Source: Candidatus Aminicenantes bacterium | GTDB lineage: Bacteria > Acidobacteriota > Aminicenantia > Aminicenantales > JAFGBC01 | DNA length: 64,000 nt | Direction of reading: 5' to 3' | Assembly (NCBI GenBank): GCA_963702005.1 | Contig: OY969696.1 | Coordinates: 4,224,001 to 4,288,000 of the forward strand | Shown here: positions 1 through 64,000 of the stretch, piece by piece | How positions within the stretch are numbered: the stretch's first letter is position 1 | How the letters are laid out: each line of letters opens with the position of its first letter | Made by a program: the position numbers and the translations under genes | Notes under the pieces: model-generated | The model's database searches: none | What the model saw: the letters and a program-made list of their open reading frames with translations, nothing else | What the model was told of the DNA's origin: nothing

Positions 1-31
1 TTGTAAAATTAATTTACAGCCCGGCCGGCCG

Positions 32-481
32 CTATTTGGACGGCTCTTTCTTCTTTCCGCCCTTCTTGAGCTTCTCTTCCCAGGTGACGAAGCTGTGATA
101 GAAGATGTGATCGCCCTCGTCGATCCCCCGGGTGATTTCCGTAATGTGGGAGGTCGTCGCCCCGAACGCTTCGACGGCGTAGATGACGGCTTTTTCGGGA
201 TCGATATTGTTGCCGCAGGTGTAGATGTCGAGAGCGCCGTAGCGCATCTCCGGCCAGGTGTGGGTCGAGATATGGGACTCGGAGATAACGACGACGCCGC
301 TCACGCCGTTCGGGGGGAATCGGCTGAAGGAAATGGCCCAGACTTGGGCGCCGGCGATCTCGGCGGCCTTGACCAGGATCTCCTGGACCTTCTCGATGCT
401 TCCGATGATCTTGGGATCGCAGCCGGACGATTCGACGATGTAATGATGCCCGGTGGGCTCGTAGACTTTCTTGGGGGGCAT
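32..481 (-). CDS. speD: S-adenosylmethionine decarboxylase proenzyme
   Basis: GHH near N-terminus; GVSGVVVISESHISTHTWPE (Glu-Ser self-cleavage site); DIYTCG. Confidence 0.95.
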   Translation of the reverse strand: MPPKKVYEPTGHHYIVESSGCDPKIIGSIEKVQEILVKAAEIAGAQVWAISFSRFPPNGVSGVVVISESHISTHTWPEMRYGALDIYTCGNNIDPEKAVIYAVEAFGATTSHITEITRGIDEGDHIFYHSFVTWEEKLKKGGKKKEPSK

Positions 482-516
482 TGTCCCGCTCCTCGCCGGA
501 AAGGCCGGACAGCGCC

Positions 517-544
517 ATTATGGCACAACGGCCCACCGTGTCAA
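517..544 (-). promoter_or_regulatory. sigma70-type promoter for speD
   Basis: Minus strand TTGACA (544-539), 16 bp, CATAAT (522-517) with extended TGn. Confidence 0.55.
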
Positions 545-652
545 CCCTTCGACTCCCCGGCATGAATGCCGGGGCTTGCTCAGGGTTAACCCTGAGCCTC
601 GCTTCTCGTCCCCGCCTTGAAAGGCGGGGCTTAGCGTCGGCGAACGGGTCAA
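540..652. mobile_element. Small palindromic non-autonomous element, copy 1 (MITE/REP/IS200-IS605-end-like)
   Basis: ~90% identical to 63683-63794; hairpins CCCCGGCATGAATGCCGGGG, GCTCAGGGTTAACCCTGAGC, CCCCGCCTTGAAAGGCGGGG; GTCAA at both ends. Confidence 0.8.
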
Positions 653-658
653 GGACGC

Positions 659-1102
659 TCAAACCTGGATCCTGCGCTCCTCCTTGACGACGTTGAGGAC
701 GATATGGGTGACGCTCCGGTCCACATAGCGGAGGACGAGGAGGTCCTTGATGAATTTGTTGAGGTCGTCGCGACCCCGGAAGTAGCCGACGATGAGGGAA
801 TCCCATTCCCCGGTCACGTCGTAGACGGCCATGACGCGGGGGTCCTCGGAGATTCTCTTCTGGGTTTCGAGGAGCTTGCCCTGGGAGATCCGGATGGCGA
901 TGACCGCGGCCAGGGACAACCCGAAGTGCTCCGGATTGACGTCGGGGACATAGCCGCGGATCGTCCCCCGGCTTTCCATGTCCTTGACTTTATGGATGAC
1001 GGCCGTCACCGATGACCCCACCTCGCGGGCGATCTCCCGGAAGCTCTTCCGGGCGTTCTCGTTCAGTGCCCTGACGATCTTCTTGTCCAGGTCGTCGATC
1101 AT
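659..1102 (-). CDS. Lrp/AsnC family transcriptional regulator
   Basis: IDDLDKKIVRALNENARKSFREIAREVG helix-turn-helix; VYDVTGEWD RAM domain. Confidence 0.95.
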   Translation of the reverse strand: MIDDLDKKIVRALNENARKSFREIAREVGSSVTAVIHKVKDMESRGTIRGYVPDVNPEHFGLSLAAVIAIRISQGKLLETQKRISEDPRVMAVYDVTGEWDSLIVGYFRGRDDLNKFIKDLLVLRYVDRSVTHIVLNVVKEERRIQV

Positions 1103-1114
1103 GGCGGCCTCCCT

Positions 1115-1240
1115 TCATATGTTATCATATTTAGCCTTTTTTTTATCATTTGTCATTAAAAATAATATTTTAGTTGACATTCTTGGAAATTTATGGCCAT
1201 ATGTATAAGCATAATGTATCGGCTCTCCGAAGATAATCTT
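1115..1240. promoter_or_regulatory. AT-rich divergent promoter region between lrp and glnA
   Basis: Sharp AT-rich tract in a GC-rich background; TTGACA at 1174-1179. Confidence 0.55.
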
Positions 1241-1286
1241 TTCCGGAGGGCGCCGCTTCCCATCCCACCCAATCCAGGAGGTTTCC

Positions 1287-2690
1287 ATGCATTCCGATTC
1301 CCGTCCCCTGAAAGCTTTCGGCTTTAAGGACGTCCAGGAGGTTCTGGATACGGTTCTCGACCCCGAACATAAGATCGAGTTCATCCGGATCGTCTTCCCC
1401 GACATCCTGGGCCGGCCCATGGATTTCGCCTTCCCCGCCTCGGAACTCAAGGCTGCCTTCCGGGACGGGAAGGGCTTCGACGGCTCTTCGGTCGAGGGGT
1501 TCGTCCGGATCGAGGAAAGCGACCTCGTCATCAAGCCCGACCCGGCGACCTTCCGCGTCCTGCCCTGGACCTACCGGGGCTTTTCGGAGGAGGCCGTCTG
1601 GCGGGAGGGCGTGATGTTCGGCGACATCCTGACCCCGGAAGGCAAGCCTTACGAGGGCGACAGCCGGTACGTCCTCAAACGGATCCTGGCCATGGCCCGC
1701 CAGGACTTCGGCGTCGAGGACATCAAGTGTGGACCCGAGCTCGAGTTTTTCATCTTCCCCGACGACCGGACGCCCCGGGCGATCGACGAGGGCGGCTATT
1801 TCTTCGCGGGCCGCCACGGCGAGGTCCGCAAGGAAATCCAGCTCCTCCTCCATCGGATGGGGATCGAGACCGAATACGACCACCACGAGGTCGCCCACGG
1901 CCAGCACGAGATCGACCTCTGCTATCTCAGCGCCCTGGAGATGGCCGACACCGCCATGATCTTCCGCTACGTCGTCAAGAAGGTCGCCCGGATGCACGGC
2001 CTCTACGCGACGTTCATGCCCAAGCCCATCAACGGCCAAAACGGGAGCGGCATGCATGTCCATCAGTCCCTGTGGAAGGGGGGGAAAAACCTCTTTTTCG
2101 ACCCGGATCATCCCTACCGTCTATCCGAAATGGCCCGGGGCTACATGGCCGGGCTCCTGGCCCACGCCCGGGACATCTCGGCCGTCCTCAGCCAATGGAT
2201 CAACTCCTATAAACGCCTGATCGAAGGCTACGAGGCGCCCGTTTATATCGCCTGGGGACAGCGGAACCGCTCCGCCTACATCCGAGTCCCCGAGTACCAG
2301 CCCGGCAAGGAGCGGGCGACCCGGATCGAGCTCCGCTCGCCCGACCCGGCTTGTAACATCTACCTCGCCTTCGCCGCGATGTTCGGGGCCGGGCTGGCCG
2401 GCATCCGGGACGGCGAGCGGCTTCCCGACTCGGTAGAAGAAAACATATACCACATGAGCAACTCCCGGCAGAAGAAGTTCGAGATCCGGACCCTGCCCCG
2501 CAACCTCGAAGAAGCTCTCCGGGTCATGGAAAAGAGCCCCCTCGTCCGCGAAACCCTGGGCGTCTATCTTTTCGATCGCTTCCTGGCCAACAAGCGCTGC
2601 GAGCTCGAGGAGTACACGGCGAACGTCCCGGGCGAGTTCGACAAGCAGGTCAGCGAGTACGAGGTCCTCCGCTACCTGCCTTTCCTCTGA
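1287..2690 (+). CDS. glnA: Glutamine synthetase type I
   Basis: FDGSSVEGFVRIEESD, ELEFF, HHEVAHGQHEI, FMPKP-NGSGMHVHQSL, GYEAP, NRSAYIRVP, RIELRSPDP. Confidence 0.92.
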   Translation: MHSDSRPLKAFGFKDVQEVLDTVLDPEHKIEFIRIVFPDILGRPMDFAFPASELKAAFRDGKGFDGSSVEGFVRIEESDLVIKPDPATFRVLPWTYRGFSEEAVWREGVMFGDILTPEGKPYEGDSRYVLKRILAMARQDFGVEDIKCGPELEFFIFPDDRTPRAIDEGGYFFAGRHGEVRKEIQLLLHRMGIETEYDHHEVAHGQHEIDLCYLSALEMADTAMIFRYVVKKVARMHGLYATFMPKPINGQNGSGMHVHQSLWKGGKNLFFDPDHPYRLSEMARGYMAGLLAHARDISAVLSQWINSYKRLIEGYEAPVYIAWGQRNRSAYIRVPEYQPGKERATRIELRSPDPACNIYLAFAAMFGAGLAGIRDGERLPDSVEENIYHMSNSRQKKFEIRTLPRNLEEALRVMEKSPLVRETLGVYLFDRFLANKRCELEEYTANVPGEFDKQVSEYEVLRYLPFL

Positions 2691-2729
2691 TTGAATCATT
2701 AGGCTCGGCCGGCGGCTCGCCGGGCGGCC

Positions 2730-2758
2730 TTGACGATCCTAGATCCATGGCTTAGAAT
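2730..2758 (+). promoter_or_regulatory. sigma70-type promoter for DRTGG cassette
   Basis: TTGACG-17 bp-TAGAAT. Confidence 0.55.
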
Positions 2759-2809
2759 AATATCTAAGCGTAGGGGAAGATTATCCATCTTCCCTTCCGT
2801 CGTCAACCA

Positions 2810-3157
2810 ATGATGACCCTTAGAGAGATTCGAGACCTGCTCGGCGGGGAATTGCTTACGCCGGACTTGGATCTCGAGTCGGAATATTCAAAGGTTTTCG
2901 CTTCGGATCTGATGAGCGACGTCTTGGCCTACATGGACCCGGGATCGGTCCTGGTGACGGGACTGGTCAACGCCCATGTCGTCCGCACGGCCCGCCTGGC
3001 CGACGCCTCGGCCATCGTCCTCGTCCAGGGGAAACGTCCCGATGCGAAGGTCGTGGGCGAGGCCAGGCTCCACAATCTGCCGATCATCTCGACGGCCTGT
3101 TCCATGTTCGAAGCCTGCTCGAGAATCTCCCGCTCCTTTCCGGAAGGCGACCGATGA
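2810..3157 (+). CDS. DRTGG domain protein
   Basis: FASDLMSDVLA, LVTGLVNAHVVRTA; typical first gene of hydrogenase-associated regulatory cassettes. Confidence 0.85.
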   Translation: MMTLREIRDLLGGELLTPDLDLESEYSKVFASDLMSDVLAYMDPGSVLVTGLVNAHVVRTARLADASAIVLVQGKRPDAKVVGEARLHNLPIISTACSMFEACSRISRSFPEGDR

Positions 3158-3597
3158 GCGAAGACAACGCCCTTCGGCAGGAATTCCAGGTCAAGGGCGG
3201 AGATTTCAGCCGGGCCGGGGAAGTCTCCTGCGAGATCAAGAATCTTCTCAAGGAGATCGGCCTCAGCTCCCAGGTCGTCCGGCGCGCTGCGATCGCGGCC
3301 TACGAGGCCGAGATGAACATCATCATGTACGCCTGGCAGGGCCGTTTCGACCTGTCGGTCACCCCGGACCGGGTCCGGATCGTCGTCGAGGACAACGGCC
3401 CCGGCATCGAGGACGTCGAGCTGGCCCTGAGCGAGGGCTATTCGACGGCCACCCCGGAAATGCGGGAACTCGGGTTCGGCGCCGGTATGGGTCTCCCCAA
3501 CATCAAGAAGAACACCGACGACTTCCGGATCGTCTCGGAGGTTGGCCGGGGGACGCGGCTGGAATTGACGTTCCTGACCAACGGACATAAGCCATGA
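3154..3597 (+). CDS. Anti-sigma regulatory factor / RsbT-like Ser/Thr kinase (HATPase_c)
   Basis: YEAEMNI, EDNGPGI, GYSTA, GFGAGMGLPNI. Confidence 0.9.
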   Translation: MSEDNALRQEFQVKGGDFSRAGEVSCEIKNLLKEIGLSSQVVRRAAIAAYEAEMNIIMYAWQGRFDLSVTPDRVRIVVEDNGPGIEDVELALSEGYSTATPEMRELGFGAGMGLPNIKKNTDDFRIVSEVGRGTRLELTFLTNGHKP

Positions 3598-4868
3598 CGG
3601 AAACCAACCGCAACCCGCTTCATATCAACACGGAAAAGTGCATCGGGTGCGTTCACTGCCTGACGGCCTGTCCGACCAAGGCGATCCGGATTAAGAACGG
3701 AAAGGCCCTCATTTTCAACGAGCTGTGCATCGACTGCGGGGAATGCATCCGGTTCTGTCCCCGGGACGCTATCGATTCCCTGACGACCTCGTTCTCGGAC
3801 CTGAACGCCTTCAAATACAAGGTCGCCATCCCGGCGACCCCTCTCTACGGACAATTCGAGAATGCCACGCTCCCCAACGAGATTCTGTTCGCCCTGCGCC
3901 GGATCGGATTCGACTACGTCTACGAGCTCAGCACGATCTGCGAGCTCAACAACTCGGCCATCGAGAAATACATCGACAGCCACGCCAGGCCCCGGCCGCT
4001 CATCGCCTCAACCTGTCCCGTCGTCGTCCGCCTCATCCAGCGGCGTTTTCCTTCGCTCTGCGAACTGATCGTCCCGATCGAACCCCCGCGCGAGATCGCG
4101 GCCAAGATCCTGAGGGCCAATCTGCCCCGGGTTCTCAAGATCGCGCCCTCCGACATCGGCATCATCCACATCACGCCCTGCCCGGCGAAGATAGTCTCGA
4201 TCAACTACCCCGTCTCGATGGAAAAATCCTACCTGGACGGAGCTATCTCGATCCGGGACATCTACAACCCGATCTTTCAAGCCCTCCGGCAAAGCCAGGA
4301 AGATACGATCATGTGCCATCTCTTCCCGGAAACCCTCTTCAGCGGAATCGGGATGGGCACGGCCCTCTCGGGGGGAGAAACGCGGGGTCTCAAGCACCAT
4401 CGGACGGTCGCCGTTTCCGGAGTCCGGGATACGATCCGAGTTTTGGATCAGGTCGAAATGGGTCTTCTCAAAGACGTGGACCTCCTCGAGTGCACGGTCT
4501 GCCCGGATGGCTGCGTGGGAGGCCCGCTGGCCGTCGAAAACCGGTTCCTGGCGAAAAGCCGGATCTTGCGCTTGGTCGGCATGATGGGAGAACGGACCGT
4601 GGTCGACGACTCGGACATGAGCCAGCTCTATCATAAGGACTTCCTGTCTTTTCGCCATCCGGTGCAGCCCGTCCAGGCTCCTCCCCTCGACGGCGATCCC
4701 GCCCAGGCCATACAGAAGGCCAAGCGCCGAAACAAACTCATCAGACAGCTTCCGGGCAAAGACTGCGGGGCCTGCGGCGCTCCCGACTGCCGGACGTTGG
4801 CCGACGATGTCGTTCGCGGCCTGGCGCCCCTCTCCGATTGTCCGTTCACGAACAAGGAGAAAAAATGA
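3594..4868 (+). CDS. Putative sensory [FeFe]-hydrogenase-like protein (2x[4Fe-4S] + divergent H-domain + C-terminal FeS)
   Basis: CIGCVHCLTACP and CIDCGECIRFCP; H-cluster-like motifs ASTCP, TPCPAK, ECTVCPDGCVGG; C-terminal LPGKDCGACGAPDC. Confidence 0.8.
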   Translation: MTETNRNPLHINTEKCIGCVHCLTACPTKAIRIKNGKALIFNELCIDCGECIRFCPRDAIDSLTTSFSDLNAFKYKVAIPATPLYGQFENATLPNEILFALRRIGFDYVYELSTICELNNSAIEKYIDSHARPRPLIASTCPVVVRLIQRRFPSLCELIVPIEPPREIAAKILRANLPRVLKIAPSDIGIIHITPCPAKIVSINYPVSMEKSYLDGAISIRDIYNPIFQALRQSQEDTIMCHLFPETLFSGIGMGTALSGGETRGLKHHRTVAVSGVRDTIRVLDQVEMGLLKDVDLLECTVCPDGCVGGPLAVENRFLAKSRILRLVGMMGERTVVDDSDMSQLYHKDFLSFRHPVQPVQAPPLDGDPAQAIQKAKRRNKLIRQLPGKDCGACGAPDCRTLADDVVRGLAPLSDCPFTNKEKK

Positions 4869-5206
4869 ACCTGGCCGACATCGTCGAACGGCTTGAGCTC
4901 AAGGTCTACGCCGGGCGGTCGGAGATGGCGCGGACGGTCAGCGGCGGCTACGCGAGCGACCTCCTGAGCGACGTCATCGCCCACAGCCGGAAGGACCAGC
5001 TCTGGATCACTCTCCAGGTCCATCCCAATATCGTCGCGGTCGCCGCCCTCAAGGAGCTGGCGGCGATCGTTCTCGTCAACGGACGGGAACCCGCCGCCGA
5101 AACGACCGCGCGGGCGGACAAGGAGCGGATCCCCGTCTTGGGGACCCCTCTGAGCGCCTACGAATTCGTGGGGAGGGTCTATGGTCTGGGGCTCAAAGAA
5201 AAATAA
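4865..5206 (+). CDS. DRTGG domain protein
   Basis: GGYASDLLSDVIA, WITLQVHPNIVAVA; ATG at 4865 overlaps upstream stop, RBS AAGGAG. Confidence 0.85.
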   Translation: MNLADIVERLELKVYAGRSEMARTVSGGYASDLLSDVIAHSRKDQLWITLQVHPNIVAVAALKELAAIVLVNGREPAAETTARADKERIPVLGTPLSAYEFVGRVYGLGLKEK

Positions 5207-5952
5207 TGGCGCTCAGGCGCTTCCGGGCCGACCTCCATATCCATACTTGCCTGTCGCCCTGCGGAGAGCTGTCGATCTATCCGCGCAAGATCGTTGAGCG
5301 GGCCCTCGACCAGAAACTCCGGATCATCGCCGTCTGCGATCACAACACGGCGGAAAACGCGGCGGCGGTCCTCCAGGCCGCCCGCGGAACGGGGCTGACG
5401 GTCATCCCGGGCATGGAGCTGACCTCCGAGGAAGAAGTCCACATCCTGGGTCTGTTCCCGACCATGGACGATATCCTTCCCGTCCAGGAGGAGGTGTTCC
5501 GCGGGCTCCCGGCGCTCCCGGCCGAGGACAAATTCCTCAAGGATCAGGTCATCGTCAACGAGGATGACGAGGTCCTGGGTTTCAGCCCCCACTGTCTGTT
5601 CGGGGCGACCCGGCTGACCGTGTTCGAGGTCGTGGAGCTCATCCATCGGCGGAAGGGACTGGCGATCGCGTCCCATATCGACCGGGGAGCGTTCAGCATC
5701 ATCTCCCAGCTGGGGTTCATCCCTTCCGACCTCGAGCTCGACGCCCTCGAGGTCTCTCCCCTGATGACCATCCCCGAGGCCCGGGCGGCCCTCGCTCCTC
5801 CCCCCGACATCCCCCTGGTTCGTTTCTCCGATGCCCATTGCCCCGAGGAGATCGGCCGGACCACGACCGACCTCCTCCTGGCCGCCCCCGTCTTTGAAGA
5901 GGTCCGGATGGCCTTCAAGAGCGGAAAGGGACGGAGGGTCTGCGAACCATGA
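5206..5952 (+). CDS. PHP domain phosphoesterase
   Basis: DLHIHTCLSPC, CDHN, GMEL, EEVH, SHIDR, SDAH. Confidence 0.9.
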   Translation: MALRRFRADLHIHTCLSPCGELSIYPRKIVERALDQKLRIIAVCDHNTAENAAAVLQAARGTGLTVIPGMELTSEEEVHILGLFPTMDDILPVQEEVFRGLPALPAEDKFLKDQVIVNEDDEVLGFSPHCLFGATRLTVFEVVELIHRRKGLAIASHIDRGAFSIISQLGFIPSDLELDALEVSPLMTIPEARAALAPPPDIPLVRFSDAHCPEEIGRTTTDLLLAAPVFEEVRMAFKSGKGRRVCEP

Positions 5953-6494
5953 TGGAGGACCTGTCCCTTCACATTCTTGACATCGTCGAGAACGCCATCG
6001 CGGCCGGAGCGACCCGGATCTTCGTGACCGTGACCGAGGACGAACGACGGGACTTCCTCGGGATCCGCGTGTCGGACAACGGGCCGGGGATGTCGCAACG
6101 GACTCTCCGGAAGGCCCTCGACCCGTTCTTCACCACGAAGGGGAAGCGGACGGGGCTCGGGCTTCCGCTCCTGGCCCAGGCGGCCGAACATTGCGGCGGA
6201 AGAGTGACGATTCGCGCGGCGCTCAACAAAGGGACGAAAGTCGCGGCCCGTTTCCGGCACGGCCACATCGACCGGCCGCCCCTGACGAACATGAAGGGGA
6301 CTCTGATGGTCATCGTCCTCGGCCACGCCGAGATCGATCTCGTCTACCGCCACAGCCGGAACGGGCGCCTCTTCGAGTTCCGGAGCCGGCGCTATCTCAA
6401 GGCCCTTGGACTTTCCGCCGCCCTGACCCCGGATGCGATCCGGGGAGTCTCGGAAGCGCTGGAAGTCGGCCTGAGACGCATCGGGAGAACTTGA
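5949..6494 (+). CDS. Histidine-kinase-like ATPase (HATPase_c) protein
   Basis: DLSLHILDIVENA, DNGPGM, DPFFTTK, GLGLPLL, HIDRPPL. Confidence 0.88.
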   Translation: MMEDLSLHILDIVENAIAAGATRIFVTVTEDERRDFLGIRVSDNGPGMSQRTLRKALDPFFTTKGKRTGLGLPLLAQAAEHCGGRVTIRAALNKGTKVAARFRHGHIDRPPLTNMKGTLMVIVLGHAEIDLVYRHSRNGRLFEFRSRRYLKALGLSAALTPDAIRGVSEALEVGLRRIGRT

Positions 6495-6515
6495 AGGTTG
6501 CGGTCCGTGCTTGAC

Positions 6516-6545
6516 TTGACAAAGTCCGAATCGTTCTGCTATAAA
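6516..6545 (+). promoter_or_regulatory. sigma70-type promoter for the NuoE/F/G-like operon
   Basis: TTGACA-18 bp-TATAAA with extended TGn. Confidence 0.6.
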
Positions 6546-6637
6546 TCCAATCTCATTTTTATGTACGACGCATTTATTCTGAACCCAAACCAACATCCGC
6601 GGTCTGCTAACGATTTCCTAAAACGGGAGGGCTAGCC

Positions 6638-7156
6638 TTGGCTTTCAAGATCCAAAAAACTCAATCCATCATCAAAAAGCACAAGGGCCTTAAGAAGAAC
6701 CTGATCGCGATCCTGCTTGACGTCCAAACCGAGCACAAGTATCTGCCGCCGGAGGCCCTCCGTTATGTCGCCCAAGCGCTGGACATGCCCCTGATCGAGG
6801 TCATCGGTGTCGCAACATTCTACCGGGCCTTCAGCCTCACCCCGCGCGGCGAGCACACCTGCTTGATCTGCCTGGGGACGGCCTGTCATGTCCGGGGGGG
6901 ACCCAAGATCCTCGAGGAATTCGAACGGAAGCTCGAGGTCGAACCCGGCCAGACGACCAAGGACGGTCAGTTCACGCTGGAGACCGTCGCCTGCCTCGGC
7001 TGCTGCGCGATCGGCCCCGTCGTCGTCGTCGACGGAGAATACCACGGCCACGCCACGATCCGGAAGGTCAGCAAGATCCTGGAGAAATATCGGAAGCCGG
7101 AAGCGCCCCCGGCCAAGCCGCAGAAATCGAGTCCGGCCAAGAGCCTAGCGTCATGA
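6638..7156 (+). CDS. NuoE/HydC-like [2Fe-2S] subunit
   Basis: GVATFY, CLGTACHVRG, CLGCC; TTG start after GGGAGG. Confidence 0.9.
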   Translation: MAFKIQKTQSIIKKHKGLKKNLIAILLDVQTEHKYLPPEALRYVAQALDMPLIEVIGVATFYRAFSLTPRGEHTCLICLGTACHVRGGPKILEEFERKLEVEPGQTTKDGQFTLETVACLGCCAIGPVVVVDGEYHGHATIRKVSKILEKYRKPEAPPAKPQKSSPAKSLAS

Positions 7157-7173
7157 GGAGGATCACAAGAACC

Positions 7174-7656
7174 ATGCCAGTCAAAAAGTCTATTAAAATG
7201 AAGGACAAACCCAAAGCCGAGAAAAGGACTCCGAAAGCCACGGCCGTCCGGAAGGCGCGGCCGGTGGTCGAGAAGAAGAAACTCCGCATCCAGGATTTGG
7301 AAAGAATCCGGGAGAAAGCGCGGGCCACGGCCACGATCCGGGGCAGCGAGGGCCGGGCCAAGGTCACGGTCCACATGGGCACCTGCGGGATCGCCGCCGG
7401 CGCCCGCGATATCATGGACGCGCTCCTGGATGAAATGAAGGCCAAGGACGTCAAGGACGTCATCGTGACGACCTCGGGCTGCGCCGGGCTCTGCAACCGC
7501 GAGCCGATGGCCACGGTCGAGCTCAAGGACCAGCCGCCCGTGAAGTACGTCGACCTGACGCCCGACAAGATCCGCAAGATCCTGGTCGAGCACGCCCTGG
7601 GCGGCCATCCCGTCGTCGCCTACGCCCTGGCCATCGGAAGCGAAACCGCGTACTGA
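7174..7656 (+). CDS. Thioredoxin-like [2Fe-2S] ferredoxin subunit (HndB/HydD-like)
   Basis: VHMGTCGIAAGAR, SGCAGLCNREP; Lys-rich N-terminal extension, start uncertain. Confidence 0.82.
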   Translation: MPVKKSIKMKDKPKAEKRTPKATAVRKARPVVEKKKLRIQDLERIREKARATATIRGSEGRAKVTVHMGTCGIAAGARDIMDALLDEMKAKDVKDVIVTTSGCAGLCNREPMATVELKDQPPVKYVDLTPDKIRKILVEHALGGHPVVAYALAIGSETAY

Positions 7657-7665
7657 GAGGGATCC

Positions 7666-9483
7666 TTGAAACAACATCGAACTCACCTACTCGTATGCGC
7701 CGGGACGGGGTGCGTGTCCTGCGGATCCTTCAAGATCAAGGAGGCCCTCGAAAAGGAAATCCGAAAACGGGACCTCCAGGACGAGGTCCTCGTCATCGCC
7801 ACCGGCTGCAACGGATTCTGCGAGAGGGGCCCCATCCTGCTCGTCCAGCCGGACGGAATCTTCTACCAGCAGCTCAAGCTCGAGGACATTCCCCATCTCG
7901 TCGAAGAGCACTTCCTCAAGGGACGTCCCGTCAAGAAGCTGATGTACGTCCCGCCCGCCAAGAAAGAGCCGATCCCCAAGATGAAGGACATCGAGTTCTT
8001 CAAGCACCAGCGGCTCATCGTCCTCCGCAACCGCGGACGGATCGACCCGGAGAAGATCGACGAATACATCGGCTTCGATGGCTATGAGGCCATGGCCAAG
8101 GCCCTAACCGAGATGACGCCCGAACAAATCATCGCCGAGATCACCGCGTCCGGGTTGCGAGGCCGGGGCGGCGCCGGCTTCCCGACCGGCAAGAAATGGG
8201 AGACCTGCCGCCGCGAGAAGGCGACCCCCAAATACCTCATCTGCAACGGCGACGAGGGTGATCCGGGCGCGTTCATGGACCGCTCCGTCCTCGAGGCGGA
8301 CCCCCACGCCATCCTGGAGGGGATGGTCATCGGGGCCAAGGCGATCGGGGCCGGGAAAGGCTTCATCTACATCCGGAACGAATACCCCCTGGCCCTCCAG
8401 CGGGTCGAGATCGCCATCGGCCAGGCCAGGGACTACGGTCTGCTCGGGAAGGACATCCTGGGAACCGGATTCGCCTTCGATATCGAGATCGTCCAGGGCG
8501 CGGGCGCCTTCGTCTCCGGAGAGGAGACCGCCCTGATGGCCTCGGTCGAGGGGCGGATCGCTACCCCCCGTCAAAGGCCGCCCTTTCCCTCCCGGCAGGG
8601 CCTGTGGAAAAAGCCGACCACGATCAACAACGTCGAAACCTGGGCGACCGTCCCCAACATCATCCGGCGCGGCGCCAAATGGTTCGCCGGCCTCGGCACG
8701 GCGGCGAGCAAGGGAACGAAAATTTTCTCCCTGGTCGGCAAGATCAACAACACGGGCCTGGTCGAGGTCCCGATGGGGATCACCCTCCGGGACATCGTCT
8801 ACGGTATCGGCGGCGGCGTTCCCGGCGGCCGCGAGTTCAAGGCCATCCAGATCGGCGGGCCTTCGGGCGGCTGCATACCCCGCAAGCTCCTGGACCTCCC
8901 CGTCGACTACGAAAGCCTGACCGAGGCCGGGGCTATGATGGGGTCGGGCGGCATGATCGTCATGGACGACAGGACCTGCATGGTCGACATCGCCAAGTAC
9001 TTCATGAATTTCCTGCGCGATGAATCCTGCGGGAAATGCGTCTCCTGCCGGGAAGGGACCCAACGGATGTGGGAGATCGTCAAGGACATCACGGAGGGCA
9101 AGGGCAAGGAGAGCGACCTGGCCCTCCTGGAAGAGCTGGCCCAGACCTGCAAGGACGCCTCCCTGTGCGGCCTCGGCCAGACCGCGGCCAACCCCATCCT
9201 GTCGACGCTCCAGTATTTCCGCCATGAGTACGAAGCCCACATCACGGACAAGCGCTGTCCGGCCGGCGTCTGCCCGGCCCTCATCCGCTATCTGGTCATC
9301 GCCGAGAAGTGCACGGGCTGCCTAGCCTGCAAGAACGCCTGCCCAACCCAAGCCATCAAGGGGACGCGCTCGGACATCCATTCGATCGATCAGACGAAGT
9401 GCATCAAATGCGGCGCCTGCCTGGAAGCCTGCCGCTTCGACGCCATCGAAACGCGTCGCGACGAGGCCATTCAGATCATTTAA
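7666..9483 (+). CDS. NuoF/HydB-like FMN/NADH-binding subunit with N-terminal [2Fe-2S] and C-terminal 2x[4Fe-4S]
   Basis: CAGTGC-GCNGFC, GLRGRGGAGFPTG, NGDEGDPGAFMDR, GAFVSGEETAL, GGPSGG, CGKCVSCREG, CPAGVC, two CxxCxxCxxxC motifs. Confidence 0.93.
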   Translation: MKQHRTHLLVCAGTGCVSCGSFKIKEALEKEIRKRDLQDEVLVIATGCNGFCERGPILLVQPDGIFYQQLKLEDIPHLVEEHFLKGRPVKKLMYVPPAKKEPIPKMKDIEFFKHQRLIVLRNRGRIDPEKIDEYIGFDGYEAMAKALTEMTPEQIIAEITASGLRGRGGAGFPTGKKWETCRREKATPKYLICNGDEGDPGAFMDRSVLEADPHAILEGMVIGAKAIGAGKGFIYIRNEYPLALQRVEIAIGQARDYGLLGKDILGTGFAFDIEIVQGAGAFVSGEETALMASVEGRIATPRQRPPFPSRQGLWKKPTTINNVETWATVPNIIRRGAKWFAGLGTAASKGTKIFSLVGKINNTGLVEVPMGITLRDIVYGIGGGVPGGREFKAIQIGGPSGGCIPRKLLDLPVDYESLTEAGAMMGSGGMIVMDDRTCMVDIAKYFMNFLRDESCGKCVSCREGTQRMWEIVKDITEGKGKESDLALLEELAQTCKDASLCGLGQTAANPILSTLQYFRHEYEAHITDKRCPAGVCPALIRYLVIAEKCTGCLACKNACPTQAIKGTRSDIHSIDQTKCIKCGACLEACRFDAIETRRDEAIQII

Positions 9484-9491
9484 GAGGGACC

Positions 9492-10184
9492 ATGATCACC
9501 TTTCGCATGAACAACATGATGGTCCAGGCCGAGGAAGGCTGGACAATCCTCGAGACGTCCAAATTTTACGGCCTGGAGATTCCGACCCTTTGCTACCACG
9601 AGGGGCTGACGCCCTGGGGCGGCTGCCGCCTGTGCGTCGTCGAGATCGGCGAAGGCCCCAAGACCAAGCTCGCCTCCTCCTGCACCTACCCGGCCGAGGA
9701 GGGCATCGTCGTCCGCACGGACACCAAGCGGGTTTGGGCAGCCCGGCGGATGATGGTCGAGCTCATGCTTGCCATGGCGCCGGGCTCGAAGCAGCTCCAG
9801 GACCTCGCCTCCCAGTTCGGGGTCACCCAGGTCCGCTTCAAGCCCAAGAACGAGGAGTGCATCCTGTGCGGGCTGTGCGTCCGGATGTGCGCGGAGCAGA
9901 TGGACGGCCGGGCGATCGGGTTCCAGAACCGGGGCCACCGGCGGAAGATTTCGACGCCGTTCGACATCCGCTCCGAGGAGTGCCGCCTGTGCGGAGCCTG
10001 CATCTACATTTGCCCGGCCTGTCAGCTCCGCTGCCAGGGCCCCCAGGCCGAGACGGTCCTCTGCAACGGCTGTCTGACGATGGACCCGACCTGTCTGGAC
10101 CACTTCGACGACCTCCAATGCTGGATGTATGACGCCGGGCGGTGCGGAACGTGCGTCCGCGAAAAACCGACGGCGGGGAAATGA
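9492..10184 (+). CDS. NuoG/HydA N-terminal-like Fe-S subunit with no catalytic domain and a Cys-rich tail
   Basis: IPTLCYH-GGCRLC-SC [2Fe-2S]; CILCGLCVRMC; CRLCGACIYICP; 8 further Cys; ATG 9492 after GAGGGA. Confidence 0.85.
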   Translation: MITFRMNNMMVQAEEGWTILETSKFYGLEIPTLCYHEGLTPWGGCRLCVVEIGEGPKTKLASSCTYPAEEGIVVRTDTKRVWAARRMMVELMLAMAPGSKQLQDLASQFGVTQVRFKPKNEECILCGLCVRMCAEQMDGRAIGFQNRGHRRKISTPFDIRSEECRLCGACIYICPACQLRCQGPQAETVLCNGCLTMDPTCLDHFDDLQCWMYDAGRCGTCVREKPTAGK

Positions 10185-10260
10185 ACCGGAGAACGGCTCA
10201 GCCACTTCCATGAACCGGATGACCGATAGACAAATCAGGAACTAACAAGGAGGAACGGAC

Positions 10261-11841
10261 ATGTCTTACACGAAGCTCAATCGAAGCGCGGCGACCCTGA
10301 CCAAGAACAGAACCAAGGGATCGATCAGCCCCTTCAGCGGGATGTGCGTGACCTGTGTGGACGGCTGCATCGGGATGTGCGAGATCGGGAAATCCGCCTA
10401 CCGCGGGACCGAGGTCCTTTATCCCCAGCCGTTCGGCCTGATCACGGCCGCCAGCGAAAAGGACTACCCGGTCGACCTGTCCCACTTCAGCATCATGGGC
10501 ACGGCCGCCGGCGCCTACGGCGTCGAGGCCGACAGCGACAAGGCGACCTTCGAGAAGGTCACGACCGAAACCCGGATCGGCCGCGACAAGGGGATCAAGC
10601 TCCGGCTCCCGTTCGTCCTCGCCGGGATGGGATCGACGAACATCGCCCGGCAGAACTGGACCGGGCTGGCCGCCGGCACGGCCATCTCGGGCTGCATCCT
10701 GACCATCGGCGAGAACGTCTGCGGCATGGACGAGGGAACCGAGATCCGCAACGGCCGGGTCGTCCGCTCGCCCGACATGGAGTTCCGGATCAAGAGCTTC
10801 ACGGACTGGCGGGACCAGGGCTACGGGGCCGTCGTCGTCCAGGCCAACGTCGAGGATACCCGGCTCGGCGTCCAGGAATACGTCATCGAGAAATTGGGCA
10901 TCGAGATCGTCGAGCTCAAGTGGGGGCAGGGCGCCAAGGACATCGGCGGCGAGGTCAAGATCAAGAACCTCAAGAAGGCCCAGCAGCTCAAGAGCCGCGG
11001 CTACATTGTCCTTCCCGACCCCGATGATCCGAACATCATCGCGGCCTTCGAGAAAGGAAGCTTCAAGGAGTTCGAACGACACTCCCGCCTCGGCATGGTC
11101 GAGGAGGAAGGTTTCTACAAACGGGTCGAGGAGCTCCGCAAGGCCGGCGCCAAGTACGTCTTCCTCAAGACGGGCGCCTATCGGCCGGCCGACCTGGCCC
11201 GGGCCGTCAAGTTCGCCTCCAAGGCCAAGATCGACATGCTGACCGTGGACGGCGCCGGAGGCGGAACGGGCATGAGCCCCTGGCGGATGATGAACGAATG
11301 GGGCGTCCCCGTCGTGGAGATCTGGAGCCTGACCTACAAATACGCCCATCAACTCGCCCAAGCCGGCGAGTACGTTCCGGACATCATCCTGGCCGGCGGC
11401 GTGACCTTCGAGGACCAGATCTTCAAGGGCCTCGCCCTGGGCGCGCCCTACGTCAAGGGCGTCGGCATGGCCCGCAGCCCGATGGCGGCGGCCATGGTCG
11501 GCAAGACGATCGGCAAGCGGATCGACGAGGGCCAGATTCCGGTCTACATCGAACGGTTCGGCAACTCGGTCGACGAGATCTTCATCACCGGGCCTGATCT
11601 CAAGCGGAAGTACAAGGACCGCTTCAAGGACCTCCCGACCGGCGCTATCGGCGTCTACACCTACTTCCACCGCCTCAGCCAGGGCCTGCGCCAGCTCATG
11701 GCCGGCGCCCGCAAGTTCGCGCTCCACTACATCACCCGGGACGACATCGCCTCCCTGACCAAGGACGCCGCGAACATCTCGGGCATTCCCTACATCCTGG
11801 ACGTCGACAAGGACGAGGTGGCCAAGATCCTCAAGGGCTGA
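10261..11841 (+). CDS. FMN-binding glutamate synthase family protein (stand-alone FMN-domain type)
   Basis: ELKWGQGAKDIGG, VFLKTG, VDGAGGGTG, ILAGG, GLALGA; N-terminal CVTCVDGCIGMC; RBS AAGGAGG. Confidence 0.88.
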   Translation: MSYTKLNRSAATLTKNRTKGSISPFSGMCVTCVDGCIGMCEIGKSAYRGTEVLYPQPFGLITAASEKDYPVDLSHFSIMGTAAGAYGVEADSDKATFEKVTTETRIGRDKGIKLRLPFVLAGMGSTNIARQNWTGLAAGTAISGCILTIGENVCGMDEGTEIRNGRVVRSPDMEFRIKSFTDWRDQGYGAVVVQANVEDTRLGVQEYVIEKLGIEIVELKWGQGAKDIGGEVKIKNLKKAQQLKSRGYIVLPDPDDPNIIAAFEKGSFKEFERHSRLGMVEEEGFYKRVEELRKAGAKYVFLKTGAYRPADLARAVKFASKAKIDMLTVDGAGGGTGMSPWRMMNEWGVPVVEIWSLTYKYAHQLAQAGEYVPDIILAGGVTFEDQIFKGLALGAPYVKGVGMARSPMAAAMVGKTIGKRIDEGQIPVYIERFGNSVDEIFITGPDLKRKYKDRFKDLPTGAIGVYTYFHRLSQGLRQLMAGARKFALHYITRDDIASLTKDAANISGIPYILDVDKDEVAKILKG

Positions 11842-13306
11842 GCGTGAAGGACCGCTCCTGCCAGCACGAAGCATGGCCGTTGGGGTCCATGCTCGAAACG
11901 ACGTAAAAGTAGGGGACGCCGGTCCGCAGGCCGCGGAGCTCGACGGCATGCGGGAGCGTAAAGGTCCGGCTGTAGGACGATAGACTCGAGAGGAAGCCGG
12001 ACTTGGTCCCATAAATGACGACGCCGTCGCAGGGCTTGTCCGTGGTCCACTCGATCGAGGCTAAATCCCCGCGCAGGACGTGACGGATGCCCGATAGGAC
12101 GGGGTTTGCGGGTTTTTCCTGGTAATGATCGTCAATGAGCTTGAACGCTTTCTTCAACTGCTCGAAGCACTTGTTGGGCTGGGTAGCGGTGGCATAGACG
12201 TCTTGGTCCTTGTTCCAGCCCAAGCCGTGAAGTTCGAACTCGACGATCAGCTCGGCGATCGCCTCGGGATTATTGGCCTCGCCGCACCGGCTCTGCAGGC
12301 CGGCGATCTGCCCGTAGAGGGGGATGCCGGCCGCCCGGCAGCGGTCCGCCAACTGTTTCAGGAATTCCCGGCGCACTTTGATCCCAAGGCCCGCGTACTG
12401 GGCGACCAGGCCGAGCTCCCGGCATTTCTCGATCAGCCAAAAATTCCTGGCCATCTGTCTCAAGGCGGGATGGACCTTGCCTTTATGGATGAAGTCCTCC
12501 CGGTGGGCGTCCGCGTCGTCCGAGCCGGCGGGATAGACGACGAGCTTCTGATGGGGCTTGAGGCGAGGGAGGATCGTCTGGATGGTCCACAGGACGAATT
12601 CGTCCTTGACGTCCCGGTACCAATCGATGAAGTCGGCGCGGCTGGACGTCGTCAACGACTTGAAACGGGCGGGCTCGGGGACTTCGACCTCGCCGAACGT
12701 CCCGTAGCCGGTTCCCCAGGCTGCGTTCAGCGCCGAGACATCCCGCCCATATTTCTCTTGCATCCGGGCCCGAAAATCCGCGCGGGCCAGCGGATCGTAG
12801 CACCAGAAATACTTGGGGTCGGGATAGTTGGGCTCATTATGCCGCCCCATCGAGGCCTTGACGAACAGGATCAACGGGGCCCATTTGTCGAGGCACAGAG
12901 AAAAGCATCGGTCGATAAACTTTGCCGTCTGGGGCTTGAGCTGGGGATGCCAAAGGCTGATGGGCGCGGATTGAACCCGATCCGGGAGCGGCTCTCCGAC
13001 GGGCTCGTTCCGTTCGTTCAAGTGCCGGGCGTCGGGATACTTCTCCCAGAACCATTTCGGAGCCATCAGGGAGCAAAGCGTGATGTCCAGCCTCAAGCCC
13101 GTGGCGGCGATGGTCGAGATGATATCATCGAAATAGGAGAAATCGAACCTCCCCTCTTCCTTCTCGACCTCGCTCCAGGGAATCCAGAGCCGGACGAACC
13201 TGGCCCCGATGGCCTTGAGGTCCTCCATCCGTCGCCGCAGGGCCGGAAAATTCCTCTTGATAAAATAATACCAAGCCCCCGCCGAATTCCTGGGTGCGAC
13301 CATCAT
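11831..13306 (-). CDS. Glycoside hydrolase (GH42/beta-galactosidase-like TIM barrel) with C-terminal Fn3-like domain
   Basis: VRLWIPWSEVEKEEGRFDFSYFD, PKWFWEKYP, NEP, KYG-LNAAWGT; C-terminal WTTD-HAVELRGL-YFYVV. Confidence 0.72.
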   Translation of the reverse strand: MMVAPRNSAGAWYYFIKRNFPALRRRMEDLKAIGARFVRLWIPWSEVEKEEGRFDFSYFDDIISTIAATGLRLDITLCSLMAPKWFWEKYPDARHLNERNEPVGEPLPDRVQSAPISLWHPQLKPQTAKFIDRCFSLCLDKWAPLILFVKASMGRHNEPNYPDPKYFWCYDPLARADFRARMQEKYGRDVSALNAAWGTGYGTFGEVEVPEPARFKSLTTSSRADFIDWYRDVKDEFVLWTIQTILPRLKPHQKLVVYPAGSDDADAHREDFIHKGKVHPALRQMARNFWLIEKCRELGLVAQYAGLGIKVRREFLKQLADRCRAAGIPLYGQIAGLQSRCGEANNPEAIAELIVEFELHGLGWNKDQDVYATATQPNKCFEQLKKAFKLIDDHYQEKPANPVLSGIRHVLRGDLASIEWTTDKPCDGVVIYGTKSGFLSSLSSYSRTFTLPHAVELRGLRTGVPYFYVVSSMDPNGHASCWQERSFTLSP

Positions 13307-13485
13307 GTTCGTTCCCCCCTTTATTCCCTTCGAAACATTCTTATTTTATACCCAAACCGGCGCCAAATGCACGGGCTTCCGAGAAGAAAGAGAGCTTTTC
13401 CGTTCGTATAACAAGAAGGCTTTAAAAGCCCGCGCGCCCTTTCTTCTTGGCTTCCGATATGCTATAAATAGCGAGGATTTAAGCT

Positions 13486-14166
13486 ATGGGTATCGTCAAC
13501 ATCGTCATCAGCCTGTTCGTCCTGCTGTTCGCCATCACCGTCCATGAGGCGTCCCACGCTTGGACCGCCAACAAGTTCGGCGACCCGACGGCGGCGGCCT
13601 TGGGCCGGGCCTCCCTCAATCCCCTCGCCCACATCGATCCGATCGGGACCATCCTCCTCCCCATCCTCCTCGTCCTGATCCGGGCGCCCGCCTTCGGCTG
13701 GGCCAAACCCGTTCCCGTCAACCCTTACAACCTCCGCGACCCGCGCCGCGACAACATCTGGATCTCGGCCGCCGGCCCGATATCAAACATAACCGTCGCC
13801 TTCATCTCCTTCGTGGCGATTCTCCTCCTCAAGGTCATCCGGCCGGGGGTCGTCGACTTCCTGCGGAATTTTCTGCTCGGCCAGGGGAGCCGCCCCCCCG
13901 GCATCTATCCGCTCGAGGGGCTGGCCCTCGTCCTTTTCTACGCCGTCCTGGTCAATACCTATCTGGCCGTCTTCAACCTCATCCCCGTCCCGCCCCTGGA
14001 CGGGAGCGGCGTCCTGATGGGGCTCCTGCCCTACGAGGCCGCCCAGCGCTTTGAACGAATCCGGCCCTTCGGCTTCATCATCGTCCTCCTCCTGATCTCG
14101 ATCGGGGTCCTGGACATCATCATCCGGCCGATCGAACTCCTCATTTTCGCCTTCATCTTCGGTTGA
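13486..14166 (+). CDS. Site-2 protease (M50) membrane metalloprotease
   Basis: HEASH, GDPT, GWAKPVPVNP, FNLIPVPPLDG. Confidence 0.93.
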   Translation: MGIVNIVISLFVLLFAITVHEASHAWTANKFGDPTAAALGRASLNPLAHIDPIGTILLPILLVLIRAPAFGWAKPVPVNPYNLRDPRRDNIWISAAGPISNITVAFISFVAILLLKVIRPGVVDFLRNFLLGQGSRPPGIYPLEGLALVLFYAVLVNTYLAVFNLIPVPPLDGSGVLMGLLPYEAAQRFERIRPFGFIIVLLLISIGVLDIIIRPIELLIFAFIFG

Positions 14167-14176
14167 GGGACAATTT

Positions 14177-15169
14177 ATGAACGGAGCAACCAAGAAGACC
14201 GTCCTGAGCGGCGTCCGGCCGACCGGCCCCGCCCACTTGGGAAACTACGTCGGCGCCTTCCGGAACTGGCTCCGCCTCCAGGACGAATACCGCTGCTTCT
14301 ATTCGATCGTGACCTGGCACGCCCTGACCTCGGAATACGCCAATTCGAAGGTCCTCAAGGGCTATACGTTGGAGGTCGCGACCGACCTCCTCAGCCTGGG
14401 TCTCGACCCCAAGAGGTGCGTCCTGTTCAACCAGTCCGAAGTCAAGGAGCACGCCGAGCTTCATCTCCTCCTGTCCATGATCGTCCCCCTGCCCTGGCTG
14501 GAGCGGGTCCCGACCTTCAAGGAACAGCAGGAGGAGCTGGCCGATAGGGACCTCAACACTTACGGATTCCTGGGCTACCCGCTCCTCCAGACGGCCGATA
14601 TCGTCATCTACAAGGCCGACATCGTCCCGGTCGGCGAGGACCAGGTCTATCACGTGGAGCTGGCCCGCGAGATCGTCCGCCGCTTCAACCGCCTCTATGC
14701 CCCGGTCTTCCCCGAGCCCCAAACCCTGCTGACCGAAATTCCCAAGCTGGCCGGCACCGACGGACGCAAGATGAGCAAATCCTACGGAAACGCCATCTAC
14801 CTCAAGGACACGGCCGAGGAGATCCGGCGCAAGATCGCGCCCATGGTCACCGACACCCGGCGCAAGCGCCGTTCCGACCCGGGCGAACCGGACGACTGCC
14901 CCGTCTTCACGCTCCATCGCGCCTTCGTCGAGGCCGCCAAGCGGGATGCGGTCGCCGCCGAGTGCCGCAAGGCGGGGATCGGCTGCCTTGAGTGCAAGAA
15001 CGTCGTCATCCAAGCCATCGTCGACCTTCTGACCCCCTACTGGGACAAGCGGGCCGACTTCGAAAGGAACCCGCGGGCCGTCTGGGACATTCTCGAGGAC
15101 GGAAACGCCCGGGCCCGCGAAGCCGCCCGGAAGACGATGGCCGAGGTCCGGGACGCCATCGGCATCTGA
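14177..15169 (+). CDS. trpS: Tryptophan--tRNA ligase
   Basis: SGVRPTG-HLGNY, GYPLLQTADI, VPVGEDQ, KMSKS. Confidence 0.97.
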   Translation: MNGATKKTVLSGVRPTGPAHLGNYVGAFRNWLRLQDEYRCFYSIVTWHALTSEYANSKVLKGYTLEVATDLLSLGLDPKRCVLFNQSEVKEHAELHLLLSMIVPLPWLERVPTFKEQQEELADRDLNTYGFLGYPLLQTADIVIYKADIVPVGEDQVYHVELAREIVRRFNRLYAPVFPEPQTLLTEIPKLAGTDGRKMSKSYGNAIYLKDTAEEIRRKIAPMVTDTRRKRRSDPGEPDDCPVFTLHRAFVEAAKRDAVAAECRKAGIGCLECKNVVIQAIVDLLTPYWDKRADFERNPRAVWDILEDGNARAREAARKTMAEVRDAIGI

Positions 15170-15173
15170 GGTC

Positions 15174-15935
15174 ATGGATACGGAATTCGCCGGGACAGCG
15201 GCCGGGGACGACTATCAGGTCCGGCTCGAAATCTTCCAGGGACCGCTCGACCTCCTCCTGTTCCTGATCCGCAAGAAGAAGATCAACATCCACGACATCC
15301 CGATGGCCGTCATCACCAGGGAGTACCTGGACTACCTCAACCGCAAGGAGCGGATCAACCTCGACCGCGAAGCCGAGTTCCTCCTTATCGCCGCCCTCCT
15401 CATCGCCATAAAAAGCCAGATGCTCCTTCCCCGCGAACAGCCCCTCGAGGACGAATCCGACCCGCGCCGCCAGCTCGTCCACCGCCTCCTCGACTATGAG
15501 AAGATCAAGGCCGCCTGCGAACTTCTCAGGGACCGGGAGGAGGAGCAGCTCCAGGTCTGGCGGAGGACGGGCCTCCCGCCCTTCATCGCCGAGGGGGAGG
15601 AGCTCGAAACCCTCGACGTCTCGCTCTTCGACCTGGCCGAGGCCTTTTTCGCCCTCCTCCAGCGCAAGGCCCGCGAGGACTACCGGGTCCTCAAGGCCAA
15701 AGAGGTCTCGCTCGAGGACAAGATGAAGGAAATTCTGACCATCCTGGGCGAGCACGATTATCTTGACTTTCTCGATTACCTGGATCGCCAGGAGTCGGTC
15801 GAGGAGGCTCTGATCGCCTTCTTCTGCCTCCTCGAACTCCTCAAGGCCCGGCTCGTCTTCGCCGTCCAGGAGTCCCTCTTCCACACCATCAAGGTCTGGC
15901 TCCGCAAGGACGCCGCCGTCGCGAGGACGCCGTGA
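15174..15935 (+). CDS. scpA: Segregation and condensation protein A
   Basis: FQGPLDLLLFLIRK, AEFL-AA-IKSQMLLP, F-LLEL. Confidence 0.93.
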   Translation: MDTEFAGTAAGDDYQVRLEIFQGPLDLLLFLIRKKKINIHDIPMAVITREYLDYLNRKERINLDREAEFLLIAALLIAIKSQMLLPREQPLEDESDPRRQLVHRLLDYEKIKAACELLRDREEEQLQVWRRTGLPPFIAEGEELETLDVSLFDLAEAFFALLQRKAREDYRVLKAKEVSLEDKMKEILTILGEHDYLDFLDYLDRQESVEEALIAFFCLLELLKARLVFAVQESLFHTIKVWLRKDAAVARTP

Positions 15936-16672
15936 TCGAACGACTCAAGGATATCATCGAAGCCCTGATCTTCATCTCGATCGAGCCGCTCGGCCTCGAG
16001 CAGCTCAAGCTCATCCTCCAGGAGTTCGCGCCGGCCGATATCGAACGGGCCCTCGAGGATCTCCTCCGGGACCAGGAAAGCGGACGGGGCGGCATCCGGG
16101 TTCAGATGACGGCCGGCGGCTACATCTTCGCGACCCGGCCCGACTTCGACTCCTGGGTGCGGCGGCTCCTCAGCATCGAGCGCAAGACGAAGCTGTCGAT
16201 GGCCTCGCTCGAGACGCTCTCGACGGTCGCCTACCATCAGCCGATCACCCAGGCCGAGATCTCGGCCCTGCGCGGCGTCGACGCGACCTACACCCTCAAG
16301 ACGCTCCTCCACAAGAAGCTCATCAAGATCGCGGGCCGCAAGAAGGCCCCCGGCAGCCCTCTCATCTATCGGACGACGGACAAATTCCTGGAGTACTTCG
16401 GCCTCAACGGCCTCGAAGACCTGCCCAAGGAAGAGGAGATTTCCAAGCTGCTCGAAGCGGACCGCATGGAGCCGCTCGAAGACGAGCCGGCCGACCGGGA
16501 ATTCGATTTGGCCGCGCCGGCCGCGCAGGCGGCGGCGGAAACGAACACGATCGTTCCGGAGGAAGCGCCCGTTCCAAGCGAGGACTCGGCTCCGGAGACG
16601 CCCTTGCCAAGCGGCGAGGGACAGGACGCGGATGACAGGCCGCCCGGCGGAACCCCGGACGGGAAATCCTGA
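15932..16672 (+). CDS. scpB: SMC-Scp complex subunit ScpB
   Basis: IEALIF, LSMASLETL-VAYHQPITQAEI-RGV, YRTTDKFLEYFGL-DLP. Confidence 0.95.
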   Translation: MIERLKDIIEALIFISIEPLGLEQLKLILQEFAPADIERALEDLLRDQESGRGGIRVQMTAGGYIFATRPDFDSWVRRLLSIERKTKLSMASLETLSTVAYHQPITQAEISALRGVDATYTLKTLLHKKLIKIAGRKKAPGSPLIYRTTDKFLEYFGLNGLEDLPKEEEISKLLEADRMEPLEDEPADREFDLAAPAAQAAAETNTIVPEEAPVPSEDSAPETPLPSGEGQDADDRPPGGTPDGKS

Positions 16673-16725
16673 CCGGCCGGCCGCGCCGGACCGCCGCTAA
16701 CTCCCGATTCCACCTATATTTAGGA

Positions 16726-16754
16726 TTGACAAAGGGACCCGTCTCGGTTAGTAT
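16726..16754 (+). promoter_or_regulatory. sigma70-type promoter for ispH-rpsA operon
   Basis: TTGACA-17 bp-TAGTAT. Confidence 0.55.
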
Positions 16755-16780
16755 TAATCACTATTCCCTAAGACTCGAAT

Positions 16781-17659
16781 ATGGAAATCGTCATCGCTAA
16801 AAATAGCGGACTCTGTTACGGCGTCAAGCGGGCTTTGACGATCGCGCGACGGACGCGGCGCGCCCGCCGGGGATCGGTTACAACCCTGGGCGACCTCGTC
16901 CATAACCCGCGGATCGGCGACGATCTTCGCGCCCAAGGCATCGGGTCGGCCGAAGACCCGGCCTCCATCGAGGCCGGAACGGTCATCATCCGCAGCCACG
17001 GGGTCGCGCCCGATGTCGAGCGGGCCCTCCGGGCCCGAAAGCTCCGCGTCGTCGACGCGACCTGTCCCATCGTCAAGAGTATCCAGCGGAAGGTCGCCGC
17101 GCTGGCCCGGACGCGACAGGAAATCGTCATCGTCGGAAATCCGGCCCACCCCGAAATCCGCGGCCTGGTCGGCTACAGTAGAGGCCGGGCTATAATCGTC
17201 GAGAACGCCGCCCGGGCCCGGACCCTGCCGGCCCGGAAGCGGCGAACCATCCTGGCCCAATCGACCCAAGATGAGGGATTGTTCGGAGAAGTCGTGGCGG
17301 CACTCCTGGAGCGGACCGAGGAGCTCCGCGTCCACAACACGATCTGCCGCTCGACCCAGACCCGGCAGCGCTCGACCTCCGAGCTGGCCGCCCGGGTCGA
17401 CGCCCTGTTCATCGTCGGGGGACGGACGAGCTCCAACACGAACAAGCTCTACGAGATCTCGCGCCGGATCCTGCCCTCGACCTATTTCGTCGAAAGCGCC
17501 GGCGAAATCGCCCCGGCCATGCTCCGCCGCGTCCGCCGGGTCGGAATCTCGGGAGGCGCCTCGACCCCGCCCGAAGCGATTCGGGAAGCCGTCGCCAGGA
17601 TCCGGACCAGCACCCCGGAATCATTCCAAAGGGAGACGAAAAGGCCATGTCAGATGTAA
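16781..17659 (+). CDS. ispH: 4-hydroxy-3-methylbut-2-enyl diphosphate reductase
   Basis: GLCYGVKRA, VHN, RSHG, DATCP, HPE, NTIC, SSNT, GASTP. Confidence 0.95.
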   Translation: MEIVIAKNSGLCYGVKRALTIARRTRRARRGSVTTLGDLVHNPRIGDDLRAQGIGSAEDPASIEAGTVIIRSHGVAPDVERALRARKLRVVDATCPIVKSIQRKVAALARTRQEIVIVGNPAHPEIRGLVGYSRGRAIIVENAARARTLPARKRRTILAQSTQDEGLFGEVVAALLERTEELRVHNTICRSTQTRQRSTSELAARVDALFIVGGRTSSNTNKLYEISRRILPSTYFVESAGEIAPAMLRRVRRVGISGGASTPPEAIREAVARIRTSTPESFQRETKRPCQM

Positions 17660-19482
17660 CCAACCACCCCGACAAGCCCGATAAGGACGAGAAGATCACC
17701 TCCGAGGATTACGCGGACCTCCTCGACCAGTACCAGTTCAGCACCAAGGAGATCTCCTACGGAAAGATCATCAAGGGCCGAGTCATCAAGATCACGCCGA
17801 CCCATGTCCTGGTCGATATCGGATTCAAGTCCGAGGGCATCATCCCGATCGAGGAATTCGGCGGCACCCCGGCCGGTGTCCCTTTCAAGCCGGGCGACGA
17901 AGTCCAGGCCATGGTTGAGCGGACCGACGCCAAGCAAGGCGCCCTCATCCTGTCCAAGAAGCACGCCGACGCCGTCCGGGCCGTCGACACCCTGGAGAAG
18001 GCCTTCTCCCACCAGACCTGGATCACGGGCCGCGTCAAGGAAAGAACCAAGAACGGCTATACCGTCGATGTCGGAATCGACGCTTTTCTGCCCGCCTCCC
18101 ACGCCGACCTGCGGATCGTCAAGGAGCCGGACAAGCTCATCGGCCAGATCTACAAGTTCAAGGTCATCAAGTTCGACCGGAAGACCGAGAACGCCGTCCT
18201 GTCCCGGAAACTCTACCTCCAGGAGGAACGGGAGAAGAAGCGGCGGCGCATTTTCGCCTCCCTGGCCAGGGGTCAGAAGATCAAGGGCCATGTCCGGTCC
18301 CTGACGAACTTCGGGGCTTTCGTCGACATCGGGGGGGTCGAAGGCCTCCTCCACGTCTCCGATTTATCCTGGGGCAAGGTCGACCATCCCTCCGAGGTCG
18401 TCAAGGTCGGCCAAGAGATCGATGTCGTCGTCCTCGACTTCAACGAGAAGGACGAAAAGATCTCCCTGGGATTCAAGCAGCTGACGCCCGATCCCTGGTC
18501 GAACGTCCAGGACAAGTACCGGTCCGGCCAGCGGCTCCAGGGCAAGGTCGTCAGCCTGACCGATTTCGGCGCCTTTATCGAGCTCGAAAAGGGCGTCGAG
18601 GGCCTCGTCCACATCTCTGACCTGAGCTGGTCCCGCAAGCACATCCATCCCAAGAAGCTCCTCAGCCTGGGCCAGGAGGTCGAAGTCTCGGTCCTCGACG
18701 TCAACTCCGAGTCCAAGAGGATCTCGCTCGGGATCAAGCAGCTCTTCCCGCACCCGATGGAGATCTTCAAGGAGAAGTACGCCGTCGGCTCCCGCGTCAA
18801 GGGCTTGGTGACCAGCCTCACCGACTTCGGCGCCTTCGTCGAGGTCGAGAAGGGGATCGAGGGCCTCGTCCACGTCTCGGACATCTCCTGGGAAAAGGTC
18901 AAGCATCCCTCGGACGTCCTCCAGGTCGGGCAGGAGACGGAGGCCGTCATCCTGGCCATCGACGTCGACAAGCAAAAGGTCTCGCTGGGCATCAAGCAGC
19001 TCCAGGGGGACGTCTGGGAGGATTTCTTCGCCCGCCAGAAGCTCGGCGACCTGGTCAAGGTCAAGGTCGTCCGGATCACGGACTTCGGCCTGTTCGTCGA
19101 GATCCTGCCCGGGATCGAGGGCGTCGTCTTTCTGTCCGAGCTGGACGAGAAAAAAATCGACGTCCCCTCCGAAGCTTTCAAGGTCGGCGACGAACGGACG
19201 GCCAAGATCCTCAAGATGAGCCAGAAAGACAAGAAGATCTCGCTGAGTTTCCGGCAAGCTCAAACCGACCTCCATAAGCAGGAGTATCAACGCTACCTCG
19301 AAAGCCAGGACAACCGTATGACCCTGGGCGATCTGATGAAGGACCAGCTCGCGAAGCTGGTGACCGTCCCCAAGCGGGAGGCCAAGCCCCCCGACAAAGA
19401 CGCCGGGGACCGGAAGGAGGCCCCGGCCTCGGTCGAAACTCCGAAGAAGGATCAGGAGGGAAAGGAGGGGTCCCATGATTAA
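17647..19482 (+). CDS. rpsA: 30S ribosomal protein S1
   Basis: Six S1 repeats (FGAFV-GVEGLVHISD-W, KISLG). Confidence 0.97.
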   Translation: MSDVTNHPDKPDKDEKITSEDYADLLDQYQFSTKEISYGKIIKGRVIKITPTHVLVDIGFKSEGIIPIEEFGGTPAGVPFKPGDEVQAMVERTDAKQGALILSKKHADAVRAVDTLEKAFSHQTWITGRVKERTKNGYTVDVGIDAFLPASHADLRIVKEPDKLIGQIYKFKVIKFDRKTENAVLSRKLYLQEEREKKRRRIFASLARGQKIKGHVRSLTNFGAFVDIGGVEGLLHVSDLSWGKVDHPSEVVKVGQEIDVVVLDFNEKDEKISLGFKQLTPDPWSNVQDKYRSGQRLQGKVVSLTDFGAFIELEKGVEGLVHISDLSWSRKHIHPKKLLSLGQEVEVSVLDVNSESKRISLGIKQLFPHPMEIFKEKYAVGSRVKGLVTSLTDFGAFVEVEKGIEGLVHVSDISWEKVKHPSDVLQVGQETEAVILAIDVDKQKVSLGIKQLQGDVWEDFFARQKLGDLVKVKVVRITDFGLFVEILPGIEGVVFLSELDEKKIDVPSEAFKVGDERTAKILKMSQKDKKISLSFRQAQTDLHKQEYQRYLESQDNRMTLGDLMKDQLAKLVTVPKREAKPPDKDAGDRKEAPASVETPKKDQEGKEGSHD

Positions 19483-19753
19483 GGCCGACTTGATCACCGC
19501 CATCGCCAAGAAGCTCGACGTCTCCAAGCAGGAGGCCGAATCGGGCGTCAACCTTTTCTTTGACACGATAAAGGACGCTATCCTGAGGGGGGAGGAAATC
19601 GAAATCCGGGGATTCGGCAGCTTCCGCTTCCGGAACCGGACCTCGCGTTCCGGCCGTAACCCGCGAACCGGAAAGCCGGTTAAAGTCCCCCCCAAGAAGG
19701 TCCTGTATTTCAAGCCGTCCAAGCTCCTCAAGGAGTTGATCAACAAATCGTGA
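19475..19753 (+). CDS. HU/IHF family DNA-binding protein
   Basis: EIRGFGSF, GRNPRTG, FKPSK. Confidence 0.95.
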   Translation: MIKADLITAIAKKLDVSKQEAESGVNLFFDTIKDAILRGEEIEIRGFGSFRFRNRTSRSGRNPRTGKPVKVPPKKVLYFKPSKLLKELINKS

Positions 19754-20259
19754 GGCCTTCCTTCATTACGGCGCCCTGGCGGGGACATTACGTCCGGAAT
19801 GCCCTGCAAATGAAAAATTGCATTTTTTGTCTGGCCCTGCGCGAAAAGAACGACCGGAAGGCCCTCATCCTTCACCGGGGACGGCGCAACTTCATCATGC
19901 TCAACCGCTTTCCCTATACGGTCGGCCACCTGATGATCGCGCCCTTCCGCCACACGGCCGATTTCGGACGGGTCCCCAAGGCCGTCAGCGACGAGATGAC
20001 CGACCTTCTCAAGCTCAGCGTCCGGATCTTCGGAAAGCGGGACAAGCCCCACGGCTTCAACATCGGCCTGAACCTCGGCGTCTGCGCCGGAGCCGGGGTC
20101 GCCGACCACTTCCACGTCCACATCGTCCCCCGCTGGCCGGGCGACGCTAATTTCATGCCCGTCATCGGGGAGACCAAGGTCATCATCGAGGACCTGGACG
20201 CGACCTACGACCGCCTCCTCCCCCTCTTCCGGCGGGCGAAATCATCCTCAACGAGGTGA
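19750..20259 (+). CDS. HIT family hydrolase
   Basis: APWR, CIFC, LNRFPY-GHLMI, GFNIGLN-AGAG, HFHVHIVPRW. Confidence 0.93.
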   Translation: MRPSFITAPWRGHYVRNALQMKNCIFCLALREKNDRKALILHRGRRNFIMLNRFPYTVGHLMIAPFRHTADFGRVPKAVSDEMTDLLKLSVRIFGKRDKPHGFNIGLNLGVCAGAGVADHFHVHIVPRWPGDANFMPVIGETKVIIEDLDATYDRLLPLFRRAKSSSTR

Positions 20260-20263
20260 GACT

Positions 20264-22198
20264 ATGCTCAAATCCATGCGTCGCAACGTCAAATCGCTGA
20301 AACCGACCTTGTGGATCGTCATCGGGACATTTATCGTCGCCATCTTCGCGGTCTGGGGCGGCGCCAGCCGGCTGGGCGAGCAGGGGGGGAGCGGCACGCT
20401 GGTTTTCATAGGAAGGCAGCGGATCTCTCAGGAGGCTTACACGGCCGCCTTTCGCCAGCGGATCGAAGCCATGCGCAAGCAGTACCCGGACCTCAAGAAG
20501 ACCCTCATCCAGCAGCTCAATCTCCCCCAACAGACTCTTGAGGAAATGGTGACCCAGACCCTCCTCCTCGAACTGGCCAAGGACATGAACCTGGCCGCGA
20601 CCGACGCCGAGATCCGGGATAGGATCGTCAGCTACCCCGTCTTCCAGCGGGACGGCCAATTCATCGGGTTCGACGAATACAGACGGATCCTGAACTGGAA
20701 CCGGATTTCGATTTCCGACTTCGAGAACAACCTCCGGACCGAGGTCCTGCTGACTAAGGTCGTCCAGGTCCTTACGGCCGGGGTCGCGGTGACCCCGGAC
20801 GAAATCTGGGACAATTACCGGAAAGAGAACGAAACGGCCAAAGTCGAGTATCTGGTCCTCGAGAAAGACAAGGTCGCCCTCGAAACGCAGCCCGGCGAGG
20901 CCGAGCTCCAGGCTTATTTCGAGAAGAACAAGGCTTCCTTCCATGTCCCCGAGAAACGGGAGGCCGACCTAGTCGTCCTGTCCGCGGACGACCTCAAGAA
21001 GGAGGTCAAGGTCAGCGACGCCGATATCGCGTCCTACTATAAGGACAACAACGCCCAGTTCAAGACGCCGGCGACGACCCGGGTCAGCCGGATCTGGTTC
21101 CCCTTTGAGAGCCGGGACAAGGCCCTCGTCCGGGCCGAGGCCCAAAGCGTCCTCGACCGGCTGGCCGGGGGCGAGGATTTCGCCGTCCTCGCCAAGAAGT
21201 TCTCCAAGGACGCTAAGGCCGCCGAAGGGGGCGACTGGGGGGCCACCGAGTGGCGCTCCCTCCCCTCGGCCGAGCAGGACGCGGTCGCCAAGCTCGACAC
21301 CGGGAAGCTCTCGGGACTGGTCGAGTCCGAGGGCGGCCTGGCCGTCCTCAAGGTCACCGAGAAGACGGTCGAGGCCAGCCAGTCTCTGGACGAGGTTAAA
21401 ACCCGGATCCGGACCATCCTCGAGGACGAGAAAGCCCGGACCCTGGCCGACCAGCGGATCGCCGATCTCGCCAAACGGGCGCGCCGGGAAAAGAGCCTCG
21501 ACGTCGCCGCCCAGCGCCTGAGCCTCAAGCCGCGTAAAACGGGCCCTCTCAAGGCCGGCCAAGCCCTCGAGGAGATCGACCCGTCCGGCTCGATCAGCGG
21601 CGCCTTGTTCAACCTCAAGGAGAAGGATATCTCGGAGCCCATCTACACTTACAACGGGGTCGCTCTTGTTCAGCTGCAACGGATCGCGCCCTCCCACGCC
21701 GGCTCCTTCGCCGAGGTCAAGGACGATGTCAGCCAGGCAATGACCCTCGAGCGCAAGAAGGAGCGGATCCGGGAGCGGATCAACGCCCTCCGGGCCCGGC
21801 TCCTGGCCGAGACCAAGAAGAGCTGGGAGGACATCGCCAAGGACGAGGGGCTCGAGTTCAAAACGATCAACGAGCACAAGCGCGAGCAGTACGTCGGGAC
21901 GATCGGCGAGAACGCCCGTTTCGACGCCAGCGCCTTCAGCCTTCCCCTTCGGACGGTCAGCGAACCGATCGAGTACGAGAACGGCTACGCCCTTCTCCGG
22001 GTTCTCGAGCGCAAGGAGATCAGCCGGACCGACTTGGACAAAGTCCAGGCCGCCGAGCGCGGCAAGCTCCTCGAGGCCAAGAAGAACAAGTTCCTCCAGT
22101 CGTTCCTGGCCAAGGCCCGCGAGGAAAAGAAAGTCAGGATCAAATACGACCTCTTCCTCAAGCTCAACTCCGACCTGCTCGCCCGCTTCAGCGACTAG
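20264..22198 (+). CDS. SurA/PpiD-type peptidyl-prolyl isomerase chaperone
   Basis: N-terminal membrane anchor, SurA_N region, parvulin GEDFAVLAKKFSKD-GGDWG. Confidence 0.88.
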   Translation: MLKSMRRNVKSLKPTLWIVIGTFIVAIFAVWGGASRLGEQGGSGTLVFIGRQRISQEAYTAAFRQRIEAMRKQYPDLKKTLIQQLNLPQQTLEEMVTQTLLLELAKDMNLAATDAEIRDRIVSYPVFQRDGQFIGFDEYRRILNWNRISISDFENNLRTEVLLTKVVQVLTAGVAVTPDEIWDNYRKENETAKVEYLVLEKDKVALETQPGEAELQAYFEKNKASFHVPEKREADLVVLSADDLKKEVKVSDADIASYYKDNNAQFKTPATTRVSRIWFPFESRDKALVRAEAQSVLDRLAGGEDFAVLAKKFSKDAKAAEGGDWGATEWRSLPSAEQDAVAKLDTGKLSGLVESEGGLAVLKVTEKTVEASQSLDEVKTRIRTILEDEKARTLADQRIADLAKRARREKSLDVAAQRLSLKPRKTGPLKAGQALEEIDPSGSISGALFNLKEKDISEPIYTYNGVALVQLQRIAPSHAGSFAEVKDDVSQAMTLERKKERIRERINALRARLLAETKKSWEDIAKDEGLEFKTINEHKREQYVGTIGENARFDASAFSLPLRTVSEPIEYENGYALLRVLERKEISRTDLDKVQAAERGKLLEAKKNKFLQSFLAKAREEKKVRIKYDLFLKLNSDLLARFSD

Positions 22199-22225
22199 CG
22201 CCGGAGGCGGGGGAGAAAGAACCTC

Positions 22226-23167
22226 ATGAACAAGCTCCGGCGTGCGGCCGAGAAGGCCGTCAGCCAATCCCTCAAGCTCCGGGCCAAGGATCATTTCCTG
22301 CTCGTCACCGACAAACACAAGATGGATATCGCCGAGGCCCTGGCTTTTTGGGCCAAGAAGGCGGGCGCCGAGACGACGACCTACCTGATGACCGAGACGC
22401 TGCGGCCGATCAAGGCGCCAACCCGGCTCTTTCAGGAGATGATCAAGCGGGCGACGGCCGTCGCCTACCTTCTCGACGCCCGGATCGAGGAGAAGCCCTT
22501 CCGCGGCTACATGGTCGGGATGGGCATGAAGCTCGGCCGGATCTGCATGATGCCCGGCCTGACCCGGGACATGATGGAGCGGCTCGTCGACATCGACTTC
22601 GAGGCCATGGACCTCTTCACCCGGCGCGTCATGGCGGCCCTCCGGGACGCCGACGACGTCGTCATCGAGAACCCCGAGGGGACCCGGATCGCCTTCAGCG
22701 TCAAGGGCCGCGACTGGCACAACGACAACGGCGATATCTCCCGCAAAGGCAAGCACGGGAATCTGCCGGCCGGGGAATGCTACACGGCGCCGGTCGAGGA
22801 GACTTTCACGGGCCGGATCGTCATCTCCCTGATTGACGACAAGATCGGCCGCGGCGTCATGGAGTTCAAAAAGGGACGGCTCGTCAAGTGGAGCGGCAAG
22901 GGGGTCGAAGCCATCGTTAGGAACATCGGGAAAGACCCGACCGGGTTCATCATCGGCGAGTTCGGGATCGGGACGAACCGGGGGGCCCGGATCTCGCCCA
23001 ACATGCTCGAGGCCGAGAAGGCGTTCGGCACGGTCCACTTCGCGATCGGCGACTCCTACGGCATCGGCAAGAACAAGTCCAAGCACCACTACGACGCCCT
23101 GGTCGGCAAGGTCACGATCCGGGCCGGGGGGAAGACGATCGCCAAGGACGGCCGGTTTTTAATTTAG
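22226..23167 (+). CDS. Aminopeptidase (M29-like)
   Basis: GNLPAGE-APVE, IGEFGIGTN, EAEKAFGTVHFAIG, HYD. Confidence 0.88.
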   Translation: MNKLRRAAEKAVSQSLKLRAKDHFLLVTDKHKMDIAEALAFWAKKAGAETTTYLMTETLRPIKAPTRLFQEMIKRATAVAYLLDARIEEKPFRGYMVGMGMKLGRICMMPGLTRDMMERLVDIDFEAMDLFTRRVMAALRDADDVVIENPEGTRIAFSVKGRDWHNDNGDISRKGKHGNLPAGECYTAPVEETFTGRIVISLIDDKIGRGVMEFKKGRLVKWSGKGVEAIVRNIGKDPTGFIIGEFGIGTNRGARISPNMLEAEKAFGTVHFAIGDSYGIGKNKSKHHYDALVGKVTIRAGGKTIAKDGRFLI

Positions 23168-23206
23168 AAAAGGCTTTGATAGCGGTTGGGCGACTGTCCC
23201 ATCTTC

Positions 23207-23271
23207 CTCGGACAGGCTCAGCCGACGAGGCATCTAGTACTCAGAGCTTCCCTGAGTATGGGGGTCGAAGG
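23207..23271. repeat. REP-like fragment shared with 54643-54673
   Basis: Exact 19-mer CTCGGACAGGCTCAGCCGA at both sites, followed by TGGGG(G/T)TCGAAGG; here interrupted by hairpin TACTCAG-CTGAGTA. Confidence 0.6.
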
Positions 23272-23274
23272 TTC

Positions 23275-25242
23275 ATGAAACCTTCTTTTAGGGCCTTATT
23301 CTGCATCGCAATCCTGAGCTTGAATTTTCTCTCGGCTCAACACGAAGTCACGGTGACTCTGAAATTGGCCCAAGTTTATGTCCTGGATAAGTCCGGAAAC
23401 GCGGTCGCCGATTTGACCAAAGCCGACTTTGAGCTTTATGACAACGGCCAAGCCAAGCCCATTACGGATTTCGAAAAACACGAGTTGTCCTTGGGTCAAA
23501 TTCCGCAAGTCCCGCAACCTTCGCTTTCATCCCCGTCTGTTTCGAAAATGAACCGGAAGTTCTTCCTGTTCTTCGATTTTGCCTTCAACAACAGGGCGGG
23601 GATCTCGAAATCGAGGACGGCCGCGTTGAATTTTCTCGATACCCAGGTCCGTCCCGGAGACGAAGTCGGGGTAATATCGTTTTCGGCGAGAAAGGGATTG
23701 ACTCTTCACGAATATCTGACATCCGACCACGCAAGAATCCGCCAGGTCGTCGAGGGTCTGGGGTCCAATAAATTCCTGGGGAGAGCCTGGGGTCTCGAAA
23801 GCGAATGGCTCAAGGACCATATAAAATTGGATGAAGCCCTTGGCATGGGCGGGAATGAGGGAATGACAAATAGAATCGCTGAAGCTGAACAATCGGCTTT
23901 AAAGAAAGAAGCCATCGGCTTTGCCTCTCAGATTTCCGATCTGGCCAAGGCCCTCCGAAATATGCCCGGCATAAAAAACATTATTCTGTTCTCCTCCGGA
24001 ATTCCGAATTACGCACTATACGGGGGGGGAAACTACAGGGACGAAACGGGAAGCCAATGGGGGGATACCACATTGCGCGACCGTTACAACGGAATGTGCA
24101 AGGAATTGGCGGGCTCCAACAGCGCCGTCTATGCCGTCAACGTCTCCAGCGCCGGGTCCGCGCCTTTCGATGAAAGGGACCTGAAGGGTGATGGAGCGCT
24201 CCGCCAACTGGCTAGGGAATCGGGCGGCAAGTATTTCGATAACATCAACAGCTATGAGACGATCAACCGGACCATTCAAAAGGTGACCGGGACATACTAT
24301 GTACTCGGGTGCTATATCGATGAAAAGTGGGATGGCCGTTTCCACAGCGTCCGGGTCGAGGTCAAGCGGAAAGGCTGCTCCGTCTTCGGCCAGCAAGGAT
24401 ATTTCAATCCGAAGCCTTTTTCCGAGTATTCGGAAAACGAAAAGCTCCTTCATATGATCGACCTGGCCTTGGCCGAGAACCCCCTGCTCCAGGCCCCTGC
24501 TGAAGCTCCGCTGACCGCCCTGCCGATTATGGCCGGCGGGAAGTCGGGTCTCGTAGCCTTCCTCGGTATTCCGCGTCAGCTTGGGGCGAATGCTCTGGCG
24601 AACAACGCCGAAGCCCTTTGCCTGATTTTTGACGAGAAAGGAGATGCCGAGTCCATCGTCCCGCTGAAAGTCGCGGCCCACAATCTGGAAAAAGATATGA
24701 CCCTGCTTGTCTTTGTCGCTCCGGCACGGCCGGGCCGCGTCGTCTGTAGAATAGTCCTCTGCAACATGGAGACCGGATATGGGGTCAGGGGATCCCAGAC
24801 GATCACTATCCTGGAAGCTCGCGATGCGACCCTTTGGCTCGATCCGCCTCTCATCCTAGCCAATCGAAGCGTCGAGGAGATTTGCGCTCCGCCCCAGGCG
24901 TCGCTAGCAAACATATATGCTTATGACGCGAAAGAATATTCTCCCTTGCTTGAGGATCTGCCCGCCGGGACGAAGATATTACGAGCGGCCCTTCGGGTTA
25001 CATCACTTAGGTCGAATCCCGAGATCGAGCTGACGGCGCAGCTCAGGGAGGCGGGCGGGACGAGTCCGTGGCCGGTTCCCGTGGCCATCCTCAAAGAATT
25101 CACGGATGGTCTGACGAAGAAGCTCCTAATCGATTTGGCTCCGGGCGATCTCAAGCCCGGCCACTACTCGCTCTCCCTGATCGCCAAGGAAAAGGGCGGC
25201 CCGACAATTGCCCAGACGACCGTCGAGATAGCAGTAAAATAG
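23275..25242 (+). CDS. Secreted VWA-domain protein (Acidobacterial VWFA-related type)
   Basis: Signal peptide; VLDKSGNAVADLTKADFELYDNG, KNIILFSSG, LARESGGKYF, YYVLG-DGRFHSVRVEV; start moved to ATG 23275. Confidence 0.82.
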   Translation: MKPSFRALFCIAILSLNFLSAQHEVTVTLKLAQVYVLDKSGNAVADLTKADFELYDNGQAKPITDFEKHELSLGQIPQVPQPSLSSPSVSKMNRKFFLFFDFAFNNRAGISKSRTAALNFLDTQVRPGDEVGVISFSARKGLTLHEYLTSDHARIRQVVEGLGSNKFLGRAWGLESEWLKDHIKLDEALGMGGNEGMTNRIAEAEQSALKKEAIGFASQISDLAKALRNMPGIKNIILFSSGIPNYALYGGGNYRDETGSQWGDTTLRDRYNGMCKELAGSNSAVYAVNVSSAGSAPFDERDLKGDGALRQLARESGGKYFDNINSYETINRTIQKVTGTYYVLGCYIDEKWDGRFHSVRVEVKRKGCSVFGQQGYFNPKPFSEYSENEKLLHMIDLALAENPLLQAPAEAPLTALPIMAGGKSGLVAFLGIPRQLGANALANNAEALCLIFDEKGDAESIVPLKVAAHNLEKDMTLLVFVAPARPGRVVCRIVLCNMETGYGVRGSQTITILEARDATLWLDPPLILANRSVEEICAPPQASLANIYAYDAKEYSPLLEDLPAGTKILRAALRVTSLRSNPEIELTAQLREAGGTSPWPVPVAILKEFTDGLTKKLLIDLAPGDLKPGHYSLSLIAKEKGGPTIAQTTVEIAVK

Positions 25243-25256
25243 ATAGAAGAACGAAG

Positions 25257-25949
25257 ATGAGCTATTACAAAGAAGGGCTCGCCGGCGAACGGCTTAGGCG
25301 GGTCTACGAGATCGCGCCACCTCGAATCCGGCAATATCTGGACGCGGAAGTCGCCTTCGTCCTGGATAATATCCGTCCCGGAGACGCCGTCCTCGAGCTC
25401 GGCTGCGGCTACGGCCGGATTATGGGCCCAGTCGCCGAAAAAGCGCGGCTCGTCATAGGCATCGACCTGTCCTTGGCGAGCCTGCGCTTCGCGAAGCCTC
25501 TCCTGGCGGCAAATCCCAAGTGCGGGCTGGCCGCCATGGACGCCCGCCGCCTGGGTTTCCGGGACGGCGCCTTCGACGCCGTCCTCTGCATCCAGAACGG
25601 GATCTCCGCCTTTAAGATCGATCCCCCGGCGCTGATGGGGGAAAGCCTCCGGGTCGTCCGGTCCGGAGGCACGGCCTTCTTCTCGAGCTATGCGGACCGA
25701 TTTTGGAAGGACCGCCTGGAATGGTTCCGGCTCCAGGCCGCGGCCGGACTCGTCGGCGAAATTGATGAAGAAAAAACGGGAAACGGCGTCATCGTCTGCA
25801 AGGACGGCTTCACGGCCAGGACATTCCGGCCGGCGGATTTCCTGTCTCTCGCCCGGACGCTCGGGGTCGAAGCGCGCATCGAAGAGGTCGACGGCTCGAG
25901 CCTATTCTGCTCCGTCACGCCTCCCGCTCGAGATCCCCGAGCGTATTGA
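25257..25949 (+). CDS. Class I SAM-dependent methyltransferase
   Basis: VLELGCGYGR, GIDLS, MDA, FDAV; start at ATG 25257. Confidence 0.9.
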   Translation: MSYYKEGLAGERLRRVYEIAPPRIRQYLDAEVAFVLDNIRPGDAVLELGCGYGRIMGPVAEKARLVIGIDLSLASLRFAKPLLAANPKCGLAAMDARRLGFRDGAFDAVLCIQNGISAFKIDPPALMGESLRVVRSGGTAFFSSYADRFWKDRLEWFRLQAAAGLVGEIDEEKTGNGVIVCKDGFTARTFRPADFLSLARTLGVEARIEEVDGSSLFCSVTPPARDPRAY

Positions 25950-26628
25950 TGCCGAGGATGAGCCTCGGGTCTCCGACCCGGAAAGCTTCGACCCGGCGCC
26001 CGCGCCGAGCCAGGACTTCGACGATGTCGGTCAGATAAAACTCCCGCTTGGCGTTGTCGTTGCCGATCGCGGATAAAAGCGGCATGACGACCCCGGCTTT
26101 GAAAACGTAGTGGGAGGTGCACGTCTCGTTAATCGCCTTGACCTCGGGCGTCGCGTCCCACTCCTCGATGATCCGCAGGATGCGTCCCGCTTCGTCGCGC
26201 ACGACTCGTCCGTAGTGGGGGGGCCTGTCCCAGACGACGGTCGCCAGCGTCGCGTCGGCGCCCGAGGCGCGATGCGCGGAGAGGAGCCCGCCCAGAAAAT
26301 CCGGCGTCACGAACGGCGCGTCGCCCGGCAGGACGAGGAGGTCGCCGTCGAAATCCCGGAGGAGCGGTTTCGCCGCCATAAGCGCATGGGCTGTTCCAAG
26401 TTGCTCATTTTGAATGACATACTCGATTTCGGGTCCCAGCGCGGCTTCGACTTCTGCGGCCTTATGGCCGATGACCATTATGATGCGCGGGATCATGGCG
26501 CCCCGGCAGGCCTCGATGACATAACGGACCATGGGCTTTCCACGGAAGGGAACGAGGACCTTGGCCGTGTCCGTCTTCATCCGGGTTCCCCTCCCGGCCG
26601 CCAGGATGACCGCCGCCGTTCCCCTCAT
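25915..26628 (-). CDS. Sugar-phosphate nucleotidyltransferase (GlmU N-terminal domain only)
   Basis: ILAAGRGTRMK, QLGTAHA, GDAP, YGRVVR, EFYLTD, GINT; no acetyltransferase domain. Confidence 0.88.
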   Translation of the reverse strand: MRGTAAVILAAGRGTRMKTDTAKVLVPFRGKPMVRYVIEACRGAMIPRIIMVIGHKAAEVEAALGPEIEYVIQNEQLGTAHALMAAKPLLRDFDGDLLVLPGDAPFVTPDFLGGLLSAHRASGADATLATVVWDRPPHYGRVVRDEAGRILRIIEEWDATPEVKAINETCTSHYVFKAGVVMPLLSAIGNDNAKREFYLTDIVEVLARRGRRVEAFRVGDPRLILGINTLGDLEREA

Positions 26629-26969
26629 GGGTTCGGGACCTCGCCGCCGGGCGGAACCGGGGCCTTCAAAAAAACAATCGTCGCGCCCCATCCGCCCCGC
26701 CCCTCGTCGGCGGTCCGGAATCCCGCGACCTCGGGCATCCGCTCCAAGACAGCCTGAACGGTCCGGCGCAAGACGCCCATCCCCTTGCCGTGAATGAGGC
26801 GGACCTCGAGGATGCCTCGCTTCCGGCACTCGGCCAGGTAGTCCGGCACGATGTCCTTGACCTTGGCCGGCTTCACGGTGTGCAGGTCGAGCACGCCTTC
26901 GATCGGGATGGCCACCGGCTCGAGGCTCTCGATGTCGTCCGGGATGCCGTCGTCTCGGCCTTCCGTCAT
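26625..26969 (-). CDS. Stand-alone Smr domain protein
   Basis: LDLH, VRLIHGKGMGVLR, GGWGATIV. Confidence 0.9.
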   Translation of the reverse strand: MTEGRDDGIPDDIESLEPVAIPIEGVLDLHTVKPAKVKDIVPDYLAECRKRGILEVRLIHGKGMGVLRRTVQAVLERMPEVAGFRTADEGRGGWGATIVFLKAPVPPGGEVPNP

Positions 26970-27131
26970 GATCCCATGCTATCCCAACCTGCCCTGCGCT
27001 ATCAATCCCCAGGTTAAGTATCTCCAACTAGTGATATCGAGGTAAAGGCTTTAAAAAAGGAAGACGGGAGCCCCAGGAATATCCGGTATTGCATCTCGCG
27101 TTTTTTTGGTAGAATACCCAGGCGAGACGTC

Positions 27132-28469
27132 ATGGCCATCAAGGCGAAACTGACGACATTCGACCTGACCATGATCGTGGTCAGCCTCGTCATCGGAATC
27201 GGAATCTTCCGGACGCCGGCCATGGTCGCCTCGGCGGCCCGGACGCCCTTTCTCTTCTTCCTGGCCTGGGGGCTGGGCGGTTTCATCAGCCTGCTGGGCG
27301 CGCTGACCTTCGCCGAGATCGGCGCCCGCTTCCCCGAGCCCGGCTCCTTCTACAAGGTCGTCGCCGTCAACGCCAATTCCGTCCTGGCCTTCATGCTCAA
27401 CTGGACGAGCGTCCTCATGGTCAACGGAGCGGGCGGCGCGGCCGTCGCCATCATCGGCGCCGAGTACCTTACGCCCATCCTCCTTCCGGCCAGGCTCCAG
27501 TCGCAGACGGCCGTCCAGCTCACGGCGGCCGGCCTTTTGCTCTTCCTCCTGACCTTGAACTACCTGGGCATCAAGACGGGCGCCTGGGCCCAGAACATCC
27601 TCAGCCTGCTCAAGATCGGCTTGATCGGGTTTCTAGCCCTTGTCGCGCTCGCCTCCAAGACGGGAACCGTCGCGAGCGGCTCGCTCCCCATGGCAAAGAC
27701 CTGGTGGCTGGGGCTGGCGATCGGGTTCATTTCAGTTTTCTACACGTACGGCGGCTATCAGTGCACGATCAATTTCGGGGCCGACATTCAAGGCGCCCGC
27801 CGGAACATGCCGCGGGCCATCCTGGCCGGGATCGCGATCATCATCGCCTGCTACCTTTTTGTCAACGCGGCCTACGTCAAGGTCCTCGGAATCCCAGGCG
27901 TTGCCGGCGCCAAGCTCGTGGCGGCCGAGACGGCCCGAGCCCTGTTCGGACCGAGCGGGGCTTTGTTCGTCTCTCTGGCCATCTTCCTCTCGGCCATGGG
28001 GTTTCTCAACGTAACCCTGATGCAGATCCCGAGAGCCTACTACGCGATGGCCGAGGACCGCACCCTGCCGCCCTTCTTCCGCCGAGTCAACCCGCGCAGC
28101 CAAGCCCAGGAATACGGCCTTCTCTTCCTGGGCGGCGTCATCCTCCTCTCGATATTTTTCCTGGGCACGTTCGAGAACATCGTCGCCTATGTCATGTTCC
28201 TCGACGCCCTCAACATCGCCATCGTCGCCTCCATGATCTTCGTCCTGCGCCGGAAAGCCAAGGCCGAGGCCGTCCCCTACCAAGGCTATAAGGTCCCCCT
28301 CTATCCCGTCCTGCCCGCCGTCTTCGTCGTCTTCTTACTCGGAGTTTCCCTTAACGTCCTGCTGACCCAGACGCGGGAAGCCCTGTTCGGTGCGCTGCTG
28401 TTCGCCTCCGGGTTTCCCGTCTTCCTCGCCATGAGACGCTGGTACGCGAAAAGGAGTCCGACGCCATGA
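27132..28469 (+). CDS. APC family amino acid permease
   Basis: IGIGIF-P, GALTFAEIG, YGGY, about 12 hydrophobic segments. Confidence 0.9.
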   Translation: MAIKAKLTTFDLTMIVVSLVIGIGIFRTPAMVASAARTPFLFFLAWGLGGFISLLGALTFAEIGARFPEPGSFYKVVAVNANSVLAFMLNWTSVLMVNGAGGAAVAIIGAEYLTPILLPARLQSQTAVQLTAAGLLLFLLTLNYLGIKTGAWAQNILSLLKIGLIGFLALVALASKTGTVASGSLPMAKTWWLGLAIGFISVFYTYGGYQCTINFGADIQGARRNMPRAILAGIAIIIACYLFVNAAYVKVLGIPGVAGAKLVAAETARALFGPSGALFVSLAIFLSAMGFLNVTLMQIPRAYYAMAEDRTLPPFFRRVNPRSQAQEYGLLFLGGVILLSIFFLGTFENIVAYVMFLDALNIAIVASMIFVLRRKAKAEAVPYQGYKVPLYPVLPAVFVVFLLGVSLNVLLTQTREALFGALLFASGFPVFLAMRRWYAKRSPTP

Positions 28470-30625
28470 GCTCCAAGCGCCTCCCGCCGGCCCTCATCAT
28501 CCTTCTCGTCCTCGCCGCGTTCGGACCGTCCGGATGCTCGAAGCCGGGCGCCGTCGGCTTCGCGCGGGACGCCAAACCGGCCGCGCCCGCTCCCGAAGAG
28601 CTTGCCGCCTCGGTGGCCGATTTTCGATTCAGCCCGGCCTGGTGGCAGTCGACGATCTGCCTCCCGGACGACTGGCTGAAAACGCTCGTCTCCAAGGAAG
28701 GCGCTCTTCTCTACGATTACCAAGGCGGCGAAACGCCAGGATTCGCGACCCGGATTTCGATCGCCGTCCGGGACTTCGCTCCCGCGCGATCGAGTCAGTC
28801 CATGCCCGAGCCGCGCGTCCCGGTCGTCGCGACCGAGCTCCTCGACGCCTCCGGCAAGGTCCGCTGCTCCTGGAAGGCCCTGGCCGTCGTGCCGGGCGAA
28901 GATCAGGAGCTCCCCAGTTTCTCGCCCAGGGAGCGGCCGGCCGGATCGCCGCCGGCGCGCGGGGACCTCATCGTCATTCGCAAGCCGGACAAGGAGGGCG
29001 CGATCGCCGTCAAGATCGAGGGCCGGGGCCTGTTCACCGTCAAGCGGCGCGACCTGGGGCTCTACCAGGACGGCCGGCGCTTTCTGAGCGCGAGCGCGCC
29101 CTGGGATGCGTTCGATCCCTCCCCGAACGGGCCCACCCTCATCTTCCCTCCGGCGGTCGGCGAGCTCGCCATCTACGTCGCCCACGGCCACGAAGCCGGG
29201 GACGTCGATTTCGGCTGGGCCCTCGCCCAGGAAAAGCGGGCGGCCGCCTACTGGAGCTCTCTCGACCTCCCCTACGACGTCATCCGCGTCCCCGACCCGG
29301 CCGTTCAAGGTCTCCTGGACGCCTCCATCCGGAACATCTACCAGTCCCGCGAGATCAAAGACGGGCTCCCCGTCTTTCAAGTCGGGCCGACTTGCTACCG
29401 GGGCCTGTGGGTCGTGGACGGCTGCTTCATTCTCGAGGCGATGGCCTACCTGGGAAGGGGAAGCGAGGCCCGCTCGGGCATCCGCTACCTCCTGACCCGG
29501 CAGAAGCCGGACGGTTCGTTCGAGATCCTGGACAAGTACTGGAAGGAAAACGGCATCGTCCTTTATCTTATGACGCGGCATGCCCTGCTGACTCGGGACC
29601 TTGGCTGGCTGGGAGAAAACTGGAACGTCGTGCGGCGCGTTGTCGAGGCCATCCGGCGGCTGCGCCGGGAAAGTCGAGCGAACCCGGCCGCTCCCGAGGC
29701 GGGATTGATGCCGCCCGGATTTCCCGACGGCGGGGTGGGCGGCGTCGTCCCCGAATACACGAACGTCTATTGGAACCTGGCCGGACTCAAAGCGGCCGTC
29801 GACGCGGCCCGGCTTATCGGCGCGGCCGAGCTCAAGGATTGGGAGGCGGAGTACAAGGACTTCCTGGAGGCGTTCCGCCGGGCCGCCAAACGCGACGCCA
29901 AGTCGATCGACGGAAAGCTCGTCTATCTTCCCATCCTGATGAAGGAGGACCCGGCGATCGCCCCGGTCCGCGGTCAGTGGGCATTCTGCCACGCCGTTTT
30001 CCCCGGCAAGCTCTTCGACCGGCGCGATCCCCTGGCTCTGGGTACGATGGCCCTCCTCGACCGGAGCCAATCGGAAGGGCTTGTTTACGGCACGGGTTGG
30101 ATGGCCGACGGGATCTGGAATTATTTCGCCTCCTTCTACGGCCACGCTCATCTCTGGCTCGGCCACGGCGACAAAGCCGCCCGCATCCTCTACGCTTTCG
30201 CCAACCACGCGTCCCCGCTTCGGGCCTGGCGCGAGGAGCAGCCGCCCCGGGGAAAGGACGCGGAAGGCCGGTTCGTCGGCGATATGCCCCACAACTGGGC
30301 CAGCGCGGAATTCATCCGGCTCGTCCGGAACCTCCTCATTTTGGAGCGGGGCGACGAGCTTCATCTTCTCGAGGGCATCCCCCGAGCTTGGCTGGCGGCG
30401 GGCGCGGCGACCGAGCTCAAGGACGTGGCCACGGACTTCGGACCGGTCAGTCTCCTCCTCCGGGTCGACGACGACGGCCGCCACGCCACGCTCCGCGTCC
30501 GGGCGCCCCGGGACCCCGGCCTCAAGCGGATCGTCGTCCACCTCGGCGCCTGGGCCGACCGGGGCAAGCCCGAGGTCGTAGCGGATGGGGAGGCGATCGA
30601 GACCGTCATCTCCATCGTACGCTGA
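28466..30625 (+). CDS. Putative lipoprotein glycoside hydrolase ((alpha/alpha)6 barrel)
   Basis: Lipobox-like SGC; GPTCYRGLWVVDG, GDMPHNWASAEFI, LHLLEGIP-W, TDFGPVSL. Confidence 0.6.
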   Translation: MSSKRLPPALIILLVLAAFGPSGCSKPGAVGFARDAKPAAPAPEELAASVADFRFSPAWWQSTICLPDDWLKTLVSKEGALLYDYQGGETPGFATRISIAVRDFAPARSSQSMPEPRVPVVATELLDASGKVRCSWKALAVVPGEDQELPSFSPRERPAGSPPARGDLIVIRKPDKEGAIAVKIEGRGLFTVKRRDLGLYQDGRRFLSASAPWDAFDPSPNGPTLIFPPAVGELAIYVAHGHEAGDVDFGWALAQEKRAAAYWSSLDLPYDVIRVPDPAVQGLLDASIRNIYQSREIKDGLPVFQVGPTCYRGLWVVDGCFILEAMAYLGRGSEARSGIRYLLTRQKPDGSFEILDKYWKENGIVLYLMTRHALLTRDLGWLGENWNVVRRVVEAIRRLRRESRANPAAPEAGLMPPGFPDGGVGGVVPEYTNVYWNLAGLKAAVDAARLIGAAELKDWEAEYKDFLEAFRRAAKRDAKSIDGKLVYLPILMKEDPAIAPVRGQWAFCHAVFPGKLFDRRDPLALGTMALLDRSQSEGLVYGTGWMADGIWNYFASFYGHAHLWLGHGDKAARILYAFANHASPLRAWREEQPPRGKDAEGRFVGDMPHNWASAEFIRLVRNLLILERGDELHLLEGIPRAWLAAGAATELKDVATDFGPVSLLLRVDDDGRHATLRVRAPRDPGLKRIVVHLGAWADRGKPEVVADGEAIETVISIVR

Positions 30626-30636
30626 AAGGTGAAATC

Positions 30637-31896
30637 ATGACCTGCAAGGAACGGGTCCTGGCGGCCCTCAATCACAAAGAGCCCGACGCGGTCCCGGTCG
30701 ACTTCGGGGCCACGGCCGTGACCGGGATGCACGTCAACTGCGTCATCGCCCTCCGCGAGCGCTACGGCCTGGAGAAGCGCCTCGTCAAAGTCCACGAGCC
30801 CTATCAGATGCTGGGCCTCGTCGAGGACGACCTCCAGCGGGCGCTCGGGCTCGACGTCGAGGGTGTCTTCGCCGCCGAGACCATGTTCGGGTTCCGGAAC
30901 GAGGGCTGGACACCGTGGCGGATGGACGACGCCCGCGAGGTCCTCGTCTCGGAGCATTTCCGGACGACGAGGGACGCGAACGGCGACACGCTCGTTTATC
31001 CCAAGGGAGATTTGAACGCGCCCCCCTCGGGACGGATGCCCAAGGACGGGTTTTTCTTCGACACGATCGTCCGTCAGGACCCGATCGACGAGGGCCGGCT
31101 CGACCCGGCCGACAACCTCGAGGAGTTCGGCCCGATCTCGGAGGCGGACCTCGCTTATTTCGACGCCGAGACCAAGCGGGCGGCCGCGACCGGCCGGGGC
31201 GTCATCGCCACCTTCGGGGGAACGGCCCTGGGTGACATCGCCCTCGTCCCCGCTCCCTTCCTCAAGCGCCCCAGGGGGATCCGGGACATCGAGGAGTGGT
31301 ACGTCTCGACCTTGACCCGCCAGCCCTACGTCCATCGGATCTTCGAGCGGCAGACCGAGATCGCGCTCGGGAACCTGGAGAAGATCCGCACCCGGGTCGG
31401 CGACCGCGTCCAGGCCGCCTTCATCTGCGGGACGGATTTCGGGACCCAGACTTCAACCTTCTGCTCGGTCGCGACGTTCCGGTCTCTCTACCTGCCCTAC
31501 TATAAGAAAATCAACGACTGGATCCACGGCCAGACGGCCTGGAAGACATTCAAGCATTCCTGCGGGGCGGTCGTCTCGCTCCTCCCCTCGTTCATCGACG
31601 CCGGCTTCGACATCTGGAACCCCGTCCAATTGTCGGCGGCCGGGATGGACCCGGTCCGGCTCAAGCGCGAGTATGGGAAAGATCTCGTCTTCTGGGGCGG
31701 CGGCGCCGACACCCAGCGGACGCTCGCCTTCGGGAAGCCGGCCGAGGTGCGGGAGGAAGTCCTGGGCCGCTGCGAGGTTCTGGGCAAGGGCGGCGGGTTC
31801 GTCTTCAACGCCGTCCACAACGTCCAGGCCAACACGCCGCCCGCCAATATCGTCGCCATGATCGAGGCCGTCAAGGAATTCAACGGAAGAAAATGA
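30637..31896 (+). CDS. Uroporphyrinogen decarboxylase / MtaA-CmuA methyltransferase family protein
   Basis: KERVLAALNHKEPDAVPVD, DFGTQ, KHSCG, NPVQ, FWGGG, HNVQ; start at ATG 30637. Confidence 0.88.
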   Translation: MTCKERVLAALNHKEPDAVPVDFGATAVTGMHVNCVIALRERYGLEKRLVKVHEPYQMLGLVEDDLQRALGLDVEGVFAAETMFGFRNEGWTPWRMDDAREVLVSEHFRTTRDANGDTLVYPKGDLNAPPSGRMPKDGFFFDTIVRQDPIDEGRLDPADNLEEFGPISEADLAYFDAETKRAAATGRGVIATFGGTALGDIALVPAPFLKRPRGIRDIEEWYVSTLTRQPYVHRIFERQTEIALGNLEKIRTRVGDRVQAAFICGTDFGTQTSTFCSVATFRSLYLPYYKKINDWIHGQTAWKTFKHSCGAVVSLLPSFIDAGFDIWNPVQLSAAGMDPVRLKREYGKDLVFWGGGADTQRTLAFGKPAEVREEVLGRCEVLGKGGGFVFNAVHNVQANTPPANIVAMIEAVKEFNGRK

Positions 31897-31903
31897 GGCC
31901 CCC

Positions 31904-33247
31904 ATGAAGAAAACCCAAGCGACCGTCATCGTCCTGACCGTGATCGCCGCCCTGGGCGGGCTGCTGTTCGGGTTCGACACGGCCGTCATCGCCGGCGCGA
32001 CCCGCTTCCTCAAGGACCAATTCCGGCTGAACGCGCTGCAAGAAGGCTGGGCCGTCGCCATCGTCCTCGTCGGCTGCATGTTCGGGGCCGGGCTGGCCGG
32101 CGCGATCAGCGACCGGATCGGCCGGCGGCGCTTCATGCTCATTTCGGCCGTCCTCTTCTTTGTGTCGGCTCTGGGCTGCGCCATCCCCCAGAATTTGGTG
32201 CAATTCCTCATCTTCCGTTTCATAGGCGGGCTGGCCATCGGTTCGGCCTCGATCGTCTCGCCGCTCTACATCTCGGAGATCGCGCCGCCCCGCATCCGGG
32301 GAGCCCTGGTTTCGGTCAACCAGCTCGCCATCGTGACCGGGATCCTGCTCGCCTACTTCGCCAATTGGGTCCTGATCGGGGCGGGCCCTTCCAACTGGCG
32401 CTGGATGTTCGCGACCGGCGCCGCGCCCGCCCTTCTCTTCTTCGGGCTGGTCCTCCGCGTCCCGGAGAGCCCGCGCTGGCTCGTCAAGCAGGGCCGGGAG
32501 GAGGAAGCCCTGGGCGTCTTGACCCGGATCAACGCGCCCGACGTCGCGGCCGTCGAGGTCCAAAGCATCCGGGAGACGCTGGCCCTGGAGCAGGGATCGA
32601 TCGCCGAGCTATTCAAACCCGGCTTCCGGCGGGCCCTGTTCATCGGGGTCGTCCTGGCGATTTTCCAGCAGATCACGGGCATCAACGCCGTCATTTATTA
32701 TTCTCCCCGCTTTTTCGAGACGGCGGGCCTGGCCCGCTCTTCGGCCATCTTCCAATCGGCCGTCGTCGGCGTCGTCAACCTCCTGTTCACGATCGTGGCC
32801 ATTCTGCTCGTCGACCGGATCGGCCGCAAGCCGATGCTGCTGGCGGCGGCGGGCGGGATGGGCGTCTCCTTCCTATTCCTGGGAGCGGCGTTCAAGTTCC
32901 ATCTCTTCACGGGCGGCCTGGTTCTTCTCTTCACGCTCCTCTACATCGCTTTCTTCGCCATGGCCATGGGCCCGATCGTCTGGGTCGTGATCGCCGAGAT
33001 CTTCCCGACCCGGGTCCGGGGCCGAGCCATGGCCATCGCCACGGTCGCCCTCTGGTTCGCCGACTTCGTCGTCTCGCTGACTTTCCCGGTCATCGCCGAC
33101 AAGCTCCACGAGTCCTTCGCCTTCTGGCTCTACGCGGCCATGTGCGCGATCGACATCGTGTTCATGGCGGTCTTCCTCCCCGAAACCAAGGGGAAATCCC
33201 TGGAGGAAATCGAGCGCCGCTGGCTTAAAGAAAAAGCCGAGGCTTAG
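31904..33247 (+). CDS. Sugar porter family MFS transporter
   Basis: GGLLFGFDTAVI, DRIGRR, PESPRWL, QQITGIN, PETKGKSLEEI. Confidence 0.95.
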   Translation: MKKTQATVIVLTVIAALGGLLFGFDTAVIAGATRFLKDQFRLNALQEGWAVAIVLVGCMFGAGLAGAISDRIGRRRFMLISAVLFFVSALGCAIPQNLVQFLIFRFIGGLAIGSASIVSPLYISEIAPPRIRGALVSVNQLAIVTGILLAYFANWVLIGAGPSNWRWMFATGAAPALLFFGLVLRVPESPRWLVKQGREEEALGVLTRINAPDVAAVEVQSIRETLALEQGSIAELFKPGFRRALFIGVVLAIFQQITGINAVIYYSPRFFETAGLARSSAIFQSAVVGVVNLLFTIVAILLVDRIGRKPMLLAAAGGMGVSFLFLGAAFKFHLFTGGLVLLFTLLYIAFFAMAMGPIVWVVIAEIFPTRVRGRAMAIATVALWFADFVVSLTFPVIADKLHESFAFWLYAAMCAIDIVFMAVFLPETKGKSLEEIERRWLKEKAEA

Positions 33248-33288
33248 GGAACGAACTCACGCCTGAGACGCGCGAAGGGACGAGCGCG

Positions 33289-36237
33289 TTAATCGCCGAA
33301 AATAATGACCGTCTGGTTCAGCGCCGGAGCCGTCGGCGGCCAGACGACTTCGCGGCCGTCGGCGCCGACCTTGATATAGTATTCAAGGTCGCCCTCCGGG
33401 CTGGGAAGCGTCAAGCCATAGACGCCCCTGCCGATGTAATTCAAGGACTCAGCCTTGAAGGAACCCCGCCCCATGGCCCGCCAGCAGAGCTCGGCTTTCT
33501 GGGGACCTCCCTTGGAAAGGATGGCGACTTTGATTCTCAGGTTCTCGCCTTTCTCCAGGGCGGTTCGTTGGGCCAGGACGAAGACTCGGGGCGGGCCATC
33601 GTAATCGGCCGGCAGCATGGCTTGGGCGGGTAACGCCTCGCCCAGGATCTTCTCGAGCTCCCGGCCGGGCTTCCAGAAGGCGCCGGGCAGGATATGCTGC
33701 TCCCAGTTCATAATCGTCCCCAGCTCGCCCATATTTCCGGCCGTGGCCAGCAGGCAGGCGTATATTTTCCTGAGGGAGGCGGCCATCTCAAGCCGGATGG
33801 GCAAGGCCTTCCCCGCGGCGAGTTTCGCCCTGGCCGCCTGGTCCTTCCCCGCCTTGGCGATCTCCATGGCCTTGTTGAAGTCGGACCAGAGACAGGTGAA
33901 ACGGGCGACCTCGCGCATATATTCGAAATTCTTAAACCAGTAATTGAAGCGCTCTCTTGTCCCCGTGCCCGTCAGCCGGGTTTCGATTTCGGAAAGATCG
34001 TCCACGAACTCAAAATCCTTGCGGACTTCCTCCCAGGATTTGGGATTGGGGACGATCCCGCCCGGGCCGTTCGTCCAGACGACCGGGATAGGGAGCTTGC
34101 CGTCGACGCGGCTGAACAGGCCGGCCATTTCGTCGCCGACGCTCTCCCCGAATTCGTTCAGGGCCCAATCGCGGTAAAAATCCAGGGTCTGCAAGAAACG
34201 GGGCGTCTCCGGCCAGTCGGGTTCGTAGCCGGCCACGGCCAGGCCTCCGCAGTTGATCCGCTGGACGTAGTTCTCGCTCTCAAGGACGATGCCGGCGATG
34301 CAGGGGTAATTGATTCTGTCGACGAAATCGAGCACGATCCGGCCGTCGACAACATTGACGTTCCGGTAGACGAGGTCCAGGGCCGCGAATTTGCCGACCC
34401 GGGCGAAGATGTCGAACTTCTCAACGAGCTTCTTTCCCTGGAGGAAGACGTCGAAGACGCGGCCATCCTTGCGGTTGACCTGTCCCTCGACAAACTTTAA
34501 AGTCACCGTATACGGCCCGTTCGGGACAGGGATCCTGTAGCCGAAGACGCGGTCCCGGACGTCCTGATAGACGGCCTCCTCGGCCGTCCCGGCGATTTTC
34601 TCTCCCTTGAAAGACAGGAACTGGCCCGAAGTCGGTCCGGCCAGGGCGTCCAGGTCCTTGGGAAGAGTGTTCCAGCTCTGATCCCAGGCCGCCCCGGCAA
34701 GGGCCCGGATGTTGGGCGATAGGATCCTCGTCCGCCAATGGATGCCCAGCAGGCCGTCGCAGCCGTAGCGGAGGGCGTCGGCGGCGTCGCGCCTCATCCG
34801 GCCCGCCCAGAGTTGGGGCGAAGTCAGGGACGGATCGTCCTCGAGCCAGGGGATGGCCCACAGAGACCGGCCCTTGATGCGGACGAAGGTCGGGTCGACG
34901 GGGGCCTTGCCGACTTCTCGGTTGATGCAGCTCATGGCGATGGCCTTGGGCAAGACCTGGTCGAACAGGGTCCGGTTCGAGGGCGGGCCGAGGACCCAGC
35001 CGCAGGTCGCGAGCCGGAAGGGCGGCCGGACGTCCTTCCAGGCCTGGATGGCCTGTTCGAGGTCCGACGTCACGATCCTGACTTCCTCGGGCTTCGCGTC
35101 GCTCCAGGTCCAGCCCTCCCCCGTCCAGAACCAGTAGTAATCAATGGGATAGGCCGCCGCGATCCGCTCGAACATCGCCTTGTAGACGTCCCGGACGACG
35201 GCCGGGTCTTTCGGGTTTTTGCCTTTCGCGGCGAGGCGCGCGCGCACGAGCTCGGGGATGGCCAGGGCCGTCTCGGTCCCGACGCAAGTCTTGACGCCCA
35301 AGCCGCGCGCGAATAGGAAGGCGTCCTTGAAAACGGCCGCCGCCCGGTTGAAAACCTCGTTCGAATCCTGGCCCGGCTTGGGCTCGGGGGCGAATCCCTC
35401 CATGACGTCGTTCCCGTAGTCGTCGCGATCGAAGAGGAGGGAGGCTCCGCAGCTGTAATCCCCCGTCTTCTTGGGATCGTAGCCCCAGTTGCCGCGGAGG
35501 CTGTTCTGGTAGCTCGAGGGATAGCTCGCCGTCACCCGGCCTTCGGCGTCGAACTCGCCCCGGCTCCCGATCCAGACCGTGGGCTCGGCGTTCGGACCTT
35601 TTTCCGGATAGGTATGGAGGCCGAAGAAATTCATCCGGAGCTTGGGGAGCTGGCCGAGGACGGCCTTGATGTTGTCCAGGCTCCACCAGTCGGGCCCCTC
35701 TGGAAAGTCGTGGAAGGGCTGAATCCCGCGCACGGCGAACAAGGGGCGGCCCATCTCGTCCAGGTCAGGTATTACGAATGTTGTCCGGTCCTCGGGGACG
35801 ACGTCGCCGTCGAGGTCGAAGCGGACGCCGAGCGTTTCGGCGAAGGCGTATGCGCCGTAGAGGATGCCGGGCCCGTCGCCGCCGGCGATGAGAAGGTGAT
35901 TCCGGCCGGAGAGGTCGAGCGTTTTCAGCCAATAATCCTCGGGACCGAGCTTAGGGACGGCCTCGAGGTCCCGGAGGAGAGGGCGCCCGGCTTGCGAGAC
36001 GACGATGGACGGATTGGCCAGGCCGGCGGTCGACGCGGACTCGACCAGGGCGGAAAGCCCTCCCGTCGTCAGGTAGAGATAGCGCCTGACCTCGGCCGCG
36101 GCGATCCGCTCCAGGCGCGTCGCGTCGGTGGCGATGACGATGTCAGGGATACTGATCTTTGTCTCGTGAGCGCAGGACCCCGCCAGGAGCGCGGACCCGA
36201 GAACCAGGATGAATAAATCCAGACATCTTGTCCTCAT
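33289..36237 (-). CDS. Lipoprotein carbohydrate-active enzyme with inserted malectin domain
   Basis: Lipobox LAGSC; GH20/GH67-like N-domain (GILYGAY-LGVRF); malectin YRIPVPNGPYTVTLKF-RVFDV. Confidence 0.7.
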   Translation of the reverse strand: MRTRCLDLFILVLGSALLAGSCAHETKISIPDIVIATDATRLERIAAAEVRRYLYLTTGGLSALVESASTAGLANPSIVVSQAGRPLLRDLEAVPKLGPEDYWLKTLDLSGRNHLLIAGGDGPGILYGAYAFAETLGVRFDLDGDVVPEDRTTFVIPDLDEMGRPLFAVRGIQPFHDFPEGPDWWSLDNIKAVLGQLPKLRMNFFGLHTYPEKGPNAEPTVWIGSRGEFDAEGRVTASYPSSYQNSLRGNWGYDPKKTGDYSCGASLLFDRDDYGNDVMEGFAPEPKPGQDSNEVFNRAAAVFKDAFLFARGLGVKTCVGTETALAIPELVRARLAAKGKNPKDPAVVRDVYKAMFERIAAAYPIDYYWFWTGEGWTWSDAKPEEVRIVTSDLEQAIQAWKDVRPPFRLATCGWVLGPPSNRTLFDQVLPKAIAMSCINREVGKAPVDPTFVRIKGRSLWAIPWLEDDPSLTSPQLWAGRMRRDAADALRYGCDGLLGIHWRTRILSPNIRALAGAAWDQSWNTLPKDLDALAGPTSGQFLSFKGEKIAGTAEEAVYQDVRDRVFGYRIPVPNGPYTVTLKFVEGQVNRKDGRVFDVFLQGKKLVEKFDIFARVGKFAALDLVYRNVNVVDGRIVLDFVDRINYPCIAGIVLESENYVQRINCGGLAVAGYEPDWPETPRFLQTLDFYRDWALNEFGESVGDEMAGLFSRVDGKLPIPVVWTNGPGGIVPNPKSWEEVRKDFEFVDDLSEIETRLTGTGTRERFNYWFKNFEYMREVARFTCLWSDFNKAMEIAKAGKDQAARAKLAAGKALPIRLEMAASLRKIYACLLATAGNMGELGTIMNWEQHILPGAFWKPGRELEKILGEALPAQAMLPADYDGPPRVFVLAQRTALEKGENLRIKVAILSKGGPQKAELCWRAMGRGSFKAESLNYIGRGVYGLTLPSPEGDLEYYIKVGADGREVVWPPTAPALNQTVIIFGD

Positions 36238-36389
36238 GCCGACCTCCTCCGTGTTGTTTATTCTAATACGGCCCCGCTATGGATAGCAACGTCAATCCCC
36301 GGACTCCCAAGACGGAAAGACGGTTGACGCGGCCGATGCCGGCTCTCTACAATAGGGCCGTTCCGGGATTTCGCCCGGCGGAGGCGATC

Positions 36390-37103
36390 ATGAAAAAGTC
36401 CTATGTCAGGAAGATCGCGACCGTTTCCAAGTTCGGAGTCTGGCTCGTCGACGGAGAGACCATCCGGACCTCGATCGACGAGGAGTTCACGAACTTCGGC
36501 CAGCACTTCCGCTTCCGGTTCATCCCCCGCAACGAGTTCTGGATCGACCACCTCCATGCCCCGGGCGAGGAACATTTCTTCATCGACCATCTTCTCATCG
36601 AGAACCGGCTGATGGCCGCCGGGATGGGCTACGACCAGGCCCTGGCCCGGGCCGACCGGGCCGAGCTCAAGGAACGGCACAAGGTCGACTACATCCGGAA
36701 GGGCATTGACCCCGGACGCCCCAAGTCCGCCTATATCCGCAAAATCCATAAGCGCCTTCTCAAGACCTACAGCGACGGCCTCAACGTTTGGATCGTGAAC
36801 GGCGAGTTGGTCCGGGACCTGTTCTTCATCGACTATACGGAAGGTGGGCACGACAAGGTCTACCGGTTTATCCCCCAAGCCGAAGTCTGGCTCGACGACG
36901 ACCTCCGGCCGAGGGAACGGAGGTATGTCCTCCTCCACGAAGTCCACGAACGGCGCTTAATGGCCGGAGGCATGGACTATATCCACGCCCACCGATCGTC
37001 CAGCCACATCGAGTACGCGTGCCGGCACCACCCGTCCCGCCTCAAGCCCGCCCTGGCCGAAGAGATGGCCCTCAACCGGAACCTGGAAGCGCGGAGGGCA
37101 TGA
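36390..37103 (+). CDS. Hypothetical protein made of two tandem homologous domains (second has HExxE)
   Basis: Repeat VW(L/I)V(D/N)GE-R-FIP-E(F/V)W(I/L)D-E-RLMA-GM-Y; RBS GGAGG before ATG 36390. Confidence 0.7.
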   Translation: MKKSYVRKIATVSKFGVWLVDGETIRTSIDEEFTNFGQHFRFRFIPRNEFWIDHLHAPGEEHFFIDHLLIENRLMAAGMGYDQALARADRAELKERHKVDYIRKGIDPGRPKSAYIRKIHKRLLKTYSDGLNVWIVNGELVRDLFFIDYTEGGHDKVYRFIPQAEVWLDDDLRPRERRYVLLHEVHERRLMAGGMDYIHAHRSSSHIEYACRHHPSRLKPALAEEMALNRNLEARRA

Positions 37104-38176
37104 CAACCCGCGAGCGCTTCCGGCGCGTCCTTCACTGGGAGAGACCGGACCGCGTCCCGAACATGGAGTTCGGCTACTGGAAGCGGACGATCGAGGTCTG
37201 GCGGGGCCAAGGGCTCCCGGCCGAGTGCGCGACCAACGCCGACGTCGAGCGCCATCTCGGCCTGGAGGGGATTTCGCTCATTCCCGACCTTCCCGTCCAA
37301 AACGGAGCCTATCCTCCGTTCGAGGAAAAGGTCCTGGAAATCCGAGGCAGCCGCCGCATCGTCCTGAACGAAGACGGCGTCCTGTGCGAAATGACCGAGA
37401 GCGACACCTCCATCCCCCGCTACCTCCGCTACACCATCGAATCCCGAGCCGATTGGGAGCGGCTTAAACGGGAACGCCTGGATCCGGAGACTCCGGAGAG
37501 AATCGGGGATATCGCTAGGGCCGTCGCGGAGGCCCGTGCCGCCGGGTTCCCGATCCGTTTCAACGCGGGCTCGCTCTACGGCTGGCTCAGGAACTGGATG
37601 GGGCTCGAGGCTTTTTCGGTCGCCCTTCTCGGCGAGGGGGCCTGGGTCGAAGACATGATGGAGCATCTGACCCTGCTCACGCTCGTCCTCATCGAAAAAT
37701 CCCTTTTCGGCGCCGCCGCCGACGTCGCCTGGTGGTGGGAGGACATGGCCTACAACCACGGCCCCCTCCTTTCGCCGCGCCTGTTCCGGCAGCTCATGGT
37801 CCCCCGCTACGCACGGATCACGGCCGCCCTGCGCCGCGCCGGGATCGATACCAACGTCCTCGATTGCGACGGCCGGATCGACGAGCTCGTCCCCGGCTGG
37901 CTCGAAGGCGGGATCAACGTCATGTTCCCGGTCGAAGCTCTCCACTCCGATCCGCTCCGGCTCAGCGAAGCCCGGAAAGGACGCCTGCTCATGATCGGCG
38001 GGGTCAACAAGATGGCCCTGATCGAAGGCCGTCCGGCGATCGACCGGGAGCTCGACCGGCTCCGTCCGCTCGTCGAGCGGGGCGGCTACATCCCCTGCGT
38101 CGACCACCGCGTCCCGCCCGACGTCAGCTACTCGAACTACCTGTACTATTTGGAGAGGAAAAAGCTAATTCTCTAA
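37100..38176 (+). CDS. Uroporphyrinogen decarboxylase family protein
   Basis: MTTRERF-PDRVP, WWWEDMAY, LDCDG, GGVNK, GGYIPCVDHRVPPDVS. Confidence 0.88.
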   Translation: MTTRERFRRVLHWERPDRVPNMEFGYWKRTIEVWRGQGLPAECATNADVERHLGLEGISLIPDLPVQNGAYPPFEEKVLEIRGSRRIVLNEDGVLCEMTESDTSIPRYLRYTIESRADWERLKRERLDPETPERIGDIARAVAEARAAGFPIRFNAGSLYGWLRNWMGLEAFSVALLGEGAWVEDMMEHLTLLTLVLIEKSLFGAAADVAWWWEDMAYNHGPLLSPRLFRQLMVPRYARITAALRRAGIDTNVLDCDGRIDELVPGWLEGGINVMFPVEALHSDPLRLSEARKGRLLMIGGVNKMALIEGRPAIDRELDRLRPLVERGGYIPCVDHRVPPDVSYSNYLYYLERKKLIL

Positions 38177-38225
38177 GGGGCGGATCCGGCTTTTCATGTC
38201 GGCCTGTTTCGGCTATTATGGCCGC

Positions 38226-39506
38226 ATGGCCCACCACACCTCAACGTCCGGCTATCAACGGCTCGTCCGGAGACTCAACAAGTTTCCCCAGGGCGCTCCG
38301 CCCTCCGAACTCCTGTTCAAGATCCTCGGGATCCTGATGAGCGAGCGAGAGGCGTCGTTGGTTGCCCTCCTTCCCATTAAGCCCTTCACGGCCGAACGGG
38401 CGGCTCGAGCCTGGAAGATAAAAACGGACGATGCCCGTAAGGTCCTGGACGAGCTCTCGAGCCGGGCCCTCCTCCTCGACATCCGGGGCCGGACGAGGCA
38501 AATTTACGCTCTGCCCCCGCCCATGGCCGGATTCTTCGAGTTCTCGATGATGCGGCTGCGCGGGGACGTCGACCAGAAAGCCCTGGCCGAGCTTTACTAC
38601 CAATACATCACGGTCGAGGAGGATTTCATCAAGGCCCTCTTCGTCCAGGGAGAAACCCAGCTCGGCCGAGTCTTCGTCCAAGAACCCGTCCTTTCCAACG
38701 AGAACGCCCTCCACGTCCTCGACTACGAGCGGGCCAGCCAGGTCGTCCGGACGGCCTCCCATCGCGGGGTCGGCCTCTGTTATTGCCGGCACAAGATGGA
38801 TCACGTCGGCAAGGCCTGCCGGGCTCCACTCGACATCTGCATGACCTTCAACAACTCGGCCGCTTCTTTGATTCGCCACGGCTACGCCCGTTCGGTCGAC
38901 GCCGCCGAGGGATTGGACCTCCTCCAAAAAGCCTACGATGAGAACCTCGTCCAATTCGGCGAGAACGTCCAGCGCCGGGTCAGCTTCATCTGCAACTGCT
39001 GCGGCTGCTGCTGCGAAGCCATGATCGCGGCCCGCCGCTTCGGAATCCTCAAACCCGTCCACACCACGAACTTCCTCCCCAAGATCGACCTCGCGACCTG
39101 CACGGGCTGCGGCGAATGCGCCGCTGTCTGCCCGATCGAAGCCATGACGGTCGTCTCGGCCAACGATCCTCATCATCCCCGGAAGAAAAAGGCCAGGCTC
39201 GACGAGGCCGTCTGCCTGGGCTGCGGGGTCTGCGCGCGCGTCTGCAAGACGAAGAGCCTCCGCCTCGCATCGCGGCCCGAGCGGGTCATCACACCCCTCA
39301 CCTCCACGCACCGGGCCGTCCTGATGGCCGTCGAGCGGGGCAAGCTCCAGAACCTGATCTTCGACAACCAGGCGCTGCTCAGCCATCGGGCGATGGCGGC
39401 CGTCCTGGGCGTCATCCTCAGACTCCCGCCCCTCAAGCAGGTCATGGCCGGAAAACAGATGAGATCGCGATACTTGACGACCCTGATCGAGCGGCTCAAG
39501 CTCTGA
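38226..39506 (+). CDS. 4Fe-4S dicluster domain protein
   Basis: [36 protein letters not shown]. Confidence 0.85.
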
Positions 39507-39535
39507 GCGCCGAGCGCGGGGGAAGGAGGCATGCC

Positions 39536-41416
39536 ATGTCCGTCAAGTCCATGCCGAGCGAAATCGAAATCGCCCAGGCGGCCCGGCTCCTCCCGATCGT
39601 CAAGGTCGCGGAGAGCCTGGGCCTGGTCGAGGACGACCTCGACCTCTACGGCAAGCATAAAGCCAAGATCCACCTCGACGTCCTGGACCGGATCAAGGAC
39701 CGGCCCCAAGGCTATTACGTGGACGTGACCGCCATCACGCCGACGCCCCTCGGCGAGGGCAAGACGACGACCACGGTCGGGCTCAGCCAAGCCCTGGGAG
39801 CCCACCTGGGCAAGAAAGTCGTCAGCGTCGTCCGCCAGCCCAGCCTGGGGCCGACCTTCGGCATCAAGGGCGGGGCCTCCGGGGGCGGATATTCGCAGAT
39901 CGTGCCCATGGAGGACTTCAACCTCCACCTGACGGGCGACATCCACGCCGTGACGGCCGCCCACGACCTGCTGGCCGCGGCCATCGACGCCCGCATCCTC
40001 CACGAGTCCAACCAGGACGATGAGGAGCTCTTCAACGCCTTCTGCCCGGCCGACAAGCAGCGCCGTCGCCGGTTTTCCCCGGCCATGCTCCGCCGCCTCA
40101 AGAAGCTGGGCATCGACAAGACCGACCCGGCCGCGCTCACGCCCGAGGAGAAGCGGCGGATGTTCCGCCTGGACATCGACCCGGCCAGCCTGACCTGGAA
40201 CCGCGTCCTCGACATCAGCGACCGTTTTCTCCGCGTCGTCAAGATCGGCCTCGGTCCCGAGGAAAAAGGCATGGCCCGAGAGACGGGCTTCGACATCTCG
40301 GAGGCCAGCGAGATCATGGCCGTCCTGGCCTTGACGACGGGGATGGCCGACATGCGCGAGAGGCTGGGCCGGATCGTCATCGGCACGAGCCGGGCGGGCG
40401 AGCCGGTCACGGCCGAAGACCTCGGCGCCGCCGGCGCCATGACGGTCCTGATGAAGGACGCCATCATGCCCAACTTGATGCAGACCATCGAAAACACTCC
40501 GGCCCTCGTCCACGCCGGGCCCTTCGCCAACATCGCCCACGGCAACTCCTCGATCATCGCCGACCAAATCGCGCTCCGCCTCGTCGGAAAGGACGGCTAC
40601 GTCGTCACCGAGTCCGGGTTCGGGGCCGACTGCGGCATGGAAAAGTTCATGAACATCAAGTGCCGGGCGAGCGGACTCGTCCCGAGCTGCGTCGTCATCG
40701 TCGCCACGATCCGGGCCCTCAAGATGCACGGCGGCGGCCCCAAGGTCGTGGCCGGCAAGCCGCTCGCGCCCGAATACACCGACGAGAACCTCGACCTCCT
40801 GGCCAAGGGTCTGCCCAACATGGCCGCTCACATCAAGAACGCCCTCCGTTTCGGCATTCCCGTCGTCGTCGCCGTCAACCGTTTCGACGCGGACGGCGAC
40901 GACGAGATCGAGCTGGTCCGCCGGGCAGCCGTCGAGGCCGGAGCCGAGGACGCCGTCATGAGCAGCCACTGGGCGGACGGCGGGGCCGGAGCCGTCGGCC
41001 TGGCCGAGGCCGTCATCGCCGCCTGCCGGAAGCCCGGGCATTTCCGATTCCTCTATCCGCTCGAGTGGGATATCAAGAAGAAGATCGAGACGATCGCGAC
41101 GGAAATCTACGGCGCCGACGGCGTCGAGTACACGCCGGAGGCCGAGGCCAAGATCGAGCTCTACACCCGGCTCGGTTTCGACAAGCTGCCGATCTGCATG
41201 GCCAAAACCCATCTCAGCCTCAGCCATAACCCGGAGCTCAAGGGAGTTCCCAAGGGTTTCAAGCTGCCGGTCCGCGACATCCACGCCAGCGTGGGCGCCG
41301 GCTTCCTCTCCCCTCTCTGCGGAGACATGAGGACCATGCCCGGCCTGCCGACGCGGCCCGTTTTTTATGACGTCGACCTGGACCTCAAGACGGGAAAGGT
41401 CGTCGGGCTGTTCTGA
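39536..41416 (+). CDS. fhs: Formate--tetrahydrofolate ligase
   Basis: [62 protein letters not shown]. Confidence 0.97.
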
Positions 41417-41428
41417 GACGGCCGGCTC

Positions 41429-42955
41429 TCAGCGGCGGCCTCCCAGGATGGAGCCCAGGACGCCGCGCAGGACCTGGCGGCCGAGCGAGCTTCCCACGGA
41501 CCGGGCCGCGCTCTTAGCCATGGCTTCGAGCAGCGTATCGCGGGGGCGCCCGACCGGACGGCGCGGCGCTTCGGGATAGCCGTAGGGATAGGGCTGTCTC
41601 TGGGGGGAAGGCTGCTCCGGCGCCGGAAAGGGGAATCCCGGCTGCGGCATCCGGCCCGCCGGAACCTCTCTTTTTTCGGTCCTGGCCTTGATCATCTCGT
41701 AGGCCGACTCGCGGTCGATGGTCTTTTCGTAATGGCCGTAGACGAGGGAGCCGCGGACGATCCGGTCCCGGACATCGGCGCCGACGGGTCCGATCTGGCT
41801 CTTGGGGGGAAGGACGAAGGCCCGCTCGACGACGCCCGGCATCCCCTTTTCGTCCAGGAAGGAAACGAGGGCTTCGCCGACGCCCAGCTCGGTGATGGCC
41901 TTCTCGACGTTGAGCTTGGGGTTGGAGCGGAACGTCTCGGCCGCGGCCCGGACGGCCTTCTGGTCTCGCGGCGTGAAGGCCCGCAGGGCGTGCTGGACGC
42001 GGTTCCCGAGCTGTCCGAGCGTCATGTCCGGGATGTCGAGGGGATTCTGGGTGACGAAATAAATGCCGACCCCCTTGGAGCGGATAAGCCGGACGACCTG
42101 CTCGATCTTTTCGAGGAGAACCTGAGGGGCGTCCGTGAACAAGAGGTGGGCTTCGTCGAAGAAAAAAACGAGCCGGGGTTTGTCGAGGTCGCCGACCTCG
42201 GGCAGGTTCTCGAACAGCTCGGACAGCATCCAGAGGAGGAGGGTCGCATACATTTTGGGATTCATCATGAGCTTGTCGGCGACCAGGATATTGACCAGGC
42301 CGCGGCCTTGTCCGTCCGTCTGCATGAGGTCGGCCAGGTTCAAGGCCGGCTCGCCGAACAAACGGTCTCCCCCCTGCTCCTCGAGGGTCAGCAGCCCGCG
42401 CTGGATGGCCCCGATGCTGGCCGTCGAAACGCGGCCGTACTCGGTCTCGAATTCCTCGGCATGGTCGCCCGCGTATTGGGCCATGGTCCGGAGGTCCTTG
42501 AAATCGAGGAGGAGGAGTCCGTTGTCGTCCGCGATCCGGAAGACAAGGGTCAGGACGCCGCTCTGGATATCGTTGAGATTCAGGAGACGCGAAAAAAGGA
42601 GCGGCCCCATCTCGGAGACGGTCGTCCGGACCGGATGACCCTGCTCGCCGAAGACGTCCCAGAACACGACCGGAGTCCCGGCGAAATCAAATCCGGACAG
42701 TCCGAGTTTTTTGACCCGCTCCATGATCTTGGGCTGGGGGGTTCCCGGCTGGCTGATCCCCGACAGGTCGCCCTTGACGTCGGCCATGAAGACTGGAACG
42801 CCGATCCGGCTGAAGTTCTCGGCCATGACCTGGAGGGAGACGGTTTTGCCCGTCCCGGTCGCGCCGGCGACGAGGCCGTGCCGGTTCGACATCCGCGGCA
42901 GCAGATAAAGCTCCTTATCTCCCTTGGCGATGAGAAGACGTTCGGCGTCGCTCAT
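41429..42955 (-). CDS. DUF853 / HerA-like ATPase (YjgR family)
   Basis: [56 protein letters not shown]. Confidence 0.93.
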
Positions 42956-43142
42956 GATCTCGTCTCCTTGTGGGTCGTTCCTACTTCTTTTTTATATACG
43001 ACTCTGCGCCAAAGTCAAGCCGGGCGGCCTTGAAGGGCAACGATCCCGCCCGATGGCTCGCCGAACAGACCTCGGGACAAAGACGGCACTGACCTCCGGG
43101 GATTGATCTCAGGAGCGCCGACAACGCCCGGAGCCGGGGCGG

Positions 43143-43904
43143 TTAAAACTTAAGGCTCTCCATGAAAAGGGCATTGACCCGGGCGTTGAGGGCTCTCCGG
43201 AATCGTTCAATCGACGCCAGCGCTCCGCCGCTCATATAATCCTTGATAAACAGGGGGGGCCCGACGTTGACCTTGATCCGGGTCGGGACCAGGAACATGA
43301 CGTGGGTCCCGAAAATCGAGAGCGGCGTCACCGGGACCGAGATGCCGTTCTCGACGAGGAGGTTGTAGGCCATGACCGGGGGGCCTTTGCGGAAAGGCTT
43401 GATATAGGGATTGAGATCACGGTCGTCGATCCGCCCCCGGCCCTGGAGGAGGACGACGGCCCGGCCGACCCGCAGATAATCCTCGCAGTGCCGGATGGCC
43501 TCGACCCGGCTGCCCCCCGTAAGGTTGACCGGGATGCTGCCGACCTTGGCGATGTTGGAGGAGATGAATCGGATGACGTAGGCGTAGAAGGGGTTGAACA
43601 GGAGGTGGATGAAGGTCCCGAAATTCCCGAGATGGCGCTGAAGATGGTGCTTGACGAGCCAGCTGAACTGCTCCCGGTCGAAGATCATCTCGTTGGCCGT
43701 GAAAAAAATGGGCCGGGGCGCGATCTTGAGCAGGAGGGCGATGTCCTTGTAGCTTCCGATGTGGTTGCCGACGATGATGTTCGCTCCCTCGCGGACGAAA
43801 TTCTCGCCGCCCCGGACGTCGATCCGCTTGGAGAGCAGGGAGAAATTGCTGAGGCGGAGGGTCGCCTTGCGAAGCTTCTGGTATTCCTCTTCGAACGTCG
43901 GCAT
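43143..43904 (-). CDS. Lysophospholipid acyltransferase family protein
   Basis: GNHIGSYKD (NHx4-5D), PVTPLSIFGT, VNVGPP; start chosen at ATG 43904. Confidence 0.75.
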   Translation of the reverse strand: MPTFEEEYQKLRKATLRLSNFSLLSKRIDVRGGENFVREGANIIVGNHIGSYKDIALLLKIAPRPIFFTANEMIFDREQFSWLVKHHLQRHLGNFGTFIHLLFNPFYAYVIRFISSNIAKVGSIPVNLTGGSRVEAIRHCEDYLRVGRAVVLLQGRGRIDDRDLNPYIKPFRKGPPVMAYNLLVENGISVPVTPLSIFGTHVMFLVPTRIKVNVGPPLFIKDYMSGGALASIERFRRALNARVNALFMESLKF

Positions 43905-44018
43905 GGCCTTTTGATTCGGGCCTATTTTATCCAAATTGATTTCAAAATTCAAAATTATTGTCATTCCCCCCGCGGCGTGCTAATTTAGGGACGCTGATTC
44001 CCGTCGCGGGAGGCCGCC

Positions 44019-45194
44019 ATGCTCACGCTCATCCGCGGGGGGCGCCTGTTCGCCCCCGAGGACCTGGGAACGAAGGACATCCTGATCGCGGGCGAAAAGG
44101 TCTGCGCCTTGGCGCCGCCCGGAGCGGTCCGGCTCGAGGGCGCCGAGGCGGACGTCATGGACGCCTCGGGGCTGGTCGTCGTCCCCGGACTCATCGACAG
44201 TCACGTCCACATCCTGGGCGGGGGGGGCGAAGGCGGCCCGGCGACCCGGGCCCCCGAGATCCGGGTCGAGGACATCGCGGCCTGCGGCATTACGACGGTC
44301 ATCGGCTGCCTGGGGACGGACGGCGTCACCCGCCACCTGGAATCCCTCCTGGCCAAGGCCCGGGCCTTGGAGATCGAGGGGATCTCAACCTGGATCTTCA
44401 CCGGCTCTTACGAAATCCCGGTCCGGACGCTGACCGGAAGCGTCCGCTCGGACATCGCCCTCATCGACAAGGTCATCGGCGCGGGCGAAATCGCCGTTTC
44501 CGATCACCGTTCCTCCCAGCCAAGCTTCGAGGAATTCGCCCGGCTCGCGGCCGAGTGCCGGGTGGGCGGGATGCTGGGCGGGAAGGCCGGCGTCCTCCAT
44601 CTCCACCTGGGCGACGGCCCGCGACGGCTCGAATATCTCTTCCGGCTCGTCGGCGAAACCGAGATCCCGATCAGCCAGGTCATCCCGACCCACGTCAACC
44701 GGAACCGGGAGCTGTTCGCTCAAGCCCTGGCATTCGCCCGCCAGGGCGGAACGATCGACCTGACGGCCGGGCCCGAGGACATCCCTTCCTCCGAGCCCGA
44801 CCTGAGCGTCGCCGAGGCCGTCGGCCTCTTCCGGGACGGGAGCATCCCCCTGGCGCGCCTGACCGTCACCTCGGACAGCAACGGCAGCATCCCTATCTTC
44901 GACAAGCAGGGAAAGCTCCTCCGGCTCACCGTCGCCGACGAGACGGACTTCTTCCGGAACTTCCGGTCGCTGGTCCGAAGGAAGATCCTGGGGCTCGAGG
45001 ACGCCTTGAGGCTGTTCGCGACGAACCCGGCGGCATTCTACAAACTCCCCGGGAAAGGCCGGATTGCCGAGGGCATGGACGCCGACCTGCTCATCCTCGA
45101 CGGCGAGCTCAATCTCCGGGATTCCTTCGCCCGAGGAAGGCGGCTCGTCGCGGGAGGCCGGGTCGTCGTCCGGGGGACCTTCCGCGCCGATTGA
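44019..45194 (+). CDS. iadA: Isoaspartyl dipeptidase (beta-aspartyl peptidase)
   Basis: PGLIDSHVHILGGGGEGG, GCLGTDG, GEIAVSDHRSSQP, PTHVNR, SDSNGS. Confidence 0.93.
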   Translation: MLTLIRGGRLFAPEDLGTKDILIAGEKVCALAPPGAVRLEGAEADVMDASGLVVVPGLIDSHVHILGGGGEGGPATRAPEIRVEDIAACGITTVIGCLGTDGVTRHLESLLAKARALEIEGISTWIFTGSYEIPVRTLTGSVRSDIALIDKVIGAGEIAVSDHRSSQPSFEEFARLAAECRVGGMLGGKAGVLHLHLGDGPRRLEYLFRLVGETEIPISQVIPTHVNRNRELFAQALAFARQGGTIDLTAGPEDIPSSEPDLSVAEAVGLFRDGSIPLARLTVTSDSNGSIPIFDKQGKLLRLTVADETDFFRNFRSLVRRKILGLEDALRLFATNPAAFYKLPGKGRIAEGMDADLLILDGELNLRDSFARGRRLVAGGRVVVRGTFRAD

Positions 45195-45205
45195 AAACGA
45201 CGGCC

Positions 45206-46627
45206 ATGAAGCGCTCCCTTCCTCCGTCAAAACCCAAAGCGCCGTCCTTCGGTGTCGCCCTTATCCCTCTTGTCTCGATGGGGCTCCTGCTCGGCGTCGG
45301 CTACGGCGTCTATAAGATCCGTCCCCAGGTCCTTCTCGTCGCCGCCGCCTTCCTGACCGCGATCCTGGGCTTCCTTCTCCGCTTCAACTGGAAGGTCATG
45401 GAGCGGGGCATCGTCGACAGCATCTCCAAGGCCATGCCGGCCATCCTGATCATGCTCTCGGTCGGGGTCCTGGTCGGCTCCTGGATCGCCTGCGGGACCA
45501 TCCCCATGGTCATCTACTACGGGCTCAAGCTCATTTCGCCCCAATTCTTCCTGGTGACGGCCTGCTTCGTCTGCTCGATCGCTTCGCTGGCCACGGGCAC
45601 CTCCTGGGGCACGGTCGGAACCCTGGGCGTCGCCTTCATCGGAATCGCGATGGGCCTGGGCATTCCGCTCGGCCCGGCCGCCGGCGCCATCGTGGCCGGC
45701 GCCTACTTCGGCGATAAGCTCTCGCCCATGTCCGATATCCCCAATCTCGCTTCGGTCACGGCCGGAGTGGACCTCTTCGAGCATATCAAGCACATGCTTT
45801 GGTCGGCCGTCCCCGCCTATCTCCTGGGCCTGGCGGTCTATTTCCTGGCCGGCTTGAAGTACGGCGGCCGGGCGGCGGATACCAGCGCCGTCGCGTTGAT
45901 TACCGAAACGCTCGCCCGCAACTTCCGTTTTCACGTCCTCCTTCTCCTGCCGATGGTCGTCGTCTTTTATTTCGCGATCGCTAAGAAGCCGACCATCCCG
46001 GGGATGATCCTTTCGTCCTTTACAGCGGCGGTCCTGGCCGTCGTCTTCCAGAAGGTCCCGCTCGTCGAGGTCGCCAACGCCATGAACACGGGATTCAAGG
46101 CCAAGACCGGCGTCGCGGCCGTCGACAGCCTGATCTCGCGGGGCGGGATGATGAGCATGATGGAAACCCAGCTCGTCGCCTTCACGGCCTTCGCTTTCGG
46201 CGGGATCATGCAGGCGACCGGAATGCTGGCCGCTCTCCTGGACCGGATCATGCGCTTCGCGGACCGGGTCTGGTCCCTGGTTTTGACCACGATCGGGGCG
46301 GCCGTCGCTACCGCGCTGGTCACCGGGAGCTCCTATCTCTCGATCATCATCCCCGGCGAGCTCCTGCTGCCCGCCTATAAAAAAATGGACCTGGCCGCCA
46401 AAAACCTGTCGCGGATCGTCGAGGAAGCGGGCGGGATCATCGTCCCGCTCATCCCTTGGAGCATGGCCGGCGTCTACATCACGGGCACGATCGGGGTCCC
46501 GGTCTTTGCCTACCTGCCCTGGGCCGTCATGAATTATGCTTCTGTCGCGGCCTTGGCCCTCTTCGGATTTACGAAATTCTCGATGGCGCGGCGCTCTTCG
46601 GAGGAAGAGGCCGGGCCGCAACTCTGA
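45206..46627 (+). CDS. NhaC family Na+/H+ antiporter or amino-acid transporter
   Basis: GTIPMVIYYGL, TGTSWGTVGTLG, GAYFGDKLSPMSD, RGGMMSM, PLIPW. Confidence 0.9.
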   Translation: MKRSLPPSKPKAPSFGVALIPLVSMGLLLGVGYGVYKIRPQVLLVAAAFLTAILGFLLRFNWKVMERGIVDSISKAMPAILIMLSVGVLVGSWIACGTIPMVIYYGLKLISPQFFLVTACFVCSIASLATGTSWGTVGTLGVAFIGIAMGLGIPLGPAAGAIVAGAYFGDKLSPMSDIPNLASVTAGVDLFEHIKHMLWSAVPAYLLGLAVYFLAGLKYGGRAADTSAVALITETLARNFRFHVLLLLPMVVVFYFAIAKKPTIPGMILSSFTAAVLAVVFQKVPLVEVANAMNTGFKAKTGVAAVDSLISRGGMMSMMETQLVAFTAFAFGGIMQATGMLAALLDRIMRFADRVWSLVLTTIGAAVATALVTGSSYLSIIIPGELLLPAYKKMDLAAKNLSRIVEEAGGIIVPLIPWSMAGVYITGTIGVPVFAYLPWAVMNYASVAALALFGFTKFSMARRSSEEEAGPQL

Positions 46628-46639
46628 CGGAGACGCCCG

Positions 46640-46948
46640 TCAGCGATCGCCGTCTTTCTCGCCCTCGTCCTTGCCGTCCTCGTCCTCGCCGGCCGTCGAG
46701 AGGGCCTTCTGGAACAGCTCCTCGGCCAGCTCGTGTTTTTTCTTGCTGAGCTCGGCCGTGACCTCGAACTTCCGCCCGAATTCCTCCTTGCGCTTCTTTT
46801 CCTTATCGAGGAGGTCGTCCAGGGAGGATTTTTTCTTCTCGCCTTTTTCGGTCCGTGCGATCGAACGCCCCGCCCCGTCGACCCAGATGACGGTCTGGCA
46901 GCAGGGGCAGACTAGCTTGAAAACCTGATCCTTATCTCGCGCGCTCAT
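46640..46948 (-). CDS. Small hypothetical protein (CPCC motif + charged coiled coil)
   Basis: VCPCCQTVIWVD followed by a Lys/Glu-rich helix; fills the gap between neighbours. Confidence 0.65.
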   Translation of the reverse strand: MSARDKDQVFKLVCPCCQTVIWVDGAGRSIARTEKGEKKKSSLDDLLDKEKKRKEEFGRKFEVTAELSKKKHELAEELFQKALSTAGEDEDGKDEGEKDGDR

Positions 46949-47057
46949 GGCATCGGCCTTTCCCTTCTTCTTGACACCAAGAATACAAAACGCGTTATGG
47001 CGCTGTCAATACGGCGCGAACCAAGGGCGAAGGAGAGCGCCCGGCCGCCGGACAAGG

Positions 47058-47086
47058 TTGACAGGGGACCCTGCTTTGAATAGGAT
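47058..47086 (+). promoter_or_regulatory. sigma70-type promoter
   Basis: TTGACA-17 bp-TAGGAT upstream of 47119 ORF. Confidence 0.55.
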
Positions 47087-47118
47087 CGAAGCGAATCTTT
47101 TTTGACGGGGAGGTTTCC

Positions 47119-47643
47119 ATGATCAAGTCTCTCAAATTGTGGTCCTGCGTTATCCTGGCCTGCCTAGCCTTGTTCGGGCTGGCCCGTACGGCCGCCGCCG
47201 GCACTATTACGATTCCGGCCAACGCGTTTCGTCCGATCGACAGCGTTTCGGACAACGATCACACCTGGTACGCTAACGAACAAATGCTCTACGTCAAGTA
47301 TTCCGTCGACGGCCCGTACTTCTCGGCTCCGGTTTACCTGCCCGACGGCGTAACGGTCAAGAAGGTCACGGTCATACTGACGGATAACGGCGCCGGGCCC
47401 GACGACGAGGTCCGAGTCTCGCTCCATCGACAAAAATTGCTCACGGGAGCCCAGGTGACGATGGCCTATCTGAACAACCATGCGCCCGCTCTGACGCACA
47501 GCTCGAGCCGACAGGCGATGACGGACACCACCATTTCCAACGCCACGGTCAACAATAACCTGTACTCCTACACCGTCAACGTCTGGTTTATCTTCAGCTG
47601 CACCGACAGGGTCAAGATCCACGGCGTCAAGATCGAATATTAA
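47119..47643 (+). CDS. Secreted hypothetical beta-rich protein
   Basis: Signal peptide ending TAAA; TIPANAFRP, APVYLPDG; RBS GGGAGG. Confidence 0.75.
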   Translation: MIKSLKLWSCVILACLALFGLARTAAAGTITIPANAFRPIDSVSDNDHTWYANEQMLYVKYSVDGPYFSAPVYLPDGVTVKKVTVILTDNGAGPDDEVRVSLHRQKLLTGAQVTMAYLNNHAPALTHSSSRQAMTDTTISNATVNNNLYSYTVNVWFIFSCTDRVKIHGVKIEY

Positions 47644-47667
47644 ACGCCCCGTCCTCCCGGGCCGTTT

Positions 47668-49254
47668 TCAAAGGACGGCCTTGTAGTTCTGGCCGATCTT
47701 GTTGGTCAGGACGTTCGCGTAGGAACGCGAGGCCGGTTGGAAGGTCGTGCCCGATTTCTTGGGCGTCGCCGTCCCCGACCAGCCGCAGAATACAGGGCGG
47801 CAGTAATAGCCCTTAGCGTCGGTGACGGCTTTTCCGCCGTTGTCGCTGAAGGTGATCGTAACTCCGGGGACGACCGCGCCCGAAGCCGTCTTGACGACTC
47901 CCGAGATCCAGACGGTGGGCCGGAGCGAGGCGTCACCGATCAGGATCATCCCGTACCACCAGCGGGGCGTAGTGTCGGGATAGGCCGTCTGGACGGCGTT
48001 GAACCACTCGACGAAGGCGGCGCCGAAGCCGTATCCTTCGGCCAGGGTATCAAAGAAAGAATCGTCGGCCCAGATGCCGCCCGTCTTGGCCGAGCCGTAG
48101 GCCAGGAGCCCGGACTTCTGGTTGAAGGCGGCCACCCCGCCCAAATTATCCTCGGCCGAATAATCGCAGCCCGAGCAGACGAAAAAGGAATAGAACAGGG
48201 CCTTGGGATCGATCGACAGGTAATCCGCGCAGAAGACGGAATCGAAATTCGCTTTGCTGTTCCGGTAATAGCCGTGGCCGCCCGGCCAGCCGTGGGACCG
48301 GGTGTAAATGAACTCCAGGTTGGCCGGCATGCGGAGGGCTTTGTAATCGGCGGCCGTCGTCGCTTCCGGGCTACTGATAGCGGTCACCCCGGATAGTATC
48401 TTTTTCAAGTTGGATTTGTCGCCCGTCCCCATCCCGCTCCAGTCGTCGTCGTCATAAACGAGGGCCGAGGGTGCCGTCCGCAGCCCGCCCGTCCGGAACA
48501 GATGGTTCTTCTCGAAATAGTTATTGAGGGTCCCGGCCTCCGTCCCCAAGCAGGTCAGGTTGCTGGTTTGAAGCCGGCCGACCCAGATCTCGAGCCCGAT
48601 GTCGCCCGAGCGCGTGTCGTACTTGCCGTTAGCCGGTTGAACGTCCTCGTCGGTCAGGGTGTCGGACCAGGAGCCGTCGACGTCCATATAATAGATATCG
48701 CAGGGAAAATCCTCGTATTCGCGGGTCTTATTATTGTCCCAGCTCTGCATCATCTCATAGACGATGTAGGGGATGTCGCCGATGAACAGGGCGCCGGCCA
48801 GCCCCCCCTTTTCTTTATAGCGGGAGCGGAGGTAAGTCCGGAGGCTCTGCGCCGTCCCGGAGCCGAAGCGGTAAACAAGGACGGTCCAGCCTTCCTTCTG
48901 GAGGTCCTGGACGAACCTCTGGAGCTTCGTCTGGATGGAGGGGTAGAGGCTGTTTTCGACAACGAGGAGCATCCGGGTCGAAACAGCGCCGGCGGCCGGG
49001 CGGCCCGACGGCAAGCCGGGGAAAACCGGAAGCCCGGCCGGAATCATCCGGAGGGGCTCGGCATAGGCGGGCACGGCGTGGGGAAGCTTGCGCGACCCGT
49101 CCCCGGCCATCCAGCGGGTGGGCAGCGGCTCCCGTCGATCCCTGACGTTCGCCGCCTGGAGCATCCAGCCCGCCGTCAGGATACAGAGAAGGCCGATGAC
49201 GAGCCCCCAACGGAAAACATTCGATTCCCCGATCCTATGAGATTTCTGAACCAT
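47668..49254 (-). CDS. Gingipain-like (peptidase C25-like) secreted cysteine protease with C-terminal beta-sandwich
   Basis: GALFIGDIP, DIYYMDVDG, EIWVGRL, SHG and FVCSGC (His/Cys dyad), LIGDASLR. Confidence 0.7.
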   Translation of the reverse strand: MVQKSHRIGESNVFRWGLVIGLLCILTAGWMLQAANVRDRREPLPTRWMAGDGSRKLPHAVPAYAEPLRMIPAGLPVFPGLPSGRPAAGAVSTRMLLVVENSLYPSIQTKLQRFVQDLQKEGWTVLVYRFGSGTAQSLRTYLRSRYKEKGGLAGALFIGDIPYIVYEMMQSWDNNKTREYEDFPCDIYYMDVDGSWSDTLTDEDVQPANGKYDTRSGDIGLEIWVGRLQTSNLTCLGTEAGTLNNYFEKNHLFRTGGLRTAPSALVYDDDDWSGMGTGDKSNLKKILSGVTAISSPEATTAADYKALRMPANLEFIYTRSHGWPGGHGYYRNSKANFDSVFCADYLSIDPKALFYSFFVCSGCDYSAEDNLGGVAAFNQKSGLLAYGSAKTGGIWADDSFFDTLAEGYGFGAAFVEWFNAVQTAYPDTTPRWWYGMILIGDASLRPTVWISGVVKTASGAVVPGVTITFSDNGGKAVTDAKGYYCRPVFCGWSGTATPKKSGTTFQPASRSYANVLTNKIGQNYKAVL

Positions 49255-49308
49255 GAGATCTCCTTTGTCGCCATCCGGAGGAGAATATCCTTTTCGTCCT
49301 CCTGCGCC

Positions 49309-49338
49309 ATTCTAACGGAGGCGCTCGGGGCGTGTCAA
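49309..49338 (-). promoter_or_regulatory. sigma70-type promoter for C25-like gene
   Basis: Minus strand TTGACA (49338-49333), 18 bp, TAGAAT (49314-49309). Confidence 0.55.
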
Positions 49339-49401
49339 ATCATCGACACTCATGGAAGCCATAAGTGCTGCAAGGCTGGGTGGCGTCGGCGAACGGGTCA
49401 A
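49334..49401. mobile_element. Small palindromic element, short copy 2
   Basis: First 14 bp GTCAAATCATCGAC and last 21 bp TGGCGTCGGCGAACGGGTCAA identical to the ends of 63683-63794; different 33 bp interior. Confidence 0.75.
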
Positions 49402-51599
49402 CGTGAAGGCCGGTCCTTGGTCGCCCGGCCGTCGCGGACGGAACGGGAACCGCCGTCGCCAACTTTCAGCCTCGCCAGGAAAACATCAATACCTCCGTTC
49501 GGACTCGAGTCATAAGCCTTCTTTATCGGAAAATCAGGGGAGGTGGTTCCGCCCAGGAGATAAATCGTCCCCGTATCGTCAACGGCCAGCTGCCCGCACG
49601 AATCCCCTCGATTCCCTCCGAGAAGAGTCGACCAGAGAAGGGTGTCCCCCGCCGGCGCGAATTTGGCGATATAGCCGTCCGTCTCGCCCTCCAGCGTCTT
49701 ATCGTAGGGATCGACCAACGGAATATCCGTGGATCCTGTCGAGCCCGTGACCAGGAACGCCCCGGTCTTGTCCAGAACGATATGCGCGAGGCTGTCGGCC
49801 TTCCTTCCGCCCAGGTAGGTGGAAAAAGCCAAGGACTTGCCGTTAGGACGCAGTTTAGTCACGAAGGCATCGAGGTTTCCGTTTCGCTTGCTGTCATAAG
49901 CGTTCTTGACCGGAAAATTAAAAGACTCGGTGATCCCGACGACATAGGCGGCTCCGGACCGGTCGACCTGGATATCCCAAGGCCAGTCGTAGGCGCTCCC
50001 GCCCAGAAAGGTCGAATAGACAAGGGTGCGGCCCGAGGGCGAGAATTTCGTTACAAAAGCGTCGATATGACCGTTGTAGGTCGAATCGAAGGCGTCCTTG
50101 ACGGGGAAGTTCGAGGATAAGGTCGGGCCGGCGACATAGGCCGAGCCGGCCCCGTCGACCGCGATGCAGGCGGTGCTCGACTCGCTCGCCGTCCCTCCCA
50201 GAAACGTGGACCAGACCAGGCTCTTTCCGGAAGCGGCCAGCTTCGCGACATAGGCGTCCCAGATGCCGTTGAAGCTCGGATCGTAAGCGGCCTTGACGGG
50301 GAAATCGGGCGACTTCGTGCACCCGGCCAGATAAATATCGCCCTTCCCATCCACGGCCATATCGCTGGCGAATTCGTTTCGAGATCCGCCCAAATAGGTC
50401 GAAAAGACGATGGCGTCTCCCTGGGCCGACAACTTGGTGACGACGGCGTCAGTTTCGCCGTTCAAGGCGGCATCATATCCGTCCTTAACCGGGTAATCCG
50501 GGGAATTGCTCGATCCGGCGACGATGATCGCGCCGCCCGTATCCAAAGCCAGGCCGGCGGCATCTTCGTCCTTGGTTCCGCCCAGGAAAGTCGCGAACAC
50601 AAGGCTTTTTCCGTCCGGCTTGAATTTGACGATGAAGATGTCGTTGGCTCCGCCCAGGGTCAGGTCGGCGCCGCCCTTGACGGGGAAATCGGGAGAGGCC
50701 GTATCTCCGCAGACGCAGATAGAGCCGTCGGCGTCCAGTTTGATGTCGACGCCATACTCGTCCCCTTTTCCTCCCAAGTAGGTCGAGGACACGAGTACGA
50801 TCGGATCGATGAACAGGGGATGGCTTCGATCATAGGGACCGACTCGGAAACCATAGGAATTTCCGGCGATCCTCCTGAATTCGGTCTCGACGGCGCGTCT
50901 CCGGCCGTCGACGATCTGATAGCCCTCGGGTTTGCGGTGAATCGGATTAGCGAACCGGGTCCGGACGGCCAGATCCCCTTGGGAATCGGCCAGGACCTTG
51001 CCCGCGTCGCGATATTCGAACCGGATATCCTCGGGATTCCCGCCCGGCGCCACGATCCAGTCGTATTCGAGCTCGTTGTCGGTCCCGTAAACCTTGAGGT
51101 CGATGGACTTATAAAGATCCTCGTAGAGGACCGATTCGGCCGCGGGGACGGACGTCGGCACGCCTCCCTCGCCCCCGCCGATGAAGAAATGGACCCGGGG
51201 ATTATCCGCGCCGAAGGGAACGACGCCAGGCTCCGGATTAGCGCCAAGGAACACGAGCCGCGACACGTCTCTTTCGATATCGGCCGGAGCGGACGCCCTC
51301 CTCTCGCCGCTCGGCATGGGAGGCGGGGCCGAACCGGCCCTGCTTCTCCAAAAGTCAAAGACCAGCCCTTCTTTCGTCAGCCACAGAGTCATCCCCGATC
51401 TCCGGGCGTAAAAAAGAGCCTGGGCGTCCACTTGGCCGCGATTGGGCCAGAACGCGAGAGGCAGACTCGAGAAGAGGGGACTCGCCGCGACCGACGGGGC
51501 GGCCGGACCCGGGCGGGCCCCGGTCCGGGATTGAGAGACCGCCATAAAACCAAGGCCAAAGAACGTCAGGGCGGAAAAAACAATAGCTTTCTTGAGCAT
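49398..51599 (-). CDS. Secreted SBBP (beta-propeller) repeat protein
   Basis: Signal peptide; NRGQ, LEYDWIVAPG; repeated STYLGG-G-T-S-DFPVK-AYD-DAFVTK. Confidence 0.88.
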   Translation of the reverse strand: MLKKAIVFSALTFFGLGFMAVSQSRTGARPGPAAPSVAASPLFSSLPLAFWPNRGQVDAQALFYARRSGMTLWLTKEGLVFDFWRSRAGSAPPPMPSGERRASAPADIERDVSRLVFLGANPEPGVVPFGADNPRVHFFIGGGEGGVPTSVPAAESVLYEDLYKSIDLKVYGTDNELEYDWIVAPGGNPEDIRFEYRDAGKVLADSQGDLAVRTRFANPIHRKPEGYQIVDGRRRAVETEFRRIAGNSYGFRVGPYDRSHPLFIDPIVLVSSTYLGGKGDEYGVDIKLDADGSICVCGDTASPDFPVKGGADLTLGGANDIFIVKFKPDGKSLVFATFLGGTKDEDAAGLALDTGGAIIVAGSSNSPDYPVKDGYDAALNGETDAVVTKLSAQGDAIVFSTYLGGSRNEFASDMAVDGKGDIYLAGCTKSPDFPVKAAYDPSFNGIWDAYVAKLAASGKSLVWSTFLGGTASESSTACIAVDGAGSAYVAGPTLSSNFPVKDAFDSTYNGHIDAFVTKFSPSGRTLVYSTFLGGSAYDWPWDIQVDRSGAAYVVGITESFNFPVKNAYDSKRNGNLDAFVTKLRPNGKSLAFSTYLGGRKADSLAHIVLDKTGAFLVTGSTGSTDIPLVDPYDKTLEGETDGYIAKFAPAGDTLLWSTLLGGNRGDSCGQLAVDDTGTIYLLGGTTSPDFPIKKAYDSSPNGGIDVFLARLKVGDGGSRSVRDGRATKDRPSR

Positions 51600-51667
51600 A
51601 GTTCCCTCCCACAGACTCGGTTGAATAGAAATATCTTGATGATATTATAATCCAATCGAAACCCACA

Positions 51668-52675
51668 CTAAAAGACTCGCCCATCCGCTTGTCGCGGCGG
51701 GCGCTTGGGCGTTTCGATCCCGTGCCGTTTCATAAGCTTAAACAGGCCCTGGCGGGTGATGCCCATCTCGGCGGCGGTCCGCTTCTTGTTGAAGTCGAAA
51801 CGTCGCAGAGCCTGGCGGACGAACCGCCTCTCGAACTCGGCCCGGGCCGCCGAGAGGTTGAAAGGATCCGGCGGGGACGGCTCCTCGGGCGGCCGGAAGC
51901 GCGGCGAGAGGCAAGCCTCGCCGATGACCGGATCGTCGCCCATAAAAACGAGGCAGCGTTGGATCTCGTTCTGAAGCTCCCGGACGTTCCCGGGCCACGA
52001 ATAAGCGGCCAACCGCTCCAGGGCCAGCGGGGACAGGACGGTCCGGCCCCGGCCCGTCTCGCGGCCGTAACGCTCCAGAAAATGCTCGGCCAGAAGGGGA
52101 ATATCCTCTTTCCGATCCCGGAGGGGCGGGACCTCGACAACGATAATCCGGATCCGGTAAAGGAGGTCCTCCCGGAAGGCACCGGCCGCGACCTCGGCCT
52201 CGAGGTCCTTGTGCGTTGCGCTCAGGAAGCGGACCGCGACCGGGCGCGGACGGTTCTCCCCGACCCGCCGAACTTCTTTTTCCTGGAGGACGCGGAGGAG
52301 CTTGGCCTGAAGGGGAAGGGACAGGTCGCCGATCTCATCCAGGAAGAATGTCCCGCCGCCCGCCTCCTCGATGAGTCCGGCTTTATCGCGCCAAGCTCCG
52401 GTGAAGGCGCCCCGGGCGTGCCCGAACAGCTCGCTTTCGAGCAAGGGGTCGGGAATGGCCCCGCAGTTGACGGCGACGAACCGGCCGCCCCCGAGGTGGA
52501 TGGACCGGGCGACGAGCTCCTTCCCGGTCCCGCTCTCGCCGACGATGAGGACGGCAGCGCCGTGACCCCGGATTTTCTCGATCAGGGCCCGGATGCGCCG
52601 GCTGGCCGGACTCTCCCCGATCAGGCGGAAGCCGCTCTCCTCGCCGGACTCAACCGAACCGTCCCGGTCGTTCAC
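51668..52675 (-). CDS. Sigma-54-dependent transcriptional activator (AAA+ and Fis HTH, no N-terminal sensor domain)
   Basis: GESGTGKE, ESELFGH-GAFTGA, FLDEIG, WPGNVREL, C-terminal HTH. Confidence 0.92.
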   Translation of the reverse strand: MNDRDGSVESGEESGFRLIGESPASRRIRALIEKIRGHGAAVLIVGESGTGKELVARSIHLGGGRFVAVNCGAIPDPLLESELFGHARGAFTGAWRDKAGLIEEAGGGTFFLDEIGDLSLPLQAKLLRVLQEKEVRRVGENRPRPVAVRFLSATHKDLEAEVAAGAFREDLLYRIRIIVVEVPPLRDRKEDIPLLAEHFLERYGRETGRGRTVLSPLALERLAAYSWPGNVRELQNEIQRCLVFMGDDPVIGEACLSPRFRPPEEPSPPDPFNLSAARAEFERRFVRQALRRFDFNKKRTAAEMGITRQGLFKLMKRHGIETPKRPPRQADGRVF

Positions 52676-52793
52676 ATCGTTATGAACGGACGCCCCGCCT
52701 CTTTTTTCTCAGACGGCCGCCGGGTTCTCTCCGGCCGCCGCCCGCGTTGACATTCCCCGGCCCGCTGAGCTAAGGTTCTCCAAGAGGTAATCC

Positions 52794-54553
52794 ATGGACT
52801 CTCAACGCACCGCAACCCGACGCATCCGCGCCCTCGCCCTCTCGGCGGCGGCCGCCGCCTGTCTCTGGTCGGCCGCCCTTCCAGCCTTCTCCCAGAACGG
52901 CCGGCCCGCGCGCACCCAATGGCTCCAGGACGCCAAGTTCGGGCTCTTTATCCACTGGGGAGTCTATTCCCTGATCGGCCGGGAAGAATGGGCCCGCCAG
53001 CTCCTCCAAATCCCCCTCCGCGAATACGACGAGATGGCGGCCGAGTTCAACCCGGCCAAGTTCAACCCGGACGAGTGGGTCGCCTTGGCCAAGGAGGCCG
53101 GCGTCGGTTATATCGTCATCACTTCCAAGCATCATGACGGATTCTGCATCTTCGACAGCCAGCTGACCGACTTCGACATCATGAACACGAAGTACGGCAA
53201 GGACGCCTTGGGGATGCTGGCCGAGGCTTGCCGGCGGCAGAAGATCCGCTCGGCTTCTACTACTCAATTATGGACTGGCACCACCCCGACTATCTTCCCC
53301 GCCGGACCTGGGAGACGGACCGGCCGGTCAAGGACGCCGACTTCGGCCGCTACGTTGAGTATCTGAAAGGCCAGGTCGAGGAGCTCGTCACCAAGTACGA
53401 CCCGGCCGTCCTCTGGTTCGACGGCGGCTGGGAGCACCCCAGCGCCGAGTTCAAGGCGGACGACGTCGAGGCGCTTCTTCTCAAGCTCAAGCCCGATATC
53501 CTCATCAACGACCGCCTCTTCAACGGGGAGCCGGGCCGGGGCGACTTCGGGACGCCCGAAAATTACGTCCCGGCCACCGGGCTCCGGAACCAGGACGGCA
53601 GCCCCCGCTTCTGGGAGGCCTGCGCTACGATGAACTTCAACGGTTGGGGCTATAACCATTACGAGACCGAGTTCCACAGCGCAACCCAGCTCATCCGCCA
53701 GTTGATCGAAATCGCCAGCAAGGGCGGGAACCTCCTCCTCAACGTCGGGCCGACGCCGGACGGCACCATCCAGCCCGAATTCCAGGCCCGTCTGCGCCGG
53801 ATGGGAGAATGGCTCAAAACGAACGGGGAGGCCGTCTACGGGACGACGGCGAGCGTCTTCGACCGGCTCCCCTTTTTCGGCCGCTGCACGGTCAAAGGGA
53901 ATCGGCTCTATATCCACATCATGGGCTGGCCCGAGGACAAGCGGATCCGGCTGCCCGGCCTTAGGACATTCCTGCGGCGGGTGTCGTTCCTGGCCCAGCC
54001 CGGCCGCGAGCTCAACTACCGGCGCTACGGGAAGGATATCGTCATCGTCCTGCCCGACAAGCCGCTCGACCCGGACGCGACCGTCATCTGCGTCGACCTC
54101 CAAGGACCGCCCCAGGTCGATCCCTACGAGATCCGGCCCGGCGACGGCGGCCGGATCGAACTCCCGGTGACCCTGGCCGACCTACGCTCCCAGATGGGCC
54201 AGCGCGCCTACCTGGACTTCTTCTACCGGACGACCATGCTCGCCAACTGGCAGAACATCAACGACTACCCGGAGTGGGAGTTCTTCGTCGAAAAAGAGGG
54301 AAGCTACGAGGTCCAGGCGTCCTACGCCTGCGGGGGCGAGCGGGGAACCTCGTTCGCCGTCGAGATCGACGACGGGACCGAAATCCCGGCCGTCGTCCGG
54401 AGCTCGCCGAGCCTCTACTTCCCCCAGATTTTTTCCCTTGGCTCGGTCGAACTCAAAGAAGGCAAACACAGCCTCCGCCTCAAGATCAAATCCATCGTCG
54501 CCACCAACGCCCTGAGGCTGGAGAAGGTCGTTCTCCTGCCGCTCTCGCGTTAG
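52794..54553 (+). pseudogene. Alpha-L-fucosidase (GH29) split by a single-base frameshift near 53246
   Basis: Frame 1: KFGLFIHWGVYS, SKHHDGF; frame 2: LGFYYS-DWHHPDY, LWFDG, NLLLNVGP; adding one C in AAGATCCGCTC restores KIPLGFYYS. Confidence 0.85.
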
Positions 54554-54562
54554 CAAACCCAT

Positions 54563-54983
54563 AGAATCAGCGTTTCGAGAGGGCTTTGAAAGCGGTCCTC
54601 GCTCGCTCGTTCCGGTCCAGACTGCATAAGCCGCTCGTCATTCTCGGACAGGCTCAGCCGATGGGGTTCGAAGGACGCAAAATTGTCCCAGCGAGCCAAT
54701 TTCGCTCCGACTCGGGGTCTCGCTCCCGATTTGGGGACAAACGCTGATTCTCTTAAATCGATAATGTGTCCCCAAATCAGACCATGCCCGCTCGACCCCT
54801 CGACGGCCTTCTCCACCCCATCAGCATCGCCTGTTTTCCCAATTATTGTTCATGCCCGCTCGGTCTCTCCTACGGCCTTCTTCACCATCCTCCCCTCGAC
54901 CTTCCTCTCAAATCTCCGGACCATATGATATCCCCTCCAAGAGACCTTCTCCTGGTCGCTCCAGACCGCTTTCAAAGCCTTCT
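54563..54983. repeat. Intergenic tract with nested inverted and direct repeats (MITE-like relic)
   Basis: 16 bp perfect IR 54582-54597/54964-54979; 13 bp IR 54563-54575/54739-54751; 12 bp IR 54728-54739/54767-54778; imperfect direct repeat from 54783 and 54851. Confidence 0.65.
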
Positions 54984-55067
54984 TCCAGAAATGATCAAGG
55001 CTATTCCGTGAACGTTGCCGACGCCAATCCTTAACATTGAGCCGGCGGCCGGGATATACTCATCTGG

Positions 55068-55592
55068 ATGAACGATCAGGAGAAAACCCTGGTGGAGATG
55101 GTCCTGGCCGGCAACTCGGACGCCTTCGAGCCCCTGGTCCGGCCCTACCGGAATGACCTCATCCGCCTGGCTTACCGGATGACCCGGAACTGGGAGGATG
55201 CCCACGAAGCCTCCCAGGAGACCCTTCTCCGCGCCTTCCGCTATCTGGCCCGGTTCGACACGGCCCGGAGCTTTAAGAACTGGCTCCTGGGCATCCTGGT
55301 CAACGAGGCCCGGAAGGCCGCGCGGAAAAGGCCGCGCACCGTCGCCCTGGCCGAGACGGCGGAGACATCGCTCCCGGCCGACCAGGAGAGGAAGCATGAG
55401 GAGCGGGTTTTCCGGGACCGCCTCCGCGCCTGCCTGGACGGGCTGAGCCGCAGCCAGAGGGAGGTCTTCATCCTCCGCGACCTCGAGGACCGGGATGTCC
55501 GGGAGACGGCCCGGATCCTGAGCACCAGCGAGCTTGCGGTCCGCGTCCATCTGTCGCGGGCCCGGAAAAGGATCAAGGAGATGCTGACATGA
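55068..55592 (+). CDS. ECF RNA polymerase sigma-70 factor
   Basis: AFEPLV, DAHEASQETLLRAF, FKNWL, REVFILRD-E, VRVHLSRAR. Confidence 0.93.
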   Translation: MNDQEKTLVEMVLAGNSDAFEPLVRPYRNDLIRLAYRMTRNWEDAHEASQETLLRAFRYLARFDTARSFKNWLLGILVNEARKAARKRPRTVALAETAETSLPADQERKHEERVFRDRLRACLDGLSRSQREVFILRDLEDRDVRETARILSTSELAVRVHLSRARKRIKEMLT

Positions 55593-56269
55593 CCTGCCGT
55601 AAAGTCCGAAAGCTCCTCCCCCTCGCCGCGGGCGGGGACCTTCCCGAAGCCAAGTCCCGGAAGGTCGCACATCACCTCAAGAGCTGCCCGGCCTGCCGGG
55701 CCGAGCTCGAGGCCTACAAGTTCGTTTTAGACCGGGCCCGCGAGCTCGATCTCGGCGGAGAGACGGGCCGCTCCTGGGACGAAGCGGCCTGGGCGAAGGC
55801 CGTCCGCAAGGCCGTTAAGCAGGAAGGCGCGCCCGCCGCGGTCCGGTCCAAGCTCGTCTTGCGGCCGGTCGTCGTAGCGGTCGTGGGGGCGGTTCTCATC
55901 GTCGCCGCCGCTCTCCTCATCGTCAACATCCGCCATTCGCTCCGGTCCCGGGAAGTCCTGGAGGCCCGGACGGAGGAAGTTAAACACGATGTCCCCGCAG
56001 AGGTCGAACATAAGCTGGAGCCTTCGCCCGTACCCGATTCTCAAACGACCGTCAATCCCAACAAGAAAAAAGAACCGGAAGCGCCGATCCTGGCGGCCGG
56101 GAGGATCAAGCCGTCGCCCGCTCCGATCGATAGGGCCCTGACCGGAGCCGCCGCGCCGGCGCCCCCCGCCCAGGACATCGTCTCGGCCACGTTTGTTTCC
56201 CAGGAGACCGGACTCAAGATTGTCTGGTTCTTCGACAGGAATTTCGATTGGAAAGGAGAAAAGAAATGA
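55589..56269 (+). CDS. zf-HC2 anti-sigma factor with transmembrane helix
   Basis: HLKSCPAC (HxxxCxxC), central hydrophobic helix, ATGA overlap with the sigma gene. Confidence 0.88.
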   Translation: MTCRKVRKLLPLAAGGDLPEAKSRKVAHHLKSCPACRAELEAYKFVLDRARELDLGGETGRSWDEAAWAKAVRKAVKQEGAPAAVRSKLVLRPVVVAVVGAVLIVAAALLIVNIRHSLRSREVLEARTEEVKHDVPAEVEHKLEPSPVPDSQTTVNPNKKKEPEAPILAAGRIKPSPAPIDRALTGAAAPAPPAQDIVSATFVSQETGLKIVWFFDRNFDWKGEKK

Positions 56270-57007
56270 AAAGGATTTTCGTTATCTTCGTTGCTGTTTT
56301 AATCCTCGGCGCGGCCTTGGCGCCTCTCCAGGCCCAGGAGGCCGGTGCAACCAAGTTTAAGACTGAAATGGTCCGGCTCAAATACCTCAATGCGGGTCAG
56401 ATCATGGCGTTGATCCGACCCTATGAAAGCCGGGAAGCCTCCCTTGGGGCCGAAGACGGGGAGGCCAAGCTCTTGGTCATCCGTGACTATCCCGAATTCG
56501 TCGACAAGATCCTGGCTGTGATCAAGGAGATTGACGTCAAGCCGGCCGACATCATGTTCACCGCCCAACTCGTCCTCGGCTCCTCGGTCCCTGGCGACAA
56601 GTCCGACGAGTCCCTCCAGAACGACCCCGTTCTCAAGGAGCTCAAGGGATTCCTGCCCTACCGGAGCTTCAACCAGCTCGACGCCAACCTCATCCGGACC
56701 ATCGACAACGAGCGCGCCCAGATGACCCTGGGTAAGCGCGCCGAATTCGAGTTAAGACTCAGACTAAAATACACCAAGGACGTCGAGAACGGAATACATC
56801 CAGATCGATCTTGAGCTTGTTCTTCTTAAGATACTCGCGGGAGAGGATGGCAACCCGCAACTCATCCCCACCCAAGGAGGTTCTCAATCTCTGATCCAGA
56901 CAAGAATGACCATCAAATCGGGCGAGAAGACCGTCGTCGGCGTCTCCAAGCTCGACGGCGGCGACAAGGGGCTGATCCTGATCCTGAGCGCGAAAGTCAT
57001 CAAATAG
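56266..57007 (+). pseudogene. Exported secretin-N (NolW-like) domain protein, frameshifted between 56768 and 56812
   Basis: Signal peptide; VRLKYLNA-LLVIRD-VIKEIDVKP; a +1 frame continues EYIQIDLEL-TIKSGEKTVVGVSKL-LILILSAKVIK* to TAG 57005-57007. Confidence 0.7.
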
Positions 57008-57028
57008 CGACGCGCTGAACAATTCCGG

Positions 57029-57074
57029 GGACACACGACTTATCTCCCGAGGTAAGTCGTGTGTCCTTTTTTTT
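57029..57074 (+). terminator. Rho-independent terminator
   Basis: 14 bp stem GGACACACGACTTA/TAAGTCGTGTGTCC followed by T8. Confidence 0.8.
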
Positions 57075-57306
57075 GGCTTTTCTGCCGTTTTCGGGAGTCT
57101 CCCACAGCGATGAATACCGCCCTGAAGCCCCCCGTAGCGGAAGGGGACCAGTTGTTTTTACCACTAGGGAACCGCCGCACTCACGGAACCTGAAACAATA
57201 CTCACGCAAAAAGCCCAAGAACACATTAAGGGTTCCGTGAGTACAGGGGGCCGGGGGGAGAGGGGTGGTATTCATCGCTGCGTTTCCCGAAAACGGGAGA
57301 AGAACC
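57075..57306. ncRNA. Candidate long rod-shaped structured RNA or MITE
   Basis: Nested stems 57085-57096/57285-57296, 57105-57123/57262-57280 and 57179-57191/57230-57242. Confidence 0.45.
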
Positions 57307-57311
57307 GAGAC

Positions 57312-59435
57312 TCAGGCGTTGCGGTGGGAGACCGACTTGGACAAGGACTTGATCCGCTTGGGGAGGTCGCGAAAGTCCGGATCCCACTTTTCGACCTCGC
57401 GGAACAGGGTCAGGGCCTTGTCCTTTTCGCCCATGTCCAGGAAGAGGCAGGCCAGCTGGTACTTCAGGGTGAATTCGGAACGATCGCCGTCCCTGGACAG
57501 GGCCAGGGCTTTTTCGATCCAAGCCCGGGCTTCCTCGAACTCGCCCTTCTGGGCATAGCACTGCCCGATCAGGCTGAAGCAGTCGAGGGCCCGGCTGTTG
57601 TCGTGGGAAGCTATCTGAAATTCGTCGACGGCCACTTCCCACAACCCCTGCTCGAGGTAGGCGACACCGAGGTTATAATGGAGCTCGTAGTTGTCCTGGT
57701 CGGTCCGCTGGGCGATGGCCTTGCGGAAAGCCCGCAGGATGTCCGTCAGGTCCTTCTCGTAAGCTCCCATATCCCCCTCGGACTGCTGCTCGAGGAGGAT
57801 CTCGATCATCTCCAGCTCGACGACGGCCTGGAGGCGGATGTCGAAGTATTTGAAGGAGATGGCTTTTTCGGGCGGTTCGGGGAGAACCCCCGTGTCCATG
57901 AAGATCTCGCTGGCGTCGACCTTGTCGCCGTCGTCGACGACCCGGCTGGTCACCCGGGGCGGCTCGGGGACGGTGAGACGGACCTCCTTGGCCTTGGCCT
58001 TCTCGACCCGCTCCTGGAGCTCGTCCTCCGCGACCGGGACGGGCGTTTCCATCTTCTCGATGAGTTCCAGTTTCTCCGAAATCCGGGGATCGTCCGTGAA
58101 ATGAAGGCGGAGGTTCTCCAGAATCCGTTTCGCGTTCCGGATGAGCCCCTGCTCGAGATAGAGCTCGGCGGTCGCGATGCCGGACTGAACGGCCTCCTCG
58201 TCCTCCTTGGCGACCGGGACGACATCCTCCTCGGAGGCGGGCTGTTCCCCGATGAAGCCGAACTCCCGGCGCAGCGACTTGTACTCCTTGACGATGTCCT
58301 TGTCCTCGGGACAGAGGGCGGTCAGCTCGGAGAGGACGAACATCATCTTCTCCTTGAGCTTTTTGTCCTGCGCCTCCTGGAGGATCATCCGGTAGACGAC
58401 TTCGAGGCGTTTTTTCTGGCCGGCCGCCTTGTAAATGGAGGCGAGCTTCTCCAGGGTCGGGAGATGGGCCTTCTTGTGGACTGCGATCAGACCGAGCAAG
58501 CCGATCGCCTTGTCTTCTTTCTGCCTTTTGAGAAGGCTGGTGATAAGGGGCTCGAAGGCTTCCAGGGCCTCGTCGAGCTTGTCCAAGCCGATCCGGGCCT
58601 TTCCCAGCTTAACGCGGGCGTTGACGTCCGCGGGCTTCTCGTTCGAGATCCGGTCGAAGATCTCCTCGGCCTTCTTGAAACTGTTGTCCTCGAGATGAAG
58701 CTCGCCCAGGAGGCTCCACAGCTCCGGGTTCGACTTGTCCTTCTTGACGGCGTCCTCGACCAGGCTCAAAGCCTCTTTCCGCTTGCCGCGCTTGATGAAG
58801 ATCCCCATCAGGTTGGCGACGGTCCGCGGGAAGCTCTCCTTGAGCTCGCGGGCTTGGACGAGGAGACGGCCGGCCTCCTCATAGCGCTCGGCCGCGATCC
58901 AGTCCTCGGCCACGTCGTTGAGGGTCTCGAGAGCCTCGTTCACCATCTTGTTCTGGACGTAGAGGTCGGCGAGCTCGAGCCGCAGTTTGGGATCCTGGCG
59001 GTCAAGCTTGATCAGCCGTTCGTAGAGCGCGATCAGTTCCCGGAATTTCTTCTCGCGCTTGAGCCGGGCGGCCGCCCGGAGGTACTCGGCCTTGGCCTCT
59101 GCGGTGAAGTCCTGGCGCTCGTACATCTCGCCCATTTTCATGGCGGAGTCGACGTCGTCGGGTTTGAACTTGGAGATCTTCTTGTAGATGGCCAGGGCCT
59201 GGGAATATTGGCCCCGGTTTTCGTAGTCATCGGCCGCTTCCTTGAAGGCGGCCACGGCCCGCTCGGTTTGATCGATCTGGAGGAAGAGGTCGCCGATCGT
59301 GTTGTTGATGGAAACGTCGGGCGCGTCCCCCTCCAGGAGCTTGCGGTATTCGGCGATAGCGTCTTCGACCCGGCCGGCCCGGACATGCCGCTCGGCCAGC
59401 TCCATGACTTTCGCGCGGTCGATTTTCGGGTTCAT
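57312..59435 (-). CDS. Tetratricopeptide repeat protein
   Basis: Multiple TPR-like helices (AIAEYRKLL, HYNLGVAYLEQGL, YQLA-DPDFRD). Confidence 0.88.
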   Translation of the reverse strand: MNPKIDRAKVMELAERHVRAGRVEDAIAEYRKLLEGDAPDVSINNTIGDLFLQIDQTERAVAAFKEAADDYENRGQYSQALAIYKKISKFKPDDVDSAMKMGEMYERQDFTAEAKAEYLRAAARLKREKKFRELIALYERLIKLDRQDPKLRLELADLYVQNKMVNEALETLNDVAEDWIAAERYEEAGRLLVQARELKESFPRTVANLMGIFIKRGKRKEALSLVEDAVKKDKSNPELWSLLGELHLEDNSFKKAEEIFDRISNEKPADVNARVKLGKARIGLDKLDEALEAFEPLITSLLKRQKEDKAIGLLGLIAVHKKAHLPTLEKLASIYKAAGQKKRLEVVYRMILQEAQDKKLKEKMMFVLSELTALCPEDKDIVKEYKSLRREFGFIGEQPASEEDVVPVAKEDEEAVQSGIATAELYLEQGLIRNAKRILENLRLHFTDDPRISEKLELIEKMETPVPVAEDELQERVEKAKAKEVRLTVPEPPRVTSRVVDDGDKVDASEIFMDTGVLPEPPEKAISFKYFDIRLQAVVELEMIEILLEQQSEGDMGAYEKDLTDILRAFRKAIAQRTDQDNYELHYNLGVAYLEQGLWEVAVDEFQIASHDNSRALDCFSLIGQCYAQKGEFEEARAWIEKALALSRDGDRSEFTLKYQLACLFLDMGEKDKALTLFREVEKWDPDFRDLPKRIKSLSKSVSHRNA

Positions 59436-59441
59436 CGTCCC

Positions 59442-60065
59442 TTAGGAACCCAATTTTAAATTAAAACTCGTCCGGTGAAAAGCGGTCGGTCCCCGTTCCC
59501 GGAGGGCCCGGTAATGGCCGGCCGTGCCGTAACCCTTGTTCCTGGCCAAGTCATACCCTATGTACACCTTGTCCAAGAGCTCCAGCATCCCGTCCCGGAC
59601 GACCTTGGCAATAATGGAGGCCGCCGCGATGGAGACGCTCTTGCGATCTCCTTGCGGGATACCTTTCTGGGGATACTTTACATCCTTGAGGCTGAATCCG
59701 TCAACTAAAACTATATCGGGCGGCAGCGTCAATCCCTCGGCCGCCCTCCGCATGGCCAGCAGGGAGGCCCAGTAGATATTGATCCGGTCGATCTCGGTAT
59801 GGGTGGCCAGCCCGATCCCGATCGACCGGGCGACCGCCGTGATCTCCGCGTAGAGGAAGCGTCGGCGGGCTGGGGTCAAAAGCTTGGAATCCCGGACGCC
59901 GGCGACCCAGGCCGGGGCGTCGTTCCCGCGCAGGGCTTCCAGGGGGAGGATGACGGCGGCGGCCACGACCGGGCCGAACAGGGCTCCGCGGCCCGCTTCG
60001 TCGATCCCGGCGATCGTCCGGCAGCCGCGGCGCAGATAGTCATCCTCGATGTCGAAGTCCGCCAT
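59442..60065 (-). CDS. rnhB: Ribonuclease HII
   Basis: GIDEAGRG-GPVVAAAVIL, DSKLL, LVDG, SIAAASIIAKV-RD, KGYGT, HRTSF. Confidence 0.96.
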   Translation of the reverse strand: MADFDIEDDYLRRGCRTIAGIDEAGRGALFGPVVAAAVILPLEALRGNDAPAWVAGVRDSKLLTPARRRFLYAEITAVARSIGIGLATHTEIDRINIYWASLLAMRRAAEGLTLPPDIVLVDGFSLKDVKYPQKGIPQGDRKSVSIAAASIIAKVVRDGMLELLDKVYIGYDLARNKGYGTAGHYRALRERGPTAFHRTSFNLKLGS

Positions 60066-60075
60066 GTCGCGGCGA

Positions 60076-60417
60076 TCAGCGCTCTTCCTTGACCTTGGCC
60101 GCCTTTCCCTTCAGGTCGCGGAGGTAGTAGAGCTTGGCCCTGCGGACCTTGCCCTTGCGCACGACCTCGAACCGCTTGACCATCGGGGAATGGACCGGAA
60201 AGATCCTCTCGATCCCGATGCCGAAAGAGAGCTTCCGGACGGTGACCGTGGCGCCGAGACCCGAGCCTTTCCGGGCGATGACTTCGCCCTTGTAGATCTG
60301 GATCCGCTCCTTGTCGCCTTCCTTGATGACGACATGGACTTTGACCGTATCGCCGATGCCGAAGGGCTCGAGGTCCTTCTTGAGCTGCTTGTCTTCGACG
60401 GCTTGAATCGCGTTCAT
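60076..60417 (-). CDS. rplS: 50S ribosomal protein L19
   Basis: [35 protein letters not shown]. Confidence 0.98.
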
Positions 60418-61151
60418 GACTTCTTCCTTTCCTTACGAATTTCCTCAAGGAGGACCCGGTCCGCGGCCGAAAGCGGCCGCTGTCCAATGAGGTCCGGCCT
60501 CAGCCCGAGCGTCTTGGCCAGGGCCTGCCGCCTCCGCCAGCGCTCGATCCTGGCGTGGTCCCCGGAAAAGAGGACATCGGGGACGTCCTGTCCCCGGAAG
60601 ACGCGGGGCCGCGTATAATGGGGGCAGTCCAACAGCCCCTCGGCGAACGAGTCGTGAGCGACCGACTCGGCTTTGCCCACGACGCCCGGCACGAACCTGG
60701 CCACGGCGTCGATGACAACCATGGCCGCCGGCTCGCCCCCGGTCAAGACGTAATCGCCGATCGAAACCTCGGCAGTCGCCAGATGAAGGCCAACCCTCTC
60801 GTCGACGCCCTCATAGCGGCCGCAGATGAGAATGACCTGGCGACAGCCCGCCCAGGCCCGGGCCTGGTCCGAGCCGAACATCCTCCCCTGCGGTGAGAGG
60901 AGGACGACCGGCGCCTCCGGCGTTTCCCGGACCGCCTCGACGGCCTTGAAGACCGGCTCGGCCATCAGGACCATCCCTTCCCCGCCCCCGAAAGGCCGGT
61001 CGTCGACCTGGCGGTGCTTTCCTTCCGCTTGCGCCCGCAGGTCGTGGACCCGAATGTCGAGGAGGCCCTTTTCGGCGGCCTTCTTGAGAATGCCCGCCGC
61101 TAGGAATCCCCCGAACATCTCGGGGAAGATCGTGATTATATCAAATCTCAT
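60414..61151 (-). CDS. trmD: tRNA (guanine-N1)-methyltransferase
   Basis: [38 protein letters not shown]. Confidence 0.98.
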
Positions 61152-61644
61152 TCAAATCCAAAAGGCCGTCCGGCACGTCGATCACGACCCGTTTTCCGGC
61201 GATGTCGATCTCCCGGCAGAACGTCCGGCTGAAGGGGACGAGGACGTCCCGTCCGTTCCTGTCGACCACGAGCTGGTCGTTGGCGGGGATGGTCCAGACG
61301 TCCTTGACGATCCCCACCTCCCGGCCGTCGACGGTGACGACGCGGCAGCCGACGAGCTGGTAATGATAATAAGCATCCGGCTCCGGAGGGGGCAAAGCCT
61401 CCTCGGGAAGAAAGACCGGGCACCCCGCCAGTCGCTCGGCCCCGTCCATCGAATCGATCCCCTTCAGTTTAAGCCTGGTGACGGCGCCCGGCGGCCCGAG
61501 AGCTTCAACCTGGAATTCCTCGTCCCGGTCCGCGATCCGGACGAACAGCGTCCGGAGCGAGCCCGCGTCCAGGGGGCCCTCCGGACGAAACTTGACTTCC
61601 CCTTTGTTCCCCCGACTCCCGACGATCGTCCCGATGCGGACCAA
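61141..61644 (-). CDS. rimM: Ribosome maturation factor RimM
   Basis: IGTIVGSRGNKGEVK, YYHYQLVGC, LVPF, GLLD; located between khpA and trmD. Confidence 0.92.
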   Translation of the reverse strand: MVRIGTIVGSRGNKGEVKFRPEGPLDAGSLRTLFVRIADRDEEFQVEALGPPGAVTRLKLKGIDSMDGAERLAGCPVFLPEEALPPPEPDAYYHYQLVGCRVVTVDGREVGIVKDVWTIPANDQLVVDRNGRDVLVPFSRTFCREIDIAGKRVVIDVPDGLLDLNEI

Positions 61645-61647
61645 TTA

Positions 61648-61881
61648 TCACTTTTCGATGATCTCGAGGTTGAATCTCCTCTTGAGCTTCATCCCGGCCG
61701 CGCCCAGGAGGATCCGGATGGCTCGGGCCGTCCGTCCCTGCTTGCCGATGACCTTGCCCAAGTCTTCAGGGGCCACTTTGAGCTCCAGGATCGTCGTCTG
61801 TTCGCCCTCGAGCAGGGAGACAACGACCTTCTCCGGATTGTCGACGAGTGCTTTGGCAATCAATTCTACGAGTTCTTTCAC
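61648..61881 (-). CDS. khpA: KH domain RNA-binding protein
   Basis: [27 protein letters not shown]. Confidence 0.93.
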
Positions 61882-61907
61882 GGCGACCTCCTTTTAGAAG
61901 ATTGAAC

Positions 61908-62177
61908 TCAGTCGGTGGTTGTCTTGGGTGTGGTTGTCTTTGGTTTGGATGACCGATCCAAAAGAGATTGGACGGTCCGTGACGGCTGGACGCCTTTCTC
62001 CAGCCAGCGCTTGGCGCGCTCCGCGTCGATCTTGATATCAGGAGGTTCCTTGAGGGGATCATAGGAACCGATGACGTCGATGGTCTCGCTCTGGCAGGAC
62101 CGCCGGGAGTCCATCACGACGATCCTGTAGGAGGGCCGTTTCTTCGCTCCATACCTCGTCAGGCGCATTGATATCAT
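61908..62177 (-). CDS. rpsP: 30S ribosomal protein S16
   Basis: MRLTRYGAKKRPSYRIVVMDSR, GSYDP, WLEKGVQPSRTV. Confidence 0.96.
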   Translation of the reverse strand: MISMRLTRYGAKKRPSYRIVVMDSRRSCQSETIDVIGSYDPLKEPPDIKIDAERAKRWLEKGVQPSRTVQSLLDRSSKPKTTTPKTTTD

Positions 62178-62208
62178 GTTTTTACCATCTCTAATAGAGT
62201 GAATTTTG

Positions 62209-62237
62209 ATAATAGCCCAAATCGGGCTGGAAGTCAA
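62209..62237 (-). promoter_or_regulatory. sigma70-type promoter for rpsP operon
   Basis: Minus strand TTGACT-17 bp-TATTAT. Confidence 0.6.
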
Positions 62238-62256
62238 CCGCCCTTTGGAGTTCTCC

Positions 62257-62297
62257 AAAAGGGCGTACTCACAAGCCGTTACCGGCTCATGAGTACG
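62257..62297 (-). terminator. Hairpin, possible terminator downstream of ffh
   Basis: Minus strand CGTACTCATGAGCCG-GTAA-CGGCTTGTGAGTACG then CCCTTTT. Confidence 0.5.
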
Positions 62298-62326
62298 GGC
62301 AATAGCCCACCCTTATTTTACCATAA

Positions 62327-63649
62327 TCAGGGCAGCTTCGACAGCATTTTCGTGAACCCGGGCTTCTTCATCATCCGCCCCATCTCGAAGAATTGCTTGA
62401 GAAGCTGGTTGACGTCGGAAACGGGGCGGCCGCTTCCCCGGGCGATCCGGAGCCGGCGCCGGCCGTCGATCGTCCGGGGATCGGCCCGTTCCCGGGCCGT
62501 CATCGAGTTGATGATGGCCTCGAAATGGACGATCTTTTTGTCGTCCAGGGCCAGCTTGGAGGCATCTTTGAACGGCCCCGCCTTGGGGAGCTGCCCGAGG
62601 ATCTGGGACATGGGACCCATTTTTCGGACCTGAACGAGCTGTTTGCGGAAGTCGGCCAGGGTGAATTCCTGACGCCGGAGTTTCCGGGCCATCTCCTCGG
62701 CCTCTTGGAAGTCGGCGGACTCCTCGGCCTTCTCGATCAGGCTCAGGATGTCGCCCATGCCCAGGATGCGGGAGGCCATCCGGTCCGGATGGAAGATCTC
62801 GAGCTTGTCGTATTTTTCTCCGACCCCGATGAATTTGATGGGCCGGCCCGTCACGGACACGATGGACAGGGCCGCGCCGCCCCGGGCGTCCCCGTCGAGC
62901 TTGGTCAGGACGATCGAAGTCAGCCCGATCCGCTCCTCGAAGGCCCGGGCGCTCTTGACGGCGTCCTGGCCGGTCATGGCGTCGCCGACATAGATCGTCT
63001 CGACCGGCTTGAGGGCGTCCTTGACCATCCGGAGCTCCGTCATGAGCTCGTCGTCGATATGGAGACGGCCCGCCGTGTCTACGATAAGGGGGTCGAAACC
63101 CCGGTTCCGGGTGTGGGACACGAGTTCTTTCAGGGCGGCCGGAGGGTCGGCCATCCGGTCGGCCGTCATCCCGTAGAAGGGGACGTCGAGGGAGGCGGCG
63201 ATCATAGCCAGCTGGTCCTGGGCGGCCGGCCGCTTGAGGTCGAACGAAACGACCAGAGGGTTCTTGGCCAGGCCCTTGACCCAGCGAGCGAGCTTGCCGC
63301 AGGTCGTCGTCTTGCCGCTCCCTTGGAGCCCGACCAGCATCAGGATCGAGGGCGGCGCCGGAGCGAAGGCGATCGGCTTGTCGGAGCCGCCCAGGACGGC
63401 GACGAGCTCGTCCCGGACGATCTTGATGACTTGCTGGGCGGGCGTCAGGCTGTCAAGGACGGCCCTGTCCAAGGCCTTGATCCGGATCCGTTCGACGAAG
63501 TCCTTGACGACCTTGTAGTTGACGTCGGCTTCGAGGAGGGCCAGCCGGATCATGCGGAGGGCCTCGGCCATGTTCTTTTCGGTGACCTTGGCCTCGCCCC
63601 GCAAAAATCTAAGGACCGCTTGGAGCCGGTCCGAAAGCTGGTCGAGCAT
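62327..63649 (-). CDS. ffh: Signal recognition particle protein
   Basis: ALLEADV, GLQGSGKTTT, DTAGR, TKLDGDARGGAALS, RILGMGD, RIARGSG. Confidence 0.98.
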   Translation of the reverse strand: MLDQLSDRLQAVLRFLRGEAKVTEKNMAEALRMIRLALLEADVNYKVVKDFVERIRIKALDRAVLDSLTPAQQVIKIVRDELVAVLGGSDKPIAFAPAPPSILMLVGLQGSGKTTTCGKLARWVKGLAKNPLVVSFDLKRPAAQDQLAMIAASLDVPFYGMTADRMADPPAALKELVSHTRNRGFDPLIVDTAGRLHIDDELMTELRMVKDALKPVETIYVGDAMTGQDAVKSARAFEERIGLTSIVLTKLDGDARGGAALSIVSVTGRPIKFIGVGEKYDKLEIFHPDRMASRILGMGDILSLIEKAEESADFQEAEEMARKLRRQEFTLADFRKQLVQVRKMGPMSQILGQLPKAGPFKDASKLALDDKKIVHFEAIINSMTARERADPRTIDGRRRLRIARGSGRPVSDVNQLLKQFFEMGRMMKKPGFTKMLSKLP

Positions 63650-63658
63650 GGCTTTCCC

Positions 63659-63687
63659 ATCATAGGCCAAGCCGCGGGAGCGGTCAA
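63659..63687 (-). promoter_or_regulatory. sigma70-type promoter for ffh (near-leaderless)
   Basis: Minus strand TTGACC (63687-63682), 17 bp, TATGAT (63664-63659); ATG at 63649. Confidence 0.55.
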
Positions 63688-63794
63688 ATCATCGACTCCC
63701 CGGCCTGAAGGCCGGGGCTTGTTCATGATTAACCCTGAGCCTCGCTCTCATCCCCGCCTTGAAAGGCGGGGCTTGGCGTCGGCGAACGGGTCAA
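63683..63794. mobile_element. Small palindromic non-autonomous element, copy 3
   Basis: ~90% identical to 540-652 with a compensatory base-pair change in hairpin 1; GTCAA at both ends. Confidence 0.8.
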
Positions 63795-63815
63795 CTTTGA
63801 GGGGAGGGCGTTCGC

Positions 63816-63844
63816 TTGACAATCCCCCCGATTTCCATTATAAA
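63816..63844 (+). promoter_or_regulatory. sigma70-type promoter
   Basis: TTGACA-17 bp-TATAAA. Confidence 0.65.
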
Positions 63845-63961
63845 AGAGTCAGATTGATGTTAATGTGTTTCATTCGGACGGCGGGGCTTATTTTTAACTG
63901 AGAAATCGAAGGCTCTTCGTTGGGCCATGGATAAACGTTTATTTTTAGGAGGAGAGAAGGA

Positions 63962-64000
63962 ATGAGCAAAATGAAGAAAGGTTTCGTTCGCTACGGAGCT
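63962..64000 (+). CDS. 5' end of a gene truncated by the window edge
   Basis: AGGAGG RBS at 63947-63952 then ATG (MSKMKKGFVRYGA). Confidence 0.5.
   Translation, partial: MSKMKKGFVRYGA

Follow-up and report, generated by a model that had tools for sequence, protein, structure and literature searches.

A family of TTGAC-targeted non-coding repeats in Candidatus Aminicenantes with IS200/IS605-like anatomy and a link to promoter-like sites

Introduction

Mobile elements usually damage their targets or hide in neutral DNA. PATEs (palindrome-associated transposable elements) are non-autonomous derivatives of the IS200/IS605 family. The target of IS608 (TTAC) is different from the 3' end of that element (TCAA). 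IS91 inserts next to a tetranucleotide without duplication, and the formation of hybrid promoters by IS ends is well known. For IS608, PMC3597680 gives linkers of 19 and 10 nt and places a guide sequence 5' of each hairpin foot, and PMC5027513 reports targeting of the lagging-strand template for the IS200/IS605 family.

Here we describe a family of non-coding repeats that numbers more than a hundred copies in a Candidatus Aminicenantes genome (G000), three of which lie in the 64,000-nucleotide stretch of DNA analyzed (hereafter the window). The element resembles the IS200/IS605 family (judged against the excerpted parts of PMC3597680 and PMC5027513) in its lack of terminal inverted repeats, its subterminal hairpins, a left linker longer than the right, duplication-free insertion 3' of a short sequence and a putative active strand on the lagging-strand template. 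It differs from that family in that no Y1 gene having the ends of the element was found, in its unusual modularity and in one subfamily with a single hairpin, and it differs from IS608 in that its target and its own 3' end are identical (TTGAC). GC-rich hairpins, high copy number, mosaic structure, intergenic location and a presumed Y1 HUH enzyme acting in trans recall the REP/BIME/REPIN repeats and their RAYT proteins, but the element flanks no RAYT gene, has an asymmetric structure with a defined left and a defined right end, lies upstream rather than downstream of co-oriented genes and has a demonstrable target pentamer. Like those ISs that carry an outward-facing -35 sequence at one end, the element has a terminal TTGAC that is the -35 (here predicted) of the neighboring gene, although it appears to regenerate an existing -35 and usually to create no promoter. 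The CGTC-tagged palindromic repeats, as far as the excerpts of PMC3733652 describe them, are likewise small hairpins with no dedicated transposase despite the presence of Y1 genes, but their stem opens with A-T pairs immediately after CGTC, whereas the stem of the element starts with CCCC and CGTC lies 5 nt away. A literature search, partial in its sources and not exhaustive, gave no account of an element targeting TTGAC or -35 boxes.

Results

The initial annotation had described three copies of a small palindromic element in the same orientation (540-652, 49334-49401 and 63683-63794), each with GTCAA at both ends, and these were reproduced, as was the difference between copies 1 and 3 at about 11 of 113 positions (90.3% identity over 113). 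On the strand complementary to that of the annotation the unit reads TTGAC|CCGTTCGCCGAC…hairpins…GTCGAnnnnTTGAC. Only the promoter-side GTCAA belongs to the element, as its own 3' end; the sequences at 648-652, 49397-49401 and 63790-63794 are flanking target.

The element proper of copy 1 is 108 nt of the three-hairpin type (540..647, minus strand), and these 108 nt are missing from the corresponding site of a related genome, G001. On the minus strand the element starts with the left-end motif CCGTTCGCCGACGC (647..634) and ends with the terminal TTGAC (544..540), whereas the target pentamer TTGAC (648..652, minus) lies outside the element and corresponds to the single TTGAC of the G001 empty site. 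Three structures, to which no strand was assigned, were delineated within copy 1. The right-end hairpin (555..574) has the sequence CCCCGGCA-TGAA-TGCCGGGG with a top pair that is A-T or C-G depending on the subfamily, and the left-end hairpin, CCCCGCCT-TGAA-AGGCGGGG (610..629), lies 18 nt past the insertion junction when read on the minus strand. The outer stem at the right end (543..587), in which AACCCT (543-548) pairs with AGGGTT (582-587), encloses the right-end hairpin and takes in the TT of TTGAC.

Copy 2 (49334..49396, minus) belongs to a short subfamily of 63 nt, with left and right ends as in copy 1 and one degenerate hairpin. Its flanking target TTGAC (49397..49401, minus) shares bases with the stop codon of the DUF7948/SBBP gene located upstream (49398-51599). 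Copy 3 (63683..63789, minus) is 107 nt long and a member of the youngest subfamily, which has six identical copies in the genome; its target pentamer is the TTGAC at 63790..63794 (minus).

A promoter scanner recovered the three -35/-10 pairs of the initial annotation, all on the minus strand, and gave no other promoter-like site in those stretches; shuffled controls of the three stretches gave 0.1-0.2 sites per stretch. The speD site, TTGACA-16-CATAAT (517..544), matches 11/12 with a TG preceding the -10, and its TTGAC is the 3' end of copy 1. The Peptidase_C25-like gene has TTGACA-18-TAGAAT (49309..49338; 11/12) and ffh has TTGACC-17-TATGAT (63659..63687; 10/12), the -10 of which lies 9 nt ahead of the ATG. 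Pfam supported the gene names next to the copies (AdoMet_dc for speD, Peptidase_C25, and SRP54 for ffh).

A genome-wide nhmmer search returned 145 matches at 112 loci, which shows that the family is no chance resemblance. The 4.3 Mb genome of G000 contains 112 units with both ends defined, and related Candidatus Aminicenantes genomes also carry the element. Units range from 63 to about 400 nt and are modular in make-up, and some lie inside coding frames or at start codons. Two long left-end/right-end pairs proved to be elements interrupted by IS110-family insertions.

The conserved left end (CCGTTCGCCGAC/GGC) is followed by one to several GC-rich hairpins and then by the right end, GTCGAnnnnTTGAC, the last pentamer of which is TTGAC in 105/112 units. 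In an alignment of 34 full copies terminal inverted repeats were absent and subterminal hairpins were present at both ends. The linker separating the junction and the left hairpin is 16-18 nt long, and that between the right hairpin and TTGAC is 10 nt. The subfamilies of 63-78 nt have only a single hairpin, and the short subfamily of copy 2, with its single weak hairpin, is unlike the two-hairpin end pair of IS200/IS605. As single strands copies 1 and 3 fold better than their shuffled versions (z -4.15 and -3.74, respectively), and the short copy 2 folds no better than its shuffles (z 0.32). The compensatory swap in a hairpin, taken by the annotation as a sign of selection on structure, is genuine: of 51 distinct sequences, 31 have A-T and 18 have C-G at this pair. 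The outer stem of the right end also covaries among subfamilies (AACCCC/GGGGTT, AATCAT/ATGATT, AATCC/GGATT, AACCC/GGGTT and AAACC/GGTTT); the 6-bp form spans the TT of TTGAC. The stems were counted by hand because the overall structure given by RNAalifold on the alignment was unconvincing. Both hairpins are preceded by CAAG or TAAG, and CAA complements the TTG within TTGAC, a reading from sequence only that would make these bases candidate guides. Rfam 15 gave no match at gathering score across the whole window, and the strongest of the weak matches over copy 1 (E up to 1) scored 20.3 bits, the cut-off being 50.

The pentamer flanking the 5' side of the unit is TTGAC in 83/112 cases and ATGAC, CTGAC or GTGAC in 14 more. 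Since these 14 flanks differ from the 3' TTGAC of the unit itself, the 5' pentamer is flank rather than duplication. The base following the target TTGAC is A or T in 73/77 units. Insertion without duplication is seen at no fewer than seven clean empty sites. The speD locus is filled in G000 and empty, with one TTGAC, in G001, and the G000 unit at 3370022 likewise has its site empty in G001. Conversely, L021 (TTAAC), L025 (CTTAC), L057, L059 (ATGAC), L063 (CTGAC) and L066 are filled in G001 and empty in G000. Loci L064, L069 and L072 are filled/empty pairs with diverged pentamers; L026 and L071 were not scored as clean because their sites are ambiguous, and G000 185800-194200 (not syntenic in G001) and G000 2049993 (not colinear) were left out of the comparison. 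The annotation had called TTGAC the target or duplicated site. The sequence is a target, but it is not duplicated, in that empty sites carry a single pentamer. Thus, the element inserts without duplication 3' of a pentamer that is preferentially TTGAC, and the TTGAC read as the -35 is the 3' end of the element itself, which takes over the place of the target.

The orientation of the units follows replication independently of gene direction. With dnaA at 0.504 Mb, the minimum of the GC skew, the lagging-strand template carries 94/112 units (p 1.3e-13), the count being 93/112 when origin and terminus are set from GC skew alone; the remaining 18-19/112 have the opposite orientation. The leading strand holds only 54% of the called genes. 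The IS200-like element of the same genome is biased likewise (9/11 copies).

According to a crude gene caller built for this analysis, the downstream gene is co-oriented with the unit in 85/108 cases, and in spacers between tandem genes co-oriented units outnumber opposite ones by 41 to 7. Given a -10 defined as TAnnnT at a spacing of 16-18 after TTGAC, the enrichment that the annotation led one to expect was found genome-wide: 51/101 right ends have such a -10, as compared with 422/1683 intergenic TTGAC sequences and 604/9399 of all TTGAC sequences. The claim that the element sits on -35 boxes in 3 of 3 copies is correct for the window, and under this strict rule it extends to about half of the units of the genome. 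The -10 depends on the target, being present in 48/77 units having TTGAC as the 5' pentamer and in 3/24 having another pentamer, from which it follows that the -35 boxes predate insertion and are regenerated by the element. Intergenic TTGAC sequences on the lagging-strand template are occupied in 41/253 promoter-like cases versus 23/620 others (odds ratio 5.0, p 1.5e-9). In other genomes 21/46 units have an equivalent -10.

Orthologous empty sites (speD in G001, ffh in three genomes, L066 and G000 3370022) have a single TTGAC within a -35/-10 pair, in keeping with the annotation. Element-free speD of G001 has TTGACA-16-CATAAT, and the element-free ffh upstream regions of G013, G025 and G005 (from another family) have TTGACT-17-TAAGAT or TATGAT. 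Hence, units are linked to pre-existing promoter-like sites, promoter status here meaning a consensus match together with conservation at two genes, and these sites are presumably used in transcription. The promoter-like excess could reflect the survival of harmless insertions instead of targeting. Among public RNA runs, all stored as contigs with no start resolution, 0.04 of the words were present in one and none in three.

None of the genes that the annotation had envisaged (TnpA, RAYT, TnpB or IscB) was found between these ends. The 14 Y1_Tnp matches of G000 included no gene between element ends, and no gene flanked by element ends was seen at 10 Y1 loci of five relatives or at 17 Y1 loci from another five genomes that carry the element, most of the genomes searched being draft assemblies. 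In a scan of public genomes none of 80 element-bearing loci had a Y1 gene beside a left end. Among the Y1 loci of these ten other genomes, the sole one bearing an end is a RAYT gene of G001 into which a fragment of the element has inserted. Several G000 candidates for the partner enzyme were rejected. The ends of the IS200-like element (11 copies) are unrelated, two RAYT-like genes are flanked by their own palindromes (about 86 and 46 copies) and the remaining Y1 gene has different flanking repeats. The TnpB domain had no match in G000, and Y2_Tnp matched one short frame of 223 aa with no element nearby. IS200-type tnpA was not found in the element-bearing genomes G005, G013 and G025, and the element was not found in the tnpA-bearing genomes G010, G011, G017, G019 and G033; because each occurs without the other among the genomes compared, tnpA does not track the element. 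The phyletic pattern singled out no enzyme.

Discussion

The anatomy and strand bias of the element are in keeping with the non-autonomous IS200/IS605-type reading of the initial annotation, and we consider it likely that the family moves as single-stranded DNA in the IS200/IS605 manner (Y1 HUH "peel and paste"), the enzyme class and the single-stranded intermediate being what we infer from this anatomy. The active strand would be the complement of that presented in the annotation. On the lagging-strand template the element would insert directly 3' of TTGAC, favoring TTGAC followed by A or T, and would make no duplication. The final five bases of the element are themselves TTGAC, so that an insertion again leaves this pentamer in front of the DNA on its downstream side. 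Where the target is a -35 box, the box would be regenerated with the spacing to its -10 unchanged, such that the core promoter would survive and 63-400 nt of hairpin DNA would take the place of the sequence directly upstream.

A possible but doubtful alternative keeps this chemistry (Y1 HUH, single strand) and changes the partner to a domesticated enzyme: the element would be a REP/BIME-type repeat mobilized in trans by a single-copy RAYT-like Y1 protein rather than an IS200/IS605 derivative. No Y1 genes other than RAYT-like ones were found in the element-bearing genomes G005, G013, G025, G040, G041, G043, G044 and G045, the family resembles BIMEs in its mosaic of modules, and the REP flanking one RAYT gene includes GGTTTGACCCC, which is close to the tandem-unit junction GGGGTTGAC|CCG. 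However, the RAYT genes of G000, G025, G013 and G005 are flanked by their own, different palindromes; inverted copies of the element were not present around RAYT genes, where other palindromes were found. Moreover, no RAYT group is common to all of the element-bearing genomes, the short group alone being present in G013 and the long group alone in G025. The GTAG tag is absent, and CGTC is located 5 nt from the left hairpin rather than at its foot. The available parts of PMC3733652 describe CGTC-tagged REPs that likewise have no dedicated transposase, which favors this alternative, but they also place REPs mainly downstream of coding regions, whereas the element is asymmetric and located upstream of genes.

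It is unlikely that the element is moved by another enzyme class that inserts beside a short specific sequence and makes no duplication, for example a rolling-circle Y2 transposase of the IS91 type or a recombinase of the IS110 type, despite the Y2_Tnp fragment and the IS110-family genes present in G000. The Y2 match is short (223 aa) with element-free surroundings, the IS110-family copies within elements are separate insertions having their own ends, and the linker asymmetry and two-hairpin ends suit IS200/IS605 as excerpted from PMC3597680.

Very unlikely is the view that the outward-facing -35 makes new hybrid promoters wherever a chance -10 lies 17 bp away and that selection retains the useful ones. 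The TTGAC right end of 105/112 units is as this view predicts, but a -10 is present in only 3/24 units with a non-TTGAC flanking target, vs 48/77 with TTGAC. Creation of promoters also fails at speD, ffh, L066 and G000 3370022, whose empty sites already have TTGAC with unchanged spacing to the same -10.

An ordinary cut-and-paste MITE (DDE transposase) duplicating a 5-bp TTGAC target seems extremely improbable. TTGAC on both sides of 83/112 units looks like duplication, but this explanation fails at sites with other targets: in 29/112 units the 5' pentamer is not TTGAC, the right end is still TTGAC in 105/112, and the empty sites have a single pentamer even when the target is TTAAC, CTTAC, ATGAC or CTGAC. 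Furthermore, there are no terminal inverted repeats and the strand bias follows replication. Equally hard to credit is an immobile structured RNA or protein-binding site with promoter adjacency reflecting regulation, to which the strong folds, covariation and position just upstream of promoters could point, given the lack of an Rfam match at gathering score, the presence or absence of the element among close relatives with exact boundaries, the insertions in coding frames and at start codons, and an orientation that follows replication regardless of genes.

On the preferred IS200/IS605-like reading, the element lands on the most conserved bacterial promoter word and puts the same word back, and therefore could spread through regulatory DNA with core promoters left in place. 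It would be a natural example of pentanucleotide-directed, strand-specific insertion of single-stranded DNA. The occupancy of 41/253 on the favored strand is enough to matter for the evolution of upstream regulation in this uncultured group, and promoters filled in one close relative and empty in another provide clean test sites. More tentatively, the sharing of TTGAC by target and right end may represent an evolved device for "seamless insertion" that homes to the -35 of genes co-directed with replication. Such a device would restore whatever reads from TTGAC onward, either a -35 box or, where the target was ATGAC, a TTG start codon preceded at 8 nt by an SD-like GGAG. If so, roughly one-sixth of the TTGAC-type promoters on the favored strand would be occupied cheaply, and the element may have become a standard upstream boundary of promoters in this group that blocks upstream DNA and read-through.

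A repeat family with common ends and variable interiors

Three copies of a small hairpin element, all in the same orientation and with GTCAA at both ends, lie at window positions 540-652, 49334-49401 and 63683-63794 (copies 1, 2 and 3), as the initial annotation had reported. The window belongs to one 4.31 Mb contig (C1) of 60% G + C, and the proposed genome-wide search of the source genome (G000), by BLASTN and by a profile built on 34 full-length copies, gave 145 hits at 112 loci. The copies thus belong to a true repeat family. Its informative strand is complementary to the one first read, and there every unit consists of TTGAC followed by CCGTTCGCCGA(C/G)GC, the hairpins and GTCGAnnnnTTGAC. 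Allowing at most one mismatch per end motif gave 112 well-defined units, with a few real units (e.g., at 599305 and 727602) narrowly missing this rule. Both ends are common to several subfamilies and the interiors differ: units of 107-108 nt have one hairpin on the left and one on the right of a central palindrome, those of ~78 nt and of 63-70 nt have one hairpin each, composites reach ~400 nt and in tandem units the second starts directly after the terminal TTGAC of the first. Six copies of the youngest subfamily, which includes copy 3, are identical in G000, and this indicates recent activity.

When folded single-stranded, copies 1 and 3 gave z scores of -4.15 and -3.74, and the short copy 2 folded no better than shuffled sequences (z 0.32). 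The compensatory swap first noted in a hairpin recurs within the family, the top pair of the right hairpin being A-T in 31 and C-G in 18 of 51 distinct sequences. A 5-6 bp stem around the right hairpin, which covers the TT of TTGAC, likewise covaries between subfamilies (AACCCC/GGGGTT, AATCAT/ATGATT, AATCC/GGATT, AACCC/GGGTT and AAACC/GGTTT).

Insertion follows a target pentamer without duplication

Of the 112 units, 105 end in the pentamer TTGAC. Only 83 have TTGAC ahead of the left end, where 14 more have CTGAC, ATGAC or GTGAC, a pentamer different from the unit's own 3' TTGAC. The idea that TTGAC is a duplicated site did not hold, because the first TTGAC is flank rather than element and none of the filled/empty pairs between G000 and G001, a relative of the same genus, contains a target duplication. 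At speD, G001 lacks the element and has the expected single-TTGAC empty site, …GCGACC TTGACA GGCGGGGCCGTTGTGA CATAAT…, and in G000 108 nt are inserted straight after the TTGAC of such a site. G000 in turn has precise single-pentamer empty sites for six G001 units, a clean set that leaves out L026 and L071. The G001 pentamer and the G000 empty site are TTAAC and TTAAT at L021, TTGAC and TTAAC at L057, and CTGAC and TAGAC at L063; the pentamer is CTTAC at L025, ATGAC at L059 and TTGAC at L066, where both genomes have TTGACA-17-TATAAA. Loci L064, L069 and L072 are colinear too, with diverged pentamers. The empty sites may be the ancestral state or the result of precise excision, and either agrees with the model. 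In 73 of 77 units TTGAC is followed by A or T, and G never occurs at this position; half of the free intergenic TTGAC sites have G or C as the next base.

Two insertions, G000 C1:3914061-3914169 and the G001 unit at L059 (empty near G000 C1:738015), follow an ATGAC that likely contains a start codon, with GGAGG upstream. The element supplies an in-frame TTG in its terminal TTGAC with GGAG 8 nt upstream, and thus a gene hit in this way may survive through the new start; the frame from the element-derived TTG at 3914061 is 415 codons long.

Units are biased to the lagging-strand template

The sign of the GC skew switches near 0.5 and 2.75 Mb, and dnaA is at 0.504 Mb. The TTGAC…TTGAC strand belongs to the lagging-strand template for 94 of the 112 units (p 1.3e-13), or for 93 when origin and terminus are taken from skew alone. 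Gene orientation was ruled out as the cause, because the leading strand holds only 54% of the genes called by our own ORF scorer and the bias is present both in units having a co-oriented downstream gene (73 vs 12) and in the remaining units (17 vs 6). The 11-copy IS200-like insertion sequence of G000 has the same bias (9 of 11), and PMC5027513 describes targeting of the lagging-strand template by IS608, ISDra2 and other family members.

Element ends often coincide with probable promoter -35 boxes

The three -35/-10 pairs first read beside the copies are exactly those found by a promoter scanner, all on the minus strand: TTGACA-16-CATAAT for speD (copy 1), TTGACA-18-TAGAAT for the Peptidase_C25-like gene (copy 2) and TTGACC-17-TATGAT for ffh (copy 3). 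Shuffled sequence gave 0.1-0.2 sites per stretch, and Pfam backs the gene names (AdoMet_dc, a Peptidase_C25-like protein and SRP54). Throughout G000, TAnnnT peaks 17-18 nt past intergenic TTGACN (13.4% and 9.8% versus ~1% at other spacings), which suggests that a TTGAC/TAnnnT promoter type is in use. Sites with TAnnnT at spacing 16-18 were scored as promoter-like, a strict rule that excludes copy 1 (CATAAT) and several sites with TATAAA. Such a -10 box follows 604 of all 9399 TTGAC words (6.4%), 422 of the 1683 intergenic ones (25%), 275 of the 570 intergenic ones lying 25-150 nt upstream of a co-oriented ORF (48%) and 51 of 101 element right ends (50%); the enrichment over TTGAC sites at large that was anticipated from the three copies is thus present.

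The split by flanking pentamer, 48 of 77 units with TTGAC versus 3 of 24 with any other, is decisive and means that the element's own TTGAC does not usually make a promoter. Instead, it apparently replaces a -35 box already present before insertion. Consistent with a pre-existing -35 are the empty sites at speD, at L066 and at G000 3370022, where two tandem units are absent from G001, which has TTGACA-17-TATCAT. At ffh, the anticipated empty orthologous sites were found in three genomes of another family, which have TTGACT-17-TAAGAT or TATGAT and no element.

With gene context from our simple ORF scorer, which takes the longest start, the downstream gene is co-oriented for 85 of 108 units, the count in spacers between tandem genes is 41 co-oriented versus 7, and the right end of promoter-like units lies a median of 54 nt from the downstream ORF. 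On the lagging-template strand, 41 of 253 promoter-like sites are occupied versus 23 of 620 other intergenic TTGAC sites (odds ratio 5.0, p 1.5e-9); occupancy on the other strand is 7/196. When only sites with A or T next are considered, the ratio of promoter-like to other sites is 39:21 for occupied versus 177:221 for free sites (odds ratio 2.3, p 0.0035), so that the promoter-like class remains in excess. Elsewhere in the group, a -10 box accompanies 21 of 46 units that have TTGAC at each side, and A or T is next in 46 of 49, these units being non-independent since the genomes are relatives of G000 and some sites are orthologous. A preference for lagging-strand-template TTGAC(A/T) sites suffices for the element to reach the -35 boxes of genes co-directional with replication, and the remaining two- to five-fold excess of promoter-like sites could reflect either loss of harmful insertions elsewhere or a real preference. 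Promoter use at the element-adjacent hexamers we infer from consensus and conservation.

At ffh (window 63647-63664; loci L036-L038), the -10 box is only 9 nt before the ATG in G000 and G001, which suggests a nearly leaderless mRNA in these genomes; three genomes of another family have retained a leader of ~20-40 nt, in which GGAGG or AGGGA resembles an SD sequence. Just past copy 3, a plus-strand TTGACA-17-TATAAA (window 63817-63846) faces the divergent gene starting at 63962 and is independent of the element.

Comparison with known systems and search for the enzyme

According to PMC3597680, IS608 is cleaved 19 nt 5' of its left hairpin and 10 nt 3' of its right one, with a tetranucleotide guide 5' of each hairpin foot. 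In our element 16-18 nt separate the junction from the left hairpin, and TTGAC starts 10 nt past the right one. CAAG or TAAG precedes both hairpins and, as read from the sequence only, CAA complements the TTG in TTGAC. Five tested IS200/IS605-type features matched, and the sixth, a Y1 (HUH) transposase sharing the ends, was not found at the loci surveyed. We describe the element as apparently working like a non-autonomous IS200/IS605-type element and, given the absence of that transposase, do not file it as a derivative of a known insertion sequence. It differs from REP/RAYT systems in position, in asymmetry and in having no association with a RAYT gene. Unlike classical MITEs, it has neither inverted repeats nor a duplication. 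The apparent novelty is the use of one word, the -35 consensus, as both target and right end, so that insertions seem to sit on promoters and regenerate them; titles and abstracts in the literature gave no element of this kind.

A TnpA or RAYT gene flanked by the element ends, which the initial annotation had suggested seeking, was absent from the 14 Y1_Tnp matches of G000 (11 IS200-like, two RAYT-like and one other Y1 gene). The IS200-like copies are near-identical, ~613 bp long (e.g., 1259993-1260355) and share the hairpin design of the element (CCCCG-N3-tetraloop-N3-CGGGG); their ends are unrelated to it, and this insertion sequence was rejected as autonomous partner. Several of these copies sit within the loop of a palindrome, GGGGTCAAACCTAC…, that belongs to the second RAYT system. 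The RAYT-like genes, of 217 aa (C1:2326424-2327077; L043) and 312 aa (C1:713755-714693; L044), each lie between inverted copies of a palindrome of their own (~86 and ~46 genome copies, respectively) and are two classical REPIN/RAYT systems in addition to the hairpin element. The remaining Y1 gene is flanked by other repeats, not element ends.

No element-bounded Y1 gene was found at 10 Y1 loci in five relatives, at 17 more in five additional genomes with the element or at 80 element-bearing loci, and IS200-type tnpA did not co-occur with the element across 41 genomes; most genomes surveyed for Y1 are drafts, from which multi-copy genes are often missing. As several element-bearing genomes showed RAYT-like Y1 genes only, a RAYT-like enzyme acting in trans is by elimination a serious candidate mobiliser; no RAYT group common to all element-bearing genomes was found. 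No TnpB domain was found in G000, and a two-piece Y2_Tnp (IS91-type) match in a short 223-aa frame (C1:4152795-4153148) is probably a remnant. In G001 the ortholog of the long RAYT-like gene contains an element fragment in its 3' part (L053, 2190-2281), which lengthens the gene's open frame.

Distribution and turnover

The genus's two other genomes matched strongly, as did three from a second family within the order, and two more gave weaker matches; 10 of 41 genomes matched, G000 included. When one genome per species was scanned for the left end preceded by TTGAC, at least 99 stretches came up and, among the matches listed, most are titled Candidatus Aminicenantes.

Units at the same site can differ in make-up: the ffh unit is 107 nt in G000 (window 63683-63794) versus ~237 nt in G001 (L035), and a second shared promoter site has 70 nt in G000 (C1:593335-593409) versus 237 nt in G001:C67. 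Such sites could be hot spots hit independently or, alternatively, could reflect turnover, in which a unit takes an insertion in its own TTGAC and then undergoes internal deletion. At G000 C1:596432-599484 (L193 3933-6985), ~3 kb between two direct units correspond to ~110 nt in G001:C67, a difference that may be a deletion through recombination between units. Outside the window, IS110-family insertion sequences lie inside element units at C1:3583725-3585181 (L041) and 3155964-3157374 (L042), in either orientation and with matching imperfect inverted ends; their proteins (343 and 345 aa) have DEDD_Tnp_IS110 and Transposase_20 domains, and these insertion sequences seem to use the hairpin element as a target.

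Follow-up and report, generated by a model that had tools for sequence, protein, structure and literature searches.

The gene set described here very probably specifies a complex of the Bfu type (BfuABC, HydABC-type) in which a GltB-like FMN protein, designated GltBl, takes the place of the hydrogenase as catalytic subunit. For the reading as a whole, a five-protein Bfu-type iron-sulfur flavoenzyme for NADH/ferredoxin-driven amination of 2-oxoglutarate with ammonia, the chances appear to be about even. Among its parts, glutamate formation as the reaction is put forward tentatively, and true bifurcation or confurcation a little more tentatively still. The genes originate from Candidatus Aminicenantes bacterium, an uncultured anaerobe (GCA_963702005.1, contig OY969696.1); the window, i.e. 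the whole stretch of DNA analysed, comprises 64,000 nt (4,224,001-4,288,000, forward strand). A full-text search of the literature yielded no description of a Bfu-GltBl system.

Pfam scans of window positions 1287-11841 revealed all 12 genes from glnA to GltBl, in the co-directional run originally predicted and all on the plus strand. The Lrp regulator that had been linked to them is present as well, but it is located outside this region and on the minus strand. The genes are as follows, with Pfam matches in brackets:

659-1102, minus strand: Lrp/AsnC-family regulator, divergent from glnA (HTH_AsnC-type, AsnC_trans_reg)
1287-2690, plus strand: glnA, glutamine synthetase, 467 aa (Gln-synt_C, 378.6 bits; Gln-synt_N)
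2810-3157, plus strand: DRTGG-domain protein, first cassette gene (DRTGG)
3154-3597, plus strand: histidine-kinase-like ATPase, 147 aa (HATPase_c/HATPase_c_2)
3594-4868, plus strand: M2e/group-D HydS-type sensory [FeFe]-hydrogenase-like protein, 424 aa (two Fer4, Fe_hyd_lg_C, C-terminal PF04060)
4838-5206, plus strand: second DRTGG-domain protein (DRTGG, 24.9 bits, slightly below the cut-off of 25.2)
5206-5952, plus strand: PHP-domain protein, putative phosphoesterase (PHP)
5949-6494, plus strand: second HATPase protein, hisK-like (HATPase_c, 63 bits)
6638-7156, plus strand: BfuC, NuoE/HydC-like [2Fe-2S] subunit, 172 aa (2Fe-2S_thioredx, 171.7 bits)
7153-7656, plus strand: HydD-like small thioredoxin-like [2Fe-2S] protein, 167 aa (2Fe-2S_thioredx, 25.2 bits)
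7666-9483, plus strand: BfuB, HydB-type NADH-binding FMN subunit, NuoF-like, 605 aa (Complex1_51K, SLBB, NADH_4Fe-4S, Fer4, N-terminal 2Fe-2S_thioredx)
9492-10184, plus strand: short BfuA, 230 aa, with [2Fe-2S], 2x[4Fe-4S] and an extra C-terminal Cys motif (Fer2_4, Fer4_7)
10261-11841, plus strand: GltBl, 526-aa FMN TIM-barrel protein with N-terminal CxxCx3Cx3C (Glu_synthase, PF01645, 61.3 bits)

GltBl is the last gene of the operon, and its final codons are overlapped by a convergent GH42-like gene (11831-13306, minus strand). The start of the first HATPase gene overlaps the stop codon of the preceding DRTGG gene, and intergenic gaps within the core range from 8 to 76 bases. Terminator-like sites were not detected on the plus strand between 2690 and 11841, which is weak evidence. 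A consensus scan gave a sigma-70-like promoter match at 2730-2758, before the first DRTGG gene, and the ATG of GltBl is preceded by an AAGGAGG ribosome-binding site.

The locus was compared with 20 loci of same-order relatives and with 80 loci spread over numerous phyla of Bacteria and Archaea. BfuA is located directly upstream of GltBl in all 20 and in 77 of the 80, and two of the three remaining loci end at a contig end. An objection to the original prediction based on non-conserved linkage of the GltB-like gene and the module therefore fails. Since the order was found again in 97 of 100 fetched loci, the arrangement is not due to chance. A NuoF gene lies upstream in 68 of the 80 loci, and 10 of the other 12 are cut off by a contig end. 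The Lrp-glnA pair precedes the module in 12 of the 20 same-order loci. Among the 80, glutamate dehydrogenase is encoded in 15, frequently directly downstream and co-directional; other nitrogen genes are GlnA (7), NrpR (5), and Lrp (5). A sigma-54 response regulator is encoded in 21 loci, and 17 have its kinase.

All NuoF-like motifs and extensions that had been claimed were located in BfuB: GAFMDR at 201, GGPSGG at 397, CPAGVC at 531, an N-terminal [2Fe-2S] domain (Cys 11/16/48/52), and a C-terminal 2x[4Fe-4S] domain with two CxxCxxCxxxC motifs (549-559 and 579-589). The bifurcating-type HydB architecture is borne out by full-length matches to solved bifurcating enzymes, 7t2r_B (840 bits), 7q4v_B, 9mqx_B, 9n5u_B, and 7p5h_B, with which residues 3-594 align at 694-840 bits. 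In contrast, only the core of BfuB aligns with non-bifurcating NuoF/FdsB homologues, at 395 bits or less; the N-terminal [2Fe-2S], CPAGVC, and C-terminal 2x[4Fe-4S], which set bifurcating BfuBs apart from these, are all present here. For BfuC, the NCBIfam HoxE/NuoE models match below their own cut-offs. Judged by predicted domains, the core module corresponds to the published definition of BfuABC (PMC9304861, section 4). The HydD-like protein contains just three Cys (78, 110, 114), and its gene is restricted, among the 20 and 80 loci, to those also carrying cassette genes.

BfuA was assigned to the ATG at 9492; the longest frame opens at 9309 and overlaps nuoF. As predicted, the subunit lacks a catalytic domain: the Pfam scan gave Fer2_4 and Fer4 families alone and no H-cluster domain, and the NCBIfam models FeFe_hydrog_A6 and HoxU matched over their own first ~200 positions only. 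It is not, however, simply a truncated HydA, an interpretation that was rejected in favor of a WorA-like short BfuA with a conserved extra C-terminal Cys motif. The nearest solved relative is WorA (9mqx_A; E 6e-34, or 1.2e-48 with a profile) of the Type-2 Bfu enzyme WorABCSL. In an alignment of 33 sequences C181, C191, C194, C201, and C210 are invariant, whereas WorA has no Cys in the segment that aligns with part of this tail.

GltBl is a small, strongly conserved protein. From its sequence it can be described as a divergent stand-alone homologue of the FMN (synthase) domain of glutamate synthase, which upholds the predicted GltB-like identity for this domain; it has neither an amidotransferase nor a GXGXG domain and shows no canonical [3Fe-4S] Cys motif. 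In place of the latter, GltBl carries a four-Cys motif at its N-terminus. Comparison by hhalign with a canonical archaeal-type GltB FMN subunit gave a probability of 95.7% over residues 25-428, with the glutamate-synthase motifs KxxQGAK and DGxGGTG retained and aligned. Via two alignments, Q223 and K226 map onto Q969 and K972 of Synechocystis GltS, residues to which roles are ascribed in that enzyme. The AF2 model of GltBl has a mean pLDDT of 87, and its top Foldseek match is GltS (1ofd_A).

The cassette at 2810-6494, which precedes the Bfu-GltBl genes in this lineage, was predicted to be of the kind normally preceding bifurcating [FeFe]-hydrogenases, in agreement with the passages on TamHydS in PMC8163306; such cassettes are known to adjoin [FeFe]-hydrogenases. 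Like TamHydS as described in those passages, the HydS-type protein ends in Cx2Cx4Cx16C and has no PAS domain. The second DRTGG gene is kept with the cassette in loci L010, L022, L023, L027, L029, L038, L047, and L104. No match to HydE, HydF, or HydG in the genome exceeded the cut-off; the HydS-type sensor therefore probably reads the redox state via its Fe-S clusters rather than H2 via an H-cluster.

The cassette type, [NiFe]-hydrogenase large-subunit matches at four genome sites, and a molybdopterin BfuA could suggest that the Bfu module has its true partner, a hydrogenase or a formate dehydrogenase, at another site in the genome and that the GltB-like gene is an unrelated neighbor. This is hardly conceivable in view of the BfuA-GltBl adjacency across phyla. 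Moreover, the NuoF paralogs examined adjoin partners of their own: a separate NuoE and BfuB accompany the molybdopterin enzyme, and the [NiFe] gene at C1:382305 directly follows its own NuoE/NuoF/BfuA-like genes. A catalytic [FeFe]-hydrogenase was not found in the genome, nor were its HydEFG proteins; the two Fe_hyd_lg_C proteins are both sensor types, the one other than the HydS-type protein being fused to a histidine kinase. A true glutamine-dependent GOGAT is improbable; its glutaminase would have to come in trans from some unrelated amidotransferase or glutaminase gene at another site, so as to complete a GS-GOGAT cycle with glutamine synthetase. The adjacent glnA, here and in the 12 relatives, would fit, as would the glnA genes that directly precede GltBl in Hakubella (L095) and lie downstream of it in L103, and 19 of 26 diverse GltBl carriers with glutamine synthetase have no GXGXG protein. 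Against it, no glutaminase partner was found, GATase_2 being absent genome-wide, no amidotransferase is among the conserved neighbors in the 80 loci, and GltBl lacks the central and GXGXG domains from which an ammonia tunnel could be built. In favor of the main reading, GXGXG is likewise absent from this genome, which thus has no canonical GOGAT, and PF01645 gave two weak matches only. In the order, GXGXG occurs in 3 of 41 genomes and glutamate dehydrogenase in 40, so that glutamate is obtainable there without the Bfu-GltBl enzyme. Among diverse carriers, GXGXG was above cut-off in 11 of 35 and glutamine synthetase was present in 26 of 30. In a phylum sample, in which kin are not independent and which includes the unpublished genome G124, GXGXG was found in 65 of 136 GltBl-negative and 3 of 15 GltBl-positive genomes. 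The anticorrelation is weak, since absence of GOGAT is common without GltBl too.

It is somewhat unlikely that GltBl, in the same complex, reduces or oxidizes another substrate, for instance a different 2-oxo, 2-imino, or 2-hydroxy acid, or some metabolite of nitrogen; the nitrogen neighbors would then reflect regulation or a linked pathway. Against a firm identification of the substrate, the Pfam match is confined to residues 279-408, and no NCBIfam model matches. Foldseek E-values for GltS, 2-hydroxy-acid oxidases/dehydrogenases, and IDI-2 lie within one order of magnitude, and the latter two equal or beat GltS as structural matches. Glutamate as substrate is also questioned by deletion, in the alignment, of the segment with Q978, by a non-conserved Gln opposite R992, and by the unconserved [3Fe-4S] motif. 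An almost invariant F-E-R-H-S-R insertion (271-276) has no canonical counterpart, Dethiobacter carries a complete split GOGAT besides GltBl and G016 a GltB-like pair, and L043, L084, and L092 carry paralogous GltBl copies next to the main one. Nevertheless, glutamate synthase is the sole sequence family matching GltBl, the QGAK/GGE and DGxGGTG motifs are retained, and the GDH, GlnA, NrpR, and Lrp neighbors in several phyla center on 2-oxoglutarate, glutamate, and glutamine. An NAD(P)H-dependent glutamate-synthase-like enzyme with a linear, non-bifurcating electron path appears clearly unlikely. In it a NuoEF-type module would pass electrons of NADH, or of NADPH via GltD in fused forms, by an Fe-S wire to GltBl, ferredoxin being uninvolved and the Bfu hallmarks inherited baggage. 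Reduction of 2-oxoglutarate and NH4+ by NADH is already exergonic, so coupling is unnecessary. A GltD-like NADPH/FAD module, reminiscent of the small subunit of canonical NADPH-GOGAT, stands in for the ferredoxin-type domain at the C-terminus of BfuB in 41 of 68 loci, and given this replacement ferredoxin may be dispensable. The survey of Bfu enzymes has no glutamate-linked class ('glutamate' occurs 0 times in its main text; PMC9304861). On the other hand, BfuB of the window retains all three bifurcating traits, the unfused form is found in 26 of 68 loci in many phyla, and even fused BfuBs keep the N-terminal domain, most tblastn alignments beginning at query residues 1-10.

For the favored Bfu-type enzyme with GltBl as catalytic subunit, solved Bfu enzymes serve as the model: NADH would be oxidized at the FMN of BfuB, and ferredoxin would interact with BfuB and BfuC at their C-terminal domains. 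The [2Fe-2S] and two [4Fe-4S] clusters of BfuA would carry electrons onward to an extra cluster formed by its family-specific C-terminal Cys, and from there via the N-terminal four-Cys cluster of GltBl to its FMN. There, 2-oxoglutarate and free ammonia would yield glutamate, which amounts to GOGAT's synthase half-reaction with no glutaminase involved. Either NADH and reduced ferredoxin would both drive glutamate formation (confurcation), or NADH as bifurcating donor would form glutamate and reduce ferredoxin. The 2-oxoglutarate+NH4+/glutamate couple lies at about -0.1 V; the oxidative bifurcating glutamate dehydrogenase also envisaged originally is thermodynamically implausible for this reason, and only the reductive direction is plausible. 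Third substrates of characterized Bfu enzymes, H2, formate, NADPH, and aldehydes, are of low or mid potential, and a high-potential one would be atypical (PMC9304861, section 5). The Bfu-GltBl gene set probably ties nitrogen assimilation to low-potential electrons, and the enzyme proposed would, with the adjacent glutamine synthetase, allow ammonium assimilation in an organism without canonical GOGAT.

The co-directional run of genes claimed in the original prediction was borne out by an ORF listing and by Pfam and NCBIfam scans, and all of its genes are located on the + strand. It comprises glnA, six genes of a sensor cassette, the genes of an NADH/ferredoxin core (BfuC, BfuB and BfuA, subunits of HydC, HydB and HydA type) and the gene of a 526-aa GltB-like FMN protein, designated GltBl in the following.

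Genes of the GltBl locus in the window (assignments by Pfam and NCBIfam scans)
659-1102, divergent: Lrp/AsnC gene
1287-2690, + strand: glnA
2810-3157, + strand: DRTGG protein, cassette gene 1
3154-3597, + strand: HATPase, cassette gene 2
3594-4868, + strand: hydrogenase-like protein with two Fer4, Fe_hyd_lg_C and PF04060, cassette gene 3
4838-5206, + strand: DRTGG protein, cassette gene 4
5206-5952, + strand: PHP protein, cassette gene 5
5949-6494, + strand: HATPase, cassette gene 6
6638-7156, + strand: NuoE-like protein (BfuC), 172 aa
7153-7656, + strand: small thioredoxin-like [2Fe-2S] protein, HydD-like
7666-9483, + strand: NuoF-like protein (BfuB), 605 aa
start ATG 9492, + strand: Fe-S-only protein resembling NuoG and the HydA N-terminus (BfuA), 230 aa
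10261-11841, + strand: GltBl, PF01645 protein, 526 aa
11831-13306, - strand: GH42-like gene, convergent, closing the operon

The BfuA start, ATG 9492, is located eight bases past the nuoF stop and yields the 230 residues. Most cassette genes overlap their neighbours by 1-31 bases, the gaps between the core genes are 8, 9, and 76 bases, and an AAGGAGG site is present upstream of GltBl. A promoter and terminator scan of the window gave weak consensus matches only. A sigma-54 promoter was rejected: the pattern, for which we assumed the usual consensus, matched 19 times, compared with a chance expectation of 35, and no match fell within the intergenic regions of interest. In metatranscriptomes, three runs of one study, a single 32-base piece matched, at 10990-11021. 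The HydD-like protein possesses only three cysteines (78, 110, 114), and therefore its cluster site may be incomplete or served by another ligand. Two long antisense ORFs without family match, 10198-12012 (-, 604 aa) and 12125-13411 (+, 428 aa), are, most likely, frames that arose by chance opposite real genes in this GC-rich sequence. Beyond the locus, at 13486-16672, genes for an M50 peptidase, tryptophanyl-tRNA synthetase, ScpA, and ScpB were detected. Since the M50 and TrpS genes follow GltBl in most of the same-order loci with enough flanking sequence, the GH42-like gene, which separates GltBl from M50 in the window, may be an insertion.

According to the accessible text of the Bfu survey (PMC9304861), BfuB is defined by Nuo51-FMN, SLBB, NuoF-type [4Fe-4S], and ferredoxin-type 4Fe-4S domains (IPR011538, IPR019554, IPR019575, IPR017896), BfuC by a NuoE-type thioredoxin-like [2Fe-2S] domain (IPR002023), and BfuA by at least one 2Fe-2S and one 4Fe-4S ferredoxin-type domain. 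Using our own mapping of Pfam to InterPro entries, Complex1_51K (158 bits), NADH_4Fe-4S (117 bits), and Fer4 were found over their cut-offs in the window BfuB, and SLBB slightly below its cut-off (24.4 versus 27 bits). BfuC contains 2Fe-2S_thioredx (171.7 bits), and BfuA Fer2_4 (55.7 bits) and Fer4_7 (33.6 bits). Judged by these domains, the electron-input module is a predicted Bfu module. The NuoF motifs listed in the original prediction could all be located, namely CPAGVC, GAFMDR, GGPSGG, the N-terminal cysteine pairs, and two C-terminal CxxCxxCxxxC, and the additional cluster domains of BfuB (B2-B5) are represented by Cys 11/16/48/52, CPAGVC, and the two CxxCxxCxxxC. Residues 3-594 align with all eight solved bifurcating BfuBs (7t2r_B, 7q4v_B, 8a6t_B, 7p5h_B, 9mqx_B, 9n5u_B, 9bov_B, 8oh5_B). 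The top match is the NiFe-HydB chain 7t2r_B with 840 bits, and WorB 9mqx_B and NfnB 9n5u_B reached 738 and 727 bits, respectively.

For BfuA, the best solved match is WorA (9mqx_A, 247 aa). Alignment with solved chains revealed that the His-ligated cluster region of HydA 8a6t_A is absent, and no Fe_hyd_lg_C H-cluster domain was detected in the 230-aa subunit by Pfam or NCBIfam. In its C-terminal part, C181, C191, C194, C201, and C210 are invariant in 33 of 33 aligned homologues, and WorA has no cysteine opposite this tail as far as aligned, to about residue 197. From this motif we infer that BfuA has one further cluster, located where electrons leave it. The separate catalytic gene, the best match to WorA, and the lack of the His-ligated region would be compatible with Type 2, in which a short BfuA is devoid of the A3 and A5 clusters, yet the extra C-terminal cysteine motif is present.

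GltBl is highly conserved: searches with it yielded more than 8000 candidates, among which the best 120 clusters are 81-100% identical; identity in other phyla is 67-72%. When clustered at 50%, no more than 183 representatives scored below 1e-30, and GltBl is therefore a compact and distinct family. PF01645 (Glu_synthase) matched residues 279-408 only, with 61.3 bits (cut-off 20.4), and no NCBIfam model matched. Profile comparison by hhalign of 53 GltBl sequences (alignment A3) with a canonical archaeal-type GltB FMN subunit from a Dethiobacter MAG (L120:5602-7110, PF01645 392 bits) gave a probability of 95.7% over residues 25-428. In this alignment ELKWGQGAK..GGE is placed opposite IKIGQGAKPGIGG..GE with QGAK kept, and TVDGAGGGTGMSP opposite YLDGFRGGSGATP with DGxGGTG kept. 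The canonical [3Fe-4S] stretch, CxC...CxxC...C past the FMN barrel, faces a cysteine-free segment of GltBl. An invariant N-terminal motif, C29-x2-C32-x3-C36-x3-C40, aligns with one CxxCxxCxxxCP in the N-terminal ferredoxin domain of the canonical subunit. Neither a class-II (Ntn) amidotransferase domain (GATase_2) nor the central domain nor the C-terminal GXGXG beta-helix domain was found in GltBl. By these comparisons, GltBl is a genuine yet divergent homologue of the FMN (synthase) domain of glutamate synthase. ESM Atlas returned only names of its own family. A two-chain complex prediction for BfuA (alignment A4) and GltBl (A3) scored 0.02 versus a mark of 0.32, which speaks neither for nor against their association. 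A divergent second GltBl paralog, 48-60% identical to GltBl of the window, adjoins the main operon in three loci (L043:4129-5706, L084:10270-11853, L092:12192-13772), which come from Dethiobacter, an Altiarchaeales genome, and an Actinomycetota MAG. In the genome of the window, PF01645 also gave a second, very weak match (26 bits) away from the locus, at G000:C1:2540322-2540576 (L004, L112) within a 502-aa frame; relatives possess similar frames of about 475 aa that share about 30% identity with GltBl.

Conservation of the gene arrangement was followed in two sets of loci, 20 same-order loci and the best 80 of 592 confirmed relatives from one scan of species-representative genomes; at least two loci are common to both sets (L016/L036, L017/L030). 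The scan used a 6-sequence alignment (A2), as a 12-sequence alignment (A1) was too divergent, and the window proteins were mapped onto the fetched loci by tblastn. BfuA is encoded directly upstream of GltBl in all 20 same-order loci and in 77 of the best 80 of the 592 relatives. Among the three exceptions, L054 and L101 end at a contig end, and the Hakubella locus L095 has GlnA instead. The possibility that the GltB-like gene is not conserved next to the module, named beforehand as speaking against the proposal, was thus not realised. NuoF is found upstream in 20/20 same-order loci and in 68 of the best 80 of 592; ten of the 12 missing cases are contig ends, and L032 and L095 are real exceptions. 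At L095:8612-11569 GlnA is directly upstream of GltBl, and the 10 kb upstream contain no Bfu genes; at L032:9432-11575 BfuA and GltBl are present without NuoE or NuoF for 9.4 kb upstream. The system was detected in Aminicenantes, Zixibacteria, Planctomycetota, Bacteroidota, Ignavibacteria, Dehalococcoidia, Syntrophales, Smithella, Syntrophorhabdus, Dethiobacter, Elusimicrobiota, Latescibacterota, Thermoplasmata, Methanobacteriota, and Altiarchaeales; the carriers among the 592 relatives also include Chloroflexota, syntrophic Deltaproteobacteria, and several archaea.

Two forms of NuoF were encountered. In 13/20 same-order loci and in 41 of the 68 diverse loci (best 80 of 592) it is a fusion of about 1050 aa, the C-terminal ferredoxin-type domain being replaced by a GltD-like module (Fer4_20 and Pyr_redox_2). 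It is unfused, as in the window, in 7/20 and 26/68, respectively, and in one locus separate frames encode the NuoF and GltD-like parts. The N-terminal [2Fe-2S] domain is retained in fused and unfused forms alike. The NuoE/BfuC frame, 172 aa in the window, measures about 280 aa in many other phyla (L090:5214-6062 and others), with the NuoE domain within the first 150 residues.

To describe the neighbourhood of the diverse loci, the ORFs of the 80 loci were clustered and recurrent clusters were named by Pfam.

Recurrent neighbours of GltBl (loci out of the best 80 of 592 relatives)
Sigma-54 response regulator: 21
GAF/HisKA kinase: 17
Glutamate dehydrogenase: 15
117-aa protein without assigned family: 10
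GlnA: 7
NrpR: 5
Lrp: 5

The NrpR family is a 2-oxoglutarate-responsive nitrogen repressor. Glutamate dehydrogenase genes are co-directional and directly past GltBl in six loci (L041, L045, L047, L048, L055, L085), and co-directional upstream in L041 (a second copy), L046, L066, and L070. Of the 20 same-order loci, 12 have glnA and Lrp ahead of the module, and several glutamate dehydrogenase genes are a few kilobases away. In 10 of the 80 loci (L049:4727-5182, L053:4823-5176, and eight further ones), the genes of the sigma-54 regulator and NuoE are separated by one for a small protein of about 90-150 aa without Pfam match.

The status of glutamate synthase (GOGAT) was assessed by its marker domains. 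Neither GATase_2 nor GXGXG was found anywhere in the genome of the window (control genomes positive, 13/14 and 14/14), and PF01645 gave two weak matches only. Within the order, GXGXG is present in 3, GltBl in 35, and glutamate dehydrogenase in 40 of 41 genomes. Among diverse GltBl carriers, GXGXG was over its cut-off in 11 of 35; 26 of the 30 tested for glutamine synthetase were positive, and GXGXG is missing in 19 of these 26. Dethiobacter has a full split GOGAT besides GltBl, and G016, another genome, a GltB-like pair. In a sample of 151 genomes of the phylum, which are not independent by kinship and include one unpublished genome (G124), GXGXG was detected in 65 of 136 GltBl-negative and in 3 of 15 GltBl-positive genomes. 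As many GltBl-negative genomes do not have GXGXG either, absence of GOGAT is common in this phylum regardless of GltBl. Non-orthologous displacement of GOGAT by GltBl was accordingly rejected: nearly all members of the order are devoid of GXGXG, with or without GltBl, and the anticorrelation in the phylum sample is weak, confounded by kinship, and supporting context only.

The cassette protein encoded at 3594-4868 reads STCP at the position of the proton-transfer cysteine, which is not conserved; the corresponding motif in group A [FeFe]-hydrogenases is, we assume, TSCCP. Its layout, two N-terminal [4Fe-4S] motifs, an H-domain, a C-terminal Cx2Cx4Cx16C, and no PAS domain, is that of M2e/group-D HydS proteins, to which TamHydS belongs (PMC8163306, accessible part). 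The gene of TamHydS adjoins that of a kinase-like ATPase and has a bifurcating [FeFe]-hydrogenase encoded downstream of it (same source); unlike there, the enzyme encoded downstream of the window cassette is no hydrogenase. A cassette of this kind is found with the GltBl operon in 4/20 same-order loci (L010, L022, L023, L027) and, among the best 80 of 592, also in L029, L038, L047, and L104, sometimes downstream of GltBl; wherever it does so the HydD-like gene is present. In a quick, midpoint-rooted NuoF tree without outgroup, a coverage filter having removed the complex-I and NiFe-linked paralogs, the BfuBs of cassette-bearing loci form one clade (SH-aLRT 100). This clade includes the BfuB of a molybdopterin cluster in the genome of the window, 74% identical to the window BfuB, and its nested position suggests module exchange; from such a tree no direction of transfer was drawn.

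Potential partners were also searched in the rest of the genome, which is 94% complete, the window lying within a single contig of 4.31 Mb. Two proteins contain Fe_hyd_lg_C: the window sensor and one of 695 aa (G000:C1:1316638-1318725; L110:4638-6725), which carries a HisKA/HATPase_c fusion and is likewise of sensor type. No catalytic [FeFe]-hydrogenase was found in this genome, and HydE, HydF, and HydG (TIGR03955, TIGR03918, TIGR03956) were not detected above cut-off; the same models were over cut-off in two of 14 named control genomes. HydG was likewise not above cut-off in any of five other cassette-bearing genomes. Given the lack of HydE, HydF, and HydG matches, the HydS-type sensor of the window may work without an H-cluster, an H2-binding cofactor being doubtful, and the same may apply to both HydS-type proteins of the genome. 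Four NuoF paralogs are present. One belongs to a second Bfu cluster, which has a NuoE of its own and a 749-aa molybdopterin BfuA with NfnAB-like genes behind it; another has its own NuoE and BfuA-like genes immediately ahead of a [NiFe] large subunit; and a short one of 453 aa is followed by a NuoG-like gene. The second Bfu cluster (G000:C1:1382251-1389247; L109:3242-10247, - strand) contains genes for NuoE, a 617-aa BfuB, the 749-aa molybdopterin BfuA, and NfnA-like and NfnB/GltD-like proteins. A partner of the window module encoded elsewhere, the other outcome held against the original prediction, found no support in this genome.

Comparison with known systems revealed a mosaic of features. 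The arrangement of BfuC, BfuB, and a short BfuA (about 240 aa) feeding electrons to a separate catalytic subunit resembles WorABCSL, the Type-2 Bfu enzyme of Acetomicrobium mobile (PDB 9mqx; PMC12318220, accessible part), and the short BfuA has a [2Fe-2S] and two ferredoxin-type [4Fe-4S] motifs in both. In contrast to WorABCSL, the partner is a glutamate-synthase-family FMN TIM-barrel protein instead of a tungstopterin aldehyde oxidoreductase with a polyferredoxin, BfuA carries the extra invariant cysteine motif, and the third substrate is probably much higher in potential. With HydABC and NiFe-HydABCSL (7p5h, 7q4v, 8a6t, 7t2r) the window shares a BfuB collinear over 590 residues and, going by the accessible parts of PMC9304861 and PMC8163306, hisK-like and HydD-like accessory genes as well as the HydS-type cassette in the gene context, but the H-cluster domain, [NiFe] subunits, and the His-ligated BfuA cluster are absent from the window, and HydE, HydF, and HydG from its genome at the cut-offs applied. 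Like GOGAT (GltB/GltD and the split archaeal type), the system has an FMN-domain homologue with QGAK and DGxGGTG, is linked to glnA, and elsewhere includes a GltD-like FAD/NADPH module in the same operon, fused to NuoF (41/68 loci, best 80 of 592). Unlike GOGAT, amidotransferase, central, and GXGXG domains are lacking, the N-terminal four-cysteine motif takes the place of the canonical [3Fe-4S] motif, and electrons would enter via NuoE/NuoF/BfuA, GltD being absent from the window. The transhydrogenases NfnABC/StnABC (9n5u; PMC12018979, accessible part) share the BfuBC core and a GltD-like NADPH/FAD module with the fused variants only; unlike in Nfn-Bfu, the GltD-like domain is found on the NuoF C-terminus in other genomes, not in BfuA, the window has none, and the additional FMN subunit GltBl is always present.

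No account of a GltB-like Bfu enzyme was found in the literature as far as its accessible text goes. Archaeal hybrid hydrogenases possess a HydB with a GltA/GltD-like domain and no GltB-like subunit (PMC11216029, accessible part), and among papers pairing "glutamate synthase" with NuoF or Bfu terms none describes, in the text available, the gene set of the window. In the main text of the Bfu survey (PMC9304861), so far as accessible, "glutamate" does not occur and 17 BfuB clades have no assignment; its supplements, which cover all BfuB clades, may hold these BfuBs.

From the complex, its cofactor-binding motifs, and the gene linkage, all of which are observed, we infer the electron path and the reaction. 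The midpoint potential of 2-oxoglutarate plus NH4+/glutamate, which we take to be near -0.1 V, would not allow glutamate to drive the reduction of NAD+ and ferredoxin; therefore the glutamate-oxidising half of the original prediction is unlikely. In the reductive direction, NADH and reduced ferredoxin might confurcate onto GltBl, or NADH might be the bifurcating donor, with electrons flowing downhill to GltBl and uphill to ferredoxin. The main mechanistic rival of both schemes is a plain linear NAD(P)H-dependent enzyme. The fused NuoF forms may trade ferredoxin for NADPH, and the window BfuB is of the unfused form; non-bifurcating chains of NuoF/FdsB type align with it over the core only, with at most 395 bits.

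The main chemical rival is that GltBl acts on a different substrate. In the canonical subunit mapped onto 2vdc/1llw, Q969, K972, Q978, and R992 of Synechocystis, presumably the 2-oxoglutarate-binding residues, fall on Q, K, Q, and R of GltS. Q223 and K226 of GltBl correspond to Q969 and K972; the Q978 segment is deleted in GltBl, and the non-conserved Q241 is placed opposite R992, a near-invariant R246 following five residues further. With an AF2 model of GltBl (mean pLDDT 87), Foldseek ranked GltS 1ofd_A first, and IDI-2, flavocytochrome b2, glycolate oxidase, and IMPDH were within a factor of ten; a PDB profile search with the GltBl alignment placed designed TIM barrels on top and GltS at E 0.07. 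As the Foldseek scores of several families lie close together, the substrate cannot be told from structure alone. The gene context points to glutamate and nitrogen.

Taken by its genes, the system appears to be a conserved, Type-2-like Bfu member whose catalytic subunit resembles glutamate synthase and is linked to nitrogen metabolism, and, as far as searched, it is unpublished. A wider proposal, to which we assign only a small chance, is that anaerobes without GOGAT assimilate ammonium by a widespread route not yet described, in which a Bfu-type flavoenzyme using NADH and ferredoxin would serve as a glutaminase-free glutamate synthase. Low-potential electrons would then replace ATP as the price of acquiring scarce ammonia or, alternatively, excess energy of reductive amination would be conserved by NADH-driven reduction of ferredoxin. 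In the lineage of the window, an H-cluster-less HydS-type sensor would read the cellular redox state and switch the enzyme, which would tie nitrogen assimilation directly to the ferredoxin/H2 economy. A HydS-type sensor without H-cluster maturases also raises the question what "sensory hydrogenases" actually sense.

Bfu enzymes have a central place in the energy metabolism of anaerobes. As their third substrates, the accessible text of the Bfu survey names H2, formate, NADPH, F420, aldehydes, CO, pyruvate, benzoyl-CoA, quinone, and H2O2 (PMC9304861). A member devoted to nitrogen assimilation, if true, would add a new class of function, and its third substrate would be unusually high in potential. 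The gene set is present in hundreds of genomes, with 592 confirmed relatives in the one species-representative scan, and many carrier genomes have glutamine synthetase yet no recognisable GOGAT. Such organisms might therefore close nitrogen assimilation by means of this system, and in that case the metabolic reconstructions of many uncultured lineages would change.
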